This document shows, piece by piece, positions 1 to 58,743 of a stretch of DNA of 58,743 nucleotides (positions within the stretch are counted from its first letter, which is position 1; each line of letters begins with the position of its first letter). The position numbers and the translations under genes are program-made. The notes under the pieces are model-generated. The model saw nothing but the letters and a program-made list of their open reading frames with translations. It searched no databases and was not told where the DNA came from. The DNA comes from a virus (Duplodnaviria; Caudoviricetes), in IMG/VR virus record IMGVR_UViG_3300011434_000345, positions 1-58,743 of that record. One strand, 5' to 3'.

Positions 1-123
1 GCACGGTCGCTGTGGATATCGATGATAAGCGAGAGTCGCTCGCTGTCGCCATCGTTGGTCACTCCATGCAGTTGTGAATTATCGACCATCCAACATTCGC
101 CGGGCTTCATCTCCACCTGCTCA
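1..123. repeat. 123-bp terminal overlap, identical to 58621-58743 (circular assembly)
   Basis: Direct comparison: gcacggtcgc...ctccacctgctca at both ends. Confidence 0.97.
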
Positions 124-563
124 TCCTCAATGGTAAAGACACAGGCCCACTGCGGGTGAGCAAGAACGATGTGGAACCGCGAAAAATAGTCTGTTTGTGC
201 CTGACTGTCGCTATGCGGCGCAATCGCGGTGCCGGGGTCCATGCGGGTAATCATGACCCGCCCGAGGCGCGTCCCCCGCACCGCGGCAAAGAGCGTCAAG
301 ACCAGCGGATGTGCTTCCGGCAAGGCCCACCAGGCCGGATATGGATGACACTCGTGGTCATCGTCCGACGTGGGCGCCGTGGCTTGGACGCCATACGCAG
401 GACCGCCGTTGAAGCGGAGAAGGATATCGCTCACCTGCGCGTGCGGGCTGCCCGGAAACGTGGTGCGAATCGGGTGCCGGTCCCAAAGCCACGGCTGCCG
501 ATGCAGGGCCACGAGCAAAGGCAGCACGTCGAGATTCTGGGCCAATTTGAGAAAGTGCTTCAT
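1..563 (-). CDS. Aspartyl/asparaginyl beta-hydroxylase-like 2OG-Fe(II) oxygenase, 189 aa; wraps the origin and stops at TAG 58614-58616
   Basis: Not in the ORF track; translated by hand from ATG 563: MKHFLKLAQNLDVLPLL...GRVMITRMDPGTAIAPHSD...RFHIVL...MKPGECWMVDNSQLHGVTNDGDSERLSLIIDI. Has HxD...H metal ligands and a C-terminal R typical of the family. Confidence 0.85.
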   Translation of the reverse strand, partial: MKHFLKLAQNLDVLPLLVALHRQPWLWDRHPIRTTFPGSPHAQVSDILLRFNGGPAYGVQATAPTSDDDHECHPYPAWWALPEAHPLVLTLFAAVRGTRLGRVMITRMDPGTAIAPHSDSQAQTDYFSRFHIVLAHPQWACVFTIEDEQVEMKPGECWMVDNSQLHGVTNDGDSERLSLIIDIHSDR

Positions 564-754
564 CAGTCCGTCCCCCGTCGTCGCTCCATCGTACTCACGT
601 AGTCACTGAGGTAGGCCAGCAGCGCCAGCGCATCCGCCCACGTCCCCGCGTCACAAATATAGGCACTCAACGCCTCGATGCTCTGATACACAAACCCCTG
701 TAAGTCCATCTGTTGCGCCGCCTTGTTCGCGGCGTCTTGGGAGAGATGCGCCAT
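563..754 (-). CDS. Small hypothetical protein
   Basis: 63 aa, abuts neighbours in the late operon. Confidence 0.55.
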   Translation of the reverse strand: MAHLSQDAANKAAQQMDLQGFVYQSIEALSAYICDAGTWADALALLAYLSDYVSTMERRRGTD

Positions 755-755
755 G

Positions 756-929
756 CTAGGGTCCCTCGAGAAGTGTCACGCGCGCCTCTAAGTCCGCCAA
801 CCGCGTCTCCACACTGGCTTGGCGCCGAAACAGCACATCGAGCCAGCGTTGCCAGAGCGCGGTCAGGAGAAAGCTCTGCCGCCCGATCAGTTCCTCACGG
901 AAGGGCGGGGGACTGAGAGACTCTGCCAC
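756..929 (-). CDS. Short coiled-coil virion protein, near the P22 gp26 (tail needle) position
   Basis: GTG start 929 with GGAG RBS; LTALWQRWLDVL...VETRLADLEARVTLLE; lies shortly downstream of the gp10-like gene. Confidence 0.45.
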   Translation of the reverse strand: MAESLSPPPFREELIGRQSFLLTALWQRWLDVLFRRQASVETRLADLEARVTLLEGP

Positions 930-1047
930 CGTTACTCCCCTCCCCCATCGTCCGCCATGGCCACCGGGAGCGGACCCCAGGTCCCAGCCCCACTCCCCAG
1001 CAGCAGCACCAGGACCGCAATCCACACGACACGCATGGCATGCTCCT

Positions 1048-1428
1048 CTAGGACGTCTCGACGGCCACGGGCTCTAATGCCGCATGGAGGTCTGCCGTGG
1101 TCACGCGGAGCGGAAACTCAGGGGCACGCTCGCCCCACGGGACAGCTTCGAGCTGCGCATGCATGATACTGACCTCCCAGCTATCCATGGGCAGGTTGTA
1201 CCGTAATGCCAACACGGCGGCGCCCGCATAACGCCCGCCCTCCGCAATGCCCAGCAACCGGGTCAACGCATCGGCAAGGGCACGAGGGTCCTGCGCCTGG
1301 AGGAGGGCTTTCCAGGCACGGACATGCCACAGCTGCTCCGTGGCAAGCGAGACCACCGCGCGCCGATCCGTAAAGGTGTAGTCGGCACGAATCCACGTAT
1401 CCATCCGTATCCCCTCAGTCGCCATCAT
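1048..1428 (-). CDS. Hypothetical protein
   Basis: ATG overlaps the TAA of the gp10-like gene; 126 aa. Confidence 0.55.
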   Translation of the reverse strand: MMATEGIRMDTWIRADYTFTDRRAVVSLATEQLWHVRAWKALLQAQDPRALADALTRLLGIAEGGRYAGAAVLALRYNLPMDSWEVSIMHAQLEAVPWGERAPEFPLRVTTADLHAALEPVAVETS

Positions 1429-2846
1429 TAACTCGCCTCCACGTTCGCGCCCAAGAGAGCGATTTGCACTGGGTCCGTCATGCCCACGCGAAAGGCCCGC
1501 TGGCGGTACGCCTGGCCAAGTCTGTGCCACCGGACACGCTCAAACGTGTGGCCAATGCGCCCGGCGCTGCGCCAGTGCTCCATGCTCCAGGTCTGCGCCC
1601 CATCGTCCGACCATTGCAAGCGCACCTGGGGATTCTCGCCCGGCGAGACCGCAGCGTCGAGCCCGACGCCCGCCTGCATGAGCAGCTCAAAACAGTGATA
1701 GGTGAGGCGTTGCCCCTCGCCACGCAGATGGGGCGCAATCCGCTCGCAGAGGCGCTCTTTCGTCCCGTAACGGTGATACGTCGGGTCCCAGACGTACAAT
1801 TGCCCAGTCGTGCTATCCCCCCACAGATGGAAGCCAAAGGCGCTACAGTGCTGGTGGCTCGGGTAGTTGGTCAGCGTGCCCGCCGCCTGCAAGTCCGCGA
1901 GTTCGGTCCAGGCTTGCGTGCTGGTGTCATAGAGCCACGTTTCCCCACCCGTTGGAAAGTCCAACCCGTACCAGGCGTGCCCGCCATGCCGCGCCGTAAA
2001 ACCGATGGCATCCGCCACCGTCGGCATGCCACTCATCGCGGTCTCCAGCGCATGCGTCGAGACGCGCACCGGCTGGTAGCCGTTGGCCATCCACACCGGG
2101 GATTCCCCGCGCGTGGTCCCGCCGAGCCAGAAGAGGGTATTGTCGAGGGCCTGAAAGCTCTCCGGCGCGCCACTGCCTTGCTCCAGGAAGACGCCACTCA
2201 TGCGCGCAAACGGGTCCAGGCTGTTGCCGGTCGAGTACCAGACTTCGGTGCTCTGACTGCCGGGAATCCAGAGTTCGCGGTGATCTACGAACAGCGTGGC
2301 AATCGGGTCGGGGCGGCCCTCCGCTTCGTAGAAACTGAGCGGATCCCACGTCAGCGCATCAAACAAGTCGCTAAAGTAAAAGCGCCGCGTGCCGGGGTCA
2401 TGCGAGAGCAAGCGCCCGTCGAGATAGAACACCCGCGCAAACGCCAGCCCGGGCGGCGCGACCGTCGTGAGCACGTTACTGGTCAAGTCAAGCACCCGGC
2501 CTTCCCCGTTCACACTCAGGAAGAGGGCAATACCGTTGTCGATCATCGACACGGGCGTGGTGCCGGTGGGGATGGTGCCCCTCGAAAGCACGGTCCACCC
2601 AGCAAAAATCTCAAAAATTGTCGTGGAAGTAACCGCAAAGGTCCTGCCAGTAGACGTCGTACACAGGCCACGCACCGGGGCGCTGGGCAGGAGCGCCACG
2701 GGCCGCAAGCCGGGCATGGAAAAAAGCGCAAAACGGCCGCGTTCATTGTCCAGTTCTTGTAGGTACATGTTGACCGTGCGATCAGCCGCCACAAAAGGAC
2801 TGCGGGATTGTCCGCTTGGACCGCAAAAGCCCTTTAACTCTGGCAT
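1428..2846 (-). CDS. P22 gp10-like packaged DNA stabilization / tail hub protein
   Basis: 472 aa from ATG 2846; motifs AADRTVNMY, SMIDNG, EAEGRPD, STEVW, RVSTHALE, LQWSDDGAQTWS; follows the gp4-like gene as in P22. Confidence 0.85.
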   Translation of the reverse strand: MPELKGFCGPSGQSRSPFVAADRTVNMYLQELDNERGRFALFSMPGLRPVALLPSAPVRGLCTTSTGRTFAVTSTTIFEIFAGWTVLSRGTIPTGTTPVSMIDNGIALFLSVNGEGRVLDLTSNVLTTVAPPGLAFARVFYLDGRLLSHDPGTRRFYFSDLFDALTWDPLSFYEAEGRPDPIATLFVDHRELWIPGSQSTEVWYSTGNSLDPFARMSGVFLEQGSGAPESFQALDNTLFWLGGTTRGESPVWMANGYQPVRVSTHALETAMSGMPTVADAIGFTARHGGHAWYGLDFPTGGETWLYDTSTQAWTELADLQAAGTLTNYPSHQHCSAFGFHLWGDSTTGQLYVWDPTYHRYGTKERLCERIAPHLRGEGQRLTYHCFELLMQAGVGLDAAVSPGENPQVRLQWSDDGAQTWSMEHWRSAGRIGHTFERVRWHRLGQAYRQRAFRVGMTDPVQIALLGANVEAS

Positions 2847-3553
2847 CACGGGCTCCAACTCCGTAAATCCGTGCCCACATGCACCGGCCACAGGGCCGCG
2901 TCCACCTGCGCCCGGGGGACCACGACGTTTTGGCGCTTCACATTCGCTTTGGCTTCCATCAGCTGCGCGAGCTGCACGCCGGTGGCCTCGCGCCCATACT
3001 CCGGCGCCGCTTCCACCGTGAGTCCGGTGCGAAGCAGCCGCTCGTAGCCAGGGGGCAGCAACACCACCGTGTCCAAGTCCACAAAGTGCGGCAACACGCG
3101 GTACGGATATACAATCAGGTCCCACGCTTGCGTCGGCACGGCCCAGATGAACAGTTCCCCGAGCGGAAAGCTGGGGGCGTAGTAAAGCGCCGTCGGCATC
3201 CCCGGCGCGGTCTTGTCGGGAATCGCCCCGTACCGCGCCTGGTCAATCACGTTGACTTCGTACTCATAACTACTGGTCGCATCCCGCAGGTGCGCCTGGG
3301 GGCCAAGCTGGAGCGGTCGCTCACTCGCCAGCACCCCCCCGACGCCCCACGTATAGCTCGCCACGCTGGGCACCAACGGGACCACCGTGGCGGGGGTGTG
3401 GTAGATCGTCAACCGCTCCAGACTATACGAGTCCACCAGGGCGTTGAGGAGTTCCAGCGCATCGGTCGCCATGACGGCTTGCACCGGCTCCTCCGCCGAG
3501 GCCACGCCGAGCGAGCGCAGCGCCCCAGAAATCACTGTTCTTGCGGTCGGCAT
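2846..3553 (-). CDS. Head-to-tail adaptor (P22 gp4-like)
   Basis: MPTARTVISGALRSLGV...ALELLNALVDS and LPPGYERLLR; position between coat and gp10. Confidence 0.75.
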   Translation of the reverse strand: MPTARTVISGALRSLGVASAEEPVQAVMATDALELLNALVDSYSLERLTIYHTPATVVPLVPSVASYTWGVGGVLASERPLQLGPQAHLRDATSSYEYEVNVIDQARYGAIPDKTAPGMPTALYYAPSFPLGELFIWAVPTQAWDLIVYPYRVLPHFVDLDTVVLLPPGYERLLRTGLTVEAAPEYGREATGVQLAQLMEAKANVKRQNVVVPRAQVDAALWPVHVGTDLRSWSP

Positions 3554-3562
3554 GCAGAAACC

Positions 3563-4024
3563 TTACCCGTAAAAGGCGTAACTCACCGCCCCGGCCACCG
3601 TAAAGCCCGCCGTGATATTCGCGCCCGCCGTGAGGGCGGTCAGCACCGCCGCGCCCGCAAACGTGCGGGGCAGCGGGGCCGCGGGGAACGACGAAAAGAG
3701 CACCGGCGTGCCCGCAGCAATCGTGAGGGTGGTGCCCAGCCCGGTCGGGTTGGCAGGCACCATCAGTTTCGTCGTTTCATCCAGATACGCCTCCCAGCCG
3801 AGCGACACGGTGAGCAAGGCCAGGGCGGTACACTGAATCCACGACAGGTTGGGCAGCAAGACGGCATGTTGTGGCACGCGGCACAGCCGCAACGTCGAGC
3901 CGATGTCCGCTTGCACGGGAATGGGCATGGTGAACACGTAGCACCGGATGTCCCCATCCGCTTTCGCCGTGAGGGCGGGATAGCCCGGCGTGAGCAGGTC
4001 ACTATTCACAGTAAGAATGGCCAT
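3563..4024 (-). CDS. Putative virion structural / decoration protein
   Basis: 153 aa, small-residue and beta-rich, in the head gene cluster, GGAG RBS. Confidence 0.5.
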   Translation of the reverse strand: MAILTVNSDLLTPGYPALTAKADGDIRCYVFTMPIPVQADIGSTLRLCRVPQHAVLLPNLSWIQCTALALLTVSLGWEAYLDETTKLMVPANPTGLGTTLTIAAGTPVLFSSFPAAPLPRTFAGAAVLTALTAGANITAGFTVAGAVSYAFYG

Positions 4025-4027
4025 GCG

Positions 4028-4312
4028 TTATCTCCTACGCGCGTGCGGCGCGTCGGGGGTATCGGGCATATCCGGCACGTCATGTAGGGGGGGCGCCATT
4101 GGGGCCGGGGGCATCCTGGGCGGCGGCACGGAGGCCGCGCCGGTCTGGGCTGCCTGGGCCGCGAGCTTCAGGGCCTCGGCGGCCTGTTCCTCGGGCGTAA
4201 AAGGATCGTAGCGGTAGCCGTCCGGAAGGGCAGCCTCCTGCTCGAGGCTCTCCACCAGCACGGACGGCCGGGTGAGATGGTGCAACCAGCAGGGATAGAT
4301 ATGCTCGTCCAT
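4028..4312 (-). CDS. Hypothetical protein downstream of coat
   Basis: MDEHIYPCWLHH..., Pro-rich tail. Confidence 0.5.
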   Translation of the reverse strand: MDEHIYPCWLHHLTRPSVLVESLEQEAALPDGYRYDPFTPEEQAAEALKLAAQAAQTGAASVPPPRMPPAPMAPPLHDVPDMPDTPDAPHARRR

Positions 4313-4350
4313 AGGGGCTCCAGGGCAGGGCCAGCCTGTCCATGTCAGAG

Positions 4351-5601
4351 TTAGTCGGCGACGGACCAGATGCGCACGGCGGTCGCCGGACGAATCGCGG
4401 CCCAGCCAAACAGAATGTCGCAACGATTAATCGAGGTATACGTGCGGGAGTCAAAGTCCCGCATACTTTGCATGCTGAAGCCGTTGTCCGGGTCCGTCAC
4501 GCGCTGCGCTTCGATGTTGCCCGGCGGCTTCTCCAGGTCCACGCACGCCAGAGTGAACGCATCCGTGTGGTAGCCAATGTTCTGCTTGTAATAGCGGTCG
4601 GGCAGCCCATTGAACGACAGCAGGGCGTTATCGGCAGGCGCCGCCGTGACCGTCTGCCGGGGATTGGGCGCCAGGATGATCGCAGGCTTAAACGGAATGG
4701 CCACCAGCCCCGCGGCTGTACTACTCACATCGGCGGTGACGGTAAAATCCTGCAACCGCCCCGTCGAGAGCCGGGAGCGGGGATTGACGGCAAACACGCC
4801 TGCCACCTGGAACACGTCGCCGCGCCGCAAGCGCAAGGCCGCCGCCGCCGTCCACGTCTTGGTATTCAGGACGCTGCCCGTCTGCCCGGCCAGGTCCACC
4901 ACGGGCACCCCACCACGCGGCCCCACTTGATGCGTAATGACGTTCTGATCCATGTTGAACTTGAAGCCCGCAAAGCGGCCCAGCATCCCATCCTCGTAGG
5001 CGCTGGCAATCTCCGGGCCACTGTGAAAGAGGGCGCTGTTGCTGTCCACGATGCGGGCCTGTTCCCACTGATCCATGACCACCATGCGGCGGCCATCGCG
5101 GGGGGTGGCGAAATCGTCGAGGAGGGCGGCCGCTTGCCCGTAGACCGTACGGGTATTGACGGCATTGGTCCAGACGCCCGCGCCCCAGGAGCCGCCGCCA
5201 ATCGAGTTGGCGACATTCCAGTAGCACGTCTGGAAGCCCGAGAGGTCCACGCTATTGGCCAGCTCGATGCCTTTCGGCTCGCCAACCCGTTTGCTCCAGT
5301 CGTCAAAGTTAAAAGTCTGCTCCACGAGGCCCATTTCCAGGTCACAATGCTTATGAAAATCAATCGAGAGCGGCACGGTGGTTTCCTGATAGGCCCCGCC
5401 CACAAACGTGGGACCATCCTGCACCACAAACGGGGTGGGCTCCCGGATTTGCAACACCTTGCCAATCTTCGCGCCAGTGATGGCAAACTGATTGTCATAC
5501 TTCCGGTTCACGTTACTGGAGAACACAATGTTGTTCTTCAGCACTTGCAGAATGCGCCGCGTCACCATGGTAATAGTGACGTAGGTATTAGTATCCGCCA
5601 T
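4351..5601 (-). CDS. Major capsid protein, P22 gp5-like
   Basis: 416 aa; VNRKYD..FA..GAKIG..L.IR.P, DQNV..H.VG, GDVF..AGVFAVNP, HTDAFTLA, RCDILFGWAAIRP. Confidence 0.92.
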   Translation of the reverse strand: MADTNTYVTITMVTRRILQVLKNNIVFSSNVNRKYDNQFAITGAKIGKVLQIREPTPFVVQDGPTFVGGAYQETTVPLSIDFHKHCDLEMGLVEQTFNFDDWSKRVGEPKGIELANSVDLSGFQTCYWNVANSIGGGSWGAGVWTNAVNTRTVYGQAAALLDDFATPRDGRRMVVMDQWEQARIVDSNSALFHSGPEIASAYEDGMLGRFAGFKFNMDQNVITHQVGPRGGVPVVDLAGQTGSVLNTKTWTAAAALRLRRGDVFQVAGVFAVNPRSRLSTGRLQDFTVTADVSSTAAGLVAIPFKPAIILAPNPRQTVTAAPADNALLSFNGLPDRYYKQNIGYHTDAFTLACVDLEKPPGNIEAQRVTDPDNGFSMQSMRDFDSRTYTSINRCDILFGWAAIRPATAVRIWSVAD

Positions 5602-5610
5602 GCAGGGCTC

Positions 5611-6501
5611 CTACCGACGCCGAGACGCCTGTTTCCACCAGGCTTCAAATTCCGCCTGGCTCATATCCTCACGGTAGCCCGGCGTCGTGGTACGCCCCCC
5701 GCCAGACAGCGGCGTCGGGGGCTCGGGTTTGGGGGTGGCCTGGCGCGGCGCGGCTCGAGCCGGAGGCGGAGCTCCGGTCCCGTTGGCACTCGCCCGCAAC
5801 AGGCCAAGTTCAATGCCGAGACGATGCCAGGGCACTTGATTGAGCCGCTGGATATCCTCGGGGTGGTCATGGAGATGCAGGACCAGGTCGGGGCCATGCG
5901 TGCCCGCCAGCTCAATCGCCGTCTTCAGATTCGGGGAGAGCTGACGCACCACGACACCGCAGCGCTCGTAATAGTCCGGGTGCTGCCGGAGCACTTCCGC
6001 TTCCCGCTGGCGCACGGCCTGCTGGGCATCCGCGAGTTCGCGTTGCTGCGCGGCCTCCTGCGCTTTGGTCGCTTGCTCGGCCTGAAACGCCGTGAGGCGT
6101 TGCTCGGCGCGGTAGTCGGCGACCGCTTCAATGTAGGCATCTTCCGCCGCGTAGTACGCCTCCTGGGACGTGAAATCCTCACTGCGCGGGCGCACGGGGC
6201 GCGACGGGGCCGCAGGCGCGGCCTCAGGAGCCGCAGGCCGTTGGAGGGCCTGGACCGTGCCTTTGAGCATGTCCAGTTCCCGCTGGTACTCGTAATTGCG
6301 ACGGGTCAACGTATCAATGCGCCGTTGAATGCCCCGCGGGACGGGGGGCTCCTCCTCGGGCGCAGCAGGGGCTGAGTCTGCGTCAGGCGCTGTCGACTCC
6401 GGAGACGCCTCGGCGGGCGGCTCCTCAGTGACAGGCGCAGCCGGGGGTAGCGAGGGCGGGGAGCCTTCTTCCACCAAAATCCCAGTCTGTTCTTCGGCCA
6501 T
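5611..6501 (-). CDS. Scaffolding protein
   Basis: Acidic Pro/Ala-rich N-terminus, GIQRRIDTLTRR, P..EDF...Y, C-terminal MSQAEFEAW; directly upstream of coat. Confidence 0.8.
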   Translation of the reverse strand: MAEEQTGILVEEGSPPSLPPAAPVTEEPPAEASPESTAPDADSAPAAPEEEPPVPRGIQRRIDTLTRRNYEYQRELDMLKGTVQALQRPAAPEAAPAAPSRPVRPRSEDFTSQEAYYAAEDAYIEAVADYRAEQRLTAFQAEQATKAQEAAQQRELADAQQAVRQREAEVLRQHPDYYERCGVVVRQLSPNLKTAIELAGTHGPDLVLHLHDHPEDIQRLNQVPWHRLGIELGLLRASANGTGAPPPARAAPRQATPKPEPPTPLSGGGRTTTPGYREDMSQAEFEAWWKQASRRR

Positions 6502-6589
6502 CGGGCGTACTCCATTAGCATGTGGTACGCGCCCCACATGAGGGCGAGGCAGGCACAGGACCCGGTGCCTGAGCGGGAGGTCGAAACGG

Positions 6590-6697
6590 TATCGGCGCTA
6601 GCAACGCAAAAAGCCCCCACAGTGCCGCTTCTAGAAGCACTCTGAGGGCTCAGATTTGCGCCGTCCCCTGGGGATCAGGCAGGGGCTAGCGCCGATA
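6590..6697 (-). ncRNA. Candidate structured cis-regulatory RNA between portal and scaffold
   Basis: Perfect 13-bp inverted repeat (6590-6602 / 6685-6697) enclosing nested stems cgcaaa/tttgcg, agccc/gggct, agtgc/gcact and ccctg/caggg. Confidence 0.5.
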
Positions 6698-6721
6698 TAC
6701 ACTTGTGTGCGAACAAGGCTG

Positions 6722-8833
6722 CTAGGGCCGCACGCTCCCAGTGCTGACCGGCGGCCGCAGGGCCTGCATCCTGTCGGTGCGCGCCTCGTACTCGGCGAGC
6801 GCCAAGTCCAGCTCCGCCATGCGGGCCTCATGCGCCTGTTCCTGCGCCTGGAGCGCCAGCTTGTGCTCTTCGAGTTGCTGCTTCAGCGCCAGCTCGCGCT
6901 CTTTGTTCTGCACCGCCAGCCGCAATTGCTGATTGTCCATCGTGAGGCTCTGCATGCTCTGTTGCATCTGCATCAGTTGCCCCTGGACTTTCTTCAGTTC
7001 CTCTTCCAGGAGCGGGGCTTTCTGCGCAAGCTGCATTTGTTCCTGCGCCTTGGCAAACTTCTCCGCGCCGGGCTCATCGGCCAACAGTTCCGGGGGCATC
7101 GCTTTCTTCAGGCGATTCGCGGCCTGCTCGGCAAAGTCCACATCGAGGCTGCGGAAATAGATGTCGCCAATCGTATGCTGGAGCCATTCAGAGCTGCCCA
7201 TAATCGGGCTCAGCTTATCGACCGCGTCCTGGCGCTTGGTCGCAAACGACGGCCCACCATCCACGCGCACATCGTAGCGCCCCACCGTCACGTCGTAGAG
7301 CCGTTCCTTCCCGTCTTCATCGACGTAGCGTTGATTGAGCAGCACCTGGCGCACTTGCTCATCGTCGCCCACAATGCGCACGGTCTGCGGGCCATCGTAG
7401 TAGTGCGGGATGGCGTCGAGGAGGATGCGCCCGAGATGGCGAATCATCCAGCGCTCATTATCCTGGTAGTGGAAGCAGGCTGTATTAATGCCCTGCTGGC
7501 GCCGTCGGATGGCCTCCCCACTGATGGCCGGGTCCTGATCTTGCACCTGGTCATGGTAGCCGCTAATCGCGTTGATGTGATCGGCCGCCATGGCGACCCC
7601 TTGCATCATGGCCTGCACGGCCGGCTCCACGGCGGAGCGTTGCGGCGGGGGCAGGACCGTGCCCGCCACCTGCACAGGATTGTACGGCAGATAGCTATAA
7701 TTGCTCGTGTTCGCCGCGTTCCAGTATTCTTCAAAGCCCTGGAACTGTTCATAGGCGCCCACAAAGGCGTTCTTGGGCGCAAGGGCCACCCCTTCGGTAA
7801 AGGCGGTGAACCAGTAATTGGCCATCTGCTGGGGATCTTTCAAGCGCCGCGTCAGGCCGCGATAATCGACCTCCCCCTCGAGGTCCATCTGTTCCCCCAC
7901 GAGCTGCGCCAGCGGCAGATACCGCCCCAGCCAGTGCGTTTTTTCCAGCACTTCATGGCCATTGATTTTGGCTTGCCAGACCTGCGGGATGCGCGTCGTG
8001 CGTGTTTTGAGCACCAGGGGCTGTTGGTCGGGCGTGACGCGCGCCATCGGGAGCACCTGCCCATCCTCCAAGAGTGCCAGTTCCATCGGGCGCCACTCGC
8101 GCCACCAGTATTCGGCCACCTGCACCTCGCTACCGTTGAACCAGGTGTCCCCTTCCGCCGCCCAATGGGTCGCGTCGACAGGCAGGCGCCGATACGTCCG
8201 CTCGTAGTCGTCCTTGGCCAGGCGGGTCACGATGAACGTCCAATTGGCGTCCGAGCCATCGGGCATGGTGTACGCCGGGTCCAGGTAGACGCTAAACGGG
8301 TTGCGAATGGGCAGGATGCGCAGTTCCTGGCGAAAGCTGAAATCGTCCACATAGACCGGCACGATCCGACAGAAGCCGCGCCCAATGCCGACGGCCTGCT
8401 GGCGACTGGTCGTGTAGGCGATATCGGCCTGGCTCTGCTGCTCGATGTCCCGCACCAGGCCGCGCAGAATCTTCGCCGTCTCGGGGTCCGCCTGATCGTC
8501 CACCGCGCTGACAATGATCCCCGGGCGATGCTGGCGCCCCTCGTTGACAATCTGGCGCAGGTGCGTGCCCATGCGGTCAATAGTGAGACATGGGCGCCGG
8601 TCGCGGTCACGTTGCTCGACAATGCCCGGCGGCCACTGTTCGCCGGCCTCGAAGCGCTGGTCCTTCAGCGCTCTCGTGCGCCAGGCGCTTTCGGCCTGCT
8701 CCGCCTGCGTCCAGTGCGTCTGCGCGGTGGCGAGCAGCGTCGCATCGTCCTCAGAGGGCCACAGGAGCGGCGCCGCGTCCGGGTCCTGCATCGCCGAGGA
8801 GGGCGTGGATGCAAAGGGAAACGACTCAGCCAC
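6722..8833 (-). CDS. Portal protein, P22 gp1-like
   Basis: 703 aa; DQRFEAGEQWP, RPCLTID, VYLDP...PDGSDA.W, LKDPQQMANYW, DVTVGRYDV.VD.GPSFATKRQ, C-terminal coiled-coil barrel. Confidence 0.93.
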   Translation of the reverse strand: MAESFPFASTPSSAMQDPDAAPLLWPSEDDATLLATAQTHWTQAEQAESAWRTRALKDQRFEAGEQWPPGIVEQRDRDRRPCLTIDRMGTHLRQIVNEGRQHRPGIIVSAVDDQADPETAKILRGLVRDIEQQSQADIAYTTSRQQAVGIGRGFCRIVPVYVDDFSFRQELRILPIRNPFSVYLDPAYTMPDGSDANWTFIVTRLAKDDYERTYRRLPVDATHWAAEGDTWFNGSEVQVAEYWWREWRPMELALLEDGQVLPMARVTPDQQPLVLKTRTTRIPQVWQAKINGHEVLEKTHWLGRYLPLAQLVGEQMDLEGEVDYRGLTRRLKDPQQMANYWFTAFTEGVALAPKNAFVGAYEQFQGFEEYWNAANTSNYSYLPYNPVQVAGTVLPPPQRSAVEPAVQAMMQGVAMAADHINAISGYHDQVQDQDPAISGEAIRRRQQGINTACFHYQDNERWMIRHLGRILLDAIPHYYDGPQTVRIVGDDEQVRQVLLNQRYVDEDGKERLYDVTVGRYDVRVDGGPSFATKRQDAVDKLSPIMGSSEWLQHTIGDIYFRSLDVDFAEQAANRLKKAMPPELLADEPGAEKFAKAQEQMQLAQKAPLLEEELKKVQGQLMQMQQSMQSLTMDNQQLRLAVQNKERELALKQQLEEHKLALQAQEQAHEARMAELDLALAEYEARTDRMQALRPPVSTGSVRP

Positions 8834-9213
8834 TCAGCGCTCCTAGCGCCTCGGTCAGCAGCACTTGTTCGGCCGTATCAAAGCGCAGCGTATAGCGATG
8901 GCCATCCTGCGTACACACCACGATCAGTTCACTACTGGTGGGATAGACACGGAACGGTTCTTCAAAACTGGACGCCGGGTCAATCTGTAAGTGCATCGGC
9001 TTCGTCCTCCTCGCGCAAGCGACATGCCAGCCAGTCCAGCGCCAGCAGCGCATGCGTATAGGCGCCACATAGGAGTGACTCGGGGGGATACACGGCCTGC
9101 CGTGCCCGCAGCACGGAGCGGGCGCTACTCACCCAGAGCCGCTCGCTGGTCAGGCGCGTCTCGGGGAAGGCCAGCGTGGCGGGGGCATACGGGGTCGCGT
9201 CTTCGGTCATCAT
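8826..9213 (-). CDS. Two small hypothetical proteins (8826-8996 and 8980-9213)
   Basis: Overlapping short ORFs filling the TerL-portal gap. Confidence 0.45.
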
Positions 9214-9220
9214 CGCTCCT

Positions 9221-10699
9221 TTACGCCAGCCAGCTTTGGCCACGGGGCACCGCGTCCACCGAAGGCCGCGGGCGCACCGGCGCAGCGGGCATCCCCTTGG
9301 GCGCCACCGGCACGGAAAATGTGAGAGCTAAGCTGTCACCCACGTCGGGCGATGCCAAGCCCCGCGCCTTCATATGGGCCTTGCGCTCCAGTTGCAAGCG
9401 GTTCTGGGCATCGTAGCCGTACTCCGGGCCAAGCAAATCGGCGCGCAACTCTTGCATGTAGGGGGCTTTAGCATCCAGACTGGCGCGGGCCTGGAGCCAG
9501 GTGCGCAGGCCCGCCCACGACGCAGCCCGAATATTCTCATAGTGCACCGGGTCCTGGGGCGTGCCCCCATTCAGCACCTCTTCCACGCGGTAGTTGCGGG
9601 CGCGACACACATCCACCACGCCCGCGCCCACCCCGACGCCATCGACACACAGCGTCGGCTGGGCACTGCGGTAGCGCTCGACGGCTTCGCACACAAAGCC
9701 GCTCAGGCGGACCGTATCGAGTTCGCGGTACGTCGTACATTCGAGAATCTGCCCGCCACGCCGGACCAGAATGACGCTGCGATCATCCCCAAAGCGCGCC
9801 ACATCCACGCCAATGATGGTCGGCGCCAGCGGGTCATCGACCGCCTCCCGGCGACAGGCCGCGTCCACGTCGGCGTCACTGATAAACTGCCCCACGGCCT
9901 GGCGAGGGAATGCGCCCTTGACGCGCACGCGCACAAAGTCACTATCCTCGCCGTAGTCGGTGATCCACTGCGCAATCTGCGCCTGGTCGGCCATCTTCGC
10001 CGTGCGGCTATCGACCTGCGTGGTACTCCAGCGATGCGCGAAGCGGCCCCCAGGGAAACATTCTTTGAAGCGGCCACTGTTGCGGGTCGGGTTGGCAAAG
10101 GCGAGCCAGAACGCGCTGGGCGTCGTCATCGCACCCTCGACGTTCTCCCAGATAATATCGTCAATCGCGCTGGCTTCGTCTTTGATCACCAGCACGTGTT
10201 TCTCGTGGGTGCCCGCAAAGGCTTCGGGGCGATCTGCGCGCCACGGGACCGCGGCGACAAACCAGGTGGCCGGGTGCTGGCGGTGGTAACACTTGGTGGC
10301 GGTCCAGGCAAACGTCTCCGCATAGAGACTGAGCTGGAGCCACTTGGCGAGTTCGCGCCACGTCTTGGTATTGAGCTGCGTGCCGGTGTTCGCCGTGACC
10401 ACCGCTTGGGGGTGGGGATGGGTCGCGAGGAACCACAGGATAATCCAGGAGGTCAAGGCCGACTTGCCCACGCCGTGGCCGCTTGCCACAGCCTTACGGA
10501 ACGCCACGGTGGACGTCTGGATATGCACGCGCATCTCTTCCAGCACCGCCACCTGCCACGTATCCGGCCCGGTCTCGTGTGCCAACAGCGTGCCGGGTTC
10601 GCCCCAGGGGAAGGCCGCCAGGACGAAGCGCAAGGGGTCATCCACGCAGGAGGCCGCGAAGTCGAGGAGGTCGGCGTCAGGCAGGCAAAGCATGGCCAT
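9221..10699 (-). CDS. terL: Terminase large subunit
   Basis: Walker A ASGHGVGKS, Walker B VLVIKDEA, NPTRNSG, RNase H-like GVDVARFGDD, SPDVGDSLALTF. Confidence 0.95.
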   Translation of the reverse strand: MAMLCLPDADLLDFAASCVDDPLRFVLAAFPWGEPGTLLAHETGPDTWQVAVLEEMRVHIQTSTVAFRKAVASGHGVGKSALTSWIILWFLATHPHPQAVVTANTGTQLNTKTWRELAKWLQLSLYAETFAWTATKCYHRQHPATWFVAAVPWRADRPEAFAGTHEKHVLVIKDEASAIDDIIWENVEGAMTTPSAFWLAFANPTRNSGRFKECFPGGRFAHRWSTTQVDSRTAKMADQAQIAQWITDYGEDSDFVRVRVKGAFPRQAVGQFISDADVDAACRREAVDDPLAPTIIGVDVARFGDDRSVILVRRGGQILECTTYRELDTVRLSGFVCEAVERYRSAQPTLCVDGVGVGAGVVDVCRARNYRVEEVLNGGTPQDPVHYENIRAASWAGLRTWLQARASLDAKAPYMQELRADLLGPEYGYDAQNRLQLERKAHMKARGLASPDVGDSLALTFSVPVAPKGMPAAPVRPRPSVDAVPRGQSWLA

Positions 10700-11147
10700 T
10701 GCGGCGCTCCTCGAGCGCGGTATGCGCCCGCGCCAGGCGGTCACTCCAGGTCAGCGTCACCTCGCCGGAGACTTCTTGCTGCACGTGGAGGTTGTCACGG
10801 TACTTGTCGGGCTTCGCGCCCTTCATGAGGAAGATGAGGAGGGTATCACTATATTCAGTTTCAATCGCAATCGGCTGGTCTTTGTAAAACTTCGTCTTGG
10901 TAATCCCCTCGCGCGCGCGGCGCACCGCTTCCTCTTCCAGAATATCCCCGACCATCCGCTGGGCATCGAGCCAGGCTGTCTCATAGTCCGGGTCCACCTT
11001 GCGCCAGTAATAGTGCATCCGTAGGGCCACGTTCGCGCGGGTGGCCGCATGCGAAATCCGCCCCGTTTCCGCATAGGCCGCAAGAATCGCCCGCTTTTGT
11101 GGGTGGGTAATTTTCGGAAAGAGGGTCGTGACGCTGGGGGCAGCCAT
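10677..11147 (-). CDS. terS: Terminase small subunit
   Basis: N-terminal HTH, LEEEAVRRAREG, EYSDTLLIFLMKG.KPDKYRD; overlaps the terL start. Confidence 0.88.
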   Translation of the reverse strand: MAAPSVTTLFPKITHPQKRAILAAYAETGRISHAATRANVALRMHYYWRKVDPDYETAWLDAQRMVGDILEEEAVRRAREGITKTKFYKDQPIAIETEYSDTLLIFLMKGAKPDKYRDNLHVQQEVSGEVTLTWSDRLARAHTALEERRNGHALPA

Positions 11148-11318
11148 AGACTCCTGTATCCTGCTCCCTGCTGCCCGCTGGCGGGCAGCAGGGAACGCAG
11201 CGCATTTTGTCAGCTCGGCACAAAAAAGCGCACGGGTGCCCCGAGGGACACACATGCGCTTAGAGACAAGGTAGGGCGAAGGGGAAAAGTTGTCAAGGGA
11301 AAGATTGCATGGCATCTG

Positions 11319-11570
11319 TCACGTGGGGGCACACGCGCTGCACACGCCCATCTCCCCACCCCACGGTGCGGGGTGGACCTGGATTGCCGGGGCAGCGAGG
11401 CAGGCTTCACAGAGAGGGCCTGGCAGCGCGGGCGGGGGAGCGCCGTCAAGAATGCAAAGAGCCTCACCGTCAGCAGCGCCGTCCAGAATAGGGATAATCT
11501 GGATGCCAAAATAGTACGCAGGGATGAGCCCCACGAGTGCACGAGCGGTGGCAGGGTCATTCACATCCAT
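11319..11570 (-). CDS. Small Zn-finger-like hypothetical protein
   Basis: CEAC...PAPWGGEMGVCSAC; the same domain occurs in 12437-12976. Confidence 0.45.
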   Translation of the reverse strand: MDVNDPATARALVGLIPAYYFGIQIIPILDGAADGEALCILDGAPPPALPGPLCEACLAAPAIQVHPAPWGGEMGVCSACAPT

Positions 11571-11735
11571 GGGGGGGGGGGCTCCTCTGTGAGTCGAATA
11601 TCAACACGGGTGGTCCCATATCCTATACGCGCACCCATGTAAACGCAAGGGCATTCAGGCCCACAGGCACGCGAGTAGGGCCTCATCCATCAATGGCACA
11701 GCAACCATCGCGCCCTCGCGTGCAGGGCCTCTCTC

Positions 11736-12976
11736 TCACCATACTCCCTCAAGCTCGCCGCGATAGGCGCTTCCCCCGGCGGCCAGGTACCGCAGCCGTG
11801 GAAGCGCCCGAAAAATGGTCGCTAACCGTCGCTCAATCGCTGCGAATCGGGCCAACTCGCAGCGCTCGATACACGCAAGGCGTTCACCGCGAAGGGTGGC
11901 TCGCTCTACCACAAGACGGTCCACGTGTTCCTGGGGAGACAGGGCACAGCCTCCTTCGCCCAGCGGGCAGCTTGTATCTCCACACACGCATGTGCCCCAT
12001 AGACGCCGCAGTGGGGGCAGGGAGACGGCGCGCTCAGTAGGGCGTTCAGGTCTTGCCGTACGCGCAGCAGTGTGGCCTGATACTGTTGCATGCTGGGTGA
12101 CAAGACACCACCGGCGAGCGTCCGTAATTCCATCGCGACCGCATTCAGCAAACATTGCGCGGTATAGTTATCCACATCCAAAGTCATGAGCGCGCCCCCT
12201 CTGCCAGCCATAGCGCACGGAAATCGAGCCATCGCTATTGTGCTGCTGCGTTACCGTTAAAGGCGGAACATCTCCCAACTGCTGACACGCCGAAATCAAA
12301 TCATCACGCAGCGCGCAGGCCGTTGACGCGCTAAGGAGCAACGTATAGACATCATGATTATAGGCCATCGTGACCACCACGCGGTCCCCCGCAGTGGTCA
12401 CGTTAAAATCGGGAAGGTCAAACGTAGGAATGTCACTCATACCGACGTCTCCTCCGTCGCCACATAAAAGTCACACAGCCCCAGGCGCAGGCTCTCCAGG
12501 CTCCGGCAATAGCCGCAGGGCAAGCTATGCTCCTGGTGCACGGCGTACCGATGCGCCAGGTAGCGCTGCGTCAAGGCGTGGTCCAACTGCGTCCATTGGG
12601 CTTCCGTCATGGGTGGCGGCACAGGCGGTCCTCCTGCACACGCCGCGCACATCCCCATCGCGCCACCCCAGGGCGCGGGCTGGAGCTGCACGGCAGGCGC
12701 ATCGAGGCACACCTCGCAGAGGTGGCCGGGGAGGGCAGGCGCAGGCGGGGGATCTTGGAGGATCTCGATCACCGACACGCGCAGGTACATGTCCTGCCAG
12801 AGCTGCTCCACGTCCGCCATCGGCGCGAGCATCGCCAATGGATCGAGTGTGCAGCCGTCCAGCGGGGGCGTTCCAGACGCACCTACTGGTATCCTGGCAT
12901 CCAGCGCGGCACCCTCCTCGGCATTGCAGAGAGACTGGTATCGAGATAAGCGAGAGATGAAGCTCATGGGGGTCAC
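11736..12976 (-). CDS. Cluster of about four small hypothetical proteins (ending at 11736, 11906, 12168 and 12437)
   Basis: Tightly overlapping minus-strand ORFs downstream of the HTH gene. Confidence 0.5.
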
Positions 12977-13212
12977 TCCTTGCCAGCGTCGGGCATGCCG
13001 AGAAGATAATCCGTCGTACAGCCAAGCGCAAGGGCAAGGTCTCGCACCGTCCGCGCATACACATGCTCAGAATTGCCGTGCTCCAGCCGGGAAATGGTAA
13101 TGGGATTCATACGCGCACGCGAGGCCAGTTGGCGCTGGGTGAGGTCTTGCTGCCGACGCAACGTACGTACACGGGTGCCTAAAGGGACATCCATAAACCC
13201 TCCTTTAGACAA
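12973..13212 (-). CDS. XRE-family HTH regulator
   Basis: LGTRVRTLRRQQDLTQRQLA...ITISRLEHG...LALALGCTTDYLLG. Confidence 0.88.
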   Translation of the reverse strand: MSKGGFMDVPLGTRVRTLRRQQDLTQRQLASRARMNPITISRLEHGNSEHVYARTVRDLALALGCTTDYLLGMPDAGKE

Positions 13213-13259
13213 CAGTGTAACAAATTTTCACAGGTATGCAATATTTATTTACAAATGAG

Positions 13260-13288
13260 TTGACATGAAGTTAGCAGGGTTGTATACT
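13260..13288 (+). promoter_or_regulatory. Near-consensus sigma70 promoter
   Basis: TTGACA (13260-65), 17-nt spacer, TATACT (13283-88), in an AT-rich divergent intergenic region. Confidence 0.8.
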
Positions 13289-13382
13289 CTTCAATAGAGA
13301 CAGCGCAAGGCGAGGGAAAAGGAACTGGCAAGGACCTTCCCCCGCCCCACAGCACCAACCCCTCTCCAGAGGAGCCTAGGCA

Positions 13383-13946
13383 ATGGCAAGTATACATGGC
13401 ACAAGCGTCGGCTGCAACCGCAAGCGCCCGAGTGCGAAAGTGGTCATCGTGAAAGAGCCCGGCACGCTCCCCGAAGCAGCGTGTAGCGTCAACCTGCTGT
13501 TCGACGTCCCCGGCTACGGCAAGGCGCAAGCCACCGGGCGCGGGGCCAATGCTGACGAGGCCGCTGCGAACCTGACCGCAACTATCGCCGCCACCCGCGC
13601 AGCGCTGGCTCCCGTGCCAGCCGAGCCGCCGATGCGCACCCGCACGGAGCAACTCGCCGCGCTGCTGGCCTGCGGCCTGGACAAGGCCATGGCGAAACAT
13701 GACCTCAGCCTCGTCGAACGCCTGAGCAAGGCCGCTGCGCTGGTGCTGGGCGGTGCGGTGGCGCCGGGCGAGCGTGAGGGGCTGCTGACCGTCCGCAGCC
13801 AGCGCGAGCCGGAGCTGTGGTACAGTGTCGAGGCAGGGCAGTGTACGTGCAAAGACTGGAGTACGCACACGAAGGCGGGGCAGAAGTTTTGCTGCCAGCA
13901 CGTGCTGGCCAGTGCGATGTATCTACGACTGGCGGAGCCACAGTAA
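13383..13946 (+). CDS. SWIM zinc-finger protein
   Basis: VRSQ...YSV...CTCKDW...CCQHVLA (CxC...CxH); AGGAG RBS. Confidence 0.75.
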   Translation: MASIHGTSVGCNRKRPSAKVVIVKEPGTLPEAACSVNLLFDVPGYGKAQATGRGANADEAAANLTATIAATRAALAPVPAEPPMRTRTEQLAALLACGLDKAMAKHDLSLVERLSKAAALVLGGAVAPGEREGLLTVRSQREPELWYSVEAGQCTCKDWSTHTKAGQKFCCQHVLASAMYLRLAEPQ

Positions 13947-13992
13947 CGAACAGACCCGGGGCGTCGCAGGGCGCCCCAGGAAGGAGACCCCA

Positions 13993-14235
13993 ATGGCCAC
14001 ATGTTTTGGCTGGTATCACAAGCGCGGCAACAATGCGAAAGTCCGGACCATCGACATGCAGGCGGGATATGCCTGCGGGCACGGGCGTTTTGAGAGCCAC
14101 GGCTTCTTTCTAATTACGCGGGAGGACGGCGCAAAAATCACCATCCGGGTCCCGCCAGCCGAGTTTGCACGCCTGGCCGCGCAGATGGCCAGCCTCCAAC
14201 TGGCCGCAGAGAGACAGGCAGAGGAGCCCGCCTAA
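13993..14235 (+). CDS. Small hypothetical protein (repeat-flanked gene 1)
   Basis: AAGGAG RBS follows repeat 1; 80 aa. Confidence 0.65.
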   Translation: MATCFGWYHKRGNNAKVRTIDMQAGYACGHGRFESHGFFLITREDGAKITIRVPPAEFARLAAQMASLQLAAERQAEEPA

Positions 14236-14280
14236 CCCCACACCGGGGCGTCGGAGGGCGCCCCACGAAGGAGCATCCGC

Positions 14281-14514
14281 ATGGCCAGAGAACTGGACGA
14301 CTCCCCCTGTGACCATCTCTTTGACGGGGGGCTGTGTACGCAGTGCCTCTGTCCCGAAAGCGCGCAGCACGAGCAACGCGCCGCCAACGCCATCGAGAAT
14401 GCCCAGGCGCTCATGGGCACCTGGCTTCCCGAGTGGCACACGTTTCTCACGAGAGACGATGCCCTGTTTCGCGCGTGGCGCGCGCATCGCCACAGGGGCG
14501 ATGTGCAGGAGTAA
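14281..14514 (+). CDS. Small hypothetical protein (repeat-flanked gene 2)
   Basis: AAGGAG RBS follows repeat 2; CxH...CxxC; 77 aa. Confidence 0.65.
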   Translation: MARELDDSPCDHLFDGGLCTQCLCPESAQHEQRAANAIENAQALMGTWLPEWHTFLTRDDALFRAWRAHRHRGDVQE

Positions 14515-14567
14515 CGACGGCAGTCCACACACCGGGGCGTCGGAGGGCGCCCCACGAAGGAGCGAGA

Positions 14568-14789
14568 ATGACAGCCCAACCATGTGCCTACTGCGCAGCG
14601 CCCGCCACACACACGCTCTGGCCTGACCGGGAGCAGGGCCGCATGCTGGCCCGGGTGGGCGATTTCCCGAGGGCGCGGCTCGAATACTGTGCCCGTTGTG
14701 CGGATGCCCTTGCTGCCGGTGAAACCGGCGAAGCCTTGGCCCGGCGCCTGAATACAGCGCACGCGGCGGCTGGAAGGTTGCCGCAGTAA
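14568..14789 (+). CDS. Small Zn-ribbon protein (repeat-flanked gene 3)
   Basis: AAGGAG RBS follows repeat 3; CAYC...CARC; 73 aa. Confidence 0.65.
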   Translation: MTAQPCAYCAAPATHTLWPDREQGRMLARVGDFPRARLEYCARCADALAAGETGEALARRLNTAHAAAGRLPQ

Positions 14790-14852
14790 CCACACCCCCC
14801 CCGGGGCGCCGCAGGGCGCCCCGCTTCCGCTCCTCACGCCAGAAAGTACCCA

Positions 14853-15725
14853 CTACTCCAGAAATTGCTGCGCCATCCGCGTCAGCACCCCGCGCGTGTG
14901 CCCCTGGGTAAAGTGGGCGTACCGCTTCACCATCGCCATGGTGCGATGCCCCAGGATGTCGGCCAGCTCGACCAGGTTGGCGCCAGACATGAGCAGATAG
15001 CTTGCGGCCGTGTGACGCAGGTCGTGAAACCTGAATTGCTGCAACCCCGCTTCTTTCCGTGCTTTATCCCAGGCATAATCAATCCGTGTCGGCACGCCAG
15101 TCACCGGGCCAGGAAACAGCCAGGCGTCCGGCGGCATGATAGCGAAGATCGGCTTGCTCAGATAGTCCAGTGCGCCACCGATGAGCGGCACGGCCCGAAT
15201 GATCCCGCCCTTGGTTTTCACAAAATACACCACCTTCTGCGTCAAGTTGACGTCCCGCCGCCGCAAGTGAAGCAGCTCATCCTTGCGCGCGCCCGTATGC
15301 AGCGCCAGCAGCACCACCGGGTACAGGCGCGGGTCCTCACTGTGGCGACACGCCCGCACGAGCTTCTGGCGTTCCTCCGTACTCAGGAAGCGAATGTACG
15401 CTGCGGGGTCCGGCAGCTTGCGCAGCTTACGAAAGGGGTGCTCTTCCAGGTACCCCAACTCGTTAACGGCCACGGTGAACGCCGCCGAGAGCGCATCCAT
15501 GTACACGCGGACGGTGCCCGGCTTGTGCGTCGTCGCCAGGTCATCACGCCAGGCCCGCAACCAGGCCGGGGTAATCGCCGCGAGGGGCAGCTCGCCGAAC
15601 GCCCGCTTATAGTGGCCGTAAAGGAGGCGCTGCTTATAGGCAGTGCTCGGGGCCTTGAGGTGGAGGTACTCACGGTCGTACAGGGTCAAGAGGTCCGTGA
15701 CGGTGGGGGCAGGGGCTGTGACCAT
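14853..15725 (-). CDS. int: Tyrosine recombinase / phage integrase
   Basis: Catalytic R (TGARKDE), K (TKGG), HDLRH, LGH, Y (KRYAH); AAGGAG RBS; 290 aa. Confidence 0.93.
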   Translation of the reverse strand: MVTAPAPTVTDLLTLYDREYLHLKAPSTAYKQRLLYGHYKRAFGELPLAAITPAWLRAWRDDLATTHKPGTVRVYMDALSAAFTVAVNELGYLEEHPFRKLRKLPDPAAYIRFLSTEERQKLVRACRHSEDPRLYPVVLLALHTGARKDELLHLRRRDVNLTQKVVYFVKTKGGIIRAVPLIGGALDYLSKPIFAIMPPDAWLFPGPVTGVPTRIDYAWDKARKEAGLQQFRFHDLRHTAASYLLMSGANLVELADILGHRTMAMVKRYAHFTQGHTRGVLTRMAQQFLE

Positions 15726-15859
15726 CGGAAGCTCCTTCTATGCGAGAGGGGAACACGAGGACAGGTGTATCCAGGGCAGAAACCGCACGCAAGGACTTTT
15801 GATAAGGGGACAAAGTGATGCTGGCGAGGAATGGCGGCAAGGCATTGAAAGTCCATGGC

Positions 15860-16258
15860 TTACACGAAATGCCATTTTGGCGTAACTATGAGATCTTTCT
15901 GGTACAAAGCGCCTTGTTTCTGTGACGAATAGGACTTGTGCCCCTTTTGGGGATGAGGAATGGCGCCGTGGACGAGGCGGCAGACCTCTTGAAAGAGGCG
16001 GTAGCTTTCGCGTTCTTCGGGGGGAATGGCGGGAGAGGTGCCGGCGCCAAAGAGCGCGGCAACGGGGACCTGCAAGGCCTCGGCAACGCGGGCAATATCC
16101 TCTAAGGTAATGTTCTGCTTGCCGTTTTCAATCCGTGACACACTCGCTTCGGTTTTGTCCACACGAGAGGCAAGCTGCTTCAGGGTCAGCCCTGCGCGCT
16201 TGCGATACCGCCGTACCTGCTCGCCAAAAGCAACCTGCATTTCCTGGGCTCCATCCAT
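15860..16258 (-). CDS. CI-like XRE repressor
   Basis: FGEQVRRYRKRAGLTLKQLA...SVSRIENG...ALQVPVAALF; upstream of int and divergent from a cro-like gene; no S24 peptidase domain visible. Confidence 0.8.
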   Translation of the reverse strand: MDGAQEMQVAFGEQVRRYRKRAGLTLKQLASRVDKTEASVSRIENGKQNITLEDIARVAEALQVPVAALFGAGTSPAIPPEERESYRLFQEVCRLVHGAIPHPQKGHKSYSSQKQGALYQKDLIVTPKWHFV

Positions 16259-16286
16259 CGACACGACTCCTGCGTCACAAGAAAAC

Positions 16287-16402
16287 TTCCATACGATGTA
16301 ATGTACCAAAGGCTTACACGCCATGCAATCTTATTTTCGTAGAGATACAAAATAAGGCTTGCATGGTGTGTAAGTTTCTGTCTATACTTGCACCGTATGT
16401 AA
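16287..16402. promoter_or_regulatory. Four 15-bp pseudo-palindromic operators in the cI-cro intergenic region
   Basis: TTCCAtacgaTGTAA 16287, TTACAcgccaTGCAA 16314, TTGCAtggtgTGTAA 16359, TTGCAccgtaTGTAA 16388; overlapping promoter TTGCAT-18-TATACT at 16359-16388. Confidence 0.75.
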
Positions 16403-16425
16403 TGTTGAGACAAAGGAGCCCATCT

Positions 16426-16662
16426 ATGACGAATCGTATCCGTCATTTCCGCGAACAACGAGGATTGACCCAGGCAGAGCTAGCGGGTGCGCTCGGCATG
16501 CATGAGCATAGCGTGATCCGCTGGGAGAAAGGGTACACGTCGATTCCCCTGGAGACGCTCAAGCGTTTGGCTCGGTTCTTTCTTGTCGCTCCAGACGAAC
16601 TTGCCCCCGATATGGTCCCAGACCTTTTGCGGGTCCCACAGGAGGACACGACGCATGCGTAG
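16426..16662 (+). CDS. Cro-like XRE regulator
   Basis: MTNRIRHFREQRGLTQAELAGALG...VIRWEKG; AAAGGAG RBS. Confidence 0.85.
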   Translation: MTNRIRHFREQRGLTQAELAGALGMHEHSVIRWEKGYTSIPLETLKRLARFFLVAPDELAPDMVPDLLRVPQEDTTHA

Positions 16663-16936
16663 TCCCCCACCGGCATTATCCGTGCTGAATTGGAGCTGGG
16701 GATCAGACAGCAGCGCAATAGCTCTCATGTCGCATCATGGCGAACTTCCACCATTTGATGTGATTATCAGTGCCGATACGCAGGGCGAGCCTGATGAGGT
16801 TTACGAGACAGTTGAATGGGTCTCGGCCATTCTTCAGCCGTATCTGCATCGCTCCATGATCCCGTTACCGCTAGCCCCGATTGATGAGCCAGAGACAGGG
16901 CAAGAAGAATTGTTCTGCTTTGCCTGCAATACCTAA
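16655..16936 (+). pseudogene. Internally deleted PAPS-reductase-like (adenine nucleotide alpha hydrolase) remnant
   Basis: N-terminal SWGSDSS...GELPPFDVIISADTQGEPDEVY joined directly to C-terminal-type YLHRS..PL...QEELFC; only 93 aa. Confidence 0.6.
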
Positions 16937-17148
16937 GAAAGGACTCTCCCCATGTATGACTATGACGACTTCCCAGAACTCGGCACGCCCTGCCCCGACC
17001 CAGTCGTTGAAATGGCCATCCTGCGTGAAGCCCTGCGCCTGCTCATGCAAACCGAGCAGCTCAGCAGCGACGACGAAACGCTCATTGCCACGCAGGCCCG
17101 TAACGTCCTGCGCTACGGCAGCCGGGTTGCCCCAGACGAGGTGCCAGC

Positions 17149-17580
17149 ATGACCCGACACGACCACTATGCCAGCCTCCCCGTGGCACCCCACCGCCAGG
17201 GCGGCCATGTGTGGGCCGTCGCCAGCGCCCTCCAGGCCGCGCGGCTTTTCCTCGCGGAGGAGGGCCGCTACCCGACAACCACGCAGCTCCACAGCGGTGA
17301 GGGGCTGCCCAATTACGCAACAGTGGCCAGACTGTTTGGCTCGCTCCGTGGCTATCTCCGTGCGCTGGACACGCCACGCGCCGGGCCATCCCCCTACGCC
17401 CGGCGCGTGGCGTGCCGACGCTGCGACACCGCCTTTCAGAGCTGGGATGTCCGACAGAATCGCCTCTGTCCACAGTGCAACGAAAGCCCAGAGACGGACG
17501 GCGCGTGGATGAACAACACACACGTGACCTGGAGCACCGACCTGGGCGGCATGTTTACCCTGGAGGAGAACGGCTCGTGA
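17149..17580 (+). CDS. Hypothetical DNA-binding protein with C-terminal Zn ribbon
   Basis: GLPNYATVARLFGS; CRRC..F.S...NRLCPQC. Confidence 0.55.
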   Translation: MTRHDHYASLPVAPHRQGGHVWAVASALQAARLFLAEEGRYPTTTQLHSGEGLPNYATVARLFGSLRGYLRALDTPRAGPSPYARRVACRRCDTAFQSWDVRQNRLCPQCNESPETDGAWMNNTHVTWSTDLGGMFTLEENGS

Positions 17581-18222
17581 AGAGACCACACCGCAACACC
17601 GACGGTCCCCGCCCGCGCAGCGCGCTGGATCGGCGCCAGTCCGCCTATCCGGTGGGCGCCAGTCTGGAGGAGATGACGGAGACCGCGCTGCTGCTCGACG
17701 CCGCCCTGGACGACGCCGACCCCAACGACGGGGATATCGCCGCCTGGCTCCGGCAACGGCATGCCCAGCGCAACTAACGAAAGGAGTCCCCCATGCGAGT
17801 ACGTCCCGCGGGCTATCTCACCTGCCCCCGCTGCGAGGGGCTCTATGCGCAGGGGCGGGCGTGCCCCTGCGCGACCGACCCGCCCTGCCCGCACTGGCTG
17901 CGCCTGCTGGCGTGGGGCGCCATGGGGCTCTTCTGTGTGCTGGCGTGGGCAGGGGTGGCGCTGCTCGGCTGGTGGGTGGTGATGCAGCGCGGAGGGCAGT
18001 AGCCATGACCCACACGCACCGCTACCGCTTCCCCGACGTGACCACGCTTACGCTGCCGGACATCCACGGCTGGTGTGACTGCTTTCTGGCCTGGCGCTGC
18101 GTCGAGTGCAAAGCGCCAGGGCCGTACACGACATGCCAGGTCCACGAACAGACACGCAACATGACGTATGCCGCGCTCCAGGCGCTGTGGGTCGCTGACC
18201 CACAGCGCGGAGGGCGGGTGCA

Positions 18223-18630
18223 ATGACGGAACACTGGACCGTGACAGAATATCACGCCTATCTGCGGGGAGCCGCCGCCAGGGGCAGGCTACGCCAGGCA
18301 GAGACCGTGCTGCCGCCCCCGTCGCTCACCCACAAAGCCTTTCAGGCCGCCATCGTGCGCCTGGCGACAGCGCATGGGTGGAAGGCGCATTTTACGACCA
18401 ATTCGCGCAAATCGCCCTCGGGCTGGCCCGATCTTGTACTAGCCCGGGTGGGCGAATGCCTGATAGCAGAGATGAAAGTGGGCACGGATACGGTCTCCAT
18501 CGAGCAGGCCGTCTGGCTGCAACTCTTAGGGACCGTCCCTGGCCTTGAGACCTACGTGTGGCATGGGCCGGACGCCTGGCCCCAGATTGAGCAACGACTG
18601 ACGCAACCAAAGAGGAACACCGAATGCTGA
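18223..18630 (+). CDS. VRR-NUC-type PD-(D/E)xK nuclease
   Basis: FQAAIVRLA...GW...SPSGWPDLVLAR...AEMKV...EQAVW. Confidence 0.8.
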   Translation: MTEHWTVTEYHAYLRGAAARGRLRQAETVLPPPSLTHKAFQAAIVRLATAHGWKAHFTTNSRKSPSGWPDLVLARVGECLIAEMKVGTDTVSIEQAVWLQLLGTVPGLETYVWHGPDAWPQIEQRLTQPKRNTEC

Positions 18631-18944
18631 CCACGTACGACAGACGCAAAGCCGCTGGTCTCTGCGGGCTCTGTGGCACCAGGCCACCCCATGCCGAGTA
18701 TGTGTACTGTGACCCGTGCCGTCTCCGCGAAGCTCTGCGCAAAGATGCGCACCTCACGGTTGACGAATGGCACCGTAGAGAGGCCCTGCGGTGTCAGGCA
18801 CCCTTCGTGTCGCGTCTGCTTTCTCCGCTGCCGTCAGCCCTCCACGGCCCAGCGGTCGGCCACTGCGGGCAATGGTGGCCCTGCACAACGCTGCCGGTGC
18901 GCTGTGGGACATGTGGGGCGGTGGTGCTGGAGGAGCGGGGATGA
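18624..18944 (+). CDS. Cys-rich hypothetical protein
   Basis: Several CxxC pairs; coupled to neighbours. Confidence 0.5.
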   Translation: MLTTYDRRKAAGLCGLCGTRPPHAEYVYCDPCRLREALRKDAHLTVDEWHRREALRCQAPFVSRLLSPLPSALHGPAVGHCGQWWPCTTLPVRCGTCGAVVLEERG

Positions 18945-19261
18945 GCCTGCTTCTGTGCCAGGGAGAAGCCACTGCGCTCCCCCTACGCGAGGCGAGTGTG
19001 CAGTGTTGTGTCACCTCGCCGCCCTATTGGGGCTTGCGGGATTACAACGTTGCCGGGCAACTCGGCCTCGCAGCCCTCGCTGCATGGGAGGGGGGAGAGG
19101 GGCATCCGCAGATGCCCACGTATACCGACTTGTCCCTGTTTAGCGAGGTGCAGCCATGCGCGAGCCCGTCCCCATTCTCAGCAAACACTTTGGTGCCTGG
19201 GGCAAGGATGACTCCCCTTCCCCTGCGTTGCCGACCGACGAGACCTGCCTGGCGCACCTGA
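18941..19261 (+). pseudogene. Truncated N4/N6 DNA methyltransferase remnant
   Basis: SVQCCVTSPPYWGLRDY...GQLGL (catalytic motif IV) with no SAM-binding FxGxG motif. Confidence 0.75.
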
Positions 19262-19406
19262 TGCGCGCCTCAGGCCAGACCGACGCGGCGTACTGGCAGC
19301 AGGCCCTACGCTGGTGCCATGTGCCGTGGAGCAGCCCGGCACACGACTGGCCAGACGGGCTGGCGCGGGTGCTGGCGAGCCACGCGCATCAGCGGTCGTG
19401 GGAGGG

Positions 19407-19649
19407 CTAGGGGGCAGCCGTAGCAAGCAGGTGCAACGCAGGGTCGTCGTCATAGAGGCCCACGAGCCAGTCAATCGAGCAGGTAAGGGCACGTGCCAGG
19501 CGGCGGAGGACATCCGCGCCAGGATTCGGCGTGTCACCATGTTCAAGACGAGAAATCATGTTCTGACGCATCTTGGTCATTTCGGCAAGTTGTCGTTGGG
19601 ACAAGCCGAGTTGTTCACGACGCTGGCGGATACGGTCCCCAAGAGGCAT
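19407..19649 (-). CDS. XRE-family HTH regulator
   Basis: MPLGDRIRQRREQLGLSQRQLAE...ISRLEHG...LARALTCSIDWLVG. Confidence 0.88.
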   Translation of the reverse strand: MPLGDRIRQRREQLGLSQRQLAEMTKMRQNMISRLEHGDTPNPGADVLRRLARALTCSIDWLVGLYDDDPALHLLATAAP

Positions 19650-19672
19650 ACGTGGCTCTCCAGAATAACGCA

Positions 19673-19755
19673 TGAGTAATATTACTCAATAGGGATAGAC
19701 AATGCAACAAAGATATACTGAATATATTGACTTTCTCATTCCTAATTAGTAATAT
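19673..19755 (+). promoter_or_regulatory. 16-bp palindrome and sigma70-like promoter for the replication gene
   Basis: TGAGTAATATTACTCA 19673-19688; TTGACT-17-TAATAT 19727-19755. Confidence 0.6.
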
Positions 19756-19813
19756 ATAGGTGTCATGAATGATGCTAGAGGGTATCACAGGGTAGGCATA
19801 AACACAGCAGTAC

Positions 19814-21181
19814 ATGAAGCCTGGGGGATGCATGGCCGTACAAGCGAGTCCACGAGAGGCACACGCCACCGCGAACGGGCAGGGCTCTCGGGAGGAGACG
19901 CTTGCCGCCATGGTAAACGAGGGGAGTGCAGAAGAGTTCGTCGATACCCTGATTGGCATTCTCCAGATGGATGCCTACGCCACGAAGATTCTGTATGAGC
20001 CGCTCTGTCAACGCCGCTGTGCCCAGGTGAAGCGGGAGTATCGCCCGCTCTACAAGGGCAAGCTCTACAAAGCGGTACAGATGACCCTGGGCTATGAGGC
20101 GCCAGCGTGGGACCGGGAAATTGATGTCTGGGTCTACAGTCAGGATCGGCTTATTACGGTGCCTCTGTCGAGTATTGCCGACGAGGATGTCTCCTGGCTC
20201 TGGGAACCCTATGTGCCCTACAAGAAATTGACGCTGGTTGAAGGCGATCCAGAGGGGGGGAAGACCTACCTGCTCTTGGCGATTAGTGCCGCTGTCACGA
20301 AGGGGTTGCCGCTTCCTGATCAACTCGGACTGATGGAGCCCGGCAGCCGCAAGCCTGGGAATGTCCTGTATATCACGGCGGAGGATGGGCTCGCAGATAC
20401 GATCAAGAAACGGGCGAGAAAATGTGGCGCAGACCTGGACCGGATCTTCGTAATTCCGACCGCCAGTATGTTCCCAGAAGACATGCAGCCGTTTTCGCTG
20501 GCCCGGCCACATCTCCTCAGTGCTGCCATTGAGGAACGGGAGGCCAAGCTCGTGATCCTTGATCCCCTCACGGCGTTTCTGGGGGCAACGGTTGATATGC
20601 ACCGAGCTAATGAAGTCCGACCGCTCATGACGACACTCGTTGGCATTGCCGACAAGCATAATTGTGCGATGGTCGCTATCCGGCATTGGACCAAGGCGGT
20701 AGGCGGGAAGGCCAGTTATCGTGGACAAGGCAATGTCGATTTTCTCGCAGCGGCTCGCTGTGTGTTATCCGTGGGGGAATCCCCGGAAGATGAACGGTTA
20801 CGACTAATGGCGCAATCGAAAAACTCTCTCGTAGCGCGGGGGACATCGATCCTTTTTGAAATTTCCGATAGTGGCTTGCATTGGGCAGGAACGAGCACCC
20901 TCACGGCAGACGAATTGAGTGCCGCCCAGCCGAATAAACACCAGCACCAGCGCAAAGATGCGATGCAATGGCTCAAGGATTTCTTGAAGACAGGGCCACA
21001 ACCAGCAACCAATGTCACCATTGCTGCTGATCTCGTGGGGATTAGTGACCGAACGTTACGGCGGGCAAGAGAGCATTTACACATCCTCACAACCAAAGAT
21101 GCCGGCGTGTGGTATTGGCGGCTGCCAAACTTCCACAAGTGGGAACGAGAACGCTATCCGGGGCAAGAAGATGAGGAATAA
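19814..21181 (+). CDS. RepA/AAA_25-type replicative helicase
   Basis: VSWLW, Walker A GDPEGGKT, YITAED, Walker B LVILDP, IRH..K, AAAR, KNSL; start may be 19832. Confidence 0.85.
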   Translation: MKPGGCMAVQASPREAHATANGQGSREETLAAMVNEGSAEEFVDTLIGILQMDAYATKILYEPLCQRRCAQVKREYRPLYKGKLYKAVQMTLGYEAPAWDREIDVWVYSQDRLITVPLSSIADEDVSWLWEPYVPYKKLTLVEGDPEGGKTYLLLAISAAVTKGLPLPDQLGLMEPGSRKPGNVLYITAEDGLADTIKKRARKCGADLDRIFVIPTASMFPEDMQPFSLARPHLLSAAIEEREAKLVILDPLTAFLGATVDMHRANEVRPLMTTLVGIADKHNCAMVAIRHWTKAVGGKASYRGQGNVDFLAAARCVLSVGESPEDERLRLMAQSKNSLVARGTSILFEISDSGLHWAGTSTLTADELSAAQPNKHQHQRKDAMQWLKDFLKTGPQPATNVTIAADLVGISDRTLRRAREHLHILTTKDAGVWYWRLPNFHKWERERYPGQEDEE

Positions 21182-21183
21182 AA

Positions 21184-21368
21184 AGTTGGCCAAGCTGGAT
21201 AAGTTGGACACCCTGGCCATGTTGGCCATGTTGGCCAAGTTGACGAGCAAGTCTACACTCATGAGTCAACTTGGCCAAGTCATCTTGGCCACTTCTTAGG
21301 GGGGGGGCGAGATGCGGGGACTTGTGGAATCAATCGGTTAGGTTCATGTTGGCCAACTTGGCCAACTT
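21184..21368. repeat. 9-bp TTGGCCA(A/T)G iteron-like array, putative replication origin
   Basis: aagttggcc aagctggat aagttggac accctggcc atgttggcc atgttggcc aagttg, inverted copies at about 21268-21291 and 21345-21368; immediately after the helicase. Confidence 0.7.
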
Positions 21369-21830
21369 TTTACCTGCGCAGGCGCGCGCGTAAAAGCAAT
21401 GATCATGCCAGAAAGGTATCTATGAAGGCGATAGGAACAGAAAACCAAGGAGCCCCATATATAACCCCACTCCCCGACCCCAGCCTCACCGCCCGCCGCG
21501 CCATCACGCGCTATGGGGATACCCTGCACACGCGGCGCCAGCAGGGCGTCGTCTATTGGTGGCTGCCGGAAGAGCCACAGGACCTGCGGGCGACACCGCC
21601 CAGCCAGGAGGAGACCCGCAATGGCACGCATGCCGCCGAGTGAGTATCCGCCCTGCGCGCCGCCTGGTCCTGCCTTTCACCAATGCGCCTGTCGCGCGCT
21701 GGTCAGCGAGCACGTGTGGATCCAGGGCACAAAGGAGACGCCCGCGCACTGGCGGGGGGTGCCCGAGAGACTCACGGCAGCCCTGGGACTGCCGCATGGA
21801 TGTGCCAGGAGTGAGGAGAAAAACGAGCGG

Positions 21831-21977
21831 TTACTTGACACGTTCCCTGGTCGCTTTTTCCCGAATGGCGAGCTCGATAATGGAGGTTGCCGTGAGGCCA
21901 TGCTTCTCGCTGAGTAATGCGAGGAGACGGCGGGCTTCCGCAGTGAGACGGACAGTGGTAGACCGCTTTTTTTCCAT
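21831..21977 (-). CDS. Ribbon-helix-helix (CopG/Arc-like) regulator
   Basis: 48 aa MEKKRSTTVRLTAEARRLLALLSEKHGLTATSIIELAIRE. Confidence 0.75.
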   Translation of the reverse strand: MEKKRSTTVRLTAEARRLLALLSEKHGLTATSIIELAIREKATRERVK

Positions 21978-21986
21978 CGAATATCC

Positions 21987-22015
21987 TTGACAGCGTATGG
22001 CAGATGTCTTACACT
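21987..22015 (+). promoter_or_regulatory. Sigma70 promoter upstream of the SSB-to-conjugation arm
   Basis: TTGACA-17-TACACT, overlapping the leader of the divergent RHH gene. Confidence 0.7.
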
Positions 22016-22088
22016 TGGTATTCATGATAAGGCATGCGCCATACAGTATACAAGAAGAATCGTCCTTTACCATGCAAAGGAGCAAGTC

Positions 22089-22595
22089 ATGCCGTACGGT
22101 GAACACACTGCCGATCCTCTTGAGTACGAGAAAGTGCCCAGTCTGTCCTTCCGGGATCAGCCCATTGGCACCACCTACACCGGCAAGGTGCTTGGTCCGG
22201 CGAGTCTCGTTCCATCGCGGGACTTTGAAACGGGCGAACCCGCGACCTGGCCAGACGGCAATCCGAAATATTCCGTGGTGATTCGCGTGGAGGTGAACGG
22301 GGAGGCCCGAAGTCTCTGGGCACCGAAGCCCTCCGCCATGTTTGCCGCCCTCGTGGCGGCCCAGAAAGAGGCCGGGCAGCGCATTGGCCCAGGCGGCACG
22401 CTCCAGGTGCGCTTCAGTGGCGAAGTCCCGAACGCGAAGAATCCCCGGCTGCACGCCGCGAAGCAATACCAGTGTCGCTACACGCCGCCCGTGCACGATG
22501 CGTTCGCGGACGAGTTCGCGCCCCCGGCGCAACAGGCACCACAAGCCCCCAGGATGCCCCAGGGCGCGACGAGTGCGCCGAAGCAAGGTTGGTAG
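22089..22595 (+). CDS. Putative single-stranded DNA-binding protein
   Basis: Beta-rich core (IGTTYTG...RDFETGEPATWPDGNPK...GGTL.VRFSG...AKQY) with a low-complexity tail; AAGGAG RBS. Confidence 0.55.
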   Translation: MPYGEHTADPLEYEKVPSLSFRDQPIGTTYTGKVLGPASLVPSRDFETGEPATWPDGNPKYSVVIRVEVNGEARSLWAPKPSAMFAALVAAQKEAGQRIGPGGTLQVRFSGEVPNAKNPRLHAAKQYQCRYTPPVHDAFADEFAPPAQQAPQAPRMPQGATSAPKQGW

Positions 22596-22597
22596 CC

Positions 22598-23347
22598 ATG
22601 GACCTGTCCGCGCAGCCGGGCACGCTCCTGGAGCTGTCTACGCCCTGTCCCCGCTGTGGAGGGACGATGGGCTGGCTGCCGCCAGGGCCACACGGCATGA
22701 CGGTAAAGCTCGGCTGCGCGGGCTGCCATGCGTATCTACGCACCTTGACACGCCCCACACTGAAGGAGATGACGATGCCTCTCGAGATGCTGGCGCCCCC
22801 CTCGGCGCCGATGATGACTGGCGCCCCCCGCCCCGAGCCGGACGACATCATTGACCCAGAGGTTCCCCCAGGCACCCTGGACACCCCCATCGCCGAGCAG
22901 CCCCCTCACAGCCCCGTGGAGGCACGCGCCACAACCCCCCGTCCCGACACCTTGCCCGACGGCGTGATGCCCCTGGCAAACGGGCTGTGCGCGTACATTC
23001 GTGACAAGATGCATACCTTCATGATGGACGAGCACAAGGGCCTCATGCAGACGCTGGATGCCACGCTGGTGGCCATGCGCAAATGGGTGGAGATTGTCGG
23101 GCAGCAGAATGAACATGCGCAGTATTCGCTCGCCGATGCGCTGACGAAGCTCCAGGCGGACGGCCTCACGGTCATCCATCCCCCGTACCAGGCCGTGCTG
23201 CACGTGCAGACGCCCGCAGGCTATGCGCTGGCGCTCACGATTACGAAGTCCTCGTCGAGTGCCCTGGTGGAGGAGTTGGGCCGCCTGGAGGGCTGGTTGC
23301 AGGGGCACGGATATGGGGCGCCCCCCAGGCAGGCGGGGCAGCCATGA
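22598..23347 (+). CDS. Hypothetical protein with N-terminal Zn ribbon
   Basis: CPRC...CAGC; ATGA overlap with the next gene. Confidence 0.55.
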   Translation: MDLSAQPGTLLELSTPCPRCGGTMGWLPPGPHGMTVKLGCAGCHAYLRTLTRPTLKEMTMPLEMLAPPSAPMMTGAPRPEPDDIIDPEVPPGTLDTPIAEQPPHSPVEARATTPRPDTLPDGVMPLANGLCAYIRDKMHTFMMDEHKGLMQTLDATLVAMRKWVEIVGQQNEHAQYSLADALTKLQADGLTVIHPPYQAVLHVQTPAGYALALTITKSSSSALVEELGRLEGWLQGHGYGAPPRQAGQP

Positions 23348-23853
23348 GCGGCAAGCTCACGAAAGCAAAACATAGACATGGACACCGCACAAGCACATAC
23401 ACATCGCCCACATGGATTTCCTGGAGAGCCATGCATGAGCGCTGCTATACCCCAGGTGCCGCAGATTATCCCCGCTACGGTGGTCGTGGGATCCTCGTCT
23501 GTGCAGCATGGAGATTCTCTTTTGTCACGTTTCTTGCGGATATGGGTGAACGTCCATCAGGGATGACTTTGGACCGCATACACGTGAATGGGCCGTATAG
23601 TCCAGAGAATTGCCGATGGGCTACGGCAGATGAGCAAGCAGCCAATACGAGCGCAAACGTTCATCTGACATGCAGAGGAAAAACACAAACGCTTAAAGCC
23701 TGGGCGCAAGAGCTTGGCATAAATCGACATACTCTCGCCTGGCGTCTCAAGCAGGGGAAAAGTGTCGAGCAGGCACTTACCGATCCCATTATGCCTCGTG
23801 GTGAACGGGGAATATTGGGGCTGAAGGCGCGAGGAGTCATAGATGTCTTTTAA
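23344..23853 (+). CDS. HNH homing endonuclease
   Basis: W..M..RC....YGGRGI.VC..W..F..FLADMGERP.G.TLDRI..NG.Y.PENCRWAT..EQ..N; lower GC. Confidence 0.88.
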   Translation: MSGKLTKAKHRHGHRTSTYTSPTWISWRAMHERCYTPGAADYPRYGGRGILVCAAWRFSFVTFLADMGERPSGMTLDRIHVNGPYSPENCRWATADEQAANTSANVHLTCRGKTQTLKAWAQELGINRHTLAWRLKQGKSVEQALTDPIMPRGERGILGLKARGVIDVF

Positions 23854-24328
23854 GAAAAATAACTATCCTCCAAATTGGCAAGCGTTGCGAGCTGAAGTAT
23901 TACGGCTGGCAGAAGATCGTTGTCAATGTACCGGCGAATGTGGCAGCGATCATCGGGTGGATGGGATCCCTGGCAAGCGCTGTGACATCCCAAACCATGC
24001 ACGCATTGTTCGTGACTCAGTGACCCCTGCGCACTGGTGGGAGGAGAGAGACGCCCCGCGGCATCACCTTGGCGATGACTGTAAGGTGGTCACGTGCAGA
24101 CTGACCATCGCGCATCTGTGCCACGAGAGCACCTGTGATAATCTCGAACATTTACGGGCGATGTGCCAGCGGTGCCACTTGGTCTACGACGCAACGCAGC
24201 ATGCAGCGCATGCCATGCAGACCAGGTGGCAACAACGCGACGCTGCTGGGCAAATGAGGCTCTGCCTGCTCGCCGCCGAGGGGCCGCCGCCCGCCAGTCC
24301 CCCCATGCGTGGGAAGGAGTCGCCATGA
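23843..24328 (+). CDS. HNH-like protein
   Basis: YPPNW...RCQC.GECG...LTIAHL.H....NLRAMCQRCHL.YD. Confidence 0.75.
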   Translation: MSFKKNNYPPNWQALRAEVLRLAEDRCQCTGECGSDHRVDGIPGKRCDIPNHARIVRDSVTPAHWWEERDAPRHHLGDDCKVVTCRLTIAHLCHESTCDNLEHLRAMCQRCHLVYDATQHAAHAMQTRWQQRDAAGQMRLCLLAAEGPPPASPPMRGKESP

Positions 24329-24517
24329 ATCCCATCATCCTATACGACCGTCTCGCCGAAGTCAGCGAGGACCTCTATCGGGCCATCACGTTGAGCGTCC
24401 TGCCCGACCGGGCCGCCCTGGAGGCGCTGTGGGTGCGGCTCGATGACCTCGTGGAGCAGTTACCGCAGGCGCTCCAGGAGATGGTCCACCCTGATGAGGT
24501 GGACCTGCCGTAAGCCA

Positions 24518-24590
24518 GGCGGGGCGGGGCCAGGCTCGGCGGGGCGGCGCGAGGCAAGGAAGTCATAGGGGGCACGTTGATGCGTGCCCC
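24518..24590 (+). repeat. GGCNN pentamer run followed by an 8-bp hairpin
   Basis: ggcgg ggcgg ggcca ggctc ggcgg ggcgg cgcga ggcaa, then ggggcacg-ttgatg-cgtgcccc (24569-24590). Confidence 0.6.
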
Positions 24591-24619
24591 ACTACTAAGG
24601 CATCACCCTGCGAGAGAGG

Positions 24620-24967
24620 ATGATTCCCATGTCAGAGAGTATAGCCCATCTGGTGGACCCGGAGTTACGCGGCCTGACCCGCGCCAATGTCTTTGGCCTC
24701 CGTGATCACCTGGCTAAACACTACGCCTACTGGTTCAAAAGTATTCCCATCGACGAACTCTACTCCGCGGGCAACCTCGCCATTGCCGAGACCCTCGCCG
24801 CTGCGCCCGCTGACCTGACACCGACGCAGCTCGCCGCCCTGCTCTATCACGCCATCCGTCATGCCATCCTTGCGGTGTGGCACGAGGAGCATGCGCGTCA
24901 GCACCCCCCCTTCGCCGCCGTGAATGTCGAACGGGTCACGACGAGGAGAGTCCGCCATGCCGCGTAA
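24620..24967 (+). CDS. Sigma-factor region 2-like fragment
   Basis: IDELYSAGNLAIAE...LLYHAIRHAI resembles the EDLIQEGNIGL...TYA..WIRQAI pattern; no region 4 HTH. Confidence 0.4.
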   Translation: MIPMSESIAHLVDPELRGLTRANVFGLRDHLAKHYAYWFKSIPIDELYSAGNLAIAETLAAAPADLTPTQLAALLYHAIRHAILAVWHEEHARQHPPFAAVNVERVTTRRVRHAA

Positions 24968-25268
24968 CCGCGCGCTCCCGCAGGCCGACCCCACGCAACA
25001 CTTGGCGGACAGCATCGCGGCGAAGAAAGCCCAACTGCGCCGCATGGAGGCGCGGCTGCGGGCGACGCACCAGCGAGACCGCCAGGCGCAGTACGTCCGG
25101 GCGGGGAAGATTGTCGAAAGCTGCGGGCTCCTGGATGCATCCAGTGAGGTCCTCCAGGCGGTGCTTCGGGCGGGAGGGGAGTGCGTCGAGCGGCACGTGC
25201 AATGCGCGCCCGCCACCCCCGCACTCCAGGAAGACGCAACGACAAACACTCAGGAGCCCAGGCCATGA
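24957..25268 (+). CDS. TraD/MobC-like relaxosome accessory protein
   Basis: Basic coiled coil then R.R....VRAGKIVESCGLL, resembling the TraD-type LIELGGLVVKAGL motif; upstream of oriT and relaxase. Confidence 0.55.
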   Translation: MPRNRALPQADPTQHLADSIAAKKAQLRRMEARLRATHQRDRQAQYVRAGKIVESCGLLDASSEVLQAVLRAGGECVERHVQCAPATPALQEDATTNTQEPRP

Positions 25269-25474
25269 TGGCGGAAGACGTAACCTCCCTCTTGTACCAG
25301 ACAAAACTGGCAGAGAGCATTGGGCAGGCACGGCGGTTGATTCTCCAGGGGGCCGTGCGGATCAATGGAGTGCCAGTGACAACCCTCGACGCCCAGGTGC
25401 AACGAATCCCTGGCACAATATACCGCGTGCAGTGTGGGAACAAAACGGAAACGTGGACCGTCGCAATCCTGTGA
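25265..25474 (+). CDS. Stand-alone S4 RNA-binding domain
   Basis: LAESIGQARRLILQGAVRING, as in the TyrRS C-terminal S4 domain. Confidence 0.7.
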   Translation: MMAEDVTSLLYQTKLAESIGQARRLILQGAVRINGVPVTTLDAQVQRIPGTIYRVQCGNKTETWTVAIL

Positions 25475-25496
25475 CAGGAAACCCCGAAAATTGAAC

Positions 25497-25530
25497 AAGC
25501 GCGATAACTCATATGTCTACGACATATGAG
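25497..25530. other. Candidate MOBQ-type origin of transfer (oriT)
   Basis: AAGCGCGATAA adjacent to a perfect 10-bp inverted repeat CTCATATGTC-tac-GACATATGAG, 38 nt before the relaxase ATG. Confidence 0.6.
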
Positions 25531-25568
25531 CTCGTAACGCAGGAAAGAAGAAGGAAAGTCAGAGCAAC

Positions 25569-26675
25569 ATGGCCATCGTAAACTTTCGGGTGAACCACCT
25601 GACACAACGGAGTAGCGGGGCAACCAGTCGCGTGGTGCAGTATCTGACACGCGAGGGGCGCTACGCACCGACCCAGGCCGAGGTGGAGTATCTCACCCGG
25701 ACGTCACCGGCGACTGCCGAACGAGACGACCTCGTGTACCAGGAGACGGCGAATCTGCCCCCATGGGCGCACGGAGATGCACAGACGTTTTTTAAGATGG
25801 CTGAACGCATGGAGGGGGAGAACAGACGGTGGGGAACCACCTGGCAGCTCGCATTGCCCAGAGAGCTGGGGCAGGAAGCACAGAGAGCCATGGCCCGCGC
25901 GTTTCTTGAAACGCACTTAGCCAACCATGCGTATCTGTTCGTGATCCACGATCCCGTGAGTGACGCAGGGCAGCATCAGCCGCATGTGCATGTGCTCTTC
26001 AGCGAGCGCGCGCAGCCAGCACACATCCCAGGTCCAACCATGTATTTTAGGAGACCAGAAGCGGGAGGCTGTGCCAAAGATCGCTGGTTGAATCATCGGT
26101 CCGTAGTCACCGAAGTGCGACACGCCTGGTGCGACTGGACCAACTACACCCTCGAGCGGGCGGGGCACGAGGCACGCATTCACCCGAGCAGTCTCTACAA
26201 GCGCAACATTGACCGTCAACCGGAGCCCAAGGTTGGCCCAGGCAAGGACCCGACAGCCATGGCCGAGCGAGCGCGCATCCGCCAAAGCCGAGACGAGGCA
26301 CGCGAGCAGGCCATGGCGGCGGAGGGGTGGGCATTGCGCAAAGCGAAGCTGGGCATCACCGACGTACAGACACTGCCGCCTCCCCAATTTTTAGCCGAGA
26401 GTCGCATACGGGCACGCGGCGTCCAGCCCGGCCAGTGGGCATCGGGCGCCCCGTCACCCCAGCAGCAGACGCAGGCACGCACCAGACGCCAGCGCCAGGC
26501 CATCGAAAGGAGTATGGAGGGCCTGGAAACCGAACTCCGCATTTTGACCAGGCGGCAACAGACACTGCATCTCCCCCGTGCGCCACGGCGAGACCGTGAG
26601 GCCATGGGCGTGGGCTTGCGGGCGAACTTCCGCGAGGAGGACGAGTATGGACGACAGACCGGCTATGGTCGCTAA
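25569..26675 (+). CDS. mobA: MobA/MobL-family (MOBQ) conjugative relaxase
   Basis: Catalytic Tyr in QYLTREG, NLPPWA, LALPREL, HUH motif IHD...QPHVHVLFSER, W....N..LERAG...RI...SL. Confidence 0.93.
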   Translation: MAIVNFRVNHLTQRSSGATSRVVQYLTREGRYAPTQAEVEYLTRTSPATAERDDLVYQETANLPPWAHGDAQTFFKMAERMEGENRRWGTTWQLALPRELGQEAQRAMARAFLETHLANHAYLFVIHDPVSDAGQHQPHVHVLFSERAQPAHIPGPTMYFRRPEAGGCAKDRWLNHRSVVTEVRHAWCDWTNYTLERAGHEARIHPSSLYKRNIDRQPEPKVGPGKDPTAMAERARIRQSRDEAREQAMAAEGWALRKAKLGITDVQTLPPPQFLAESRIRARGVQPGQWASGAPSPQQQTQARTRRQRQAIERSMEGLETELRILTRRQQTLHLPRAPRRDREAMGVGLRANFREEDEYGRQTGYGR

Positions 26676-27051
26676 CAACGCAGCGGCGCGGGGCTGGGAG
26701 CCCAAAGCCCCAGAGCGCGTGTTGCAGGCACTCCGCGCCGACCTCGACCGCTTTCAGGAGGCATGCCTGGCGAAGCTCCGGGAGAACCTGGGGCAGGAGT
26801 TGACCGCACATCACGGAAGAGGCACTGCCGAGATGCGCGAGTGGTACGAAGCCCGCGAAACATTTGTGCGCAACATTTGCGCAGACATGGGGGTGCGCAT
26901 TCAGGACGCGTGTGCTCCCATGTTGGACGTAGCCGCCAAGGTCACGCTCGGGAGACGGACACCGGCAGAGGCGGCGCAGCACCGCATTCAGCACCGCTTG
27001 GATGCCAGGACACAACCACGCCAGGAGCAGGGCTATGGCCACCGCTACTGA
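26647..27051 (+). CDS. Hypothetical protein overlapping the relaxase 3' end
   Basis: 134 aa helical; ends QEQGYGHRY, similar to the relaxase tail RQTGYGR. Confidence 0.55.
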   Translation: MDDRPAMVANNAAARGWEPKAPERVLQALRADLDRFQEACLAKLRENLGQELTAHHGRGTAEMREWYEARETFVRNICADMGVRIQDACAPMLDVAAKVTLGRRTPAEAAQHRIQHRLDARTQPRQEQGYGHRY

Positions 27052-27373
27052 CCTGACCGCGATCAATGAGACACTCGACGATCTGGGCGCCGTGCTAACG
27101 CATCACGGCGACATTCTCACGCACCTGGAGCAGCGCCCCGTGCCTGACATCGCGGGGCTGGCGCGGCGCCTCGAGGACGTCGCGGATGCAGTGGACCGGC
27201 TGCACGCGCCGGAGCCAGCGATACGCCCCTGGTGGTACACCCCGGCAGCGGTGAGTCTCGCTCTGGCGCTCGGGTGGGGGCTCTGTTGGGCGACGGTGCG
27301 CTGGCTGCCGGGGGCACTGTTGCCGCCCGGCTTTACACGGATGGACCCGGTGAAGCAGAAAGGACGGTTTTAG
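27035..27373 (+). CDS. Coiled-coil protein with one TM helix (possibly MobB-like)
   Basis: Heptad N-terminus, then PWWYTPAAVSLALALGWGLCWATV. Confidence 0.5.
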   Translation: MATATDLTAINETLDDLGAVLTHHGDILTHLEQRPVPDIAGLARRLEDVADAVDRLHAPEPAIRPWWYTPAAVSLALALGWGLCWATVRWLPGALLPPGFTRMDPVKQKGRF

Positions 27374-27694
27374 ATGACGGACAAGTATATCCTACAGGGC
27401 ACAACCCCTGTGAAAGAAGAAGACCTGCTCGCATGGGCGCAATGGTTTGAAACAGCCAATCGCCAGGTAGTAGAGACATGGATCCCCCCAGACATTCGTG
27501 TCAGTACGGTTTTTCTAGCGCTCGATTACCAGCGGGACGAGGGGCCGCCGCTCCTCTTTGAAACCATGGTTTTTGGGGGAGCCTGCGACCAGGAACAAGT
27601 ACGCTATAGCACCTGGCACGAGGCGGAACACGGCCACGAAGCGATGGTACTCCGTGTGCACGAGGCGGAACGTGAGTCGGGGGAAAGTGCCTAA
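27374..27694 (+). CDS. Phage-type hypothetical protein
   Basis: VSTVFLALD...PLLFETMVFGG...RYSTW.EAE.GH; I recall this motif from phage genomes, not checked against a database. Confidence 0.65.
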   Translation: MTDKYILQGTTPVKEEDLLAWAQWFETANRQVVETWIPPDIRVSTVFLALDYQRDEGPPLLFETMVFGGACDQEQVRYSTWHEAEHGHEAMVLRVHEAERESGESA

Positions 27695-29013
27695 TGTTTC
27701 GCACCGCGCAAGCCGCCCATGCCCACTGGAGCACCCGTCGCCAACTCCGTCAGGCCGGGCTCTATGCCACTGAGGGGCTCATCCTGGGCACGGCCCACGG
27801 GCGGCTGGTGCGCCACAATGGGCCAGAGCACGCGCTGGTGGTGGCGAGTACGCAGAGCGGCAAGACGGCGAACTTCGTGTATCCCAATCTGTTGACCTGG
27901 CGACAGAGCATGCTGGTGCATGACCCAAAGGAAGAGCTCTTTGCCGAAACAGCGGCCTGGCGCAGCACGTTCTCCCAAGTCGTGCAACTCGCGCCAGCAT
28001 CCTCCCTCTCGCACCACTACAACCCCCTGGATGCGATCCGCCTGGGGACGGAGCAGGAGATCCGGGATGTCCAACTCCTGAGCGAAGCCCTGACGGACCC
28101 GGAAGGGCAGGGGGGCGATAAGCGCAGCGGGGCGAGCCAGCACTTTAGCGAGATGGCGGCCGAGGCGATGGGGGGGCTCATCCTGTATGGGCTCTACACC
28201 CAACGGGCGCGGTCGCTGGGCGCCCTCAACGCCCTGCTCACCGCCACGCCCTTCAAGGCCCTACTGGCAGCGATGAAAGGGTACCCACATGCCGGCATCC
28301 AACGGGCGGCCGCCGTCCTCACGCAGACGGACGGCAGAGACGAGAGTAGCGGCATCTTCAGCACCACGAGTCGCACGTTGCGGCTGTACACCGACCCGCT
28401 CCTGGCCCGCATGACGGACACCAGCGATTTTACCGTGCGGGATCTGCGGGAGCGGGTCCGCCCGATGAGTCTGTACCTGTCGATCTCCTTTGGCGACCAA
28501 GAGCGGCTGCGCGGCTGGACGCGCCTCGTGCTGCGGCAAGTGCTCGATTACTGCGTCTCCAGGAAGGAGGGCTGGACGCATCGGCTGCTGGCCATGATTG
28601 ACGAGGTGCCGGGCTTGAAGCGACTCAATATCCTCACGGATGGGCTCAATTACTTTGCGGGGTATGGGGTCCAGTTGGCACTCATTACGCCGAGCATGAA
28701 GGAACTGGTGGATACCTATGGCGCGAATCATAACTTCCTAGAAGGGTGCAAGATCCAGATCGTCTTTGGCATGCACGACGCCAAAGTGGCAGAAATCTTT
28801 AGCGCCCGCGTGGGGCACACGGAGGTGACGAAGACCAGACAGATGGGACGGCAGCGCGTGAGAGAGCAGGTCAAAGAGGCGCTCTTATCCCCCACGGCCC
28901 TCATGGAGTTGCCGGGGGATTGTGCGCTGGTGATCGTGGGACGCGACAAGGTGATCGCGAAGAAGACCTACTACAAAGCCAATGCGGCCTGGGCCGCAAG
29001 GAGCAGGATGTAG
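27694..29013 (+). CDS. traG: Type IV coupling protein (VirD4/TraG family) lacking N-terminal TM helices
   Basis: EHALVVASTQSGKT..VYPNLLTW..S.LVHDPKEE, YNPLDAIR, TSDF...DL, RLLAMIDEVPGL, YFAGYGV. Confidence 0.92.
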   Translation: MFRTAQAAHAHWSTRRQLRQAGLYATEGLILGTAHGRLVRHNGPEHALVVASTQSGKTANFVYPNLLTWRQSMLVHDPKEELFAETAAWRSTFSQVVQLAPASSLSHHYNPLDAIRLGTEQEIRDVQLLSEALTDPEGQGGDKRSGASQHFSEMAAEAMGGLILYGLYTQRARSLGALNALLTATPFKALLAAMKGYPHAGIQRAAAVLTQTDGRDESSGIFSTTSRTLRLYTDPLLARMTDTSDFTVRDLRERVRPMSLYLSISFGDQERLRGWTRLVLRQVLDYCVSRKEGWTHRLLAMIDEVPGLKRLNILTDGLNYFAGYGVQLALITPSMKELVDTYGANHNFLEGCKIQIVFGMHDAKVAEIFSARVGHTEVTKTRQMGRQRVREQVKEALLSPTALMELPGDCALVIVGRDKVIAKKTYYKANAAWAARSRM

Positions 29014-29015
29014 TT

Positions 29016-29597
29016 ATGTTCAAGCACTACATCAATAAGATAGGCAATAGAACTCTAGTCAAAATAGGATCGAAGGCAGCACAAAGAGAATCACTCACGA
29101 GTGGCCGAATCACGAGAGCCGAATGGCTGCGATTTATGAGCAATATAGTCATGAATGAGCCCTGTTTATGCACGCCAGAAACCCCGCATTTTCATTGGCT
29201 CTGGCAAGGGAAAAGGATCAAAAACTATGGACGATTCATGTGGCGTGGGGTGGGGATATACGCCCATGTCTTTGCCTGGGTAGCATTGCGCGGGGCTCTT
29301 GCGGAAGGCATGGTGCGGGATCACCTCTGCAAGATCAAACATTGCTGCAACCCAGCATGTCTAGAAGAAGTCACGAGCGGAGAAAATACGCGGAGAGGAG
29401 AGACAACGTTAGCGGCGCAACAACTCTTGCAAACACATTGCAAGCGGGGGCATCTGCTCGACGGAGACAATCTCGTGCCCAATGGGCTGCGACGAGGTAA
29501 ACGCTGGTGCAAGATATGTAGAAATGCACGGTCGAAAGAATCAAAACAGCCGCTGCGTCAGCAGGCGCGGCAAGAAAGGGCGAAGAATGCAGCCTAA
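29016..29597 (+). CDS. HNH endonuclease inserted in the transfer operon
   Basis: WLWQG...YGRF...AH..AW...DHLC....CCNP..LE.VT..EN.RRG...THCKRGH; lower GC. Confidence 0.85.
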   Translation: MFKHYINKIGNRTLVKIGSKAAQRESLTSGRITRAEWLRFMSNIVMNEPCLCTPETPHFHWLWQGKRIKNYGRFMWRGVGIYAHVFAWVALRGALAEGMVRDHLCKIKHCCNPACLEEVTSGENTRRGETTLAAQQLLQTHCKRGHLLDGDNLVPNGLRRGKRWCKICRNARSKESKQPLRQQARQERAKNAA

Positions 29598-30021
29598 AAC
29601 TGAGTTTATACTGACAAGTGCCATACTGGCAGTTTCGTGTGCTTCCTATGCTTTTGGAAATACGGGGCTTCCCTGGGAGTCGGGATTGCAGACCGTAGCC
29701 AACAGTATTTCGGGGCCAGCCGGGGGCGCGGTGTGTACGGCCGGGATTGCCTGGTCCGGCTTTAATTGTTATCGCGGGACGGAGCACGGCAAAGAAGCCC
29801 TCATTAGCGCGGGCTTTGGCACGGGTATTGTGATGGGCTCGCCGCGCATTGTCTCGCTCCTCGGGGGCGGGGCCAGTGGCGCAGGGCTCGACGTGGCCCC
29901 CCTCCTCCCCCTGGCGACGGTGCTGAGTGACCTCGTGGGCGAACTGCTCGGGCATGGCGTGTACGCGGCCTGGCTATTTGGCGGGCTGCTGCTGCCCCTC
30001 GCATGGAGGAAACAGGGATGA
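29587..30021 (+). CDS. trbC: TrbC/VirB2 pilin
   Basis: Signal peptide, then GLPWESGLQTVANSISGP and hydrophobic segments. Confidence 0.8.
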   Translation: MQPKTEFILTSAILAVSCASYAFGNTGLPWESGLQTVANSISGPAGGAVCTAGIAWSGFNCYRGTEHGKEALISAGFGTGIVMGSPRIVSLLGGGASGAGLDVAPLLPLATVLSDLVGELLGHGVYAAWLFGGLLLPLAWRKQG

Positions 30022-30287
30022 CCGACATCCCCGGCTTTGCAGCGCCGTGTTACCACAGCCTGACCCAGCCGCACCTGCTGGCGGGGGTGCCCCGGAGCTT
30101 CTTCATTCTGGACGTGGTAGCGATGATGCTCTGGGGCTTGTGGTGTCTGGTCTATCCGGCGCTGTGGCCGGGGGTATTCGTGGGCATCACCGTGTACGCC
30201 GTGGTGTGGTGCGGCACCAAGTACGATACGGACTTTTTTGACATCCTCATCGAGCACGTCGGGCACGCGCATCACTACGAAGGGTAA
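30018..30287 (+). CDS. trbD: TrbD/VirB3
   Basis: IPGF..P.YHSLTQP.LLAGVPR, two TM segments, K.D..FFDIL..H. Confidence 0.88.
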   Translation: MTDIPGFAAPCYHSLTQPHLLAGVPRSFFILDVVAMMLWGLWCLVYPALWPGVFVGITVYAVVWCGTKYDTDFFDILIEHVGHAHHYEG

Positions 30288-30293
30288 CGAGGT

Positions 30294-32552
30294 ATGTGGT
30301 TGAAGGAAGTACGGAAAGAGCACCATCGGCTCTCCGAGTTACTGTTCTGGGATTGCCTGGAAGACGCCCCGGGCGTGGTCCTCCAGAAGGACGGCAGCCT
30401 GCTCGCCGTGATCCGGTTCCGTGGCCCGGACCTGGCGTCCGCGCTGGACGCTGAGCTGGTCGCGCAGGCCGCCCGGCTCAATACCCTGTGCAAGCGCTTC
30501 ACGAGCGGCTGGGCGCTCTTCAGCGAGGCCCAGCGCCGGGAAGTGCGGACCTACCCCGCGGCCACGTGGCCGGACCCGGTGAGTCGCCTGGTGGATCAGG
30601 AGCGCCGCCAGCATTTCACGGCCCCTGAGCGTCACTACGAGACACACACGTATCTTACCCTCGTCTACGCGAAGCCTCGGGAAGCCGTCAGCATGTGGAG
30701 ACGGTGGTTGTTCGACAATCTTCCGAGCACCGACCCGGATACCCATACGCTGGGGTATTTTGTAGACGAGGTGCAGCGCACGCTGGATCTGCTCCGGGAC
30801 TGTTGTCCAGAAGCCGACCTCCTCACCGCCGAGGAGACCACGCCAGGGCAGTCGCCCCTTCTCACCTATCTGCATAGCACCGTGAGTCCCACGGCGCATC
30901 CGGTGGGCCTGCCCGCCGAGACGAGCTATCTCGATACCCTCCTCACCGACACGGACCTCTACACCGGCCTGTATCCGAGTTGGGGCGATCCGCAGGACCC
31001 ACTCACGTTCGCGGGGTATCTCGCATGTCTCAGTGTGCGCAGCTATCCCGACGCCACGTATCCAGGCATCCTCGATGTGCTCAATCAGTTGCCGATGGCC
31101 TACCGGGCGGTCCTGCGGTATCTGCCCCTCGACGCCCCCCACGCGGCGCGGGAGATTTACAAGTACCGCCGCAAGTGGTTGGGGGCCACCAAGCGCACGA
31201 GTACCCTCCTGGCGGAAAAATTCAGCAAGCAGCCGAGTGCCCTGGTGGAACACGCAGCCGTCGCGTACATGGACGAAGGGGGTGAGGCGCAAGCGCAGGT
31301 GGAGCATGGGTATGTGAGCTTCGGGTATCTCAGCAATACGATTGTCCTCTGGGATAAGGGATTCGAGACGCTGAGCCGGAAGGTCAAAGACGTAGAAGCA
31401 GCACTGACGGGCCTGGGGTGCGTGGTGAAAGTCGAGGACCTGAACGCCTGTGCCGCCTGGCGGGGCACGATTCCCGGCGATGTGTACAGCAACGTGCGGC
31501 GGCCCCTCTTGCACTCGATGAACCTGGCGCATCTGCTACCCGCGACGGCCCCGTGGAGTGGCCCGCAGGAGAACACGCATCTGCACGGGCCGCCGCTGCT
31601 GCGCACGACCGGACGGGGGCAGACCCCGTTTAACCTCGATACCTACGAGGGGGATGTCGGGATGGCCTACATCGCAGGCCCGATTGGCAGCGGCAAGTCC
31701 ACGCTCCTCGCCACCATGGTCATGGCCTGGCTCAAATACCCCGGCGCCGAGGTCAAAATCTTCGACACCGGGCAAAGCCTCCGCTGCGCCACGTATGCCA
31801 TGGGTGGACAGTGGTACGACGTCGCCGCCGAATTGAAACGGCAAGCAGGGCAGCAGGGCGCCCGCCTCGATGATCGCGCGACGAAGCCCTGGGGCGCGCC
31901 CTGGATGCCCCCGACCGCGCGGTGGCAGTGTTTCGAGATGGAGGACCTCTTAAAGACGCCCGACGTGCTGCCCACGGTCATGGGGCCACTCCTCCAGACC
32001 CTCAAGGAACGCATGACGGGCGCCCCCACGCTGTTTGTCTTTGACGAAGGACATCTCTATTTGAAGCAGCAGGTGCTCATGGATGGCATTGACGACTATA
32101 TCCGTGGGCTGCGGAAGAAGAACGGGGCCGTGCTTGTCGCGACCCAGAGCATTGCCGATGCGACCCGCAGCGCCCTGGCCCCGATCATCAGTGACTCGGC
32201 GATGACGCGGTTCTTTCTCGCCAACTTTCATGCCCTCGAGCACGACACCGCAGCACTGTACGAGGGGTGGGGGCTGAACGAGCGTGAAAGGCAGATCATC
32301 GCCGGGCTCGTGCCCAAGCGTGAATACTACTACCAGGGGCGGCATGGACGGCGAGTCTTTGAGCTATCGCTCGGGCCGGTCGGGCTGGCGTTCGCCGGGG
32401 CCAGTCGCAAGGCGGACCTGGCGGCGATGACGGCACTGTACCAGGGAGACCCCATGCAATTTGCCCTCGACTGGCTCCATGCACGGGGCCTGCATCATGA
32501 GGCCGATTATCTCAAGAGTGAAGGGTATGCAACGAAGGAGAAGGCTCTATGA
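30294..32552 (+). CDS. trbE: TrbE/VirB4 ATPase
   Basis: PGVVLQKDGS...FRGPDL.SA, D.ERR..F..HYE, W.G.IPG..Y.NVRRP, Walker A GPIGSGKS, Walker B FVFDEG, LRKKN..V..ATQS. Confidence 0.95.
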   Translation: MWLKEVRKEHHRLSELLFWDCLEDAPGVVLQKDGSLLAVIRFRGPDLASALDAELVAQAARLNTLCKRFTSGWALFSEAQRREVRTYPAATWPDPVSRLVDQERRQHFTAPERHYETHTYLTLVYAKPREAVSMWRRWLFDNLPSTDPDTHTLGYFVDEVQRTLDLLRDCCPEADLLTAEETTPGQSPLLTYLHSTVSPTAHPVGLPAETSYLDTLLTDTDLYTGLYPSWGDPQDPLTFAGYLACLSVRSYPDATYPGILDVLNQLPMAYRAVLRYLPLDAPHAAREIYKYRRKWLGATKRTSTLLAEKFSKQPSALVEHAAVAYMDEGGEAQAQVEHGYVSFGYLSNTIVLWDKGFETLSRKVKDVEAALTGLGCVVKVEDLNACAAWRGTIPGDVYSNVRRPLLHSMNLAHLLPATAPWSGPQENTHLHGPPLLRTTGRGQTPFNLDTYEGDVGMAYIAGPIGSGKSTLLATMVMAWLKYPGAEVKIFDTGQSLRCATYAMGGQWYDVAAELKRQAGQQGARLDDRATKPWGAPWMPPTARWQCFEMEDLLKTPDVLPTVMGPLLQTLKERMTGAPTLFVFDEGHLYLKQQVLMDGIDDYIRGLRKKNGAVLVATQSIADATRSALAPIISDSAMTRFFLANFHALEHDTAALYEGWGLNERERQIIAGLVPKREYYYQGRHGRRVFELSLGPVGLAFAGASRKADLAAMTALYQGDPMQFALDWLHARGLHHEADYLKSEGYATKEKAL

Positions 32553-33316
32553 AAAAGGGTGGACTGTCCTTGCTATTCCTCGTGGTGCTGCCGGGCTTCG
32601 CCCATGCAGGCGGCCTCCCGGTCTACGACGGGGTGGCTGATATCACTGCCAAATGGAATGCGATACAACGAACGGCGGCCGAAGTGCGCGCCTACGCACA
32701 ACTCATCAAGAGCTACGAAAACGACATACGCGGCGTCTACAACACGGGGGAAATGGTCTATCAGGGCTCGAAGCAGCTTGTGTCGATGCCGAAAGACCTC
32801 TCCGTCATGGGCCTGCTCTACCATTACGATAGTGCCGCCGCCCGCCTTACTGGCATGGTCAGCACCTCGACCACGACCATGGGCCGCATTTACGACCAGG
32901 TAGGCACGGTGGCTACGGCCGAGGGCCGCGCCACGCTCCTCCAAGACATGCAGACAGAACGGACCCGCCTCATGCAAATCCTCATTGTCGCCAAGACCGA
33001 CCAGCAGTGGATTGCCGACGCCCAAAAACGCCTGCGGGACATCGCGCAGGCGGCCACCGACGCCGAGGGACAAAAAGCCGTGGCGCAGGCGATTGCCCAA
33101 GCCGCTGCCATGCAGGCCGCGCACACCAAGCAGGTGCAGGCATGGGATGAGGCCGTGGCGAAAGTGGCGCTGCTCGAGAAGTTGGAGCAGCAGGCCCTCC
33201 GCGAGGCCCAGGCCCTGAAGGCCCAGGAGGACGCCAGGAGCTGGTATGCCACGCGGCCGATGGCACTCCCAGGGAACTTTCACGGCTTCATGCTGACCCC
33301 GCAGGGAGGACGCTAG
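32549..33316 (+). CDS. trbJ: TrbJ/VirB5-like protein
   Basis: Signal peptide (AHA), GLPVYD, Q/A-rich helices, AEGQ.AVAQA; lies between trbE and trbL. Confidence 0.65.
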   Translation: MKKGGLSLLFLVVLPGFAHAGGLPVYDGVADITAKWNAIQRTAAEVRAYAQLIKSYENDIRGVYNTGEMVYQGSKQLVSMPKDLSVMGLLYHYDSAAARLTGMVSTSTTTMGRIYDQVGTVATAEGRATLLQDMQTERTRLMQILIVAKTDQQWIADAQKRLRDIAQAATDAEGQKAVAQAIAQAAAMQAAHTKQVQAWDEAVAKVALLEKLEQQALREAQALKAQEDARSWYATRPMALPGNFHGFMLTPQGGR

Positions 33317-33319
33317 CGT

Positions 33320-34267
33320 ATGCTGTTGTTCGATCTCCTCAGTGCGTTCCAGGCCGTGCTCAGTCTCGGCATGCACACTGCAGGCCCGGTGACGGCCCGC
33401 TTGTTTATGCTCTTGGCCACCCTGGAAATGGCCGCCCTCGGGCTGTGGTGGGTGTACAGCCATGACAACACCATGGGTCTGGTCATGTTCCGCGTGCTGA
33501 CGATTGCTGTGTTCCTGTGGCTCATGCAAGACTGGCAGACCATCACGGGCGCGATGCAGGAGAGTTTTATGCGGCTGGGCCTCCTGGTGGGCGGCAATCA
33601 GCTCGGCATGGGACCGATGCACAAGGCTGGCATGGCCCTCATCGAGAAAGGCCAGGAGTTGTTTCTGGCCATCCAGGGCAAGACGCTGGACCCGACCTGG
33701 CTGCAACATCTCGGCAATACGGTGAGTGACCTCACCCTGGGGCCGACGGGCTGGAGTCGGCTCATCCTGGCCTGGATGGTCCTCTTCGCGTTCCTGATTG
33801 CGGGGATTCACGTCTTTGCGGTGCAGCTGGAATTTGTGTTCTGTAGCGCCATGGCGTTTATCACCATCCCCTTTGCGGTCTGGCACCGCACGGCCTGGGT
33901 CAGTGAACGCACCTTTGGCGCGGTGGTGGGCTCGGGCCTGAAGCTGGCCTTTCTCTACATGCTGGCGAGTGCGAGTATCCCGGTACTGCGACAGTATGTC
34001 GCCCCCGCCGTGCCCACGCAGCAAGACAGCCTGTCTATGCTCGGCGCGGGGGGGTTGATCTTGTTTCTGCAATGGGGTGCCCACAAGCTGGCCAGTGGCA
34101 TCCTACACGGCATGCCGTCTTTTACCCAGAGCGATGTATTGCCCCCCATGCGCTCGGTGGTCTCGCTCGGGACAGTGGGGCTGGCAGCCGGGGCACGCGG
34201 CCTCACGAGCGCGGCCCACGGGGCGGCACGGCTGGGCAGTCTGGTTGCCCAGCGAAGGAGACCCTAA
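33320..34267 (+). CDS. trbL: TrbL/VirB6 inner-membrane channel protein
   Basis: Polytopic; LEF......ITIPFAVW..T.W.SERTFG.VV.SGLKL. Confidence 0.88.
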   Translation: MLLFDLLSAFQAVLSLGMHTAGPVTARLFMLLATLEMAALGLWWVYSHDNTMGLVMFRVLTIAVFLWLMQDWQTITGAMQESFMRLGLLVGGNQLGMGPMHKAGMALIEKGQELFLAIQGKTLDPTWLQHLGNTVSDLTLGPTGWSRLILAWMVLFAFLIAGIHVFAVQLEFVFCSAMAFITIPFAVWHRTAWVSERTFGAVVGSGLKLAFLYMLASASIPVLRQYVAPAVPTQQDSLSMLGAGGLILFLQWGAHKLASGILHGMPSFTQSDVLPPMRSVVSLGTVGLAAGARGLTSAAHGAARLGSLVAQRRRP

Positions 34268-34404
34268 TGCGCAAGACCCTCTGGACAAGCGTGAGAATCC
34301 TGGGCTGGGCCGCGTGGGGCGCAGGCATAGGCATTGTCGCCCTGCTCGCCATTCCGGTCGCGATCCTCTGTCTACTGCCGAAACAACGAGGGGGGTGGCT
34401 ATGA
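34267..34404 (+). CDS. 45-aa membrane peptide between trbL and trbF
   Basis: TAATG and ATGA coupling on both sides; ILGWAAWGAGIGIVALLAIPVAILCLL. Confidence 0.5.
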   Translation: MRKTLWTSVRILGWAAWGAGIGIVALLAIPVAILCLLPKQRGGWL

Positions 34405-35072
34405 TCGCCCCCAACGTGACCCCGACCGGCACGCTCGACACGCCCGCCATGCGCGGCAAGCGCCACCGCGCCGACGAGCTAGGCGAGCGGGTCATGATCG
34501 CCCGCAACTACCGCTATGCCCTCTATCTGGCGCTGCTCGGCAACCTCCTGGCCCTGGGGGTCGTGGGCCTCCTCGTCCAGCGGCCCCGCGATGTGGTGTA
34601 CATCGAACGCGATGTGCCCACCGGGGGGATGCAGGTGCTCGCCACCGGGGAGCGCCCTCCGGCCCTCAGTGAGGCGACCATCAAGAAAGAACTGCGGGAG
34701 TTCGTGCAGACCATGCGCCGGGTCCACGACGCCAAAGCCCTCATGCAAGAGGAGTGGAAAGCCCTCTTTAAGAAAGTCACGCCCCGCGGCTATCGGCAGC
34801 TCAGTGCCGAGGCCAGCGCCATGAATCCCCTGGCACTGGAGGGCACCATCACCGTTGAGATACTTCAGGTGCTGAAGCGCGATGAACGGGCCTACGACCT
34901 GCGGTGGAAGGAGACGCGCCTGAGCAACGACGGCGGGCAGATTGGCCAGCACACGTATCGCGGGCTCTTTCTGTGGGTGCCCCGCGACCCCAAGCAGCCC
35001 GTGAGCCTGGATGTCCTCACGGCCAACCCTTCTGGTGTCGAATGGGACACCTGGTCCTGGAGCGAGGAATGA
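34401..35072 (+). CDS. trbF: TrbF/VirB8
   Basis: TP..RG.....E.GE....ARNYR, one TM helix, L..FV...R, Y.LRWKE, NPSG.....SWSEE. Confidence 0.85.
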   Translation: MIAPNVTPTGTLDTPAMRGKRHRADELGERVMIARNYRYALYLALLGNLLALGVVGLLVQRPRDVVYIERDVPTGGMQVLATGERPPALSEATIKKELREFVQTMRRVHDAKALMQEEWKALFKKVTPRGYRQLSAEASAMNPLALEGTITVEILQVLKRDERAYDLRWKETRLSNDGGQIGQHTYRGLFLWVPRDPKQPVSLDVLTANPSGVEWDTWSWSEE

Positions 35073-36286
35073 CCCAACCCCTGACCCCGCGACGGCCCGG
35101 GCGTGCGGTCACACGGTTCAGTACCCGCGCCCTCCTGGTGGGGGGCGCCCTCCTGGTCCTCCTCATCCTCGGCGGCGTCCTCCTGCCCCTGACGTGGCAG
35201 CGGGGCACGCCCGCCGTCGCCACGGAGCCGCCTACCCCTCAGCGTCTGAGCGTGCCTGAGGTGATCACCCGGCCGCTGCCCGCACGGATGACCCCTACCG
35301 CCGCCCCCATTGTGCAGGACCCCGTGCCCATCATCCAGGCGCAGCCGGATACGACGCCCGACACCGGGCGGGTAATCCGGCAGCAGAGTTTCCTGGAGAC
35401 GCTCAACCCGTTTGCCACGCAGGCGGTCCCGGTGCCGAAGGAGCCGCCGGCCGCGCAGACATCTCCCTCACCAACAAGCAAGGCAACCCCCACCGCCCCG
35501 AAGGAGCCTCCGCCGCGCAAAGGCTGGGCGGTCTTGGCGACACCCAAGCAACGCGAGCCGCAGCCGGGCATGACGCCGGTGGGGCTCCCAGGGCATGAGG
35601 AGAGGCCCTCTGAGATCCCCGTCGCCACGCAGGGGCAACATGGGACAGGCGCAGCGCAGAATCTCATCCAGCCTGCCCGCTGGGCGATCCCCGCGCAACC
35701 GCTGAAGACGATCTACCGCAGTCAGACCTTGACGGGCAGGCTGTTGCAAGCAGTGAATAGCGACATCCCTGGTGGGCAAGTGAAGATGCAGTTGACCACG
35801 CCGGTCCTAGATCGCTTTGGCTACGATACGGTCATCCTGCCGAAAGATACATTGATTATCGCGAGCCAGGATACCGCAGTTCGGTACGGAACCACGCGCC
35901 TCGGCCTCAAGATAGAGCAGTTGGAGCTGCCCTCTGGGGAAGTCATTGCGGTGCAAGCGATGGTCGGGGATCAGAGTGGAGCCAACGGGGTGCCAGGGAA
36001 GGTGAACAATCACCTGGGGAAAGTCATCCTCGCCACAGGGTTGTCGGCCATCCTCAATATCGGGGTACGGACGGCCACAGGGACGCCTGGCGCGGGACAA
36101 TTCTTCCAAAATCCGATCCAACAAACCGGAGCGGATATTGGGCAGGCGGTCCAGCGGGATACCCAGAGCATCATTGACAGGGAACTCAGGGTACCCCCGA
36201 CAGTGACCATTCCAGCGGGAACCTTCTGCACCATCAACTTGACGGAGAATATCACCTTTGCCAGACCACCAGTGATGGCACGCTAG
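35069..36286 (+). CDS. trbI: TrbI/VirB10
   Basis: TM helix, Pro-rich linker, L..AVNSDIPG, VILPKDT.II, DQSGANG..G.VNNH, VPPTVTIPAG. Confidence 0.88.
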   Translation: MTQPLTPRRPGRAVTRFSTRALLVGGALLVLLILGGVLLPLTWQRGTPAVATEPPTPQRLSVPEVITRPLPARMTPTAAPIVQDPVPIIQAQPDTTPDTGRVIRQQSFLETLNPFATQAVPVPKEPPAAQTSPSPTSKATPTAPKEPPPRKGWAVLATPKQREPQPGMTPVGLPGHEERPSEIPVATQGQHGTGAAQNLIQPARWAIPAQPLKTIYRSQTLTGRLLQAVNSDIPGGQVKMQLTTPVLDRFGYDTVILPKDTLIIASQDTAVRYGTTRLGLKIEQLELPSGEVIAVQAMVGDQSGANGVPGKVNNHLGKVILATGLSAILNIGVRTATGTPGAGQFFQNPIQQTGADIGQAVQRDTQSIIDRELRVPPTVTIPAGTFCTINLTENITFARPPVMAR

Positions 36287-36293
36287 GAGCCCT

Positions 36294-36986
36294 ATGCGAA
36301 AAACTACCCATCTCTTCATCTGTGCACTTTTCCTCAGTGGCTGCACCCTGGCTCCCGAGCCCGTGCCCCCAACGCTCCCGATGCCGGAGCCAGCGCCTGT
36401 GGCAAGTGACACTTTTGCCCCGCCCTACTGTCCGCTGGACCGGGTAGAAATTGCGCTGCTGCCCCGCGAGGCCGCGATTCGTCCCTTTGCGAAGCCCATT
36501 GCAGCCCTGGAGAAGAAAGCCCCCAAGCCCCAGACCCCTGCCCAGCTCGTCACCCACGCGCAGCAGGCGGCACGGGTCGAGCCCAGCGAGCGCGGCTACC
36601 ACGGAGGCAGTGGGGAACAGGTGTATCAGTGGGCAGCAGGGAAGGTGTACACAGTCTATCTCTCGAAGCAGCAAGGCACCGGGATCTTCCTGCCGCTTGG
36701 GGAGCGGCTCGTGAGTGGCTTGTACTTAGATCAAGATGCGTTTGAGGTCAAGACGGAACGGGCTGGGACCGGCGATGCGGCGTATGATGCGCTCACGGTG
36801 CGGCCCCTCACGGACCGTGGGGAAGTCTCGACATTTGTGCTGACGGAGTCTGGCAGGCGCTACTTGCTCCATTTTGTGGTGGGGCAGACGGGCATGTTGG
36901 CCGTCACCTTCGAGGGGTTGCCTGTCGCAACACCGGTGCGAGTCGCCGCAGAGCCGCCACTGATCCTGCCACGGCCGACCCCCTGA
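36294..36986 (+). CDS. trbG: TrbG/VirB9-like lipoprotein, C-terminally shortened
   Basis: Lipobox LSGC; A..AARVEP...GY....QVY.W..G.VY.VY......T.I.L..GERL, V.T..RRYLL. Confidence 0.75.
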   Translation: MRKTTHLFICALFLSGCTLAPEPVPPTLPMPEPAPVASDTFAPPYCPLDRVEIALLPREAAIRPFAKPIAALEKKAPKPQTPAQLVTHAQQAARVEPSERGYHGGSGEQVYQWAAGKVYTVYLSKQQGTGIFLPLGERLVSGLYLDQDAFEVKTERAGTGDAAYDALTVRPLTDRGEVSTFVLTESGRRYLLHFVVGQTGMLAVTFEGLPVATPVRVAAEPPLILPRPTP

Positions 36987-36993
36987 GCCAGCC

Positions 36994-37062
36994 GACGGCG
37001 TGTGCGGGGCTGGCTCGGGCGAAGCCCGCACACGCCAGCCCCGCGGGCCTAGCCCCGCCGTC
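36994..37062. terminator. Inverted-repeat cluster where the transfer arm and late arm converge
   Basis: ggcgtgtgcggg/cccgcacacgcc (36997-37036), alternative stem gcggggctggc/gccagccccgc, outer gacggcg/cgccgtc; no U-tract. Confidence 0.4.
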
Positions 37063-37063
37063 A

Positions 37064-37417
37064 TCACTCCAGCGTGTCATCGACGAGCGCACCGCTGGCC
37101 TGTGGGGGATGCTCAACCCGGCGTGCCAGGCTGAGCATCCGCAAGGCCATGGTATCCAGCCTGCCCTTGACGATGCGCATTTCATGCTCCAAGACCGCAA
37201 GCTGAATCGCACGCGGTTCTTGCCCCTTGCGCAACTCCTCAAAGAGGCTAAGCGTCTGCATCCGCCGATCACTCTCCTGCTGCAAGGCTGTGACATGGGC
37301 TTGGAGCCCCCAGGCCCACGTAGAGAGGGCCGAGACAACCGCAAAGAGCAGCGCCAGGAAATAGCGCTCCCACCGTTGCGCCTGCCTCTCGTTGTCCCCC
37401 CCGACATTGAGACTCAT
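37064..37417 (-). CDS. Membrane protein with coiled coil (holin/spanin-like position)
   Basis: One TM segment followed by heptads. Confidence 0.55.
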   Translation of the reverse strand: MSLNVGGDNERQAQRWERYFLALLFAVVSALSTWAWGLQAHVTALQQESDRRMQTLSLFEELRKGQEPRAIQLAVLEHEMRIVKGRLDTMALRMLSLARRVEHPPQASGALVDDTLE

Positions 37418-37435
37418 GGTATGCGCTCTGCCTGC

Positions 37436-38224
37436 CTAGACACTGCGGCTCCGCATGGCCGCGCCAATCGCCACAATCACCCCGATGAGCCCGACGAAGC
37501 CGCCGACAATCGCTACAATCAACATGGTCTGATCCGCGCCGTCTTTGAGTGCTGTGCGCTGCCCGAGGGAGAGCGACTCAATCCGGGTAATCCGGTCATT
37601 AATCGCAGACAGTTTGTCATCACTGACTTTGTTGGCGACGATCAACCGATCTTCGAGGGACTTGTTGCCGGTGCGAAACAATTCTGCCAACTGGTCAATT
37701 TGCTTGGTAAAGGCCCCCTCGCTTTTCTGCGCCGCCTGACTGCTGGCGGCATTCTGCTTCTCCACCGCCTCTTTGGCCGCCTGGAGCGCGGCATCTACGG
37801 CGGTCTTGCTATCGCGGGCCGTCTGCTCCACCCGCGTGTCGCGTTCCTTGAATTGGAGCTGGATGCCCTCAAATTGCAGTTCGATGCCCTTGAAGCGTTC
37901 GAAGAGGAGATCGCGCACACTGGCAATCTTGTTTTCCAGCTCGGCGGGGAAGCGGTCGGAGCGCACCTGCAACAGTTCGAGGGCTTTATCCATGCCCTCC
38001 AGCCGGGTATAAATCACATCTTTCAGGGCCACAATCGCTTCGCGGAGCGCCTGGCTCGTCAAGCGCGTCGGGTCGGGGACCGGGAGCCGCTCTATGGTCG
38101 GCAGCGCCTCGGCGTCCCGGAGCGTAGCAGTGCCCTGGCCAGCGCTCGGTCCTGGCAGCGCACAAAGCCCCAGGGCACAGGCGAGAAGCAGCCGGCCCAG
38201 CAGCGGCACACCCTTGCAGCGCAT
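37436..38224 (-). CDS. Exported coiled-coil protein with C-terminal TM helix
   Basis: Signal-peptide-like start, PVPDPTRLT, long helices, TMLIVAIVGGFVGLIGVIVAIG. Confidence 0.65.
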   Translation of the reverse strand: MRCKGVPLLGRLLLACALGLCALPGPSAGQGTATLRDAEALPTIERLPVPDPTRLTSQALREAIVALKDVIYTRLEGMDKALELLQVRSDRFPAELENKIASVRDLLFERFKGIELQFEGIQLQFKERDTRVEQTARDSKTAVDAALQAAKEAVEKQNAASSQAAQKSEGAFTKQIDQLAELFRTGNKSLEDRLIVANKVSDDKLSAINDRITRIESLSLGQRTALKDGADQTMLIVAIVGGFVGLIGVIVAIGAAMRSRSV

Positions 38225-38231
38225 AGCACCC

Positions 38232-38435
38232 TCACAGTGGCAGGCGAGCCGAAGGCGGAGGCGACGCCGGCCAGGCCGCATGCCCGGCATTCCCCGCAGC
38301 CACCGCGCCGGTCAACCCTGCCAGGAGCCAACTGGTCCCGGTGAGCGGGGTCGTCACAAGTTGCGTCATGAGGACGCCCGCCGCGCCCACGACAAACGCC
38401 CGCAGGACCACCATCCAGAAGCGAAAGGGCGGCAT
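38232..38435 (-). CDS. Putative holin (two TM helices)
   Basis: 67 aa, two hydrophobic segments, GGAAGG RBS. Confidence 0.45.
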   Translation of the reverse strand: MPPFRFWMVVLRAFVVGAAGVLMTQLVTTPLTGTSWLLAGLTGAVAAGNAGHAAWPASPPPSARLPL

Positions 38436-38438
38436 GCG

Positions 38439-38588
38439 TTACCACCTTCCTTCAAAAATGACCACCAGCGTCACAAGCACCACGGCGCAGCCCAGGGCCG
38501 TCAGGCCATAGCCATACTCATGCATCGCCCAATGAAAGAGGCCTGCGACCGCAGGCACGGCAATCAGGCCCAGCACCACGACATACAT
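38439..38588 (-). CDS. Small two-TM membrane protein
   Basis: 49 aa; similar layout to the adjacent DUF3309-like gene. Confidence 0.5.
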   Translation of the reverse strand: MYVVVLGLIAVPAVAGLFHWAMHEYGYGLTALGCAVVLVTLVVIFEGRW

Positions 38589-38595
38589 GGCAGCC

Positions 38596-38745
38596 TCACA
38601 AGCGGCCGCGAAAGAGCAGCACGACCACAATGAGCACCAGGACCAGGCCAATGCCGCTCGGCCCCCACCCATACGAGTGGTAGCCGAGCTGTGGGAGCCC
38701 GCCGAAGACCATCAGCAATAATAGGATTACAAGCACCAGATACAT
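38596..38745 (-). CDS. DUF3309-like small membrane protein
   Basis: LLLLMVFGGLP..GYHSYGWGPSGIGLVLVLIVVVLLFRGRL. Confidence 0.7.
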   Translation of the reverse strand: MYLVLVILLLLMVFGGLPQLGYHSYGWGPSGIGLVLVLIVVVLLFRGRL

Positions 38746-38755
38746 CGCACCCTCC

Positions 38756-39832
38756 TCACGGCTGTGCCTCCAGGGCCGCGACCCGCGCCGTGAGGGCGGC
38801 AATCTGTGCCCCCCGCGCCGTATTAAGCGCCACGAGCGCCTTCACGGCCCCGACCAGATAGGGGACGAGCTTGGAAAAGTCGATTTGTTGTGGGATGATT
38901 TCGCCCGCGGCGTCCACGGCGTCTGGGTCCCCGGTGACGGCCTCGGGGACCACCGCTGCCACCTCGGTGGACAGAAACCCGCGCCCCGGTGTCTGTTGCC
39001 GTTTCCACCGAAAGGCCACGGGCCGCAGTTGCGCAATCACCTGGAGCGGATTGTCCAGATCGACCACGGCCTCCTTCAGGCGCGGATCGGATGCGGTATT
39101 ATAGGCAGTGGCGCTGCCCGTCGTCGTGATACTGCCGATATACGTCAGGGCCGCATTGGTAAAGCCAATCGCAAACGTCCCCGCCGTATCCGAATGCGGC
39201 GTAATGGTGATGCCATTTTCCAGCGTCCGGGTATAGAAAATTTCCACTTTGGCGGCCGGGGGAGCCACGCCCAGCCCCAGCCGTCCCCCGATATACACAA
39301 AGCCTGTTCCGGTGGCCAGATCATACCCGGCGGTGGGCAGGGCCGTCCCGGCCGCCACCTGGGTCGCCCGGACCGTCCCGCCGGTGATCGCCACGGCTTC
39401 CGCATCCTGGAGGCTGAGCGGCGTGTTCGGGATCGTCGTTTGACTCACAGCGCTAATGATGCCCCCGGCGACCGTGACCTGACTGAGAATCAAGCCGCCT
39501 GCCGGATTCGCGGGCTTGGTGGGATTGCTGCGCCAGAGATAATGCGTGCCCGGCTGGCGCGTCCACGACGCCACGGCGGTGGACGTGTCGCGGTGCAGCG
39601 CGACCCAGAATTGCCCATCTGCACCACTGAGCGTGACGGGGGCCGCCGCCTGGGCCACATAGACCAGTTGCGTCCCGCTCAGCACATACCCGTGCGTGGC
39701 AAACGCCGCCAGCGTCAGGCTGGAGACCGGAACCGTCGGGAAGGTGCTGGAGAGGATACACGGCGCCTGGAGGTCGCCCAGGATGGCCTGGATCTCTGAG
39801 GCACTATCAGGGACCCCGTGCGTATTGGACAT
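38756..39832 (-). CDS. Tail fibre with C-terminal peptidase S74 chaperone domain
   Basis: TAYNTASDPRLKE...LRPV.F.WK...GF...EV..VVPEAVTG...IDFSKLVPYLV.AVK. Confidence 0.88.
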   Translation of the reverse strand: MSNTHGVPDSASEIQAILGDLQAPCILSSTFPTVPVSSLTLAAFATHGYVLSGTQLVYVAQAAAPVTLSGADGQFWVALHRDTSTAVASWTRQPGTHYLWRSNPTKPANPAGGLILSQVTVAGGIISAVSQTTIPNTPLSLQDAEAVAITGGTVRATQVAAGTALPTAGYDLATGTGFVYIGGRLGLGVAPPAAKVEIFYTRTLENGITITPHSDTAGTFAIGFTNAALTYIGSITTTGSATAYNTASDPRLKEAVVDLDNPLQVIAQLRPVAFRWKRQQTPGRGFLSTEVAAVVPEAVTGDPDAVDAAGEIIPQQIDFSKLVPYLVGAVKALVALNTARGAQIAALTARVAALEAQP

Positions 39833-39842
39833 AAGCCCCCTC

Positions 39843-42800
39843 CTACGGGCTGGTACTCAGCCCGGTCGGTTCATTGAGAAAGGTAATGGGACCCGTCGTG
39901 GTGGTACTCAGTCCGGTCGGGTCGTTCAGAAACGTAATCAGCCCGCCACCCCCCGTATTGGCGACCGTGACCGTGCGGGACGCGGAGGTGGTGCTATTGG
40001 TCGCCGCATCGCGGGCAATCGCGGTGAGCACATAGTCGCCATCCGCCACGAGGGTGGTATCCCACGTCACGGCATAGGGGGCAAAGGGATCTTGCGCGCC
40101 CAGGTTGCCGCCATCCACTTGAAACTGCACCCAGATGACCCCCACATTATCACTGGCGGTGGCGGTGACGCTGACCGCCCCCCCGCTGACGGTAGACAAA
40201 TGGGCAGGGGCGGTCAGGGCCACCGTGGGCGGCGTGGCATCCGTGACGGTCGTCTCATCAATTTGGAATGCGCCCCGATGCGGCGTGCTATCGGGATAAT
40301 AGCCGCCCGCCATGCCGGGCAGGGCGGCCCGCGCCACGCCGTTAATCGTCCACGTCTGGTCCAGGCGCAACGCGGAGTTGAGCGCCGCATGGCCCGCAGG
40401 CGGGAGGAGGACCTCGGTGAGGGGGGAGGCCCACATGGGATTCGTGCCGCCGCTGGCATTGTTGATATTGTTCCCGCTGGAGCCCCCGACCTGCCCCGAG
40501 CAGCCCCCGGAGCAATGGTTGTAGGCCCACATGCCCAGGTAGTTGTTGGTGCCCGGGTTCCCATTCAGGCCCACAGACGAGAGGTCCATTTGGGTCCCGG
40601 TGAGCACATTATTGACAAAGCGCACGTTGGGCATTTCCGTAGTCGAGGTCCCCCCATCCCCGCCCCCGAGATCGCCCGCCCAGCCTTTGCCGGTAAAGGT
40701 ATTGTGATAGATATACAGGGTGTTGGTACTCACCGCCCGTTGGATAAAACTGAAGTGGATATGCTTCGCCCCGTTGTTATCCTGGTGGAAATGGTTGCGG
40801 TAGATCCAGCCCGTCTTGCCGCTAAATTCCATGCGCTGGATCCGAATCAGGTGCGAGCCATCATAGAAGCGATTATGGGCAATCTCGAGTTGGGCGTATT
40901 CCGAGTAATAGAGACCCTCGGCGCTATGATGGGCAATATAGTTGTTGCGGATGATACTGCCGGTCCCGCCGCTCTCCAGGTTAATGCCGACGGTGCCGCC
41001 CTGAATGTCGTTGCCATCAATGATGACACTATTGGCCCCTTGCAACAGGATCCCGCCCGTTTTCTCACTGCCGCTATCGTCCACCTCGAACTTGTCATGA
41101 TGGTAGATATTCAGCTTGGCATCCCCATCCACCGCCCCGACACTCCAGTTGCCCCCCATGACCGGGTTCGCTGCATACCCAGCGGTGGACCCAATGAGCC
41201 GTGTTTGAATGGCGTTGTTGAGAATCTGATTGCCACTCCCGCCCTGGACCATCACTTGCTGATAGCCGTTGCGCAGCACGTTGTTGCGGATGATATTGTC
41301 ATTGGCACTATTGGTCAGGACAATCGCCTGAGTGCCGCCGCCAATCTCCATGTTCTCAATGATATTGTTGTCGCCGCCATCGATATGAAAGACGCCGCCC
41401 TGGGGCGCCGAGCGCATGGTCATGGTATTGGGATTTTCGCCCCCGCGAAAGCGCAGATAGACAAACCCGCCCGTCACACCAAAGGCCGCTTCCCAGCCAT
41501 CCCAATACACGCGACCCTGGCAGACCTGTCCGGTGGGAAAGGCCAGCACCGTGAGGCCGGTCCCGCATTCATCATCAATGTTCAGGCCCGCCATCATATT
41601 ATTGCTGTACTTGGGGATCGAGAGGCGCTGCGCCAACGCGGTCAGCGCGCCGGGGGTATAGCCCGGCACGGCCACGCGATAGACGCCACTCCCCTGGCTG
41701 GCCCAGCCCGTGAGGGCATCGGACCCGTCAATGATCGTTCCCGATTGCCCGGTCCACGTGAGCATATTCTTGGTAATCGTCACCCGCTGAAAATACTGCC
41801 CGGCGAGGACGATAATCGTACTGCCGGAGGCGGCGGCATCGTGGGCATGTTGGAGGGTGGCCCAGGCCGTCACGGGGCTGGTCCCGGTATTGGCGTCATT
41901 GCCCGTGGGTGAGACATAGAACGCGCCAGGGGCCGCACTATTGCTGACGGTCACGGACACCGACGCGGAGGTGGTCGTATTGCCCGCCGCATCCCGCGCC
42001 GTGGCCGTGAGGCTATGCGTGCCCTCCGCCACGAGGGTCGAGTTCCAGGCGAGGCCATAGGGGGCGCTGGTGTCTTCCGCGCCGAGGGTCGCGCCGTCCA
42101 GCTTAAATTGGACGCCCGCCACCCCAAGGTTATCACTGGCGGTCGCGGTCACCGCCACAGCGGCCCCGCCCACGGTCGCGCCTGGCGAGGGCGCGGTGAG
42201 GGCCACGGTGGGCGGCGTGGTATCGACAGAGGAGTTGGCAATGGTGATCGGCACCGCCGTGGAGGTGGTCAAGTTCCCTGACGTGTCGCGGGCCGTAGCG
42301 GTGAGGCTGTGACTCCCATCGGCAAACAGCGCGGAGTTAAAATCAAACGCATAGGGGGCGGTAAAGTCCTCGCCGCTCAGGTTCGCCCCATCAATCTTAA
42401 ACTGCACCCCGGCGACCCCCACATTATCACTGGCGGTGGCGGTGAGGATGAGCGAAATGCCACTAATCACGGCCCCGGACGTCGGGAAGGTCAGGGCCAC
42501 CGTGGGCGGCGTGACATCGCCCCCATTGGCCACCGTGACCGTGTGGGACGCGGACGTGGTGGTATTCCCGGCGGCATCCCGCGCCACCGCCGTGAGGCTA
42601 TGGGATCCATTGCCCACCAGCGTGGTATTCCAGTCAACCCCATACGGCACGGTGAGGTCTTCGGCGCCGAGGTTCGCGGCCCCGACCTTGAATTGGACGC
42701 CCACAACCCCCACATTATCATCCGCCGTCGCCGCGACCGGGACCGTCACGCCACTCACGGTGGCACTCTGGGCGGGAGCGGTCAGCGCCACGGTCGGGGG

Positions 42801-44105
42801 GATCGTATCGCTTCCCGCGTCAGTCCGGCACGCGGCGGGAATCGTCCCGAGCAGGCCTTCTACCGTCGTGGTGACATTCACCGCCGCATAGCCCGAGGCC
42901 GCCCGCGCATCCAGGATGCGCTGGTTCATGGGCCACGGCCACAGCCCGGTCGCGGTCAAATTCCCATTCGCGTCATAGCGGTAGCAGAGCCCCGGCAAGG
43001 CGGTAAAGATATTCACGCCCGCCGTCGCCGCCGCCAGGCTATTCCCCTCCCGGAAGCCCGGCAGCGTCCAGCCGGAGTCCCCGTTATTACTGCTCGGGGT
43101 CCCATTGTGGACCCCCAGGCAGTTCGTGCAGGTCGAGCCCGAGGGTTGCCCAGCACTGCCCCGGGAGAACTCAAAGGGCTTTTTACTACTGAACCCGCTG
43201 GGGACGTAGGCCAGGACATCTGTGAGGGCGAAGCCAGAGGCGCAGAAGCCTTTGACCAGGGCGGAGGGCGAGTAGGGAAAGCCAGGGGTCAGATAGGCGA
43301 AGAAGCCCTTGACCAGCGTCCCTTCGGCAGCAAAGTTGGGCTCGTCGCAATTGCGGGCGATCTCCATGATCGACTCCGCATTGCCGAGCTGCCCGAGTTC
43401 GCGCCAGGTGCCGAGGTTATTGTACCAGCGACTATTGCCCGTATTGTACGAGATGAGGAACGTATTGTTTGGCTGAGAGACCCCCTGGGGGTGGTCGTTC
43501 CATTCGCCCCAATTCCGAGCCCACCGCGTGCCCTGGACGTTCCCCGCCTGCGCGCCATCAAAAATTTTACGACTATTGATCCCCCAGCCCGCGCAATCTT
43601 CCACCACGTTGCGCAGCCCGGTGACGGCAAAAATATTGGAATCCGCCTGCCCACTGGTCCCATCCCAGCCAATGTTGCGCCGGAAAATGTTGTCCGACCC
43701 ACTGCTACGATACAGCGCTTCGCCGCCATTTTTGGCGTTGAGCCCTTCCACGACGAACCAATTATTCCCCCGCACCGAACTCATCCAGATGCCAAAATTC
43801 CCCTGCGCATTGATTTCGACTTGCCCCTCATTCACCGCGCGAATGGTGATGGGATTGCCCGCCGTGCCCGCCACGCCCGTGGGTGGCTCGATGCGATCGG
43901 TATACGCGCCATTGTTCAAGCACGCCACATGGCCGGGCGCGGCCAGTTGCCAGAACCGCGCAATGTTGCAGGGCGTCCCCACCGGACAGGACCCGCTGCC
44001 ACTCCCGCCTTGCGAGATCCAGTGGGTGCAGGTCGCCTGGGCGTGGACAAAGGTCGGCCACAGCAGACTGAGGACCAGAAGAAGCAGCAACGACACGGGG
44101 ACCAT
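39843..44105 (-). CDS. Large adhesin/tailspike-like protein: signal peptide, two beta-helix regions, four Ig-like (Big_7-type) repeats
   Basis: Four copies of D..PPTVALT.P...V.ATA.DNVGV.GVQF..DG..LG.ED...PY; FYVSPTGNDANTG..P..AW.TLQHA; N-rich IIRNN turns. Confidence 0.8.
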   Translation of the reverse strand: MVPVSLLLLLVLSLLWPTFVHAQATCTHWISQGGSGSGSCPVGTPCNIARFWQLAAPGHVACLNNGAYTDRIEPPTGVAGTAGNPITIRAVNEGQVEINAQGNFGIWMSSVRGNNWFVVEGLNAKNGGEALYRSSGSDNIFRRNIGWDGTSGQADSNIFAVTGLRNVVEDCAGWGINSRKIFDGAQAGNVQGTRWARNWGEWNDHPQGVSQPNNTFLISYNTGNSRWYNNLGTWRELGQLGNAESIMEIARNCDEPNFAAEGTLVKGFFAYLTPGFPYSPSALVKGFCASGFALTDVLAYVPSGFSSKKPFEFSRGSAGQPSGSTCTNCLGVHNGTPSSNNGDSGWTLPGFREGNSLAAATAGVNIFTALPGLCYRYDANGNLTATGLWPWPMNQRILDARAASGYAAVNVTTTVEGLLGTIPAACRTDAGSDTIPPTVALTAPAQSATVSGVTVPVAATADDNVGVVGVQFKVGAANLGAEDLTVPYGVDWNTTLVGNGSHSLTAVARDAAGNTTTSASHTVTVANGGDVTPPTVALTFPTSGAVISGISLILTATASDNVGVAGVQFKIDGANLSGEDFTAPYAFDFNSALFADGSHSLTATARDTSGNLTTSTAVPITIANSSVDTTPPTVALTAPSPGATVGGAAVAVTATASDNLGVAGVQFKLDGATLGAEDTSAPYGLAWNSTLVAEGTHSLTATARDAAGNTTTSASVSVTVSNSAAPGAFYVSPTGNDANTGTSPVTAWATLQHAHDAAASGSTIIVLAGQYFQRVTITKNMLTWTGQSGTIIDGSDALTGWASQGSGVYRVAVPGYTPGALTALAQRLSIPKYSNNMMAGLNIDDECGTGLTVLAFPTGQVCQGRVYWDGWEAAFGVTGGFVYLRFRGGENPNTMTMRSAPQGGVFHIDGGDNNIIENMEIGGGTQAIVLTNSANDNIIRNNVLRNGYQQVMVQGGSGNQILNNAIQTRLIGSTAGYAANPVMGGNWSVGAVDGDAKLNIYHHDKFEVDDSGSEKTGGILLQGANSVIIDGNDIQGGTVGINLESGGTGSIIRNNYIAHHSAEGLYYSEYAQLEIAHNRFYDGSHLIRIQRMEFSGKTGWIYRNHFHQDNNGAKHIHFSFIQRAVSTNTLYIYHNTFTGKGWAGDLGGGDGGTSTTEMPNVRFVNNVLTGTQMDLSSVGLNGNPGTNNYLGMWAYNHCSGGCSGQVGGSSGNNINNASGGTNPMWASPLTEVLLPPAGHAALNSALRLDQTWTINGVARAALPGMAGGYYPDSTPHRGAFQIDETTVTDATPPTVALTAPAHLSTVSGGAVSVTATASDNVGVIWVQFQVDGGNLGAQDPFAPYAVTWDTTLVADGDYVLTAIARDAATNSTTSASRTVTVANTGGGGLITFLNDPTGLSTTTTGPITFLNEPTGLSTSP

Positions 44106-44128
44106 ACGCACTCCTTTGCGAACAAAGA

Positions 44129-44809
44129 CTAGGGGACATCGGCAGCAAGACTCTCCCAATACACGGTCACGTGTAAATTGCCCGTCGCGTCGAACAAGCC
44201 CCCTTCCGCACTGATGAGCAACGTATACGCGACCTGCGCAATGGGCTGGGTATCACTGGTAAAATGTTGCTGCCCGGTCTGTGCCAGGGTCGTGAGGAAG
44301 GGTTGCCGTCCCCACCGATTTTCCAGCACGCCGTCGCCCAGGAGCAGGGCCGTCAAGCCGCCCGAGGTGCCAAACGCGGTCGTAATGGTACTGGTGACGC
44401 CCGTCACGCGGTACCCCAGGGGCGCTAAGCCCGTGAGGCTCAGCACGGCCGCACCCGGCACGGCGGCCATCGTGGCGTCGGTCGAGCCCCGCGTGAAGCC
44501 ATCGGGGGAGGGGATCAGGCCACTGGCAAAACTGAACTGGTCAACCTCCCAATACAGCTCGCCCACTTCATCATGCAGGCGCAGATGGTAAAAACCATTC
44601 AGGTAAATATCGGCGCTGCCCTGGTCGTCCAAAATAATCGGGTTTGGATGGGGGGTCAGCAAGCCCGGGTCATGATAGGCGGCTTTCGGCGTGGTCGTGT
44701 TGGCATCATAGGTAAAGAGCTGCCCCCCGATGGCCGGAAGCCCGTCAATGGTGGTCACGAAATGGGGCCACGGAAAAATGGTGACGACAGATAACGGGGT
44801 GATTGGCAT
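44129..44809 (-). CDS. Tail appendage protein with tailspike head-binding-like N-terminus
   Basis: G.P..GGQLFTY.A.TTTPK..Y.D.....HPNPIILD..G.A.IY. Confidence 0.7.
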   Translation of the reverse strand: MPITPLSVVTIFPWPHFVTTIDGLPAIGGQLFTYDANTTTPKAAYHDPGLLTPHPNPIILDDQGSADIYLNGFYHLRLHDEVGELYWEVDQFSFASGLIPSPDGFTRGSTDATMAAVPGAAVLSLTGLAPLGYRVTGVTSTITTAFGTSGGLTALLLGDGVLENRWGRQPFLTTLAQTGQQHFTSDTQPIAQVAYTLLISAEGGLFDATGNLHVTVYWESLAADVP

Positions 44810-44824
44810 AGTGTCTCGATCCTC

Positions 44825-45352
44825 TTACACGACATCCGCCTGGAGCCGCTCCCAGAACAGTGTGACATGAATCCGCCCCGCCAGATCCATCAACCCACCC
44901 TCGACTGCAATCTGGAGCCGATACCCACCCGCCCCGACAATCGGCTCGGTATCACTGTGCGCGTCCCGCTGGTTTGTGATGGCCCCCACGGTCAAGACCG
45001 GCTGACGGCCCCACCGATCCTCTAGCACCGGGTCCCCGAGCAGCAACGCCGTGAGGCCCCCGGAGGTCCCGAAGCTTTCGACGATGGTGGACGCTAACCC
45101 GCGCACGCGGTAGCCCTCCACCGCCAGGCCGATAATCGCTAACAGACTGCCGCCGGGAATAGCCGTCAACGTCGCCGTGGAAACGCCGCCCGTGAAGCCC
45201 GACACGGGCACCACAATGAGGAGGCCCAGCGGGCGCGCGAACCACCAGAGCACCTGCTGGAGATGGCCCTGCGCAAGCGGCGTGGCCGCAGGGTGCGGTA
45301 ACGGGTAGTGCAGCGACGAGGCGACCCCGTTTCTGCCTGGGAGGTTCGGCAT
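44825..45352 (-). CDS. Paralog of the C-terminal domain of 44129-44809
   Basis: Shared GYRV.G..STI...FGTSGGLTALLLGD.VLE.RWGRQP.LT. Confidence 0.65.
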   Translation of the reverse strand: MPNLPGRNGVASSLHYPLPHPAATPLAQGHLQQVLWWFARPLGLLIVVPVSGFTGGVSTATLTAIPGGSLLAIIGLAVEGYRVRGLASTIVESFGTSGGLTALLLGDPVLEDRWGRQPVLTVGAITNQRDAHSDTEPIVGAGGYRLQIAVEGGLMDLAGRIHVTLFWERLQADVV

Positions 45353-45361
45353 CTATGCCCC

Positions 45362-48181
45362 TTAGCTCAATTTGCCCTGGTTGAACACGGACGTGCCCGC
45401 GTTCCAATTCACCAGTCCCGAGAGCACGGTCGTGCCCACGCTGTTCTTGAGCAACCGCTTGGTCGGCGTGCCCGTGGTGTCATGCTTGAGCCAGCCAAAG
45501 ATGAGGGCTTCCGCCTGCGCCCAGGTGGGAGTCCCGCCCGGATCACCCGTCAGCTCCGGGATGGCCGCCGGGAAGCGGCTCTGAAAGTCACTCTCAAAGC
45601 CCGATAAGACGCCACTCATCAGGGTCAGGTCGCTACTGACATCGCTGAGCAGGCTGTAAATATCACTCGTCACGTCCAACGTGGCCAACGCCCGGCTATT
45701 GGCCTGCACGGCCGCGCTGTGGGCATCAGACACCATGCCGCTCAGCCCTACCAGATAGCTCTGCACGTCCGACACCCGGGATTGCACCAGGAGCAGCCGG
45801 GAATCTACGCGCGTGCCCACCGCATGCGCCCAGACCTGCGAGGCAATATCACTGAGCGTCGAGGCATCCAGCGTCACGGCGGCCGCCGTAATGGCACTGC
45901 GCAGGTCACTCAGACTCGACGCATTGAGCTGGACCCCGGTGGTCGTGACGAGACTCCGCAGGTCGGAATTGAGATCCGACAGGCCGGAATAGACATCGGA
46001 GAGGAGGCCACTCATCGCCACCAGATAACTCTGCACATCCGACACCCGCGATTGCACCAGCAGCACCCGCGAATCGACCCGGGCGCCAATGGCGTTGGCC
46101 CAGACCGCCGAGGCAATATCCGAGATGTCGGACGTCGTAATGGTGGCCGCGGCCCCCGCGCCAATCGCACTGCGGAGATCGCTCATGTCGGAGGGGTTCA
46201 GCCCAACATTCGAGGTGAGTTTGCGGATCGCAAAGGCCCACACGGCGCTGGCCAGGTCGCTAATGTCACTGGCGGTGATCGTGGCCGCCGGACCGGCCGC
46301 AATCGCACTGCGTAGGTCGGAGATGGTGGACGCATTGAGGAGTTGCCCCGCCGTATATTGACTCGTGAGGGCACTATCGACGTCACTGACGAGGGATTGA
46401 ATCACCGCCATTTGGGAGAACATATCCGAAAAGTGACTTGCCATTGCCAGGAGGGTCGCGCTGGCGATGTCACTGAGAGTCGAGGCGGTGAGCTGCTGCC
46501 CCGCCGCATACTGACTGGTCAGGGCGCTATCCACGTCCGAGAGCAGGCCTGACAGCCCGACCAGGTAGGACTGTATATCACTCACCCGACTAAGGTTGAG
46601 GAGCACATTGCTATCAATCCGGACGCCCATCGTATGCGCCCAGACCGCACTCGCGATATTCGAGATGTCCGACGCACTGACGCCCGTGAGGCCCGCCAGG
46701 ACCGCGCTGGAAATGTCCGAAATGTCCGAGGCGCTCAACGTCAGCGTAATCGCGGTCATCGCGGAGCGCAGGTCACTCATGTCGGAGGCATTCAGGCCAA
46801 GATTGGAGGTGAGCTTGCGCGTGGTAAACGCCCAGACGGCCGACGCAATATCCGAGATGTCGCTCGCAGTCACGGTCGCCCCGGCCCCGGCCGTAATAGC
46901 CGAGCGCAGGTCGCTCATGGTGGAGGCGTTGAGCAGTTGCCCCGCGGTAAATTGACTGGTGAGGGCGCTATCCACATCGCTCATCAAGGACTGGAGGACC
47001 GCCATCTGCGAAAAGACATCGGAGAAATGGCTGGCGAGCGTGAGCAGCACGGCGCTGGCAATGTCACTGATATTCGAGACCGTCACCCCGGCGGTGATGG
47101 CGCTCCGGAGGTCCGAAATATCGGAGGCGGTGAGGGCCTGGGCCGCCGCAATCGCACTCCGCAGGTCGCTCAGGTCGGACGCCGTGAGGGGGTGCCCCGC
47201 CGTGAACTGGCTGGTCAGGGCACTGTCCATATCGCTGACGAGCGATTGCACCAGGAGCACCCGGGAATCGACCCGCGCGCCGATGGTATTGGCCCACACG
47301 GCACTGGCAATGTCGCTGATGTCGGACACACTCAGCGTGGCCACCACCCCCGCGATGGCGCTGCGCAAATCGCTCATCGTTGAGGCATTCAAATCAATAT
47401 TCGAGGTCAGTTTGCGCGTGGCAAAGGCCCACACGGCCGAGGCAATATCCGAGATGTCGCTGGCCGTCACCGTGGCGCCTGCCCCGGTGGCAATGGCCGA
47501 GCGCAGGTCGCTCAGGTCAGAGGCCGTCAGGGCTTGCGCGAGCGTGATGGCACTCCGCAGATCGCTCATGGTCGAGGCATCGAGGGTATGGCCCAGCGTA
47601 AATTGACTGGTCAGGGCGCTATCGACATCCGAGAGCATGCCGCTCATCACCACGAGATAGGACCGCAGATCGGAATGCAGATCGCTGACCTGGCTATTCG
47701 TAGCCACGAGCTTGGGGACCCGCGACTGAAAGTCGGAATAGAAGTCACTCAGCAACGAATAGGTGTCACTGATCCGCGAGAGATTGAGCAACACGCGGGA
47801 ATTCGTCTGCTGGGCGGCACTGGCGGCATCCGACGCCACCGAGGCGAGCAGGGCAATGGCCGACATAATGTCCGAATTATCCGCCGTCGCATAAAAGACC
47901 TGCACATGCTGGTCGGCGGCGCTGGCATGGATAAAGCGATAATCGACGAAATCATAGTTGGCTTCGGCGGCTTTGATCGTGGCGCGGTAGAGGCCCGAGC
48001 GCACATGCGAAATGGTCTTACTGAGTGCCCCGCTGACCGTGGCCACGGACCCGCCGTGATTCACGCCGTAGAAGCGGCCGGTCGGCATGGCGGTGAGGGC
48101 GGACTCAATGGTAGCAAAATCAACAGAGTCAACCATGAGAAAAAGAATCTGTGTCAGTTGATTCTTTTTGGGATTGCCCAT
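45362..48181 (-). CDS. 939-aa Ser/Asp/Ala-rich repeat protein
   Basis: Many repeats of SDISDIASAVW, S..SDLRSAI and SDVDSALTSQ(F/Y)TAG. Confidence 0.8.
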   Translation of the reverse strand: MGNPKKNQLTQILFLMVDSVDFATIESALTAMPTGRFYGVNHGGSVATVSGALSKTISHVRSGLYRATIKAAEANYDFVDYRFIHASAADQHVQVFYATADNSDIMSAIALLASVASDAASAAQQTNSRVLLNLSRISDTYSLLSDFYSDFQSRVPKLVATNSQVSDLHSDLRSYLVVMSGMLSDVDSALTSQFTLGHTLDASTMSDLRSAITLAQALTASDLSDLRSAIATGAGATVTASDISDIASAVWAFATRKLTSNIDLNASTMSDLRSAIAGVVATLSVSDISDIASAVWANTIGARVDSRVLLVQSLVSDMDSALTSQFTAGHPLTASDLSDLRSAIAAAQALTASDISDLRSAITAGVTVSNISDIASAVLLTLASHFSDVFSQMAVLQSLMSDVDSALTSQFTAGQLLNASTMSDLRSAITAGAGATVTASDISDIASAVWAFTTRKLTSNLGLNASDMSDLRSAMTAITLTLSASDISDISSAVLAGLTGVSASDISNIASAVWAHTMGVRIDSNVLLNLSRVSDIQSYLVGLSGLLSDVDSALTSQYAAGQQLTASTLSDIASATLLAMASHFSDMFSQMAVIQSLVSDVDSALTSQYTAGQLLNASTISDLRSAIAAGPAATITASDISDLASAVWAFAIRKLTSNVGLNPSDMSDLRSAIGAGAAATITTSDISDIASAVWANAIGARVDSRVLLVQSRVSDVQSYLVAMSGLLSDVYSGLSDLNSDLRSLVTTTGVQLNASSLSDLRSAITAAAVTLDASTLSDIASQVWAHAVGTRVDSRLLLVQSRVSDVQSYLVGLSGMVSDAHSAAVQANSRALATLDVTSDIYSLLSDVSSDLTLMSGVLSGFESDFQSRFPAAIPELTGDPGGTPTWAQAEALIFGWLKHDTTGTPTKRLLKNSVGTTVLSGLVNWNAGTSVFNQGKLS

Positions 48182-48196
48182 AACAAAGGCGTGCCT

Positions 48197-48541
48197 CTAC
48201 GGGCTAAAGGTATGGGTCGTAATGGCCCCAGCCGTCGTATTCCCCGTGGTATCCGTCGCCGTGACCCGGAGACGAACTGTCAGCGGCAACGTACCCGCCG
48301 TGAGTTCCACACTAATCGGGACGGTTTTGGTGTCGCCACCGGCGCCATTGTCACTGAGGACTTTGACGGCGGGCGTCCAATTCGTACACGTCGCCCCCCG
48401 GCACCAATACGACGTGGTATACGCCAGGGTTTTGCCAGGCGTGGCAGACGCCAGGGGTTCGGTATAGGTAAAATCAATGACCTCAGCCGACACCGGGCAT
48501 GTCAGCACCAGGAGTGTGGCCCAGAAAACCCACCAGCGCAT
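48197..48541 (-). CDS. Small secreted-looking FN3/Ig-like protein
   Basis: Signal peptide (..PVSA), Thr-rich, RVTATDTTGN. Confidence 0.55.
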   Translation of the reverse strand: MRWWVFWATLLVLTCPVSAEVIDFTYTEPLASATPGKTLAYTTSYWCRGATCTNWTPAVKVLSDNGAGGDTKTVPISVELTAGTLPLTVRLRVTATDTTGNTTAGAITTHTFSP

Positions 48542-48552
48542 ACCAGTCCTTT

Positions 48553-49188
48553 CTACTGTACGAGGAAGATCACACCTTCAGCCGTCCCTGGTTTCCCGTT
48601 GTACCAGCACCAGTCATTCAGCACATAGCCGTAGCGTTCCACCAGCACCTTCAGCGTGTGGTAGGAGTAATAGGCCACATGCTCAGGATTCACCGACTCG
48701 ACGCCGCCTGTGACGTGGTAATAGCCGGTGTTGTTGAACGCATTGGGGACGGTGATCAGCACCGGGCACGCCAGGCGCTTGAGCTGCGCCAGGAGGTTGC
48801 CAGGGTTGCCGAGATGCTCAAGGATTTCGGCGCAGACGACCAGCTCAATCTGCTCGACAGACAGCGAGCCTACCAAGTCTGCCGCTTCGGTGCCTTTATC
48901 GAGGTCAACACGTCCAAACAAGCCCTCGCTTGCCCCAGGCGGCACACAGATATCCACACCATACAGACGCGTTGCCACTTTCTCTATCGCCGTGTGCAGA
49001 TACCCAGGAGGCCAGTTGCACCCCAGATGCAGCACGCGCTTGCCCTGGCACTGCGCCAGGATATAGCGCACGCGGTTATCCACGCGGGCAAGCGGAATCT
49101 TGTGCATCATCTTGACGTACCAAGCCGGGTCATAGCCGCGCATCGCGTCACATTCGGCGTGGAGGTCGGCAAGGGTTGCCACTGCCAT
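48553..49188 (-). CDS. Class I SAM-dependent methyltransferase
   Basis: GKRVLHLGC, YGVDI, CAEILEHLGNPG, LITVPN. Confidence 0.85.
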   Translation of the reverse strand: MAVATLADLHAECDAMRGYDPAWYVKMMHKIPLARVDNRVRYILAQCQGKRVLHLGCNWPPGYLHTAIEKVATRLYGVDICVPPGASEGLFGRVDLDKGTEAADLVGSLSVEQIELVVCAEILEHLGNPGNLLAQLKRLACPVLITVPNAFNNTGYYHVTGGVESVNPEHVAYYSYHTLKVLVERYGYVLNDWCWYNGKPGTAEGVIFLVQ

Positions 49189-49191
49189 GGC

Positions 49192-50121
49192 TTACAAATA
49201 CCTCTCATAAATACTCACGGCTTGCTTCACCATATTGTTCACGTCGTGTTTTTCTTCAGCCCACTTCCGATAGTCCAGCTTTCCGTAGTCGTTCCAACAA
49301 TTAATGATCGTCTCGGCAAAAGCCTCTGGGCTATATTCGTTCACCTTCCATGGATAATTAGGAGGGTTGTACCCCATACAGATGGCGGCTTTCCCACATG
49401 CCAGAGCTTCAATAGGCGTCCGTGCGTACAGCGGGTAGAGGCCAGAGACGACAATATCCACCCGATTCATTAAGGTGGTGACATCATCAACAGGGCCCTG
49501 CAGGCTACGGACGAAGGTTTCAAATTTGCAGTGCTTGATGAGGGCTGAAAACGTGTCCTGCATTTTCTTATCTTGCACATTATAGAGATGCAACCGTGCC
49601 TTGGGGTACTTTTGCCAGACCTGTTGCATGGCAATGAGTATATACAACGGATTACGCATTCCTCGCCAAGATTCGCAATACAGCACAGCAGGCTCGCCGC
49701 TCAGTTTTTCGGTGATGCCCGGCAACGGCGCATACCGCTCAAGGTCAATCCCTTTAGGAACAATATAGGTACGGCGGATACTATTCCAGACACTCCATTC
49801 TTCTTCGCGCATGGAAATGAAGGCATCGCAGAGGGGTGCCAGATCCACGACAGCCTTCATGGAGACCCCATTTCCCACTGAAGAAAGCGGCTCGCCATGA
49901 TTCCAGAGGAAGCGAGGGATATTCGTAAAATATTCGCTAGGCGATAATTGCGAATGTATGCTACAGACATCGGCTCCGACATCGCGTCCGTAAATAGGCA
50001 TACCGTCAGATGGTTGCTTGATACAAATGCCGTGTCCCTGCTTTTCAAGGGTAGTCGCGATCTCAAGAGTTGTCCTGGCAAGGCCAGAATTTTCTTTACG
50101 CATGTACATGACAATGTTCAA
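49192..50121 (-). CDS. GT-B (family 4-like) glycosyltransferase
   Basis: IVPKGIDLERY, PKARLHLY, RTPIEALACGK; TTG start; lower GC. Confidence 0.8.
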   Translation of the reverse strand: MNIVMYMRKENSGLARTTLEIATTLEKQGHGICIKQPSDGMPIYGRDVGADVCSIHSQLSPSEYFTNIPRFLWNHGEPLSSVGNGVSMKAVVDLAPLCDAFISMREEEWSVWNSIRRTYIVPKGIDLERYAPLPGITEKLSGEPAVLYCESWRGMRNPLYILIAMQQVWQKYPKARLHLYNVQDKKMQDTFSALIKHCKFETFVRSLQGPVDDVTTLMNRVDIVVSGLYPLYARTPIEALACGKAAICMGYNPPNYPWKVNEYSPEAFAETIINCWNDYGKLDYRKWAEEKHDVNNMVKQAVSIYERYL

Positions 50122-50849
50122 ATCTTCGCACCTTTCTTCAGGTTATCTTGTGCCCAGAGAGGTTGGAGATTCTCTAAAGCCCAACAGATTTTGAATGCTT
50201 CATCTTCGTAACTGGTATAGTAAAATGAAGCTCTTGGTAGAATATGATCTACATGCCACTTCCCATAATTCTCCCAAGTCATCCCAGGTTGAAAGAGTCT
50301 TTCTAAATGGCTGATAAGCATTTCTCATGAATAGCCTACCAGTGATTGCCATCTCCTCCCTTGCTTTTTACTTTTCAGGGCAAGCCAAACAGTAGTCGCC
50401 ATGTTTGTATGTAGCCTGAACCATGGATTAGTTCTCCGTCTTTCCCTCTGATAAATCTTGCTTGCTTCAAGTTCTTTTTGCCTATTCTGTTCATAGTATG
50501 TTCGTCGCTTCTGAAGTACCTCATCTCGATGCATTGCCTTGCACTTTCTTGATGCTTGTAATCTTTGTTCTTTATTTAAGGCATTATACTGTCTGTAGTA
50601 AGGCTTTCTAGTTTCAGACTGCTCAATCGTTTTTGATGCTCGGCACGACTTGCAAACTTCGCGCCTACCATCCCATCGACGCTTTGCAATGCCATAGGCA
50701 TCTAAAGGATGCCATGTTTTACATGAAGAACAATCTTTGCCTTCGATCCCCAAAAGAAATGCATGATGCTTCCGCTCTGAGAGATACCCTCGTTTTGGAG
50801 TCCCGTCTGTCTTGGGCTTTGCCTTTGTGTTAGACTTCGCAGCACTCAT
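50118..50849 (-). pseudogene. HNH endonuclease interrupted by one in-frame TGA at 50325-50327
   Basis: Reads ...[35 protein letters not shown]...NLQPLWAQDNLKKG in a single frame. Confidence 0.85.
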
Positions 50850-50884
50850 GCATGCAACCTCCTCAATAGGTTGTTTCATGGGTA

Positions 50885-50931
50885 GGGTCTATGGGGTATT
50901 CCAGTACTCCATAGACCCGTCTATTTTAGCA
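50885..50931 (-). promoter_or_regulatory. Extended -10 promoter and 14-bp leader hairpin upstream of the HNH gene
   Basis: Minus strand TGCTAAAAT, then gggtctatggagta-ctggaa-taccccatagaccc. Confidence 0.55.
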
Positions 50932-50976
50932 TATTTTCCTTCCTAACTCTATGTTGATATTCCCTCGCGTGAGAAA

Positions 50977-52128
50977 TTAGCGCACGAGCCCTTGCCGCCT
51001 GGGATACCCCGCCTGCATCCCCAGCGGAGACGCCCGCGTGTTTTTCGTCGCCTTGCCGCCTGCGGGGGCGGCCTGAATGGGACACGCGGCCTGCACCCAT
51101 TCGTCGGGATGACTGAGGGTCCAACTCATCGTCACGGTGGCCGCCCCGGGCTCGGTACTCGCCAGCATCAGCGCACGTGCACCGGCATACGTTTTGAGGA
51201 CAGTATTCGCACGTTGCGTTTGAGAGGCACCCACCGTGCCAGTATTAGTCAGCGAGTTCCCATAGTTGTAAACAACATCATACACCATCCCCCCTGTGGC
51301 CGATGAGACGTTCACTGTCGCTGCGCCTGACGTCCCTTCAGCACTGGCTGCGGTCCCAATGGGAGTCGTCTGGTCAACATCATAGAGAGAGAGGGCATTC
51401 GCCCCAATATGATCGCAGGTCCCGGCGAACGTCACGACCACGGGAGCACTCACAGCAGAGGGGGCGACCTTGCGCCAGATGGAGGCCCGGTCGGTGACGC
51501 CCCCAGGGCCTGGATTCGTCACCACCGAGGCCCAGCCAGCGGTGGAGCCATCATGGGAAATCGAGCTGACAATCGTGTTGCCAAGGGTTGCATCGTACCC
51601 CGCTGAGCCAACGAGCATACATCGATTCGCATTGTTCGCGACAGGAAACGACCCAATGGTGATACTGTTCACTGCTGTCCCGACAGCTTCGTTGTCATTG
51701 TCGTAGGTAACGCTCTGATGCTCGTGTGCCGCACGCACAGGGATAGGCACGTCATCAAAGATCAGGCGGACCGCCGCGGTGCATGCACTGGCACACTGGA
51801 GGGTTGTCCGCACTGGAGGAATACCCTGACGTGTTCGTGGTAATCGCACTCGAACACTCGATGCATCGAGCGGGGTGCCATCCTTGCCGAGCTTCTCACT
51901 CGCGTCGGTGGTAAAGCCCCCAAGGACCACCCAGGCCTCGTCCAGGAACGCTTCAATTGTCAGGGTCAAAACTATTTCTTGTGCTGCCCGTGGAGTCCAC
52001 AACCCGCGGCTGTCAGCAAGGGCGGTGACATACGTGGCCGCGACGGGCAGCGTCACCTCTTGCCCGACGTACACCCCCGGCTGGCGGCGGGTACGCGGGA
52101 GGACCTCATCGTCACGGACAGTCGCCAT
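50977..52128 (-). CDS. Putative virion/tail-associated beta-rich protein
   Basis: T/S/A/G-rich C-terminal domain (SLYDVDQTTPIGT...STEPGAATVTMSWT); AAGGAG RBS. Confidence 0.6.
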   Translation of the reverse strand: MATVRDDEVLPRTRRQPGVYVGQEVTLPVAATYVTALADSRGLWTPRAAQEIVLTLTIEAFLDEAWVVLGGFTTDASEKLGKDGTPLDASSVRVRLPRTRQGIPPVRTTLQCASACTAAVRLIFDDVPIPVRAAHEHQSVTYDNDNEAVGTAVNSITIGSFPVANNANRCMLVGSAGYDATLGNTIVSSISHDGSTAGWASVVTNPGPGGVTDRASIWRKVAPSAVSAPVVVTFAGTCDHIGANALSLYDVDQTTPIGTAASAEGTSGAATVNVSSATGGMVYDVVYNYGNSLTNTGTVGASQTQRANTVLKTYAGARALMLASTEPGAATVTMSWTLSHPDEWVQAACPIQAAPAGGKATKNTRASPLGMQAGYPRRQGLVR

Positions 52129-52317
52129 GCGCGCACGCACTCCTTATGGGACACAGGGGAGGCCCGGCCGCGTGCGGCCGGGCGGGTGCCGGGACAAACC
52201 ACATGGACAAGAGCACCAGCACAAAAATGCCTGCCACGCGGCGCCAAGTCGGGTATAGTGTGATGATCGTCCCTTCTCTCTTCCCACACGGCCCCTGGGA
52301 GCCGGAAAGGAATTGGC

Positions 52318-52494
52318 ATGAAACCCGCGCGTGTCTATGCACGACCGTCCACGCTCCTGGTCAGTCTCGGCCTCGTCCTGGCCGCCCATGTCGTTGTGGG
52401 CCTGCCGGGCTGGGCCATCCTGCCTGCCTACTTTGCGCTCCACTACTTAGCGACCCCGGCGTATCCCTGGTCCCGCGCCGGAGCGTCCGACTGA
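52318..52494 (+). CDS. 58-aa membrane peptide with its own promoter, antisense to the late operon
   Basis: Absent from the ORF track; CTGCCA-17-TATAGT at 52231-52259, GAAAGGA RBS, MKPARVYARPSTLLVSLGLVLAAHVVVGLPGWAILPAYFALHYL... Confidence 0.5.
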   Translation: MKPARVYARPSTLLVSLGLVLAAHVVVGLPGWAILPAYFALHYLATPAYPWSRAGASD

Positions 52495-54872
52495 GCCCGG
52501 AGCGCCCCCTGGGTGCTGGCGACCACCGGCGCCAGGGCCGGGGAGCGCAAGAACGTATCCACCCGACGTGTAAAGGCCGCACTCCCTGGCTGCAGATCAC
52601 TGGCAGCCAGCAGAAAGTTGCGTCCCGGCCGCGTCATAAAGAGGAGCTGTAAGCCTTTCGCCCCCGCAAAAACTTGGGCCATCGTCGCCGGATCGACCGT
52701 GGCCGCGCCGCCCAAGAGCGCCCCAGCAATCGTGCGTTGGCCCGTGGGCGGATTCTCCGCGTACTGCCCGGCCCGGTGGGCATGCGCCATCAGGTTACGA
52801 AAGCCGTTGAGTTCCCAGTGCGGCTGCCCCCGAAAGAACACGCCGCTAGCCTCCTGAATCCGCCCCAAGGATTGCGCAAACTTGGCCGGGCTAAACACGT
52901 CCAAGGCGCCCTGGGTGGCTGCGTCCGTCGCTTCCTGCACCATGCCATACCGCACCGCGGCTTGCCCACGTGGGTCGAGGCCGTTGTAAAACTGCTGCGC
53001 CCGGTCGGCCCCCCGACGCACAAACGCGCCGTAGATTTCATCAGGGAGGTCTTTCGTGATCGCGGTCGCCAGTGCCCCCTCACGGTAGGGCACCACCCGC
53101 GTGCGGTAAAATTGGTCCGCCTGGCGGGCCGCTTGCTGCAACGCGGGCGTCCCCTGCTGCGCCGTAAACGTCGTCATGTCGTTCTCCAGGGCGGTCTTGA
53201 TCGTGCCGAGATAGCGCGCGGTCGCCGGCTCGGTGGCGGTGCGTTGCATATCGCCCAGGTCGGAGCGCAAGCGCCGCATGCGCGTGTAGCTCGTATCCGG
53301 GGGCGGCTGCCCGGGCGTCGGCGTCACGGCCACACGGGCACGCTGCATGAGCCCGGCCACTTCGCGCCGCACTTCGGGCGCGGGCAAAATCGCCGCCTCG
53401 ACATCCTGCACGGCACGATCAATCGCCCGCGTCGTCTGCGGCAACGGCATATTGCCGAGGGGCGCCGCCAGGCGGTCCACCCGGTCATAGAGCTGGGTCG
53501 CGCGCAGGCGATCTTGAAACAGATTGAGCTTACCACTGGCCTGGATGACCCGCCCCCAATCATCGCCTGCCTGGTCAAGTTCGGCCAACAAGGCGCGGGC
53601 CGCTTTCCCTTGCGAGGTCTGCTGGCCTGCGACCCGTTGCACCTGCGCCAGGTTCCGCCACGGGGTCGTCACCATGGCCTCACGGAGTTGCGTGGTCAGT
53701 GCCTCCCCCGCGCGCGCCACATCGGCCTGTTGCCCGACGCGAAAGGCCCCCGCGCCCACGCCAGGCACGTTCTCGAGGACACTTTCCACTTTGGGGGCAA
53801 TACTCCCCCGCGCCACATCGCCATACGACAGCCGCACGCCCCACCGCTCGGCGAGGTCCATGAGCTGTTGCCGGGCCGGGCGCGTGACGCCCGCAATCGC
53901 ATTCCCGACTTTCGTGGCCACCGGAGCCGCCGCACGCGCAGCAAGGGGGATCGCCACATTGAGCGCATCGCTGGGGTAAATCGGGCCAAGCACCGTCTCT
54001 TCGACCAGCGGGGCTTCCTCGGGGGTCAGCCCGAGTTGCTTGTTGAGGCGCCCGCCATAGACACCCCCGGCAACGCCCCCCGCAAAGGCGCCCGCAGGCC
54101 CCCCGACCGCGCCACCTATCATCGCTCCCCCCGTGGCGGTGATGGCCGGGACAGCGAGGGCACCAAGGGACCGGGCCTGGTCTGTGGCAGACGGCAAGGG
54201 GGACCGGGTCGCCAGCAGCTGACTCGCGGCGTTCTGGTTGACGGGCTCAATCCCCTGGACGGCAGCCTGCCAGTCGTCAGGCGGACTCGCCTTCTCAATG
54301 TTCACCGTAAGATCACTCGGCGGCTCGCCGGCGGGCGGTGCGTCTTGCCGCTGCCGCATAGCCTGGCCCGTGGCGCCTGCTTCGGCAGGCGTACTCACCG
54401 GGGCAGAGGCGGCACGCCGTGCCCGTTCCGCTTTCAGGGCCTCGAGGCGGACCAGATCGGCGTCCAGGGGCGCGGCCTCGGCCGACGCCGGGCGCAGCAT
54501 GCCCAGAATCTTCGATACATAGCTGCGGGTCTCCGGGAACGGGGGGACCCCGCGAAACTTCTCGACGGCCCCCGGTCCCGCGTTGTAGGCCGCCAGCATG
54601 CGTGCCTGATCGCCGTCGTACCGTTGCGAGAGTTGCGCCAGATACTTGACACCCCCGGCAATGTTCTGCCCCACGTCGAGCGGGTCCACGCCAAGGGCTT
54701 TCGCCGTGCCTGGCATGAGCTGCATCACCCCCAGCGCACCTTTGGGCGAGCGGGCAGCCGGGTCAAAGTCGGACTCCTGCTGGGCGACGGCCCGCGCTAA
54801 CGCCGGGTCCACTCCGTGACGTGCGGCCTGTAATTCCACCAGGCGGCCCAGCTCCTCACGACTCAGCGCCAT
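52443..54872 (-). CDS. DNA-ejection protein with N-terminal SLT lytic transglycosylase
   Basis: AVAQQESDFDP.ARSPKGA.GVMQLMPGTA, AAYNAGPG, PPFPETRSYV; third ejection gene position. Confidence 0.85.
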   Translation of the reverse strand: MALSREELGRLVELQAARHGVDPALARAVAQQESDFDPAARSPKGALGVMQLMPGTAKALGVDPLDVGQNIAGGVKYLAQLSQRYDGDQARMLAAYNAGPGAVEKFRGVPPFPETRSYVSKILGMLRPASAEAAPLDADLVRLEALKAERARRAASAPVSTPAEAGATGQAMRQRQDAPPAGEPPSDLTVNIEKASPPDDWQAAVQGIEPVNQNAASQLLATRSPLPSATDQARSLGALAVPAITATGGAMIGGAVGGPAGAFAGGVAGGVYGGRLNKQLGLTPEEAPLVEETVLGPIYPSDALNVAIPLAARAAAPVATKVGNAIAGVTRPARQQLMDLAERWGVRLSYGDVARGSIAPKVESVLENVPGVGAGAFRVGQQADVARAGEALTTQLREAMVTTPWRNLAQVQRVAGQQTSQGKAARALLAELDQAGDDWGRVIQASGKLNLFQDRLRATQLYDRVDRLAAPLGNMPLPQTTRAIDRAVQDVEAAILPAPEVRREVAGLMQRARVAVTPTPGQPPPDTSYTRMRRLRSDLGDMQRTATEPATARYLGTIKTALENDMTTFTAQQGTPALQQAARQADQFYRTRVVPYREGALATAITKDLPDEIYGAFVRRGADRAQQFYNGLDPRGQAAVRYGMVQEATDAATQGALDVFSPAKFAQSLGRIQEASGVFFRGQPHWELNGFRNLMAHAHRAGQYAENPPTGQRTIAGALLGGAATVDPATMAQVFAGAKGLQLLFMTRPGRNFLLAASDLQPGSAAFTRRVDTFLRSPALAPVVASTQGALRAQSDAPARDQGYAGVAK

Positions 54873-56641
54873 GAGCGGCCCCCTCGGGTCTTGGCTTCGA
54901 GGGCGGCAATTTCGGCGTCAAGGTCGGCGGGCGGCATGTCAGCAACCGGGCGCAGGGACGACGTATTCATTCGTCCCTGCCCGCTGAGCTCGCCTCGCGC
55001 CCGCATGCCCGGCAAGTCCCGGCGCGGAGTCGTCGCAAGCTTCAATTCGCGGTCGAGTATCGCAGGCAACCGCTGTTGGGCCAGGGTCAATTTCTGCTCA
55101 AACGCTTCGGCTGACATTTCAGTGCCAGTCGGAATATACCCAAAGATCACCGCCTTCTCGGCCCCGGTGAGGGACTTCCCCGCCTCGCCAAATGCCTCAG
55201 CCTTGCCCATGGCGATCAACGCGGCAAACCGGGCAAACTTCGGATCGGCCTTCCCCGTGAGCGCATCGGTGGCTAACTGCTGGGCCTGCTGCGCATTCAT
55301 CCGAAAGCCGCCGAGGCCCACATAGTGCTTGCGCTCTTCCGGCGTAAACTCACTCGTGAGCTGCTTCGCCACATCCTCAGCTTGCGTAAAAGCATTAAGG
55401 CGAATCCGTTCTGGGCCTTCAAGCGGGCGCTCCCCCTGTGCCGCGGCCCCAGTTTGCCGGGCAATGTCCGCGCGCTCTGGCGCAGTCTGACGAAAGGTCT
55501 CTACGTTCCGTCTCACGTGCCGCGCATCCACATCTTGCGTGGCCTGGTCCACCATGGCTTGTGTGGGCGGGCGGCCACTCTGCCGAATCGCATCCCCAAA
55601 CCGCGCATCAAGGGCCGCGTCCATCTCCCACCCATACCCATAGTCCACCTTTTGCGGCTGCCCCAACTTGCGCGCCTCATTGAGCATCTTCCCGCGCTCG
55701 GTCTGGGCCGTATACTGCTTCATCTCCAGTTCCGCCTGTTCCTGCGCCATCTTGAGCTCGGCCTGCTCAATCTTCGCCGTGCGCAGCCCTTGCAGCGTCA
55801 TCATGCCCCAGGCCGGATCATACGTCGGGGGCAAATCGTTCGGCAGCCGAATGCCCTCCTCCCGGAGCCGCTTGACGCCCATTTCATAGGCTTTCTGCGG
55901 GTCAGGGCTGCCCACAATGTTCTTGAGCGTCGTGTACATGCGCTCGGTCACATGCTCCACCTGGGCGATCTTCTGCCCCTGCATCTGCACATGGCGGCTA
56001 TGCACCTGGGCGGTTTTCTCCGGGTCCAGCAGGTACGCCTGCTGAAGCGCCTCCATATTGAGAGGCTGCATGAGGGACGCGAACTGGCTGGGCCGCGGCG
56101 TCGAGGGCTGGGGCGCGGTCAGCCCCCCACCTGGAGGGGAGGCAGGCGGCGGCCCGGCCGGCCCGCCCCCCATCGGTGGAGGCACAGGACCAGGCGGGGG
56201 CGCCGTGAGGCCTCGGGTGGCCGTGGCCAGGGATTGCAGGTCTGCCGGGGCACGCTGCAAGGTCTCCGGCTGCACACCTAGGGGCGGCACAGATGCGGTG
56301 AGGCCATAGGCGCCCTGCCCTGGCGCCGGGGGCAGCGTCTGCGCAGCCATGCTCGGCGGGGGTGGCCCGGTGAGCCCTGCCGGCGCCGGGGGGGGCGGTG
56401 GTCCCCCACCCGTGAGCCCTGGCGCGGAGGGGGCCGGCGGGGCGAACACCTGCGCCATCGCCGCTTGCCAGGCGTCGTCCCGGCTCAAGGCACGCTCATT
56501 GCCCTTGTTCAAAAGGGATTGCCCTCGGCGCTGTTCGTCAAGGGCTTGCACGCGGGCAGCCTGCACATAGGCGTCCCCCAAGTCAAATTTCGGGACTTGG
56601 AACGGTTGCCCCTGCAATGGGATACGTGGGTCAATCGGCAT
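54863..56641 (-). CDS. DNA-ejection protein (P22 gp20 position)
   Basis: MPIDPRIPLQG start, Pro/Gly-rich segment, helical remainder. Confidence 0.65.
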   Translation of the reverse strand: MPIDPRIPLQGQPFQVPKFDLGDAYVQAARVQALDEQRRGQSLLNKGNERALSRDDAWQAAMAQVFAPPAPSAPGLTGGGPPPPPAPAGLTGPPPPSMAAQTLPPAPGQGAYGLTASVPPLGVQPETLQRAPADLQSLATATRGLTAPPPGPVPPPMGGGPAGPPPASPPGGGLTAPQPSTPRPSQFASLMQPLNMEALQQAYLLDPEKTAQVHSRHVQMQGQKIAQVEHVTERMYTTLKNIVGSPDPQKAYEMGVKRLREEGIRLPNDLPPTYDPAWGMMTLQGLRTAKIEQAELKMAQEQAELEMKQYTAQTERGKMLNEARKLGQPQKVDYGYGWEMDAALDARFGDAIRQSGRPPTQAMVDQATQDVDARHVRRNVETFRQTAPERADIARQTGAAAQGERPLEGPERIRLNAFTQAEDVAKQLTSEFTPEERKHYVGLGGFRMNAQQAQQLATDALTGKADPKFARFAALIAMGKAEAFGEAGKSLTGAEKAVIFGYIPTGTEMSAEAFEQKLTLAQQRLPAILDRELKLATTPRRDLPGMRARGELSGQGRMNTSSLRPVADMPPADLDAEIAALEAKTRGGRSWR

Positions 56642-56650
56642 CGGCGGCTC

Positions 56651-58150
56651 CTACGCCCCAGACCGGCGATTGAGATAATCCAGGAACGCATAATTCTGCG
56701 CGCCACTGGTGAGACTACTGGCCGCGCCACTCAGTCCCTGACTCCAGGCATTCGCACTGCCCACCTGCCCGGCGGCCTGGGCATTCGCGGCCTGCGTGGA
56801 ATAATCTCCGACGCGGGCTGCGGAGGCGTTGCCGAGTTGCCCGAGCTGCGACGTGGCATTGACGCCATAGCCCGCCAGCGTGGCATAGCGGTTCCAGGTT
56901 TGCTGTTGGGCCTCCTGCTGCGCGACATACGCCTGCCAGGCGCGTTGGTATTCCTGTTCCTGGCTCACCATATCGCGGGCATACCAATCCTGATTGGCCT
57001 GGTAGCCCCGCGTATAGGCGGTCTCATCGTTATAGACGGCGCGGTTGTAATCCTGAATGTTTTGATCACGGGCACGGGTAAAGAGGAGATCGTTGGACGT
57101 GAGGCCCTGGCTAAAGTCCAGCCCTTGCTGTTGCGTGGCCCAATCATAGCGCTGGGTATTCTCCCCAAACAGGCGCTTGTAGGCCATATCGTCTGCCGTC
57201 AGGTTGCGCTGATAATTCGCCTCATTCTGATACCGCGCCCGTTCCTCATCGGTCATATTGGCGGTCAGGCCACGCTGATAGGTGTCCTGATTCTGCGTGT
57301 AGTCTAGCTCATAGTTGCGGGCATTAGCATACCGCGCCCGTTCCTCGTTGGTCATGCTCGCAAACCGCGCCCGTTCCTCGCCCGTCATGTTTTCGAAGGC
57401 TTGCCGCTCGTAGGCTTCCTGCTGTTGTTGCCAGGACCGGCCATACGCCGCTTGATACTCCTGGCTGCCGAGGTCCTGCCCATAGCGTTGCAGGGCCTTG
57501 AGGGTCGCGCCACTCGTGAGCCCGCCCCGCGCCGCCGCACTAGCGTCAATCGCCTGTTGCCCTTGCGCGAGCCGAAACTGATAGCCCGGGTCATCGGTGA
57601 CGGTCGGGGGCTTAAACGTAAAATCCCCGAGCCCTTGCGTACTCGTCGCCGTGTACTGCTCGGGCATGTAGCGGTACTGGCTCGCGTCCAGCGTCGGGCT
57701 GTTGAAGGCTTGCTGGGGCGTATAGCGATAGTCATTGGGGTTCAGCGCCGTGGGGCTCTGAAAGCGATAGGCATTGGGGTCCACGGTCGCCGGGCGCTGC
57801 CAGGCATAGGCCCCTTGGTCAAACTGATAGTCGCCCTGGTTGACACCGGGGGGTGGGGTGTAGGCATAGGCGGAGCCCGGCGTGATCGTGTTGGGGCTCT
57901 GCCAGCCGGGGCGGTATTGCCCCTGGTCCGCCTGGTCCCGCAAAATAGGCAGAGCCGCATGCCCCGCATCCAGCCACGGGATCAGGTCCTCGCGCTGCTG
58001 GTAGTATTGCTCCCGCTCAAACCCCAGGGCCTGGCCCGCGGCATTGCCCTGGGCCTGCGCGGCCTTCTTAGCGGCATTGCTTTGGAGCGCCGCCCCCCCC
58101 ACGCTCGCCGCCACGCCGGCGACCGCCACCCCAGCCGCGACAAAGACCAT
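56651..58150 (-). CDS. DNA transfer / pilot protein (P22 gp7-like)
   Basis: Gly/Ala-rich hydrophobic N-terminus, DPGYQFRL.QG...SAAARGG..SGATLKAL..YGQ..GSQEY, AAGQVGSANAW. Confidence 0.8.
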   Translation of the reverse strand: MVFVAAGVAVAGVAASVGGAALQSNAAKKAAQAQGNAAGQALGFEREQYYQQREDLIPWLDAGHAALPILRDQADQGQYRPGWQSPNTITPGSAYAYTPPPGVNQGDYQFDQGAYAWQRPATVDPNAYRFQSPTALNPNDYRYTPQQAFNSPTLDASQYRYMPEQYTATSTQGLGDFTFKPPTVTDDPGYQFRLAQGQQAIDASAAARGGLTSGATLKALQRYGQDLGSQEYQAAYGRSWQQQQEAYERQAFENMTGEERARFASMTNEERARYANARNYELDYTQNQDTYQRGLTANMTDEERARYQNEANYQRNLTADDMAYKRLFGENTQRYDWATQQQGLDFSQGLTSNDLLFTRARDQNIQDYNRAVYNDETAYTRGYQANQDWYARDMVSQEQEYQRAWQAYVAQQEAQQQTWNRYATLAGYGVNATSQLGQLGNASAARVGDYSTQAANAQAAGQVGSANAWSQGLSGAASSLTSGAQNYAFLDYLNRRSGA

Positions 58151-58153
58151 GGC

Positions 58154-58624
58154 TTAGCTCCTCAGCAGCTTGGAGAAATGTTTCTCGGTCCATGCATACC
58201 CGAGCCGCTCGTACAACCGGGACAAGTCGAGCCCGTCGTGGATCTTGGTCCCAGCCGTCAGACGCACCACCCCCCGGCGCTGGGCTTCCGCTTCGACGGC
58301 CTGAAACAAGCGCCAGGCCGTGAAGCCCTGGCGGTACGCAGGCAGCAGGTACACAATATCCATAATCCCGTGCAGCGTGCTGCGGTAGTGGAGATGCCCC
58401 ACCACGAGCCCTTTCCAGTAGCCCACCAGCGCCCCATCCGCCCGCACGGTGACAAGGAGGAGCTTCCCCAGGGCATCGAGGGCGGCATAGCCCTCCAGGT
58501 CCACCTCGAGGGGCACCTCCGCTTGATGAATGGCCACTTCGCGCCAGTGCTGCACCCACAACGGCGGGGCATCAGCAGCATAGGTGGCCCAGGACTCCAC
58601 CTGATAGGTGACGCTAGGACGCAC
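58154..58624 (-). CDS. GNAT-family acetyltransferase-like protein
   Basis: TVRADGALVGY...HLHY...DIVYLLPAYRQG....LF..VE.EA...G...LYERLGY; start uncertain (ORF open to 58672). Confidence 0.8.
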   Translation of the reverse strand: MRPSVTYQVESWATYAADAPPLWVQHWREVAIHQAEVPLEVDLEGYAALDALGKLLLVTVRADGALVGYWKGLVVGHLHYRSTLHGIMDIVYLLPAYRQGFTAWRLFQAVEAEAQRRGVVRLTAGTKIHDGLDLSRLYERLGYAWTEKHFSKLLRS

Positions 58625-58743
58625 GGTCGCTGTGGATATCGATGATAAGCGAGAGTCGCTCGCTGTCGCCATCGTTGGTCACTCCATGCAGTTGTGAATT
58701 ATCGACCATCCAACATTCGCCGGGCTTCATCTCCACCTGCTCA
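58621..58743. repeat. Second copy of the 123-bp terminal overlap
   Basis: Identical to 1-123. Confidence 0.97.

What the first reader, a model, noticed from the sequence alone, without database searches (positions are those of the whole stretch)
24957..36986. Temperate P22-like phage carrying its own conjugation system (phage-ICE hybrid)
Seen: one closed 58.6 kb circle holds an apparently intact podovirus packaging and virion set, integrase and cI/cro, plus a MOBQ relaxase, candidate oriT, VirD4/TraG and eight Trb genes, none with frameshifts or internal stops. There is only one recombinase, no plasmid partition or initiator gene, and no transposase or direct repeats that I could find bounding the module. 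Known: relaxase + T4CP + MPF define conjugative plasmids and ICEs, and tailed phages normally lack them. Inference: after excision this element could either package into virions or transfer itself as ssDNA by cell contact, so one replicon would have two transmission routes.
Basis: partly seen in the sequence, partly recalled or inferred. Interest (0 to 1): 0.95.

Follow-up and report, generated by a model that had tools for sequence, protein, structure and literature searches.

The report
Tailed phage carrying a conjugation machine
A circular 58.6-kb virus-like genome from freshwater sediment joins the head and packaging genes of a P22-type phage to a compact but nearly complete bacterial mating (conjugation) apparatus, and diverged relatives keep the same layout, so the element may spread both as a virus and by cell contact.

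Summary
The window is a closed 58,620-bp circle (123-bp exact end overlap). It carries a P22-type virion set: TerS, TerL, portal, scaffold, coat, gp4/gp10-like connectors and ejection proteins. It also carries one tyrosine recombinase and a cI-like repressor. A tightly packed 13-kb block on the + strand holds a MOBQ relaxase, a coupling protein, and VirB2, 3, 4, 5-like, 6, 8, 10 and 9-like genes.

It is not a chimera. An independent re-assembly spans both junctions at even depth. A diverged relative (portal 85%, VirB4 90%, coupling protein 57% aa) keeps both junctions. Conjugation genes (dN/dS 0.07-0.35) and virion genes (0.04-0.31) are both under purifying selection.

Caveats:
- There is no VirB11/TrbB.
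- The coupling protein lacks its membrane anchor.
- No lysis genes were recognised.
- The genome is 15-25 kb larger than those of the listed phages and the longest contigs that carry related capsid genes.
- The "tailspike" is a secreted protein.

Best reading: a stable single-replicon phage-conjugative hybrid. Use of both transmission routes is inferred, not shown. I found no such lineage in the papers searched; only co-integrates and phage-ICE tandems turned up.

The parts
1..123 (.). Terminal direct repeat, identical to 58621-58743. It marks a closed circle of 58,620 bp.
   Evidence: Exact 123-nt match. Classed as DTR. An ORF reads across the junction.
23344..24328 (+). Two HNH-endonuclease-like ORFs (23344-23853 and 23843-24328) at the left edge of the conserved block.
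   Evidence: phrog_3377, E 4e-49, and phrog_1571, E 8e-16. The second ORF is 69% identical to an ORF just upstream of the relaxase in G001.
25508..25530 (.). Perfect 10-nt inverted repeat with a 3-nt spacer, 39 nt upstream of the relaxase start. Candidate oriT hairpin, or an operator.
   Evidence: Repeat found. In relative G003, 9 of 10 pairs are kept, with changes on both arms at 4 pairs and conserved flanks (read from the alignment). No nick site is known.
25569..26675 (+). MOBQ-class relaxase, 368 aa.
   Evidence: MobA_MobL, E 3e-19. MobQ and TraA_Ti N-terminal domain hits, both below cut-off. Aligns to MobA (PDB 2ns6) with the His-x-His block and an aligned Tyr. dN/dS 0.13-0.26.
27035..27373 (+). 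112-aa protein with one C-terminal membrane helix, always found just upstream of the T4CP.
   Evidence: Conserved in 5 of the 5 distinct related sequences that cover this position (43-82% aa). Its role as a T4CP anchor is inferred only.
27374..27694 (+). 106-aa ORF of unknown function, variable among relatives.
   Evidence: Present in G003/L021 (61% aa). Absent in L019 and G001.
27694..29013 (+). Type IV coupling protein (VirD4/TraG-like), 439 aa, without an N-terminal membrane domain.
   Evidence: T4SS-DNA_transf, E 1.7e-58. Aligns to positions 108-548 of the 667-position IncP TraG profile. Walker A and B motifs kept. No hydrophobic segment. dN/dS 0.11-0.29.
29016..29597 (+). HNH_3 homing-type endonuclease inserted between the T4CP and pilin genes.
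   Evidence: HNH_3, E 6e-8. Absent in G003/L021. Contigs in runs X1 and X2 skip 29011-29661.
29587..30021 (+). TrbC/VirB2 pilin with a signal peptide.
   Evidence: PF04956, E 1e-13. TrbC NCBIfam hit below cut-off.
30003..30287 (+). VirB3/TrbD.
   Evidence: PF05101, E 1.8e-7. Two hydrophobic segments.
30294..32552 (+). VirB4/TrbE ATPase, 752 aa.
   Evidence: TrbE NCBIfam, 714 bits against a cut-off of 1020. Walker A and B present. 41-42% identical to plasmid TrbE. 90% aa identical to L021, dN/dS 0.07.
32549..33316 (+). TrbJ/VirB5-like secreted protein.
   Evidence: Assigned by position in the operon, a signal peptide and a weak TrbJ_Ti hit, E 0.005.
33320..34267 (+). TrbL/VirB6.
   Evidence: PF04610, E 1.3e-18. 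Four hydrophobic segments.
34401..35072 (+). TrbF/VirB8.
   Evidence: PF04335, E 2e-16. TrbF NCBIfam hit below cut-off. Start codon re-checked.
35069..36286 (+). TrbI/VirB10.
   Evidence: PF03743, E 1e-29.
36294..36986 (+). VirB9/CagX-like lipoprotein; last gene of the block.
   Evidence: CagX, E 2e-6, below cut-off. Lipobox visible in the translation. 61% aa identical to G001 and 75% to L021.
38756..39832 (-). Tail fibre with a C-terminal S74 intramolecular chaperone domain.
   Evidence: PF13884, E 2.6e-9. Its homologue lies directly after VirB9 in L021.
39843..44105 (-). Secreted ~1420-aa Big_7 / beta-helix protein. It is not a virion spike.
   Evidence: Pfam domains. Sec signal peptide in this protein and in one of two G001 homologues.
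52443..58150 (-). Three large ejection or internal-virion proteins. The first (52443-54872) has an N-terminal lytic transglycosylase domain.
   Evidence: SLT, E 1.8e-25. Domain placed as in T7 gp16 chains. phrog_598 'DNA ejection' for 56651-58150.
1428..3553 (-). gp10-like head-closure protein (1428-3125) and a gp4-like adaptor (2846-3553). The two ORFs overlap as called.
   Evidence: phrog_578, E 2e-100. phrog_12985, plus a weak Ad3 hit.
4351..6537 (-). P22-type coat protein (4351-5601) and scaffold protein (5611-6537).
   Evidence: PF11651, E 9e-32. phrog_8865, E 1e-28. dN/dS 0.04-0.19.
6722..8833 (-). P22-type portal.
   Evidence: PF16510, E 4e-140.
9221..11315 (-). Terminase large subunit (9221-10744) and small subunit (10677-11315).
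   Evidence: phrog_2 and phrog_5902; phrog_4044. 39-50% aa identical to phage TerL proteins.
14853..16324 (-). Tyrosine recombinase (14853-15725, 290 aa) and cI-like HTH repressor (15860-16324).
   Evidence: PF00589, E 2e-25. HTH_3 and HTH_31.
19814..21368 (+). AAA_25 helicase/primase-like protein (19814-21181) followed by iteron-like 9-nt repeats (21182-21368). Possible origin of replication.
   Evidence: PF13481, E 4e-29. phrog_10729. Repeat family D1.

Best explanation
The window is the complete circular genome of a stable single-replicon hybrid. It is a P22-type podovirus backbone that carries a compact Trb-type (MPF-T-like) type IV secretion system, a coupling protein and a MOBQ relaxase. 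These sit at the far end of its rightward early arm.

Shown:
- The linkage is real and old.
- Both gene sets have been kept by selection since the window lineage and the G003/L021 lineage split.

Inferred mechanism:
1. When the cI-like repressor is lifted, rightward transcription runs through the replication genes into the relaxase and T4SS operon. Every called gene from 16.9 to 37.0 kb is on the + strand.
2. The relaxase nicks at an oriT near the conserved hairpin at 25508-25530.
3. The soluble coupling protein, perhaps held at the membrane by the small membrane protein encoded just upstream, hands the relaxase-ssDNA complex to a VirB11-less VirB2-B10 channel.
4. A single strand of the whole element enters a recipient and is re-circularised. 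It is then kept by the tyrosine recombinase or by the helicase/iteron replicon.
5. The late arm makes P22-type particles by headful packaging.

The element would therefore have two routes of horizontal spread.
For: Closed circle.

Not a chimera:
- In a separate assembly of run X1, one contig (22899-27418, depth 7.19) spans the left junction and another (29746-39303, depth 7.38) spans the right one. Depth is 7.2-10.8 in all 30 bins from 22 to 41 kb, and 7.2-9.0 up to 39.1 kb. X1 may be the source sample, so this tests the assembler, not the sample.
- Relative G003 with metagenome locus L021 is collinear with the window. The order runs portal, TerL, recombinase, relaxase, T4CP, pilin, VirB3-B9, tail fibre. 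The two share 3054 identical nt. Amino-acid identities to the window are portal 85%, TerL 96%, VirB4 90%, T4CP 57% and relaxase 66%.

Selection: dN/dS is 0.07-0.35 for the 13 block genes compared against G003 or L021, and 0.04-0.31 for 7 virion genes compared against G002, G003 or G004.

Catalytic motifs are intact: the relaxase His block and an aligned Tyr against MobA 2ns6, and Walker A and B in both T4CP and VirB4.

Operon packing is tight.

The hairpin upstream of the relaxase keeps 9 of 10 pairs in G003 through 4 double changes.

The T4CP belongs to a distinct clade of 42 other clusters at 41% identity or more, all from metagenomes. The next relatives are at 34% or less. None closer than 32% was found in 185,579 species genomes.
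Against: Against the conjugation route:
- No VirB11/TrbB ATPase in G000, G001 or G003.
- The T4CP lacks the membrane domain that its ~545-aa clade relatives still have.
- VirB5 and VirB9 are only weakly recognised.
- All NCBIfam hits fall below their equivalog cut-offs.
- No nick site, pilin-maturation gene or entry-exclusion gene was identified.

Against the virion route:
- The genome is 58.6 kb. The 30 listed of 82 phage records with a related coat gene are 33-40 kb. The 25 listed of 110 with a related portal gene are also 33-40 kb. Portal relatives at 53-54% identity sit on contigs of at most 42-44 kb. A head of the ancestral size could not hold the whole genome.
- No endolysin or holin was recognised among the candidate ORFs.

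Other limits:
- dS is often above 1, so the dN/dS values are rough.
- Promoter and terminator scans were no better than shuffled sequence, so co-transcription with the early genes is conjecture.
- No RNA, virion or mating data exist.
Confidence: 0.55

Rival explanations
1. Conjugative element with a captive head. The block made the genome too long for its P22-type capsid, so conjugation is the only route that moves the whole element. The particles carry sub-genomic pieces, as a gene-transfer agent does, or serve another role.
For: 58.6 kb against 33-40 kb for the listed phages with related coat or portal genes, and against 42-44 kb longest contigs for portal relatives at 53-54% identity. No lysis genes were recognised. 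Removing the helicase-to-VirB9 stretch (19.8-37.0 kb) would leave about 41 kb, a usual P22-type size (arithmetic).
Against: Virion genes are under purifying selection as strong as that on the conjugation genes, at 0.04-0.31. Related elements recur at 55.6, 58.7 and 62.2 kb, which looks like a set genome size. A larger capsid lattice would solve the problem and cannot be excluded from sequence.
Confidence: 0.2
2. The secretion system does not transfer the element on its own. It is either helper-dependent, borrowing an ATPase or anchor from a co-resident plasmid, or it serves another task such as DNA release or protein delivery by the lysogen.
For: No VirB11. A T4CP with no membrane domain. Weak VirB5 and VirB9 calls. 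A large secreted beta-helix protein and other signal-peptide proteins travel with the block in both G000 and G001.
Against: A relaxase with intact catalytic motifs and a conserved hairpin beside it is the hallmark of DNA transfer. The VirB11-less, anchor-less layout is the same in all three lineages examined and is under purifying selection. At least 25 clusters of T4CPs are 430-451 aa long.
Confidence: 0.15
3. Recent or transient co-integrate: a P22-type prophage sitting in a small conjugative plasmid, or an excised phage-ICE tandem. On this reading it is not one integrated genome.
For: On the circle the conjugation genes form one contiguous block. G001 carries the same block with none of the window's virion proteins, so the block moves between backbones.
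Against: There is one tyrosine recombinase among 60 ORFs scanned. No att-like repeats flank the block. The block has no regulator of its own. Both junctions are kept in a relative whose genes have diverged to dS 0.6-2.4.
Confidence: 0.07
4. Assembly chimera of a phage and a plasmid or ICE from the same sample.
For: Metagenome origin. Depth is only about 7x.
Against: The Logan re-assembly bridges both junctions at even depth. G003 (29.5 kb), L021 (from a 55.6-kb contig) and G002, filed under other record names, show the same joins. GC content is similar across the modules.
Confidence: 0.03

Closest known systems
P22-type podoviruses with PF16510 portals (nearest listed: Rhodoferax phage P26218, Xanthomonas phage PBR31, EBPR podovirus 1, Pseudomonas phage PAE2)
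   Same: Portal, coat, scaffold, TerS/TerL, gp4/gp10-like connectors and ejection proteins, in the usual order.
   Different: Only 31-38% aa identity. Those genomes are 33-40 kb, against 58.6 kb here. None of the 50,697 phage records holds a relative of this VirB4 except 4 unannotated faecal contigs. The best of these shares only T4SS genes with the window.
IncP/Ti Trb-type (MPF-T) conjugation systems of proteobacterial plasmids and ICEs
   Same: TrbC-D-E-J-L-F order, with TrbI, a TraG-type T4CP and a relaxase. TrbE is 41-42% identical to plasmid TrbE, for example in Hydrogenophaga, Pseudomonas and Caulobacter plasmids.
   Different: No TrbB/VirB11. The T4CP lacks its membrane domain and C-terminal tail. 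The VirB10 and VirB9 genes are in swapped order. The relaxase is small and MOBQ-type. All hits fall below the equivalog cut-offs.
MobA of R1162/RSF1010 (PDB 2ns6), the MOBQ prototype
   Same: The relaxase domain aligns over 166 residues, with the His-x-His block and a Tyr. An AAA_25 helicase also lies in the genome. That this Pfam family includes the IncQ RepA helicase is recalled, not tested.
   Different: No primase fusion. The element encodes its own T4SS, whereas IncQ plasmids are only mobilisable (recalled).
Phage-plasmids and 'conjugative phage-plasmid' co-integrates (e.g. E. coli p1002-1)
   Same: Virion genes and plasmid or conjugation genes on one molecule. p1002-1 is described as a fusion of a conjugative plasmid and a phage-plasmid (10.1101/2025.03.14.643293, passages read).
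   Different: [quoted passage not shown] Here the block is small, has no replicon or integrase of its own, and is conserved in a diverged relative.
Phage-ICE tandems (Streptococcus and others)
   Same: A prophage that can ride a conjugation machine (PMC13651849, abstract read).
   Different: Those are two elements accreted side by side, each complete. Their authors describe them as 'rather than a hybrid element'. Here there is one recombinase, no internal att repeats, and a block that cannot stand alone.
SXT/R391-type ICEs with a lambda-cI-like repressor (recalled, not tested)
   Same: A possible logic in which a phage-type repressor gates the transfer genes.
   Different: Those ICEs have no virion genes. 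The regulatory link here is conjecture.

Membership tests
P22-type tailed phage (virion module) | P22-type portal and coat proteins | tested here: met
   PF16510, E 4e-140, and PF11651, E 9e-32.
P22-type tailed phage (virion module) | Terminase pair, scaffold, gp4/gp10-type connectors, ejection proteins | tested here: met
   PHROG hits. SLT ejection protein. The gp4-like call is weak.
P22-type tailed phage (virion module) | Genome length that fits the capsid of the lineage (about 33-44 kb in relatives) | tested here: not met
   58.6 kb against 33-40 kb and 42-44 kb contigs. The capsid geometry itself cannot be tested here.
P22-type tailed phage (virion module) | Lysis cassette (holin and endolysin) | tested here: inconclusive
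   No hit for the 8 ORFs at 11.3-14.9 kb in PHROGs, for the ORFs of that stretch scanned in Pfam, or for 2 of them in PDB. The genes may be of unknown families.
Self-transmissible conjugative element (relaxase + T4CP + VirB4 + MPF genes; definition recalled from CONJscan practice) | Relaxase with catalytic motifs | tested here: met
Self-transmissible conjugative element (relaxase + T4CP + VirB4 + MPF genes; definition recalled from CONJscan practice) | VirB4 ATPase | tested here: met
   TrbE and VirB4 hits. Walker motifs.
Self-transmissible conjugative element (relaxase + T4CP + VirB4 + MPF genes; definition recalled from CONJscan practice) | Coupling protein with ATPase domain | tested here: met
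Self-transmissible conjugative element (relaxase + T4CP + VirB4 + MPF genes; definition recalled from CONJscan practice) | Coupling protein anchored by an N-terminal membrane domain | tested here: not met
   No hydrophobic segment. The match starts at profile position 108. Clade relatives of ~545 aa have the domain.
MPF-T / Trb type | VirB2, B3, B6, B8 and B10 homologues in one operon | tested here: met
MPF-T / Trb type | VirB11/TrbB traffic ATPase | tested here: not met
   PF00437 finds nothing over its cut-off in G000, G001 or G003, although the control genomes ring.
MPF-T / Trb type | Scores above the curated NCBIfam equivalog cut-offs | tested here: not met
   For example TrbE 714 bits against 1020, and TraG 274 against 674. 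These are divergent relatives, not equivalogs.
MPF-T / Trb type | oriT with a mapped nick site | tested here: inconclusive
   Conserved hairpin with compensatory changes. No nick consensus was tested.
Phage-plasmid | Plasmid replication initiator and partition genes | tested here: inconclusive
   AAA_25 helicase plus iteron-like repeats. No ParA or ParB among the 60 ORFs scanned in Pfam. A recombinase is present.
Phage-ICE tandem | Two complete units, each with its own integrase and att sites | tested here: not met
   One recombinase. No flanking repeats beyond chance-length matches.

The most novel reading that the evidence does not exclude
This is a lineage of tailed phages for which conjugation is a regular, selected second route of transmission, or even the main one. 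On this reading the prophage can move cell to cell without killing its host and without needing the phage receptor. It uses a pared-down VirB11-less T4SS with a soluble coupling protein. Its P22-type head has either been enlarged to hold about 60 kb or now packages sub-genomic DNA. That would make it a true 'conjugative virus' rather than a co-integrate.
Probability: 0.4. Interest if true: 0.9.

Novelty: new variant of a known kind. Interest (0 to 1): 0.8.

Why it matters
Mobile elements are sorted by how they travel, in capsids or through mating pores. The papers read here treat the two routes as alternatives. Conjugation genes are reported as rare in phage-plasmids, and phage-ICE pairs are described as separate units.

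A stably inherited genome that keeps both machines under selection would:
- blur that divide;
- let a prophage escape receptor-based host range and defences;
- offer a natural system for asking why the two routes so seldom co-exist, with capsid size limits as one candidate reason;
- warn that virus/plasmid classifiers and completeness estimators mis-file such elements.

The anchor-less coupling protein and the VirB11-less Trb system are also of interest for how minimal a working T4SS can be.

Tried and rejected
- **Chimera:** rejected.
- **Flanking att repeats:** none found; only 14-28-nt chance-like matches.
- **tRNA or attP:** no tRNA in the window. attP was not located.
- **Promoters and terminators:** counts were no higher than in shuffled sequence, so no operon boundary could be set.
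- **G001 as a second phage backbone:** it shares the conjugation block, the secreted beta-helix proteins and a few small ORFs. It shares none of 20 window virion or lysogeny proteins, apart from a weak HTH match (phmmer, E<1). Among 20 of its ORFs scanned I found a TerL, a ParB, methylases, helicases and HNH genes, but no capsid or portal. Its nature is open, and I do not count it as a phage.
- **'Tailspike':** rejected as a virion protein because of its signal peptide.
- **Faecal 'Bacteriophage sp.' contig MT836721.1 with a 40% VirB4:** it shares only T4SS genes with the window, so it is not evidence of another phage-T4SS hybrid.
- **Complex prediction of the T4CP with the upstream 112-aa membrane protein:** no verdict (score 0.00). 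The anchor idea stays an inference.
- **The look-up of sequencing runs:** no RNA holder was listed. Runs X2-X4 hold only small shares (0.07-0.09) as short pieces at 90-99% identity. I draw no conclusion about habitat or expression from them.
- **Host:** not identified. No T4CP relative above 32% was found in the species genomes.
- **PLSDB:** all 12 plasmids with a related portal are non-mobilizable, and the portal identity is only 22-27%, so this says little.
- **Literature:** searches found no description of a tailed-phage lineage with its own T4SS. Supplementary tables could not be seen and may list such cases. Examples are Supplementary Table 3 of 10.64898/2025.12.20.690322, which mentions 'conjugative phage-plasmids', and the P-P tables of PMC7969092 and PMC10123127.

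Full report
**What is there.** The window is a virus record of 58,743 bases whose first and last 123 bases are identical. It is therefore a circle of 58,620 bp, and an ORF reads straight through the join. GC content is about 63% throughout, except for a low-GC island at 48-52 kb.

**Gene content.** I scanned 60 ORFs in Pfam, 30 in PHROGs and 10 in NCBIfam.

The minus-strand arm holds these genes:
- a tyrosine recombinase and a cI-like HTH repressor;
- TerS, TerL, a P22-type portal (E 4e-140), scaffold and P22-type coat;
- gp4-like and gp10-like connectors;
- three large ejection proteins, one with an N-terminal transglycosylase placed as in T7 gp16;
- a tail fibre with an S74 chaperone domain.

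The plus-strand arm runs from about 16.9 kb to 37.0 kb. In order it holds:
- small early genes, a VRR-NUC nuclease and an AAA_25 helicase, followed by iteron-like repeats;
- two HNH genes;

That block consists of a MOBQ relaxase, a small membrane protein, a 106-aa ORF, a VirD4/TraG-type coupling protein and an HNH endonuclease. After these come VirB2, VirB3, VirB4, a TrbJ-like protein, VirB6, VirB8, VirB10 and a VirB9-like lipoprotein. From VirB3 to VirB9 the genes overlap or lie within 7 nt of each other, with one 130-nt gap.

**Is the join real?** Three lines of evidence say yes.

1. Independent assembly. Contigs built by a different pipeline from run X1 cover 22-41 kb. Depth is 7.2-9.0 as far as 39.1 kb and rises to 10.8 in the 39.1-40.4 kb bins. 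One contig (22899-27418) crosses the left junction and one (29746-39303) crosses the right junction. X1 may be the source sample, so this tests the assembler rather than the sample.

2. A diverged relative keeps both junctions. IMG/VR record G003 (29.5 kb) has a portal 85% identical to the window's, and at its other end a T4CP 57% identical. At nucleotide level it is collinear with the window from portal, TerL and TerS through the lysogeny region to the relaxase, the two small ORFs, the T4CP and the pilin. Metagenome locus L021 comes from a 55.6-kb contig, and its first 3054 nt are identical to G003. It continues from the T4CP through VirB3, VirB4 (90% aa) and on to VirB9 (75%), then straight into the homologue of the S74 tail fibre. 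G002 and G004 cover the head region of the same or nearer relatives.

3. Matching contig lengths. In the protein database, the portal cluster at 85% identity and the T4CP cluster at 57% identity both have a longest contig of 62,219 bp. This suggests another assembly with both genes, but I could not fetch it to check.

**Are the genes kept by selection?** Pairwise dN/dS (NG86) for the conjugation genes against G003 or L021:

| Gene | dN/dS |
|---|---|
| VirB4 | 0.07 |
| VirB9 | 0.12 |
| Relaxase | 0.13 |
| VirB10 | 0.15 |
| Pilin | 0.16 |
| VirB6 | 0.17 |
| TrbJ-like | 0.19 |
| VirB8 | 0.20 |
| VirB3 | 0.20 |
| T4CP | 0.28 |

Against the closer L019, the T4CP gives 0.15.

For virion genes against G002, G003 or G004:

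| Gene | dN/dS |
|---|---|
| Coat | 0.04-0.07 |
| TerL | 0.06 |
| Portal | 0.09-0.13 |
| gp10-like | 0.13 |
| Scaffold | 0.16-0.19 |
| TerS | 0.27 |
| Ejection protein | 0.31 |

dS is often above 1, so the ratios are rough. Even so, neither set looks relaxed. Both lineages carry both modules in the same places, so both modules have been maintained since they split.

**Function-relevant details.**
- Relaxase. It aligns to the MobA relaxase domain (2ns6) with the His-x-His block and an aligned tyrosine.
- ATPase motifs. T4CP and VirB4 both keep Walker A and B.
- Candidate oriT. A perfect 10-nt inverted repeat lies 39 nt upstream of the relaxase start. In G003, 9 of 10 pairs survive, 4 of them through changes on both arms, between conserved flanks. 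This is what an oriT hairpin would look like, though an operator is not excluded.
- No VirB11. None is found in G000, G001 or G003, and the collinear L021 leaves no room for one.
- T4CP without an anchor. It matches positions 108-548 of the 667-position IncP TraG profile and has no hydrophobic segment.
- T4CP clade. It belongs to a clade of 42 other database clusters at 41% identity or more, all from metagenomes. Most of those listed are 418-458 aa long. A deeper set is 512-553 aa, and the four I fetched still carry two N-terminal membrane helices. The next relatives, ordinary TraG/VirD4 of about 610-635 aa, are at 34% or less. No species genome among 185,579 has a relative above 32%. Loss of the anchor is therefore a derived and conserved trait.
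- Possible anchor in trans. A 112-aa protein with one membrane helix precedes the T4CP in 5 of the 5 distinct related sequences that cover the position. A complex prediction gave no verdict.

**What argues for caution.**
- Genome size. The element is far larger than its capsid relatives. The 30 listed of 82 phage records with a related coat gene, and the 25 listed of 110 with a related portal gene, are 33-40 kb. Portal relatives at 53-54% identity sit on contigs of at most 42-44 kb. Members of the hybrid lineage recur at 55.6, 58.7 and 62.2 kb; G001, which shares only the conjugation block, is 59.6 kb.
- Consequence of the size. Either the head has grown or whole genomes cannot be packaged. 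Sequence alone cannot tell which.
- Lysis. No holin or endolysin was recognised.
- The 1438-aa protein. This Big_7/beta-helix protein looked like a tailspike, but it has a Sec signal peptide. It is shared, with a paralogue, with G001.
- G001. It carries the same conjugation block in the same order (relaxase 41%, T4CP 65%, VirB4 48%, VirB9 61% aa). It carries none of the window's virion proteins. It has a TerL, a ParB and helicases, but I found no capsid gene. The block therefore moves between backbones, and G001 cannot be counted as a second phage.
- Replication region. It differs between the window and G003.

**How it most likely works.** See Best explanation. The steps shown are the structure, the conservation and the intact motifs. 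Regulation by the repressor, nicking at the hairpin, docking of the soluble T4CP, transfer of the whole circle, and packaging are all inferred.

**Comparison with what is known.**
- The virion module is a distant member of the P22-type group.
- The T4SS is a divergent Trb-type (MPF-T-like) system. Its TrbE is 41-42% identical to plasmid TrbE, but every NCBIfam hit is below its equivalog cut-off.
- From the literature I read passages or abstracts only. [quoted passage not shown] One 'conjugative phage-plasmid', p1002-1, is described as a plasmid fusion (10.1101/2025.03.14.643293). 612 phage-ICE tandems are described as two cooperating elements 'rather than a hybrid' (PMC13651849, abstract). PMC5154133 describes the Streptococcus 'conjugative prophage' Phi1207.3 as a prophage that transfers by conjugation (passage read; PMC4260502 seen only as a search listing).
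- My four searches found no report of a tailed-phage lineage that stably carries its own relaxase, T4CP and T4SS.

**Verdict.** The finding is real and unusual: a stable phage-conjugative hybrid genome from freshwater sediment. Dual transmission is plausible and selected-looking, but it is untested. The capsid-size mismatch, the missing VirB11 and the anchor-less T4CP are the points on which it could fail.

Noticed in passing
window 29011-29661: The HNH_3 endonuclease gene between the T4CP and pilin genes is present in some copies and absent in others. Contigs in runs X1 (depth 2.9) and X2 (depth 3.3) skip it, and G003/L021 lack it. It looks like a homing endonuclease active in the population.
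   Followed up: partly
window 21182-21368: Seven copies of a roughly 9-nt-period repeat (family D1) lie directly after the AAA_25 helicase gene, with a terminator-like hairpin at 21348-21366. This is a likely iteron-type origin.
   Followed up: no
window 39843-44105 (-), 48197-48541 (-): A giant secreted Big_7/beta-helix (NosD/pectate-lyase-like) protein and a small signal-peptide protein are shared with G001, which has a paralogue. They travel with the conjugation block, not with the virion genes. They may act on the cell surface or on exopolysaccharide, or in mating.
   Followed up: partly
window 48553-52140: A low-GC island (48-52% against 63%) holds a methyltransferase, a group-1 glycosyltransferase and unknown ORFs. 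It may be surface-modification cargo. The 387-aa ORF at 50977-52140 is 50% identical to one in G001.
   Followed up: no
window 58154-58672 (-) and 58614-58743/1-563 (-): A GNAT acetyltransferase and an Asp/Arg beta-hydroxylase (cupin) sit inside the virion gene row, between the connector and ejection genes.
   Followed up: no
window 25569-26675: The relaxase N-terminus holds two near-copies of a short Tyr-containing motif about 16 residues apart, seen in the translation. HMMER aligned the second to the MobA tyrosine. Which is catalytic is open.
   Followed up: no
G001 (L006) 28834-32082: The VirB4 ORF of G001 is 1082 aa against 752 aa here, and only 481 residues align. It may carry a large insertion, possibly an intein or another HNH-type insert.
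   Followed up: no
window 25266-25475 (+): A small ORF just upstream of the candidate oriT overlaps a minus-strand ORF call. It is unannotated and was not scanned.
   Followed up: no
whole record: The completeness figure given for this closed circle is 61%. G001, which is linear and for which I found no capsid gene, is given 100%. Such hybrids seem to confuse completeness estimators.
   Followed up: no

Follow-up and report, generated by a model that had tools for sequence, protein, structure and literature searches.

A putative conjugation operon, with later gene inserts, in a tailed phage genome with P22-type head genes

Phage genes and layout of the transfer operon

The window, i.e. the whole stretch of 58,743 nt analysed here, is the record of a whole circular virus genome, which measures 58,620 bp without its exact 123-bp end repeat. 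IMG/VR classes the record under direct terminal repeats, and the CheckV completeness estimate for it is only 61%. Terminase, portal, major capsid and tail/receptor-binding genes are all present, as in a tailed phage with a P22-type head. The phage genes are the following:

4351-5601, minus strand: coat protein (Pfam P22_CoatProtein, E 9.4e-32)
5611-6537, minus strand: gene in scaffold position, within the head/packaging genes (4351-10744)
6722-8833, minus strand: portal (Pfam P22_portal, E 4.1e-140)
9221-10744, minus strand: large terminase (phrog_2, E 5.9e-32)
14853-15725, minus strand: tyrosine recombinase (integrase; Pfam Phage_integrase and phrog_1)
15860-16324, minus strand: cI-like HTH protein, lysogeny gene
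16135-16662, plus strand: Cro-like HTH protein, lysogeny gene
38756-39832, minus strand: fibre with S74 chaperone (Pfam Peptidase_S74)
39843-44159, minus strand: tailspike, 1438 aa (four Big_7 domains and Beta_helix, Pfam)

The cI/Cro pair matched HTH_31 and HTH_3, and PF00589 matches nothing in the record but the tyrosine recombinase. The window also encodes an ejection-type SLT protein and an AAA_25 helicase; ParB_N has no match in it. The tail genes (38756-44159, minus strand) converge on a block of transfer genes encoded on the plus strand, and this transfer operon lies between the early and the tail genes. On the basis of this gene content, the window probably represents a temperate tailed phage whose head genes are of P22 type and which carries, in addition, one compact transfer operon. 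The operon, its inserts and the genes just upstream are listed here:

23344-23853, plus strand: HNHa, HNH-type gene (phrog_3377, E 4.1e-49; GC3 0.48)
23843-24328, plus strand: HNHb, HNH-type gene (phrog_1571, E 8.2e-16; GC3 0.62)
24620-24967, plus strand: gene A, 115 aa, first in the overlapping chain (GC3 0.73)
24957-25268, plus strand: gene B, 103 aa, basic, pI 9.05
25265-25474, plus strand: gene C, 69 aa, S4 RNA-binding-domain protein (Pfam S4, E 6.7e-10)
25508-25530, plus strand: candidate oriT hairpin, perfect 10-bp inverted repeat with a 3-nt loop
25569-26675, plus strand: MobA/MobL-type (MOBQ-like) relaxase, 368 aa (Pfam MobA_MobL, E 3.2e-19)
26647-27051, plus strand: gene D, 134 aa
27002-27373, plus strand: gene E, 123 aa, with one hydrophobic stretch
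27374-27694, plus strand: F106, 106 aa, acidic, pI 4.5, between gene E and the T4CP gene
27694-29013, plus strand: T4CP, TraG/VirD4 family, 439 aa (Pfam T4SS-DNA_transf, E 1.7e-58; TraG-D_C; TrwB_AAD_bind)
29016-29597, plus strand: HNH3, free-standing HNH endonuclease gene, 193 aa, between T4CP and trbC
29587-30021, plus strand: trbC/VirB2 pilin (Pfam TrbC, E 1.4e-13)
30018-30287, plus strand: trbD/VirB3 (Pfam VirB3, E 1.8e-07)
30294-32552, plus strand: trbE/VirB4 ATPase, 752 aa (Pfam CagE_TrbE_VirB, E 6.4e-11)
32549-33316, plus strand: protein in TrbJ/VirB5 position, assigned by position alone, with no family match
33320-34267, plus strand: trbL/VirB6 (Pfam TrbL, E 1.3e-18)
34401-35072, plus strand: trbF/VirB8 (Pfam VirB8, E 2.1e-16)
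35069-36286, plus strand: trbI/VirB10 (Pfam TrbI, E 1.1e-29), with an ATGA overlap with trbF
36294-36986, plus strand: trbG/VirB9-like, a weak assignment (Pfam CagX, 28.1 bits, below the 34.2-bit cut-off)

Leaving the later inserts aside, the order is A, B, C, oriT hairpin, relaxase, D, E, T4CP and trbC-D-E-J-L-F-I-G. From A to trbG, 14 of the 16 junctions between neighbouring genes are overlaps or gaps of at most 7 nt; only the oriT gap (94 nt) and the stretch ahead of trbF (133 nt) are wider. Tight gene packing is usual in operons. The sequence-only reading had described the transfer genes as interleaved with phage-type genes and translationally coupled to them; the overlapping junctions are read directly from the DNA and hold, whereas we infer the coupling solely from overlapping stops and starts, a packing that is normal for operons. 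The same reading had reported a chain of overlapping genes from 24620 to 25474 leading to oriT, and this was confirmed: A and B overlap by 11 nt, B and C by 4 nt (ATGA), and the 94-nt gap with the hairpin follows.

In the comparisons below, G and L numbers denote relatives, G000 being the window record itself. For gene A, Pfam gives no match and PHROG a single weak one (E 0.008); a homologue with 37% identity lies upstream of the G002 relaxase. Gene B, with neither a Pfam nor a PHROG match, has a homologue in G002 (37.5% identity) and by its position is a candidate relaxosome accessory protein; for gene C no homologue was found in any of the relatives at E < 1e-4. The hairpin, located 39 nt before the relaxase start, has a fold z-score of -2.45. 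Hairpins with other arm sequences and 3-nt loops occupy the equivalent position in G002 (9 bp), G003 (9 bp) and L027 (7 bp), and a hairpin with covarying arms is found in four of the five relaxase upstream regions examined. G000 and G002 share the motif CTCGTA 3' of the hairpin, and G001 has it upstream of its relaxase.

The relaxase aligns to MobA of RSF1010 (2NS6) at E 3e-14 and retains the H...PHxH stretch with the His triad. The two share an N-terminal relaxase domain, a His-rich metal site and an inverted repeat just upstream, as in MOBQ oriTs; the window protein differs in having no primase domain and in a YLTR stretch repeated twice near its N-terminus. The frame of gene D was chosen by GC3 (0.75 vs 0.49 in the rival frame); its ATG at 26647, preceded by GAGGAGG, lies within the end of the relaxase gene (29-nt overlap), and the protein is 90% identical in L017. 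Gene E, whose homologues range from 31 to 82% identity, is kept in all seven loci in which the region before the T4CP gene is available, and adjoins that gene directly in five.

The T4CP has its ATPase domains, with a Walker A motif that aligns to Cag5, and is devoid of the N-terminal membrane part when compared with relatives of 512-553 aa. In a tree it falls within a single clade of 29 short forms, and the membrane part appears to have been lost once, at the base of this 29-member clade. The start of trbC is placed at 29587: counted from there, the TrbC Pfam match sets in at residue 7, and the alignment with relatives at residue 4. The start of trbD (30018, an ATGA overlap with trbC) was picked by comparison with the L019 N-terminus, and that of trbF by a Shine-Dalgarno site together with the L019 N-terminus. 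The TrbJ-position protein is 69% identical in L019, and the TrbG-like protein is 75% identical to that of L019 and 61% to that of G001. The TrbE of one relative carries an intein.

From the MPF-T set, relaxase, VirB4, VirB2, B3, B6, B8 and B10 are present and B9 is sub-threshold. VirB11 (PF00437) scored above the cut-off in none of the four records G000-G003, control genomes being scored positively, and no TraF-type peptidase was seen in the window. In the more distant relatives L023 and L025, VirB11 lies between T4CP and trbC, and L025 has a TraF-type peptidase of S26 type; VirB11 belongs to the ancestral gene order of the relatives. By gene content, the type IV secretion system is a reduced one, without VirB11, TraF peptidase and the T4CP membrane part; with these missing, it is at most a putative transfer machine. 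In model systems the membrane part of TrwB is needed for conjugation; some conjugation types, e.g. the F type, function without VirB11.

The order traG-trbB-trbC-trbD-trbE-trbJ-trbL-trbF-trbG-trbI is that of the IncP and Ti plasmids (Trb/Ti-type, MPF-T). The window holds the same families in nearly the same order (T4CP, VirB2, B3, B4, (B5), B6, B8, B10, B9). It differs from Trb/Ti-type operons in that it is without VirB11, TraF and the T4CP membrane part, its trbI precedes the trbG-like gene, its block is inside a phage genome and its T4CP is at most 34.9% identical to plasmid T4CPs, among at least 5000 records.

Two genes inserted between the conjugation genes

F106 is joined to both of its neighbours. 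The stop of gene E (TAG, 27371-27373) is followed without spacer by the ATG of F106 at 27374, and the F106 stop (TAA, 27692-27694) shares one nucleotide, at 27694, with the T4CP ATG (27694-27696), which gives the TAATG junction with traG noted earlier. The label "phage-type", given to this gene at the same time, was a guess, because at E <= 0.01 neither Pfam nor PHROG yields a match for F106; moreover, its family occurs on phages and plasmids alike, in 9 and 29 records, respectively. None of its 140 homologues is named. The AF2 model (pLDDT 96.5) has no fold match in PDB; in BFVD it has five matches, which come from uncultured tailed phages. This small acidic protein belongs to a family that tailed phages and some plasmids carry. 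Its GC3 is 0.61, and it is present in two of the seven relatives holding E and T4CP and missing from the nearest one, L017, whose T4CP is 83% identical.

HNH3 belongs to a nuclease family (Pfam HNH_3, E 4.9e-08; phrog_826, E 5.7e-35) and starts at 29016, two nucleotides after the T4CP stop (29011-29013). An AAGGAG 13-18 nt upstream of its ATG places the ribosome-binding site inside the 3' end of the T4CP gene. Its stop (29595-29597) lies beyond the trbC ATG at 29587, an overlap of 11 nt that bears out the earlier observation of an HNH gene overlapping the trbC start. Both inserts are therefore flanked by stop-start overlaps or near-abutments, the widest being the 2-nt spacer before HNH3. In this case the phage-type attribution was well founded: HNH3-like genes were found in 252 of 50,697 phage records vs 8 of 72,556 plasmid records.

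HNH3 (GC3 0.54, GC 0.51) is in none of the 11 informative relatives, i.e. those holding the T4CP end and trbC/D/E, and its site is exactly where more distant relatives keep trbB (VirB11). Runs X1 and X2 contain a weak joint (29011 to 29661) that skips HNH3 and hints at HNH-less variants; in run X2, HNHa is skipped as well, by a joint between 23366 and 23936. HNHa and HNHb form a pair of further HNH-type genes just upstream of the transfer block.

Free-standing homing endonuclease genes of phages are exemplified by the seg/mob-type genes of T4. HNH3 resembles such genes in being wedged between conserved genes, absent from close relatives, lower in GC3 and reliant on the expression context of its neighbours; it differs in target, a conjugation operon instead of a pair of replication or structural genes. 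It combines two features expected of a homing endonuclease gene, a nuclease family and sporadic presence between conserved genes, and is, as judged from these, of the free-standing homing-endonuclease type that phages commonly carry. HNH3 could spread by cutting HNH-less alleles during co-infection. Comparison with the relatives shows both HNH3 and F106 to be later additions to the operon, young and lineage-specific, and the operon may still be read as one unit, with the downstream secretion genes expressed despite the inserts.

Composition, selection and relatives of the transfer block

GC3, codon usage and tetranucleotide profiles, whose comparison between trb and capsid genes had been proposed in the sequence-only reading, are similar in transfer and phage genes, and none of the three shows a break at the edges of the transfer module. 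Of the 16 tra genes called, 15 have a GC3 of 0.68-0.83 (the misframed call of D gave 0.49), and the phage structural genes range from 0.71 to 0.82. The RSCU of tra genes correlates at r = 0.93 with that of structural genes and at 0.94 with that of early genes; for tetranucleotides, r is 0.76 for tra-head, 0.79 for tra-early and 0.74 for head-early. The GC dips within the block are confined to HNH genes.

The transfer block is under purifying selection: between phage-borne copies, dN/dS is 0.07-0.28 at dS 0.8-2.1. The values are 0.15 for T4CP, 0.07 for TrbE (vs L019), 0.19 for TrbJ, 0.15 for TrbL, 0.12 for TrbG and 0.13 for the relaxase (vs L020); for comparison, the phage genes terL and portal give 0.06 and 0.13.

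Three records of 55.6-58.7 kb hold both modules. G003 is a complete record, with direct terminal repeats, and has the same gene order as the window at 32% identity in portal, 37% in coat, 45% in T4CP and 37% in TrbE; its phage and transfer modules thus seem to have diverged from the window alike. G002/L019 is much closer, with 95% identity in terL, 85% in portal, 90% in TrbE and 57% in T4CP. G001, which is linear and may be incomplete, has the transfer block and a terminase (phrog_38, E 2.2e-64), together with ParB, an SNF2 helicase, a DUF4942 methylase, DUF932 and a primase-like Toprim protein; no recognisable portal or coat was found in it (20 ORFs scanned; tblastn with window proteins), and therefore the block is not confined to clear phages. 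No integrase was found in G001 and G003.

The portal of G000 is 43-44% identical to that of some phages free of a T4SS vs 32% to that of G003; therefore the block or the head module has moved between lineages. Complete T4SS-free relatives by portal measure 30-40 kb, and the packaging of the whole 58.6-kb genome is not assured, because it is 16-28 kb larger.

Genes for a T4SS, relaxase or T4CP are rare in phage records; matches to the T4CP were found in 5 of 50,697 of them, the best being 32.2% identical. No close plasmid relative turned up: the best plasmid T4CP is only 34.9% identical (among at least 5000 plasmid records). Contigs from another assembler (Logan) bridge both module edges (22899-27418 and 29746-39303), and the same junctions of phage and T4SS genes recur in G002, G003 and L019, which are separate contigs of other samples.

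Because of the uniform composition, the presence of the block in other phage contigs, the dN/dS values and the distant plasmid T4CP, a long residence of the operon in phages is favoured. The earlier claim of such a residence stands, mostly on these grounds rather than on the two inserts: only the HNH gene is clearly phage-type, and both are young. What the inserts indicate is present-day activity of phage-style mobile genes on the operon, not the length of its residence. Its companion claim, that neither a recent plasmid insertion nor a misassembly explains the locus, is upheld by the junctions from other samples, the Logan bridges, the plasmid T4CP identity and the lack of a compositional break. 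Taken together, these comparisons show the operon as an old, selected part of this phage lineage and no recent plasmid insert, and the genome is probably an old phage-conjugative hybrid, neither an assembly error nor a fresh plasmid insertion.

Known hybrids, alternative readings and possible modes of spread

Phage-plasmids such as P1, N15 and SSU5 join a tailed-phage gene set with plasmid functions and are described in PMC12282955 as old lineages rather than recent fusions; PMC12282955 and PMC10123127 present their transfer in virions as an alternative to conjugation, and no oriT was found in them. The window is similar in that one element joins tailed-phage genes with usual plasmid functions, and dissimilar in having a relaxase, T4CP, T4SS and integrase and no ParB match. 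In the tandems of phages and ICEs reported for Streptococcus and other bacteria, the phage part is movable through the T4SS, and PMC13651849 describes two separable adjoining elements, "rather than a hybrid element". Phage and conjugation genes travel jointly in both cases; a tandem was rejected here on the single PF00589 match, the uniform composition and the conservation of the block inside diverged phage genomes. Compared with ICEs, the window, a circular record that offers no att site or host flank, has one tyrosine recombinase and a conjugation module without VirB11. The Escherichia coli p1002-1, a cointegrate "conjugative phage-plasmid", is presented in 10.1101/2025.03.14.643293 as a fusion of two known replicons, which by that description retain close free-living relatives. 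It likewise has phage and conjugation genes on one replicon; the block of the window, unlike it, is without a close plasmid relative (at least 5000 records) and is conserved across diverged phages.

The block might be kept for another use (contact or receptor pilus, DNA release, protein delivery), or might need a helper with VirB11 and an anchored T4CP. We regard this as unlikely, even though VirB11 is below the cut-off in all four records, the T4CP membrane part was apparently lost at the base of its clade, no TraF peptidase was seen in the window and all three are present in more distant relatives. The relaxase is retained with its motifs and a dN/dS of 0.13, the adjoining hairpin with its covarying arms and the T4CP with Walker A and a dN/dS of 0.15; to our knowledge, relaxase, oriT hairpin and T4CP have no use other than DNA transfer, and their retention for this reason counts against a non-conjugative function. 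Moreover, conjugation of the F type does without VirB11.

The direction of capture could also have been the reverse, a conjugative plasmid or ICE having acquired phage structural genes, which would make the element a defective prophage or particle-making cargo with doubtful full-genome virions. The content of G001 (block, ParB, SNF2, DUF4942, DUF932 and Toprim, no recognisable portal or coat) fits such an origin, as do the lack of integrase in G001 and G003 and a length of 55-59 kb, which may exceed a capsid suited to relatives of 30-40 kb. It is nonetheless quite improbable, since the window has terminase, portal, a gene in scaffold position, coat, SLT protein, tailspike, fibre, integrase and cI/Cro, purifying selection on terL and portal is strong, three records of 55.6-58.7 kb retain both modules and G001 itself, linear and possibly incomplete, has a terminase. 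A recent plasmid or ICE insertion into a phage, or a chimeric phage-plasmid contig from one sample, deserves hardly any credence: the rarity of T4CP matches among phage records and the low CheckV estimate would agree with it, but the smooth module edges, the nearest plasmid T4CP at 34.9%, the recurrent junctions, the contigs of another assembler and a dS of 0.8-2.1 with low dN/dS, a sign of long divergence inside phages, all oppose it.

Returning to the old hybrid, we tentatively propose an old temperate lineage of about 55-62 kb, found in metagenomes of sediment and soil type, that may spread either in virions or by conjugation with an oriT and a streamlined T4SS, and that hosts selfish genes in its operon. 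The prophage would nick its own DNA at the hairpin, and the single strand would pass to a neighbouring cell through the phage's own reduced T4SS. If this is true, conjugation would be a second route of spread for a prophage, needing neither virion nor receptor, and a T4SS would have become streamlined to the point of losing VirB11, its pilin peptidase and the anchor that ties the coupling protein to the membrane. Selfish genes of phage style would also have settled in the transfer operon, an HNH gene in the window and the TrbE intein in a relative.

Gene content and junctions of the transfer block

The window record (58,743 bp) is classed in IMG/VR as carrying direct terminal repeats, and because the same 123 bases stand at both of its ends it represents a circular assembly of 58,620 bp. 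The transfer block and the tail genes are convergent; gene starts were picked by eye using ribosome-binding sites and relatives.

Features of the window
Large terminase; minus strand; phrog_2, E 5.9e-32
P22-type portal; minus strand; E 4.1e-140
P22-type coat; minus strand; E 9.4e-32
SLT-domain protein, 809 aa; minus strand
39843-44159; minus strand; tailspike, 1438 aa, with four Big_7 domains and a beta-helix
Fibre with an S74 chaperone domain; minus strand
Tyrosine recombinase; plus-strand/switch region; the sole one in the record
cI/Cro-like HTH pair, divergent; switch region
AAA_25 helicase; plus-strand/switch region
23344-24328; two HNH-type genes, HNHa and HNHb
24620-36986; transfer block, in the order three small genes (A, B, C), hairpin, MobA/MobL relaxase, small genes D and E, F106, coupling protein (T4CP), HNH3, TrbC, TrbD, TrbE, TrbJ-position gene, TrbL, VirB8, TrbI and a weak VirB9-like gene
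48553-52140; cluster of a methyltransferase (GC 0.59), a group-1 glycosyltransferase (GC 0.49), a 184-aa ORF (GC 0.44) and a 387-aa ORF

A sequence-only reading had described transfer genes coupled to phage-type genes, and every junction that it named is present in the sequence. The TAG stop of E is followed with zero spacer by the ATG of F106, a 106-aa ORF at 27374-27694, which in turn shares a TAATG with the T4CP gene; two nucleotides separate the latter from the HNH gene HNH3 (29016-29597), which is preceded by AAGGAG and overlaps trbC by 11 nt. In the upstream part A and B overlap by 11 nt and B and C by 4 nt, and a 94-nt gap containing a perfect 10-bp inverted repeat then leads to the relaxase. 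Overall, 14 of the 16 junctions of the block are overlapping or at most 7 nt apart. This packing is ordinary for operons and, short of proof, makes it likely that translation of the genes is coupled. The interval between trbL and trbF is a variable slot, occupied in the metagenome locus L019 by a 77-aa cysteine-rich ORF (L019:7293-7526) and in the window by a 133-nt gap alone.

The candidate oriT is a hairpin, with a 3-nt loop, that precedes the relaxase start by 38-61 nt and has arms of 10 bp in the window, 9 in each of the related viral records G002 and G003, and 7 in the metagenome locus L027; the arm sequence is different in each of the four. No long hairpin was found upstream of the relaxase of G001, a third related viral record, where the motif CTCGTA is present; in the window and G002 this motif follows the hairpin closely on its 3' side. 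An alignment of the relaxase to RSF1010 MobA (2NS6) retains the histidine cluster and pairs a tyrosine with the N-terminal tyrosine region of MobA. The relaxase N-terminus (window 25569-25720) contains two near-repeats, with Y-L-T-R at about residues 24-27 and 41-44, the second of which aligns to that tyrosine region.

A misassembly, against which the same reading had argued, is contradicted by contigs of the sequencing run X1, made by a different program, that bridge both edges of the block: one spans 22899-27418, from the early genes into the block, and another 29746-39303, from the block into the tail genes. X1 is perhaps the source sample, so that it is not sample-independent. Three further runs (X2-X4) contain 6-8% of the sampled words, and stretches that they leave uncovered were not counted as evidence.

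Composition, divergence and selection

The composition of the transfer block is that of the phage genes in the comparison of GC3, codon usage and tetranucleotides that the sequence-only reading had proposed. GC3 is 0.68-0.83 in the transfer genes (0.49 for a misframed call of D) and 0.71-0.82 in the structural genes; the relative synonymous codon usage of the block correlates at 0.93 with the structural and at 0.94 with the early genes, and its tetranucleotide correlations with the head (0.76) and early genes (0.79) equal those between phage modules (head-early 0.74, head-tail 0.64). The genes that do deviate are the inserts, with GC3 of 0.54 in HNH3, 0.48 in HNHa, 0.62 in HNHb and 0.61 in F106, and a cluster at 49-51 kb, where the glycosyltransferase gene and a neighbouring ORF have a GC of 0.44-0.49. 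Tetranucleotide profiles do not distinguish the inserts (r 0.77), whereas GC3 does. The low-GC cluster lies amid the structural genes (48553-52140) and is probably surface-modification cargo acquired later.

The block has also diverged together with the phage that carries it. In G003, which is complete (55,645 bp) and has the same gene order, identities to the window are 32% for the portal, 37% for the coat, 45% for T4CP, 37% for TrbE, 38% for TrbI and 32% for the relaxase. G002/L019 is closer (terL 95%, portal 85%), and here the F106-T4CP-TrbC-TrbD stretch is just 55-62% identical between flanks at 82% (E) and 90% (TrbE), so that recombination must have swapped a segment inside the operon. 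This mosaic segment, which against L019 corresponds to window 27390-29733, has a slightly higher depth in X1 (8.9 vs 7.2-7.4), and the X1 contigs break at its edges (27390-27418 and 29733-29746).

The transfer genes are under purifying selection: seven comparisons of transfer genes gave dN/dS of 0.07-0.28 and F106 gave 0.34, with dS between 0.7 and 2.1, and the values for terL and portal are 0.06 and 0.13, respectively. The closest plasmid T4CP, among at least 5000 matching records, is 34.9% identical. The block is thus old in these phages and under selection: the absence of a compositional break, the co-divergence, the low dN/dS and the distance of plasmid T4CPs all bear out the long residence in a phage that had been proposed from the sequence.

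Genes inserted into the operon

Profile matches of HNH3 are to HNH_3 in Pfam and to nine endonuclease families in PHROG. By tblastn its relatives occur in 252 of 50,697 phage records vs 8 of 72,556 plasmid records (seven of these eight being Streptomyces replicons of 20-102 kb), and in this tally of phage and plasmid contexts, as proposed by the sequence-only reading, it is phage-type. HNH3 is young, sporadic and compositionally foreign. It is found in none of the 11 loci that contain the end of T4CP plus trbC, trbD or trbE, and no homologue was detected at E < 1e-4 across 19 metagenome loci and G001-G003. At its site the T4CP stop overlaps the trbC start in L019/G002, while the loci L023 and L025 have a VirB11-family gene (PF00437; E 6.4e-21 and 6.5e-28, respectively), L025 also carrying an S26 TraF-type peptidase, and L027 has a 321-aa ORF. 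Since distant relatives have VirB11-family genes between T4CP and trbC, HNH3 occupies the trbB slot, and it would behave as a homing endonuclease gene. Variants free of HNH genes are hinted at by a joint of 29011-29661 that skips HNH3 (a single low-depth contig in each of X1 and X2) and a joint of 23366-23936 that skips HNHa (one X2 contig), each resting on one contig per run, with short sides of 22 and 33 letters.

F106 is a mobile-element gene that resides mostly, though not exclusively, in tailed phages. For this gene the label 'phage-type' in the earlier description had been a guess, since F106 belongs to no Pfam or PHROG family; it occurs in 29 plasmid records vs 9 phage records. None of its 140 homologues is named, and in its ESM Atlas clusters 58-97% of the taxon-bearing members are viral. 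The structure is predicted very confidently (pLDDT 96.5); a fold search of the model against the PDB gave no match at E <= 0.001, and the five matches in BFVD are proteins of uncultured tailed phages. The protein is strongly acidic (pI 4.5), as are its homologues (pI below 5.5 in 74 of 85), which suggests, only as a lead, a DNA-mimic or anti-defence role. The three homologue contexts inspected (an Aeromonas plasmid, a Nostoc plasmid and a Mesorhizobium phage) are arrays of small hypothetical genes, and in none does the homologue adjoin a T4CP. Of the seven loci that hold both E and T4CP, two have F106 in between, namely L019 and L020/G002, whose T4CPs are identical; in the nearest relative, L017 (T4CP 83%), F106 is missing and E runs directly into T4CP.

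Gene C (25265-25474), a 69-aa protein with an S4 RNA-binding domain, immediately precedes the oriT gap; no homologue was found in any fetched relative, so that it may be a third lineage-specific insert. G001 has a selfish insert of another type: its TrbE/VirB4 protein is 1082 aa long (L009:8834-12082 corresponds to G001 28834-32082) and is interrupted in frame by an intein that has a Hint and a LAGLIDADG domain and separates the stretches matching residues 1-473 and 465-743 of the window TrbE.

Selfish phage genes have been inserted into the transfer operon with its predicted coupling unbroken, and they would persist because this coupling is kept.

Distribution, reduction and possible function of the block

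A T4CP search gave 61 relatives, many from contigs of 55-62 kb, and the scans retrieved the three viral records and the 19 metagenome loci. Among viral contigs a single-protein T4CP scan found no relative and an alignment-based scan found three. Alignment scans of 185,579 species genomes, which used one or two peptide patterns and can miss relatives, gave 11 (T4CP) and 31 (TrbE) pattern matches, none of them a confirmed relative.

A portal search gave 1281 relatives. Among 108 IMG/VR loci whose P22-type portal is related, the best 80 included 38 on contigs of at least 15 kb, and TrbE was found in none of these 38 by a search that does detect it in the window, G001 and G003; the block is therefore no general trait of the P22-portal phages searched. 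Twelve of the 38 contigs are at least 90% complete, eleven of 30-40 kb and one of 58 kb, and the carriers of the block are 16-28 kb larger than the complete T4SS-free portal relatives of 30-40 kb. The portals of the window and G003 are 32% identical vs 43-44% between the window and some of these T4SS-free phages, so that one of the two, the head module or the block, has passed from one phage lineage to another.

In G001 the block is accompanied by ParB, SNF2, DUF932, a methylase, a Toprim protein, a terminase and two homologues of the tailspike; no portal or coat was recognised by tblastn with 38 window proteins or by Pfam or PHROG scans of 17 ORFs. The two homologues of the window tailspike (39843-44159) lie at 47628-49517 and 54425-58234, with 43-63% identity. 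The record may be a plasmid, a satellite-like element or an incomplete phage contig. Either G001 is a cut-down phage, or its Ig/beta-helix proteins serve a non-virion role. Maintenance genes vary among the carriers: the window and G002 have one tyrosine recombinase each and G001 and G003 none, and ParB is found only in G001 among the four records.

The transfer machine is reduced. Judged from length and from the sequences read, T4CP has lost its membrane part: it begins about ten residues ahead of the conserved soluble domain, and hydrophobic N-terminal stretches are present in relatives of 512-553 aa and in ordinary TraG proteins of at least 600 aa. In a tree of 52 proteins, from which six fragments below 380 aa and four distant hits were excluded, the 29 short T4CPs (422-492 aa), including those of the window, G001, G002/L019 and G003, form a single clade with SH-aLRT 96, which branches from among the long forms (512-553 aa and at least 600 aa). 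VirB11 was above the cut-off in none of the four viral records (the window and G001-G003), with the positive controls detected. The closest T4CP to that of L023 belongs to the short clade, yet L023 retains VirB11, and the loss of VirB11 was therefore later or took place more than once.

E, by its hydrophobic stretch a small one-pass membrane protein, precedes T4CP in all seven relatives that hold the region. We dropped the idea that E is the split-off membrane part of T4CP, as L025 and L027, whose T4CPs are full-length, likewise have small ORFs ahead of T4CP, judged similar by eye from the ORF listing and with no tblastn match to E. In L027 the hydrophobic N-terminal part of T4CP (ORF 2258-2653) and its ATPase part (ORF 2439-3938) are in different frames (L027:2258-3938); a frameshift, an error in sequencing and a natural split of the T4CP are candidate explanations.

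Gene content and close packing of the operon are observed directly. We infer that the prophage would transfer itself by conjugation, and this is the weakest point of the interpretation. On one side, a relaxase, a hairpin and a T4CP kept under selection are hard to explain except by DNA transfer; on the other, VirB11 is lost and T4CP has shed its membrane part, which makes the transfer function uncertain.

Passages of a 2025 review set the virion transfer of phage-plasmids against conjugation and treat the two as alternative strategies differing in costs, host ranges and size limits (PMC12282955), and according to passages of a 2022 study oriTs were not found in phage-plasmids (PMC10123127). 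Phages have been screened for conjugation genes, with no count in the text passages (PMC7969092). An E. coli cointegrate is described in part of a preprint as a conjugative phage-plasmid (10.1101/2025.03.14.643293), conjugative phage-plasmid hybrids receive a passing mention in another, and phage-ICE tandems are presented, in the portion concerned, as two interacting elements and no hybrid (PMC13651849). Known mixtures are thus of two sorts, recent cointegrates and tandems in which the two elements are separable, whereas the operon of the window is conserved inside several diverged phage genomes. In the literature covered we found no account of a conserved lineage of tailed phages that encodes a relaxase, T4CP and T4SS of its own; supplements (Table S4 of PMC7969092; Table 3 of 10.64898/2025.12.20.690322) may list cases.

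The inserts show that the operon is subject to phage-type genome dynamics, and the reduced gene set, with a T4CP devoid of its membrane part and no VirB11, offers a natural test of the T-type minimum. If the proposed transfer is true, one element can keep both the virion and the conjugation routes in the long term, which bears on how phages cross receptor barriers, on prophages that turn up in distant hosts, and on how classifiers of 'virus' and 'plasmid' contigs handle such elements.
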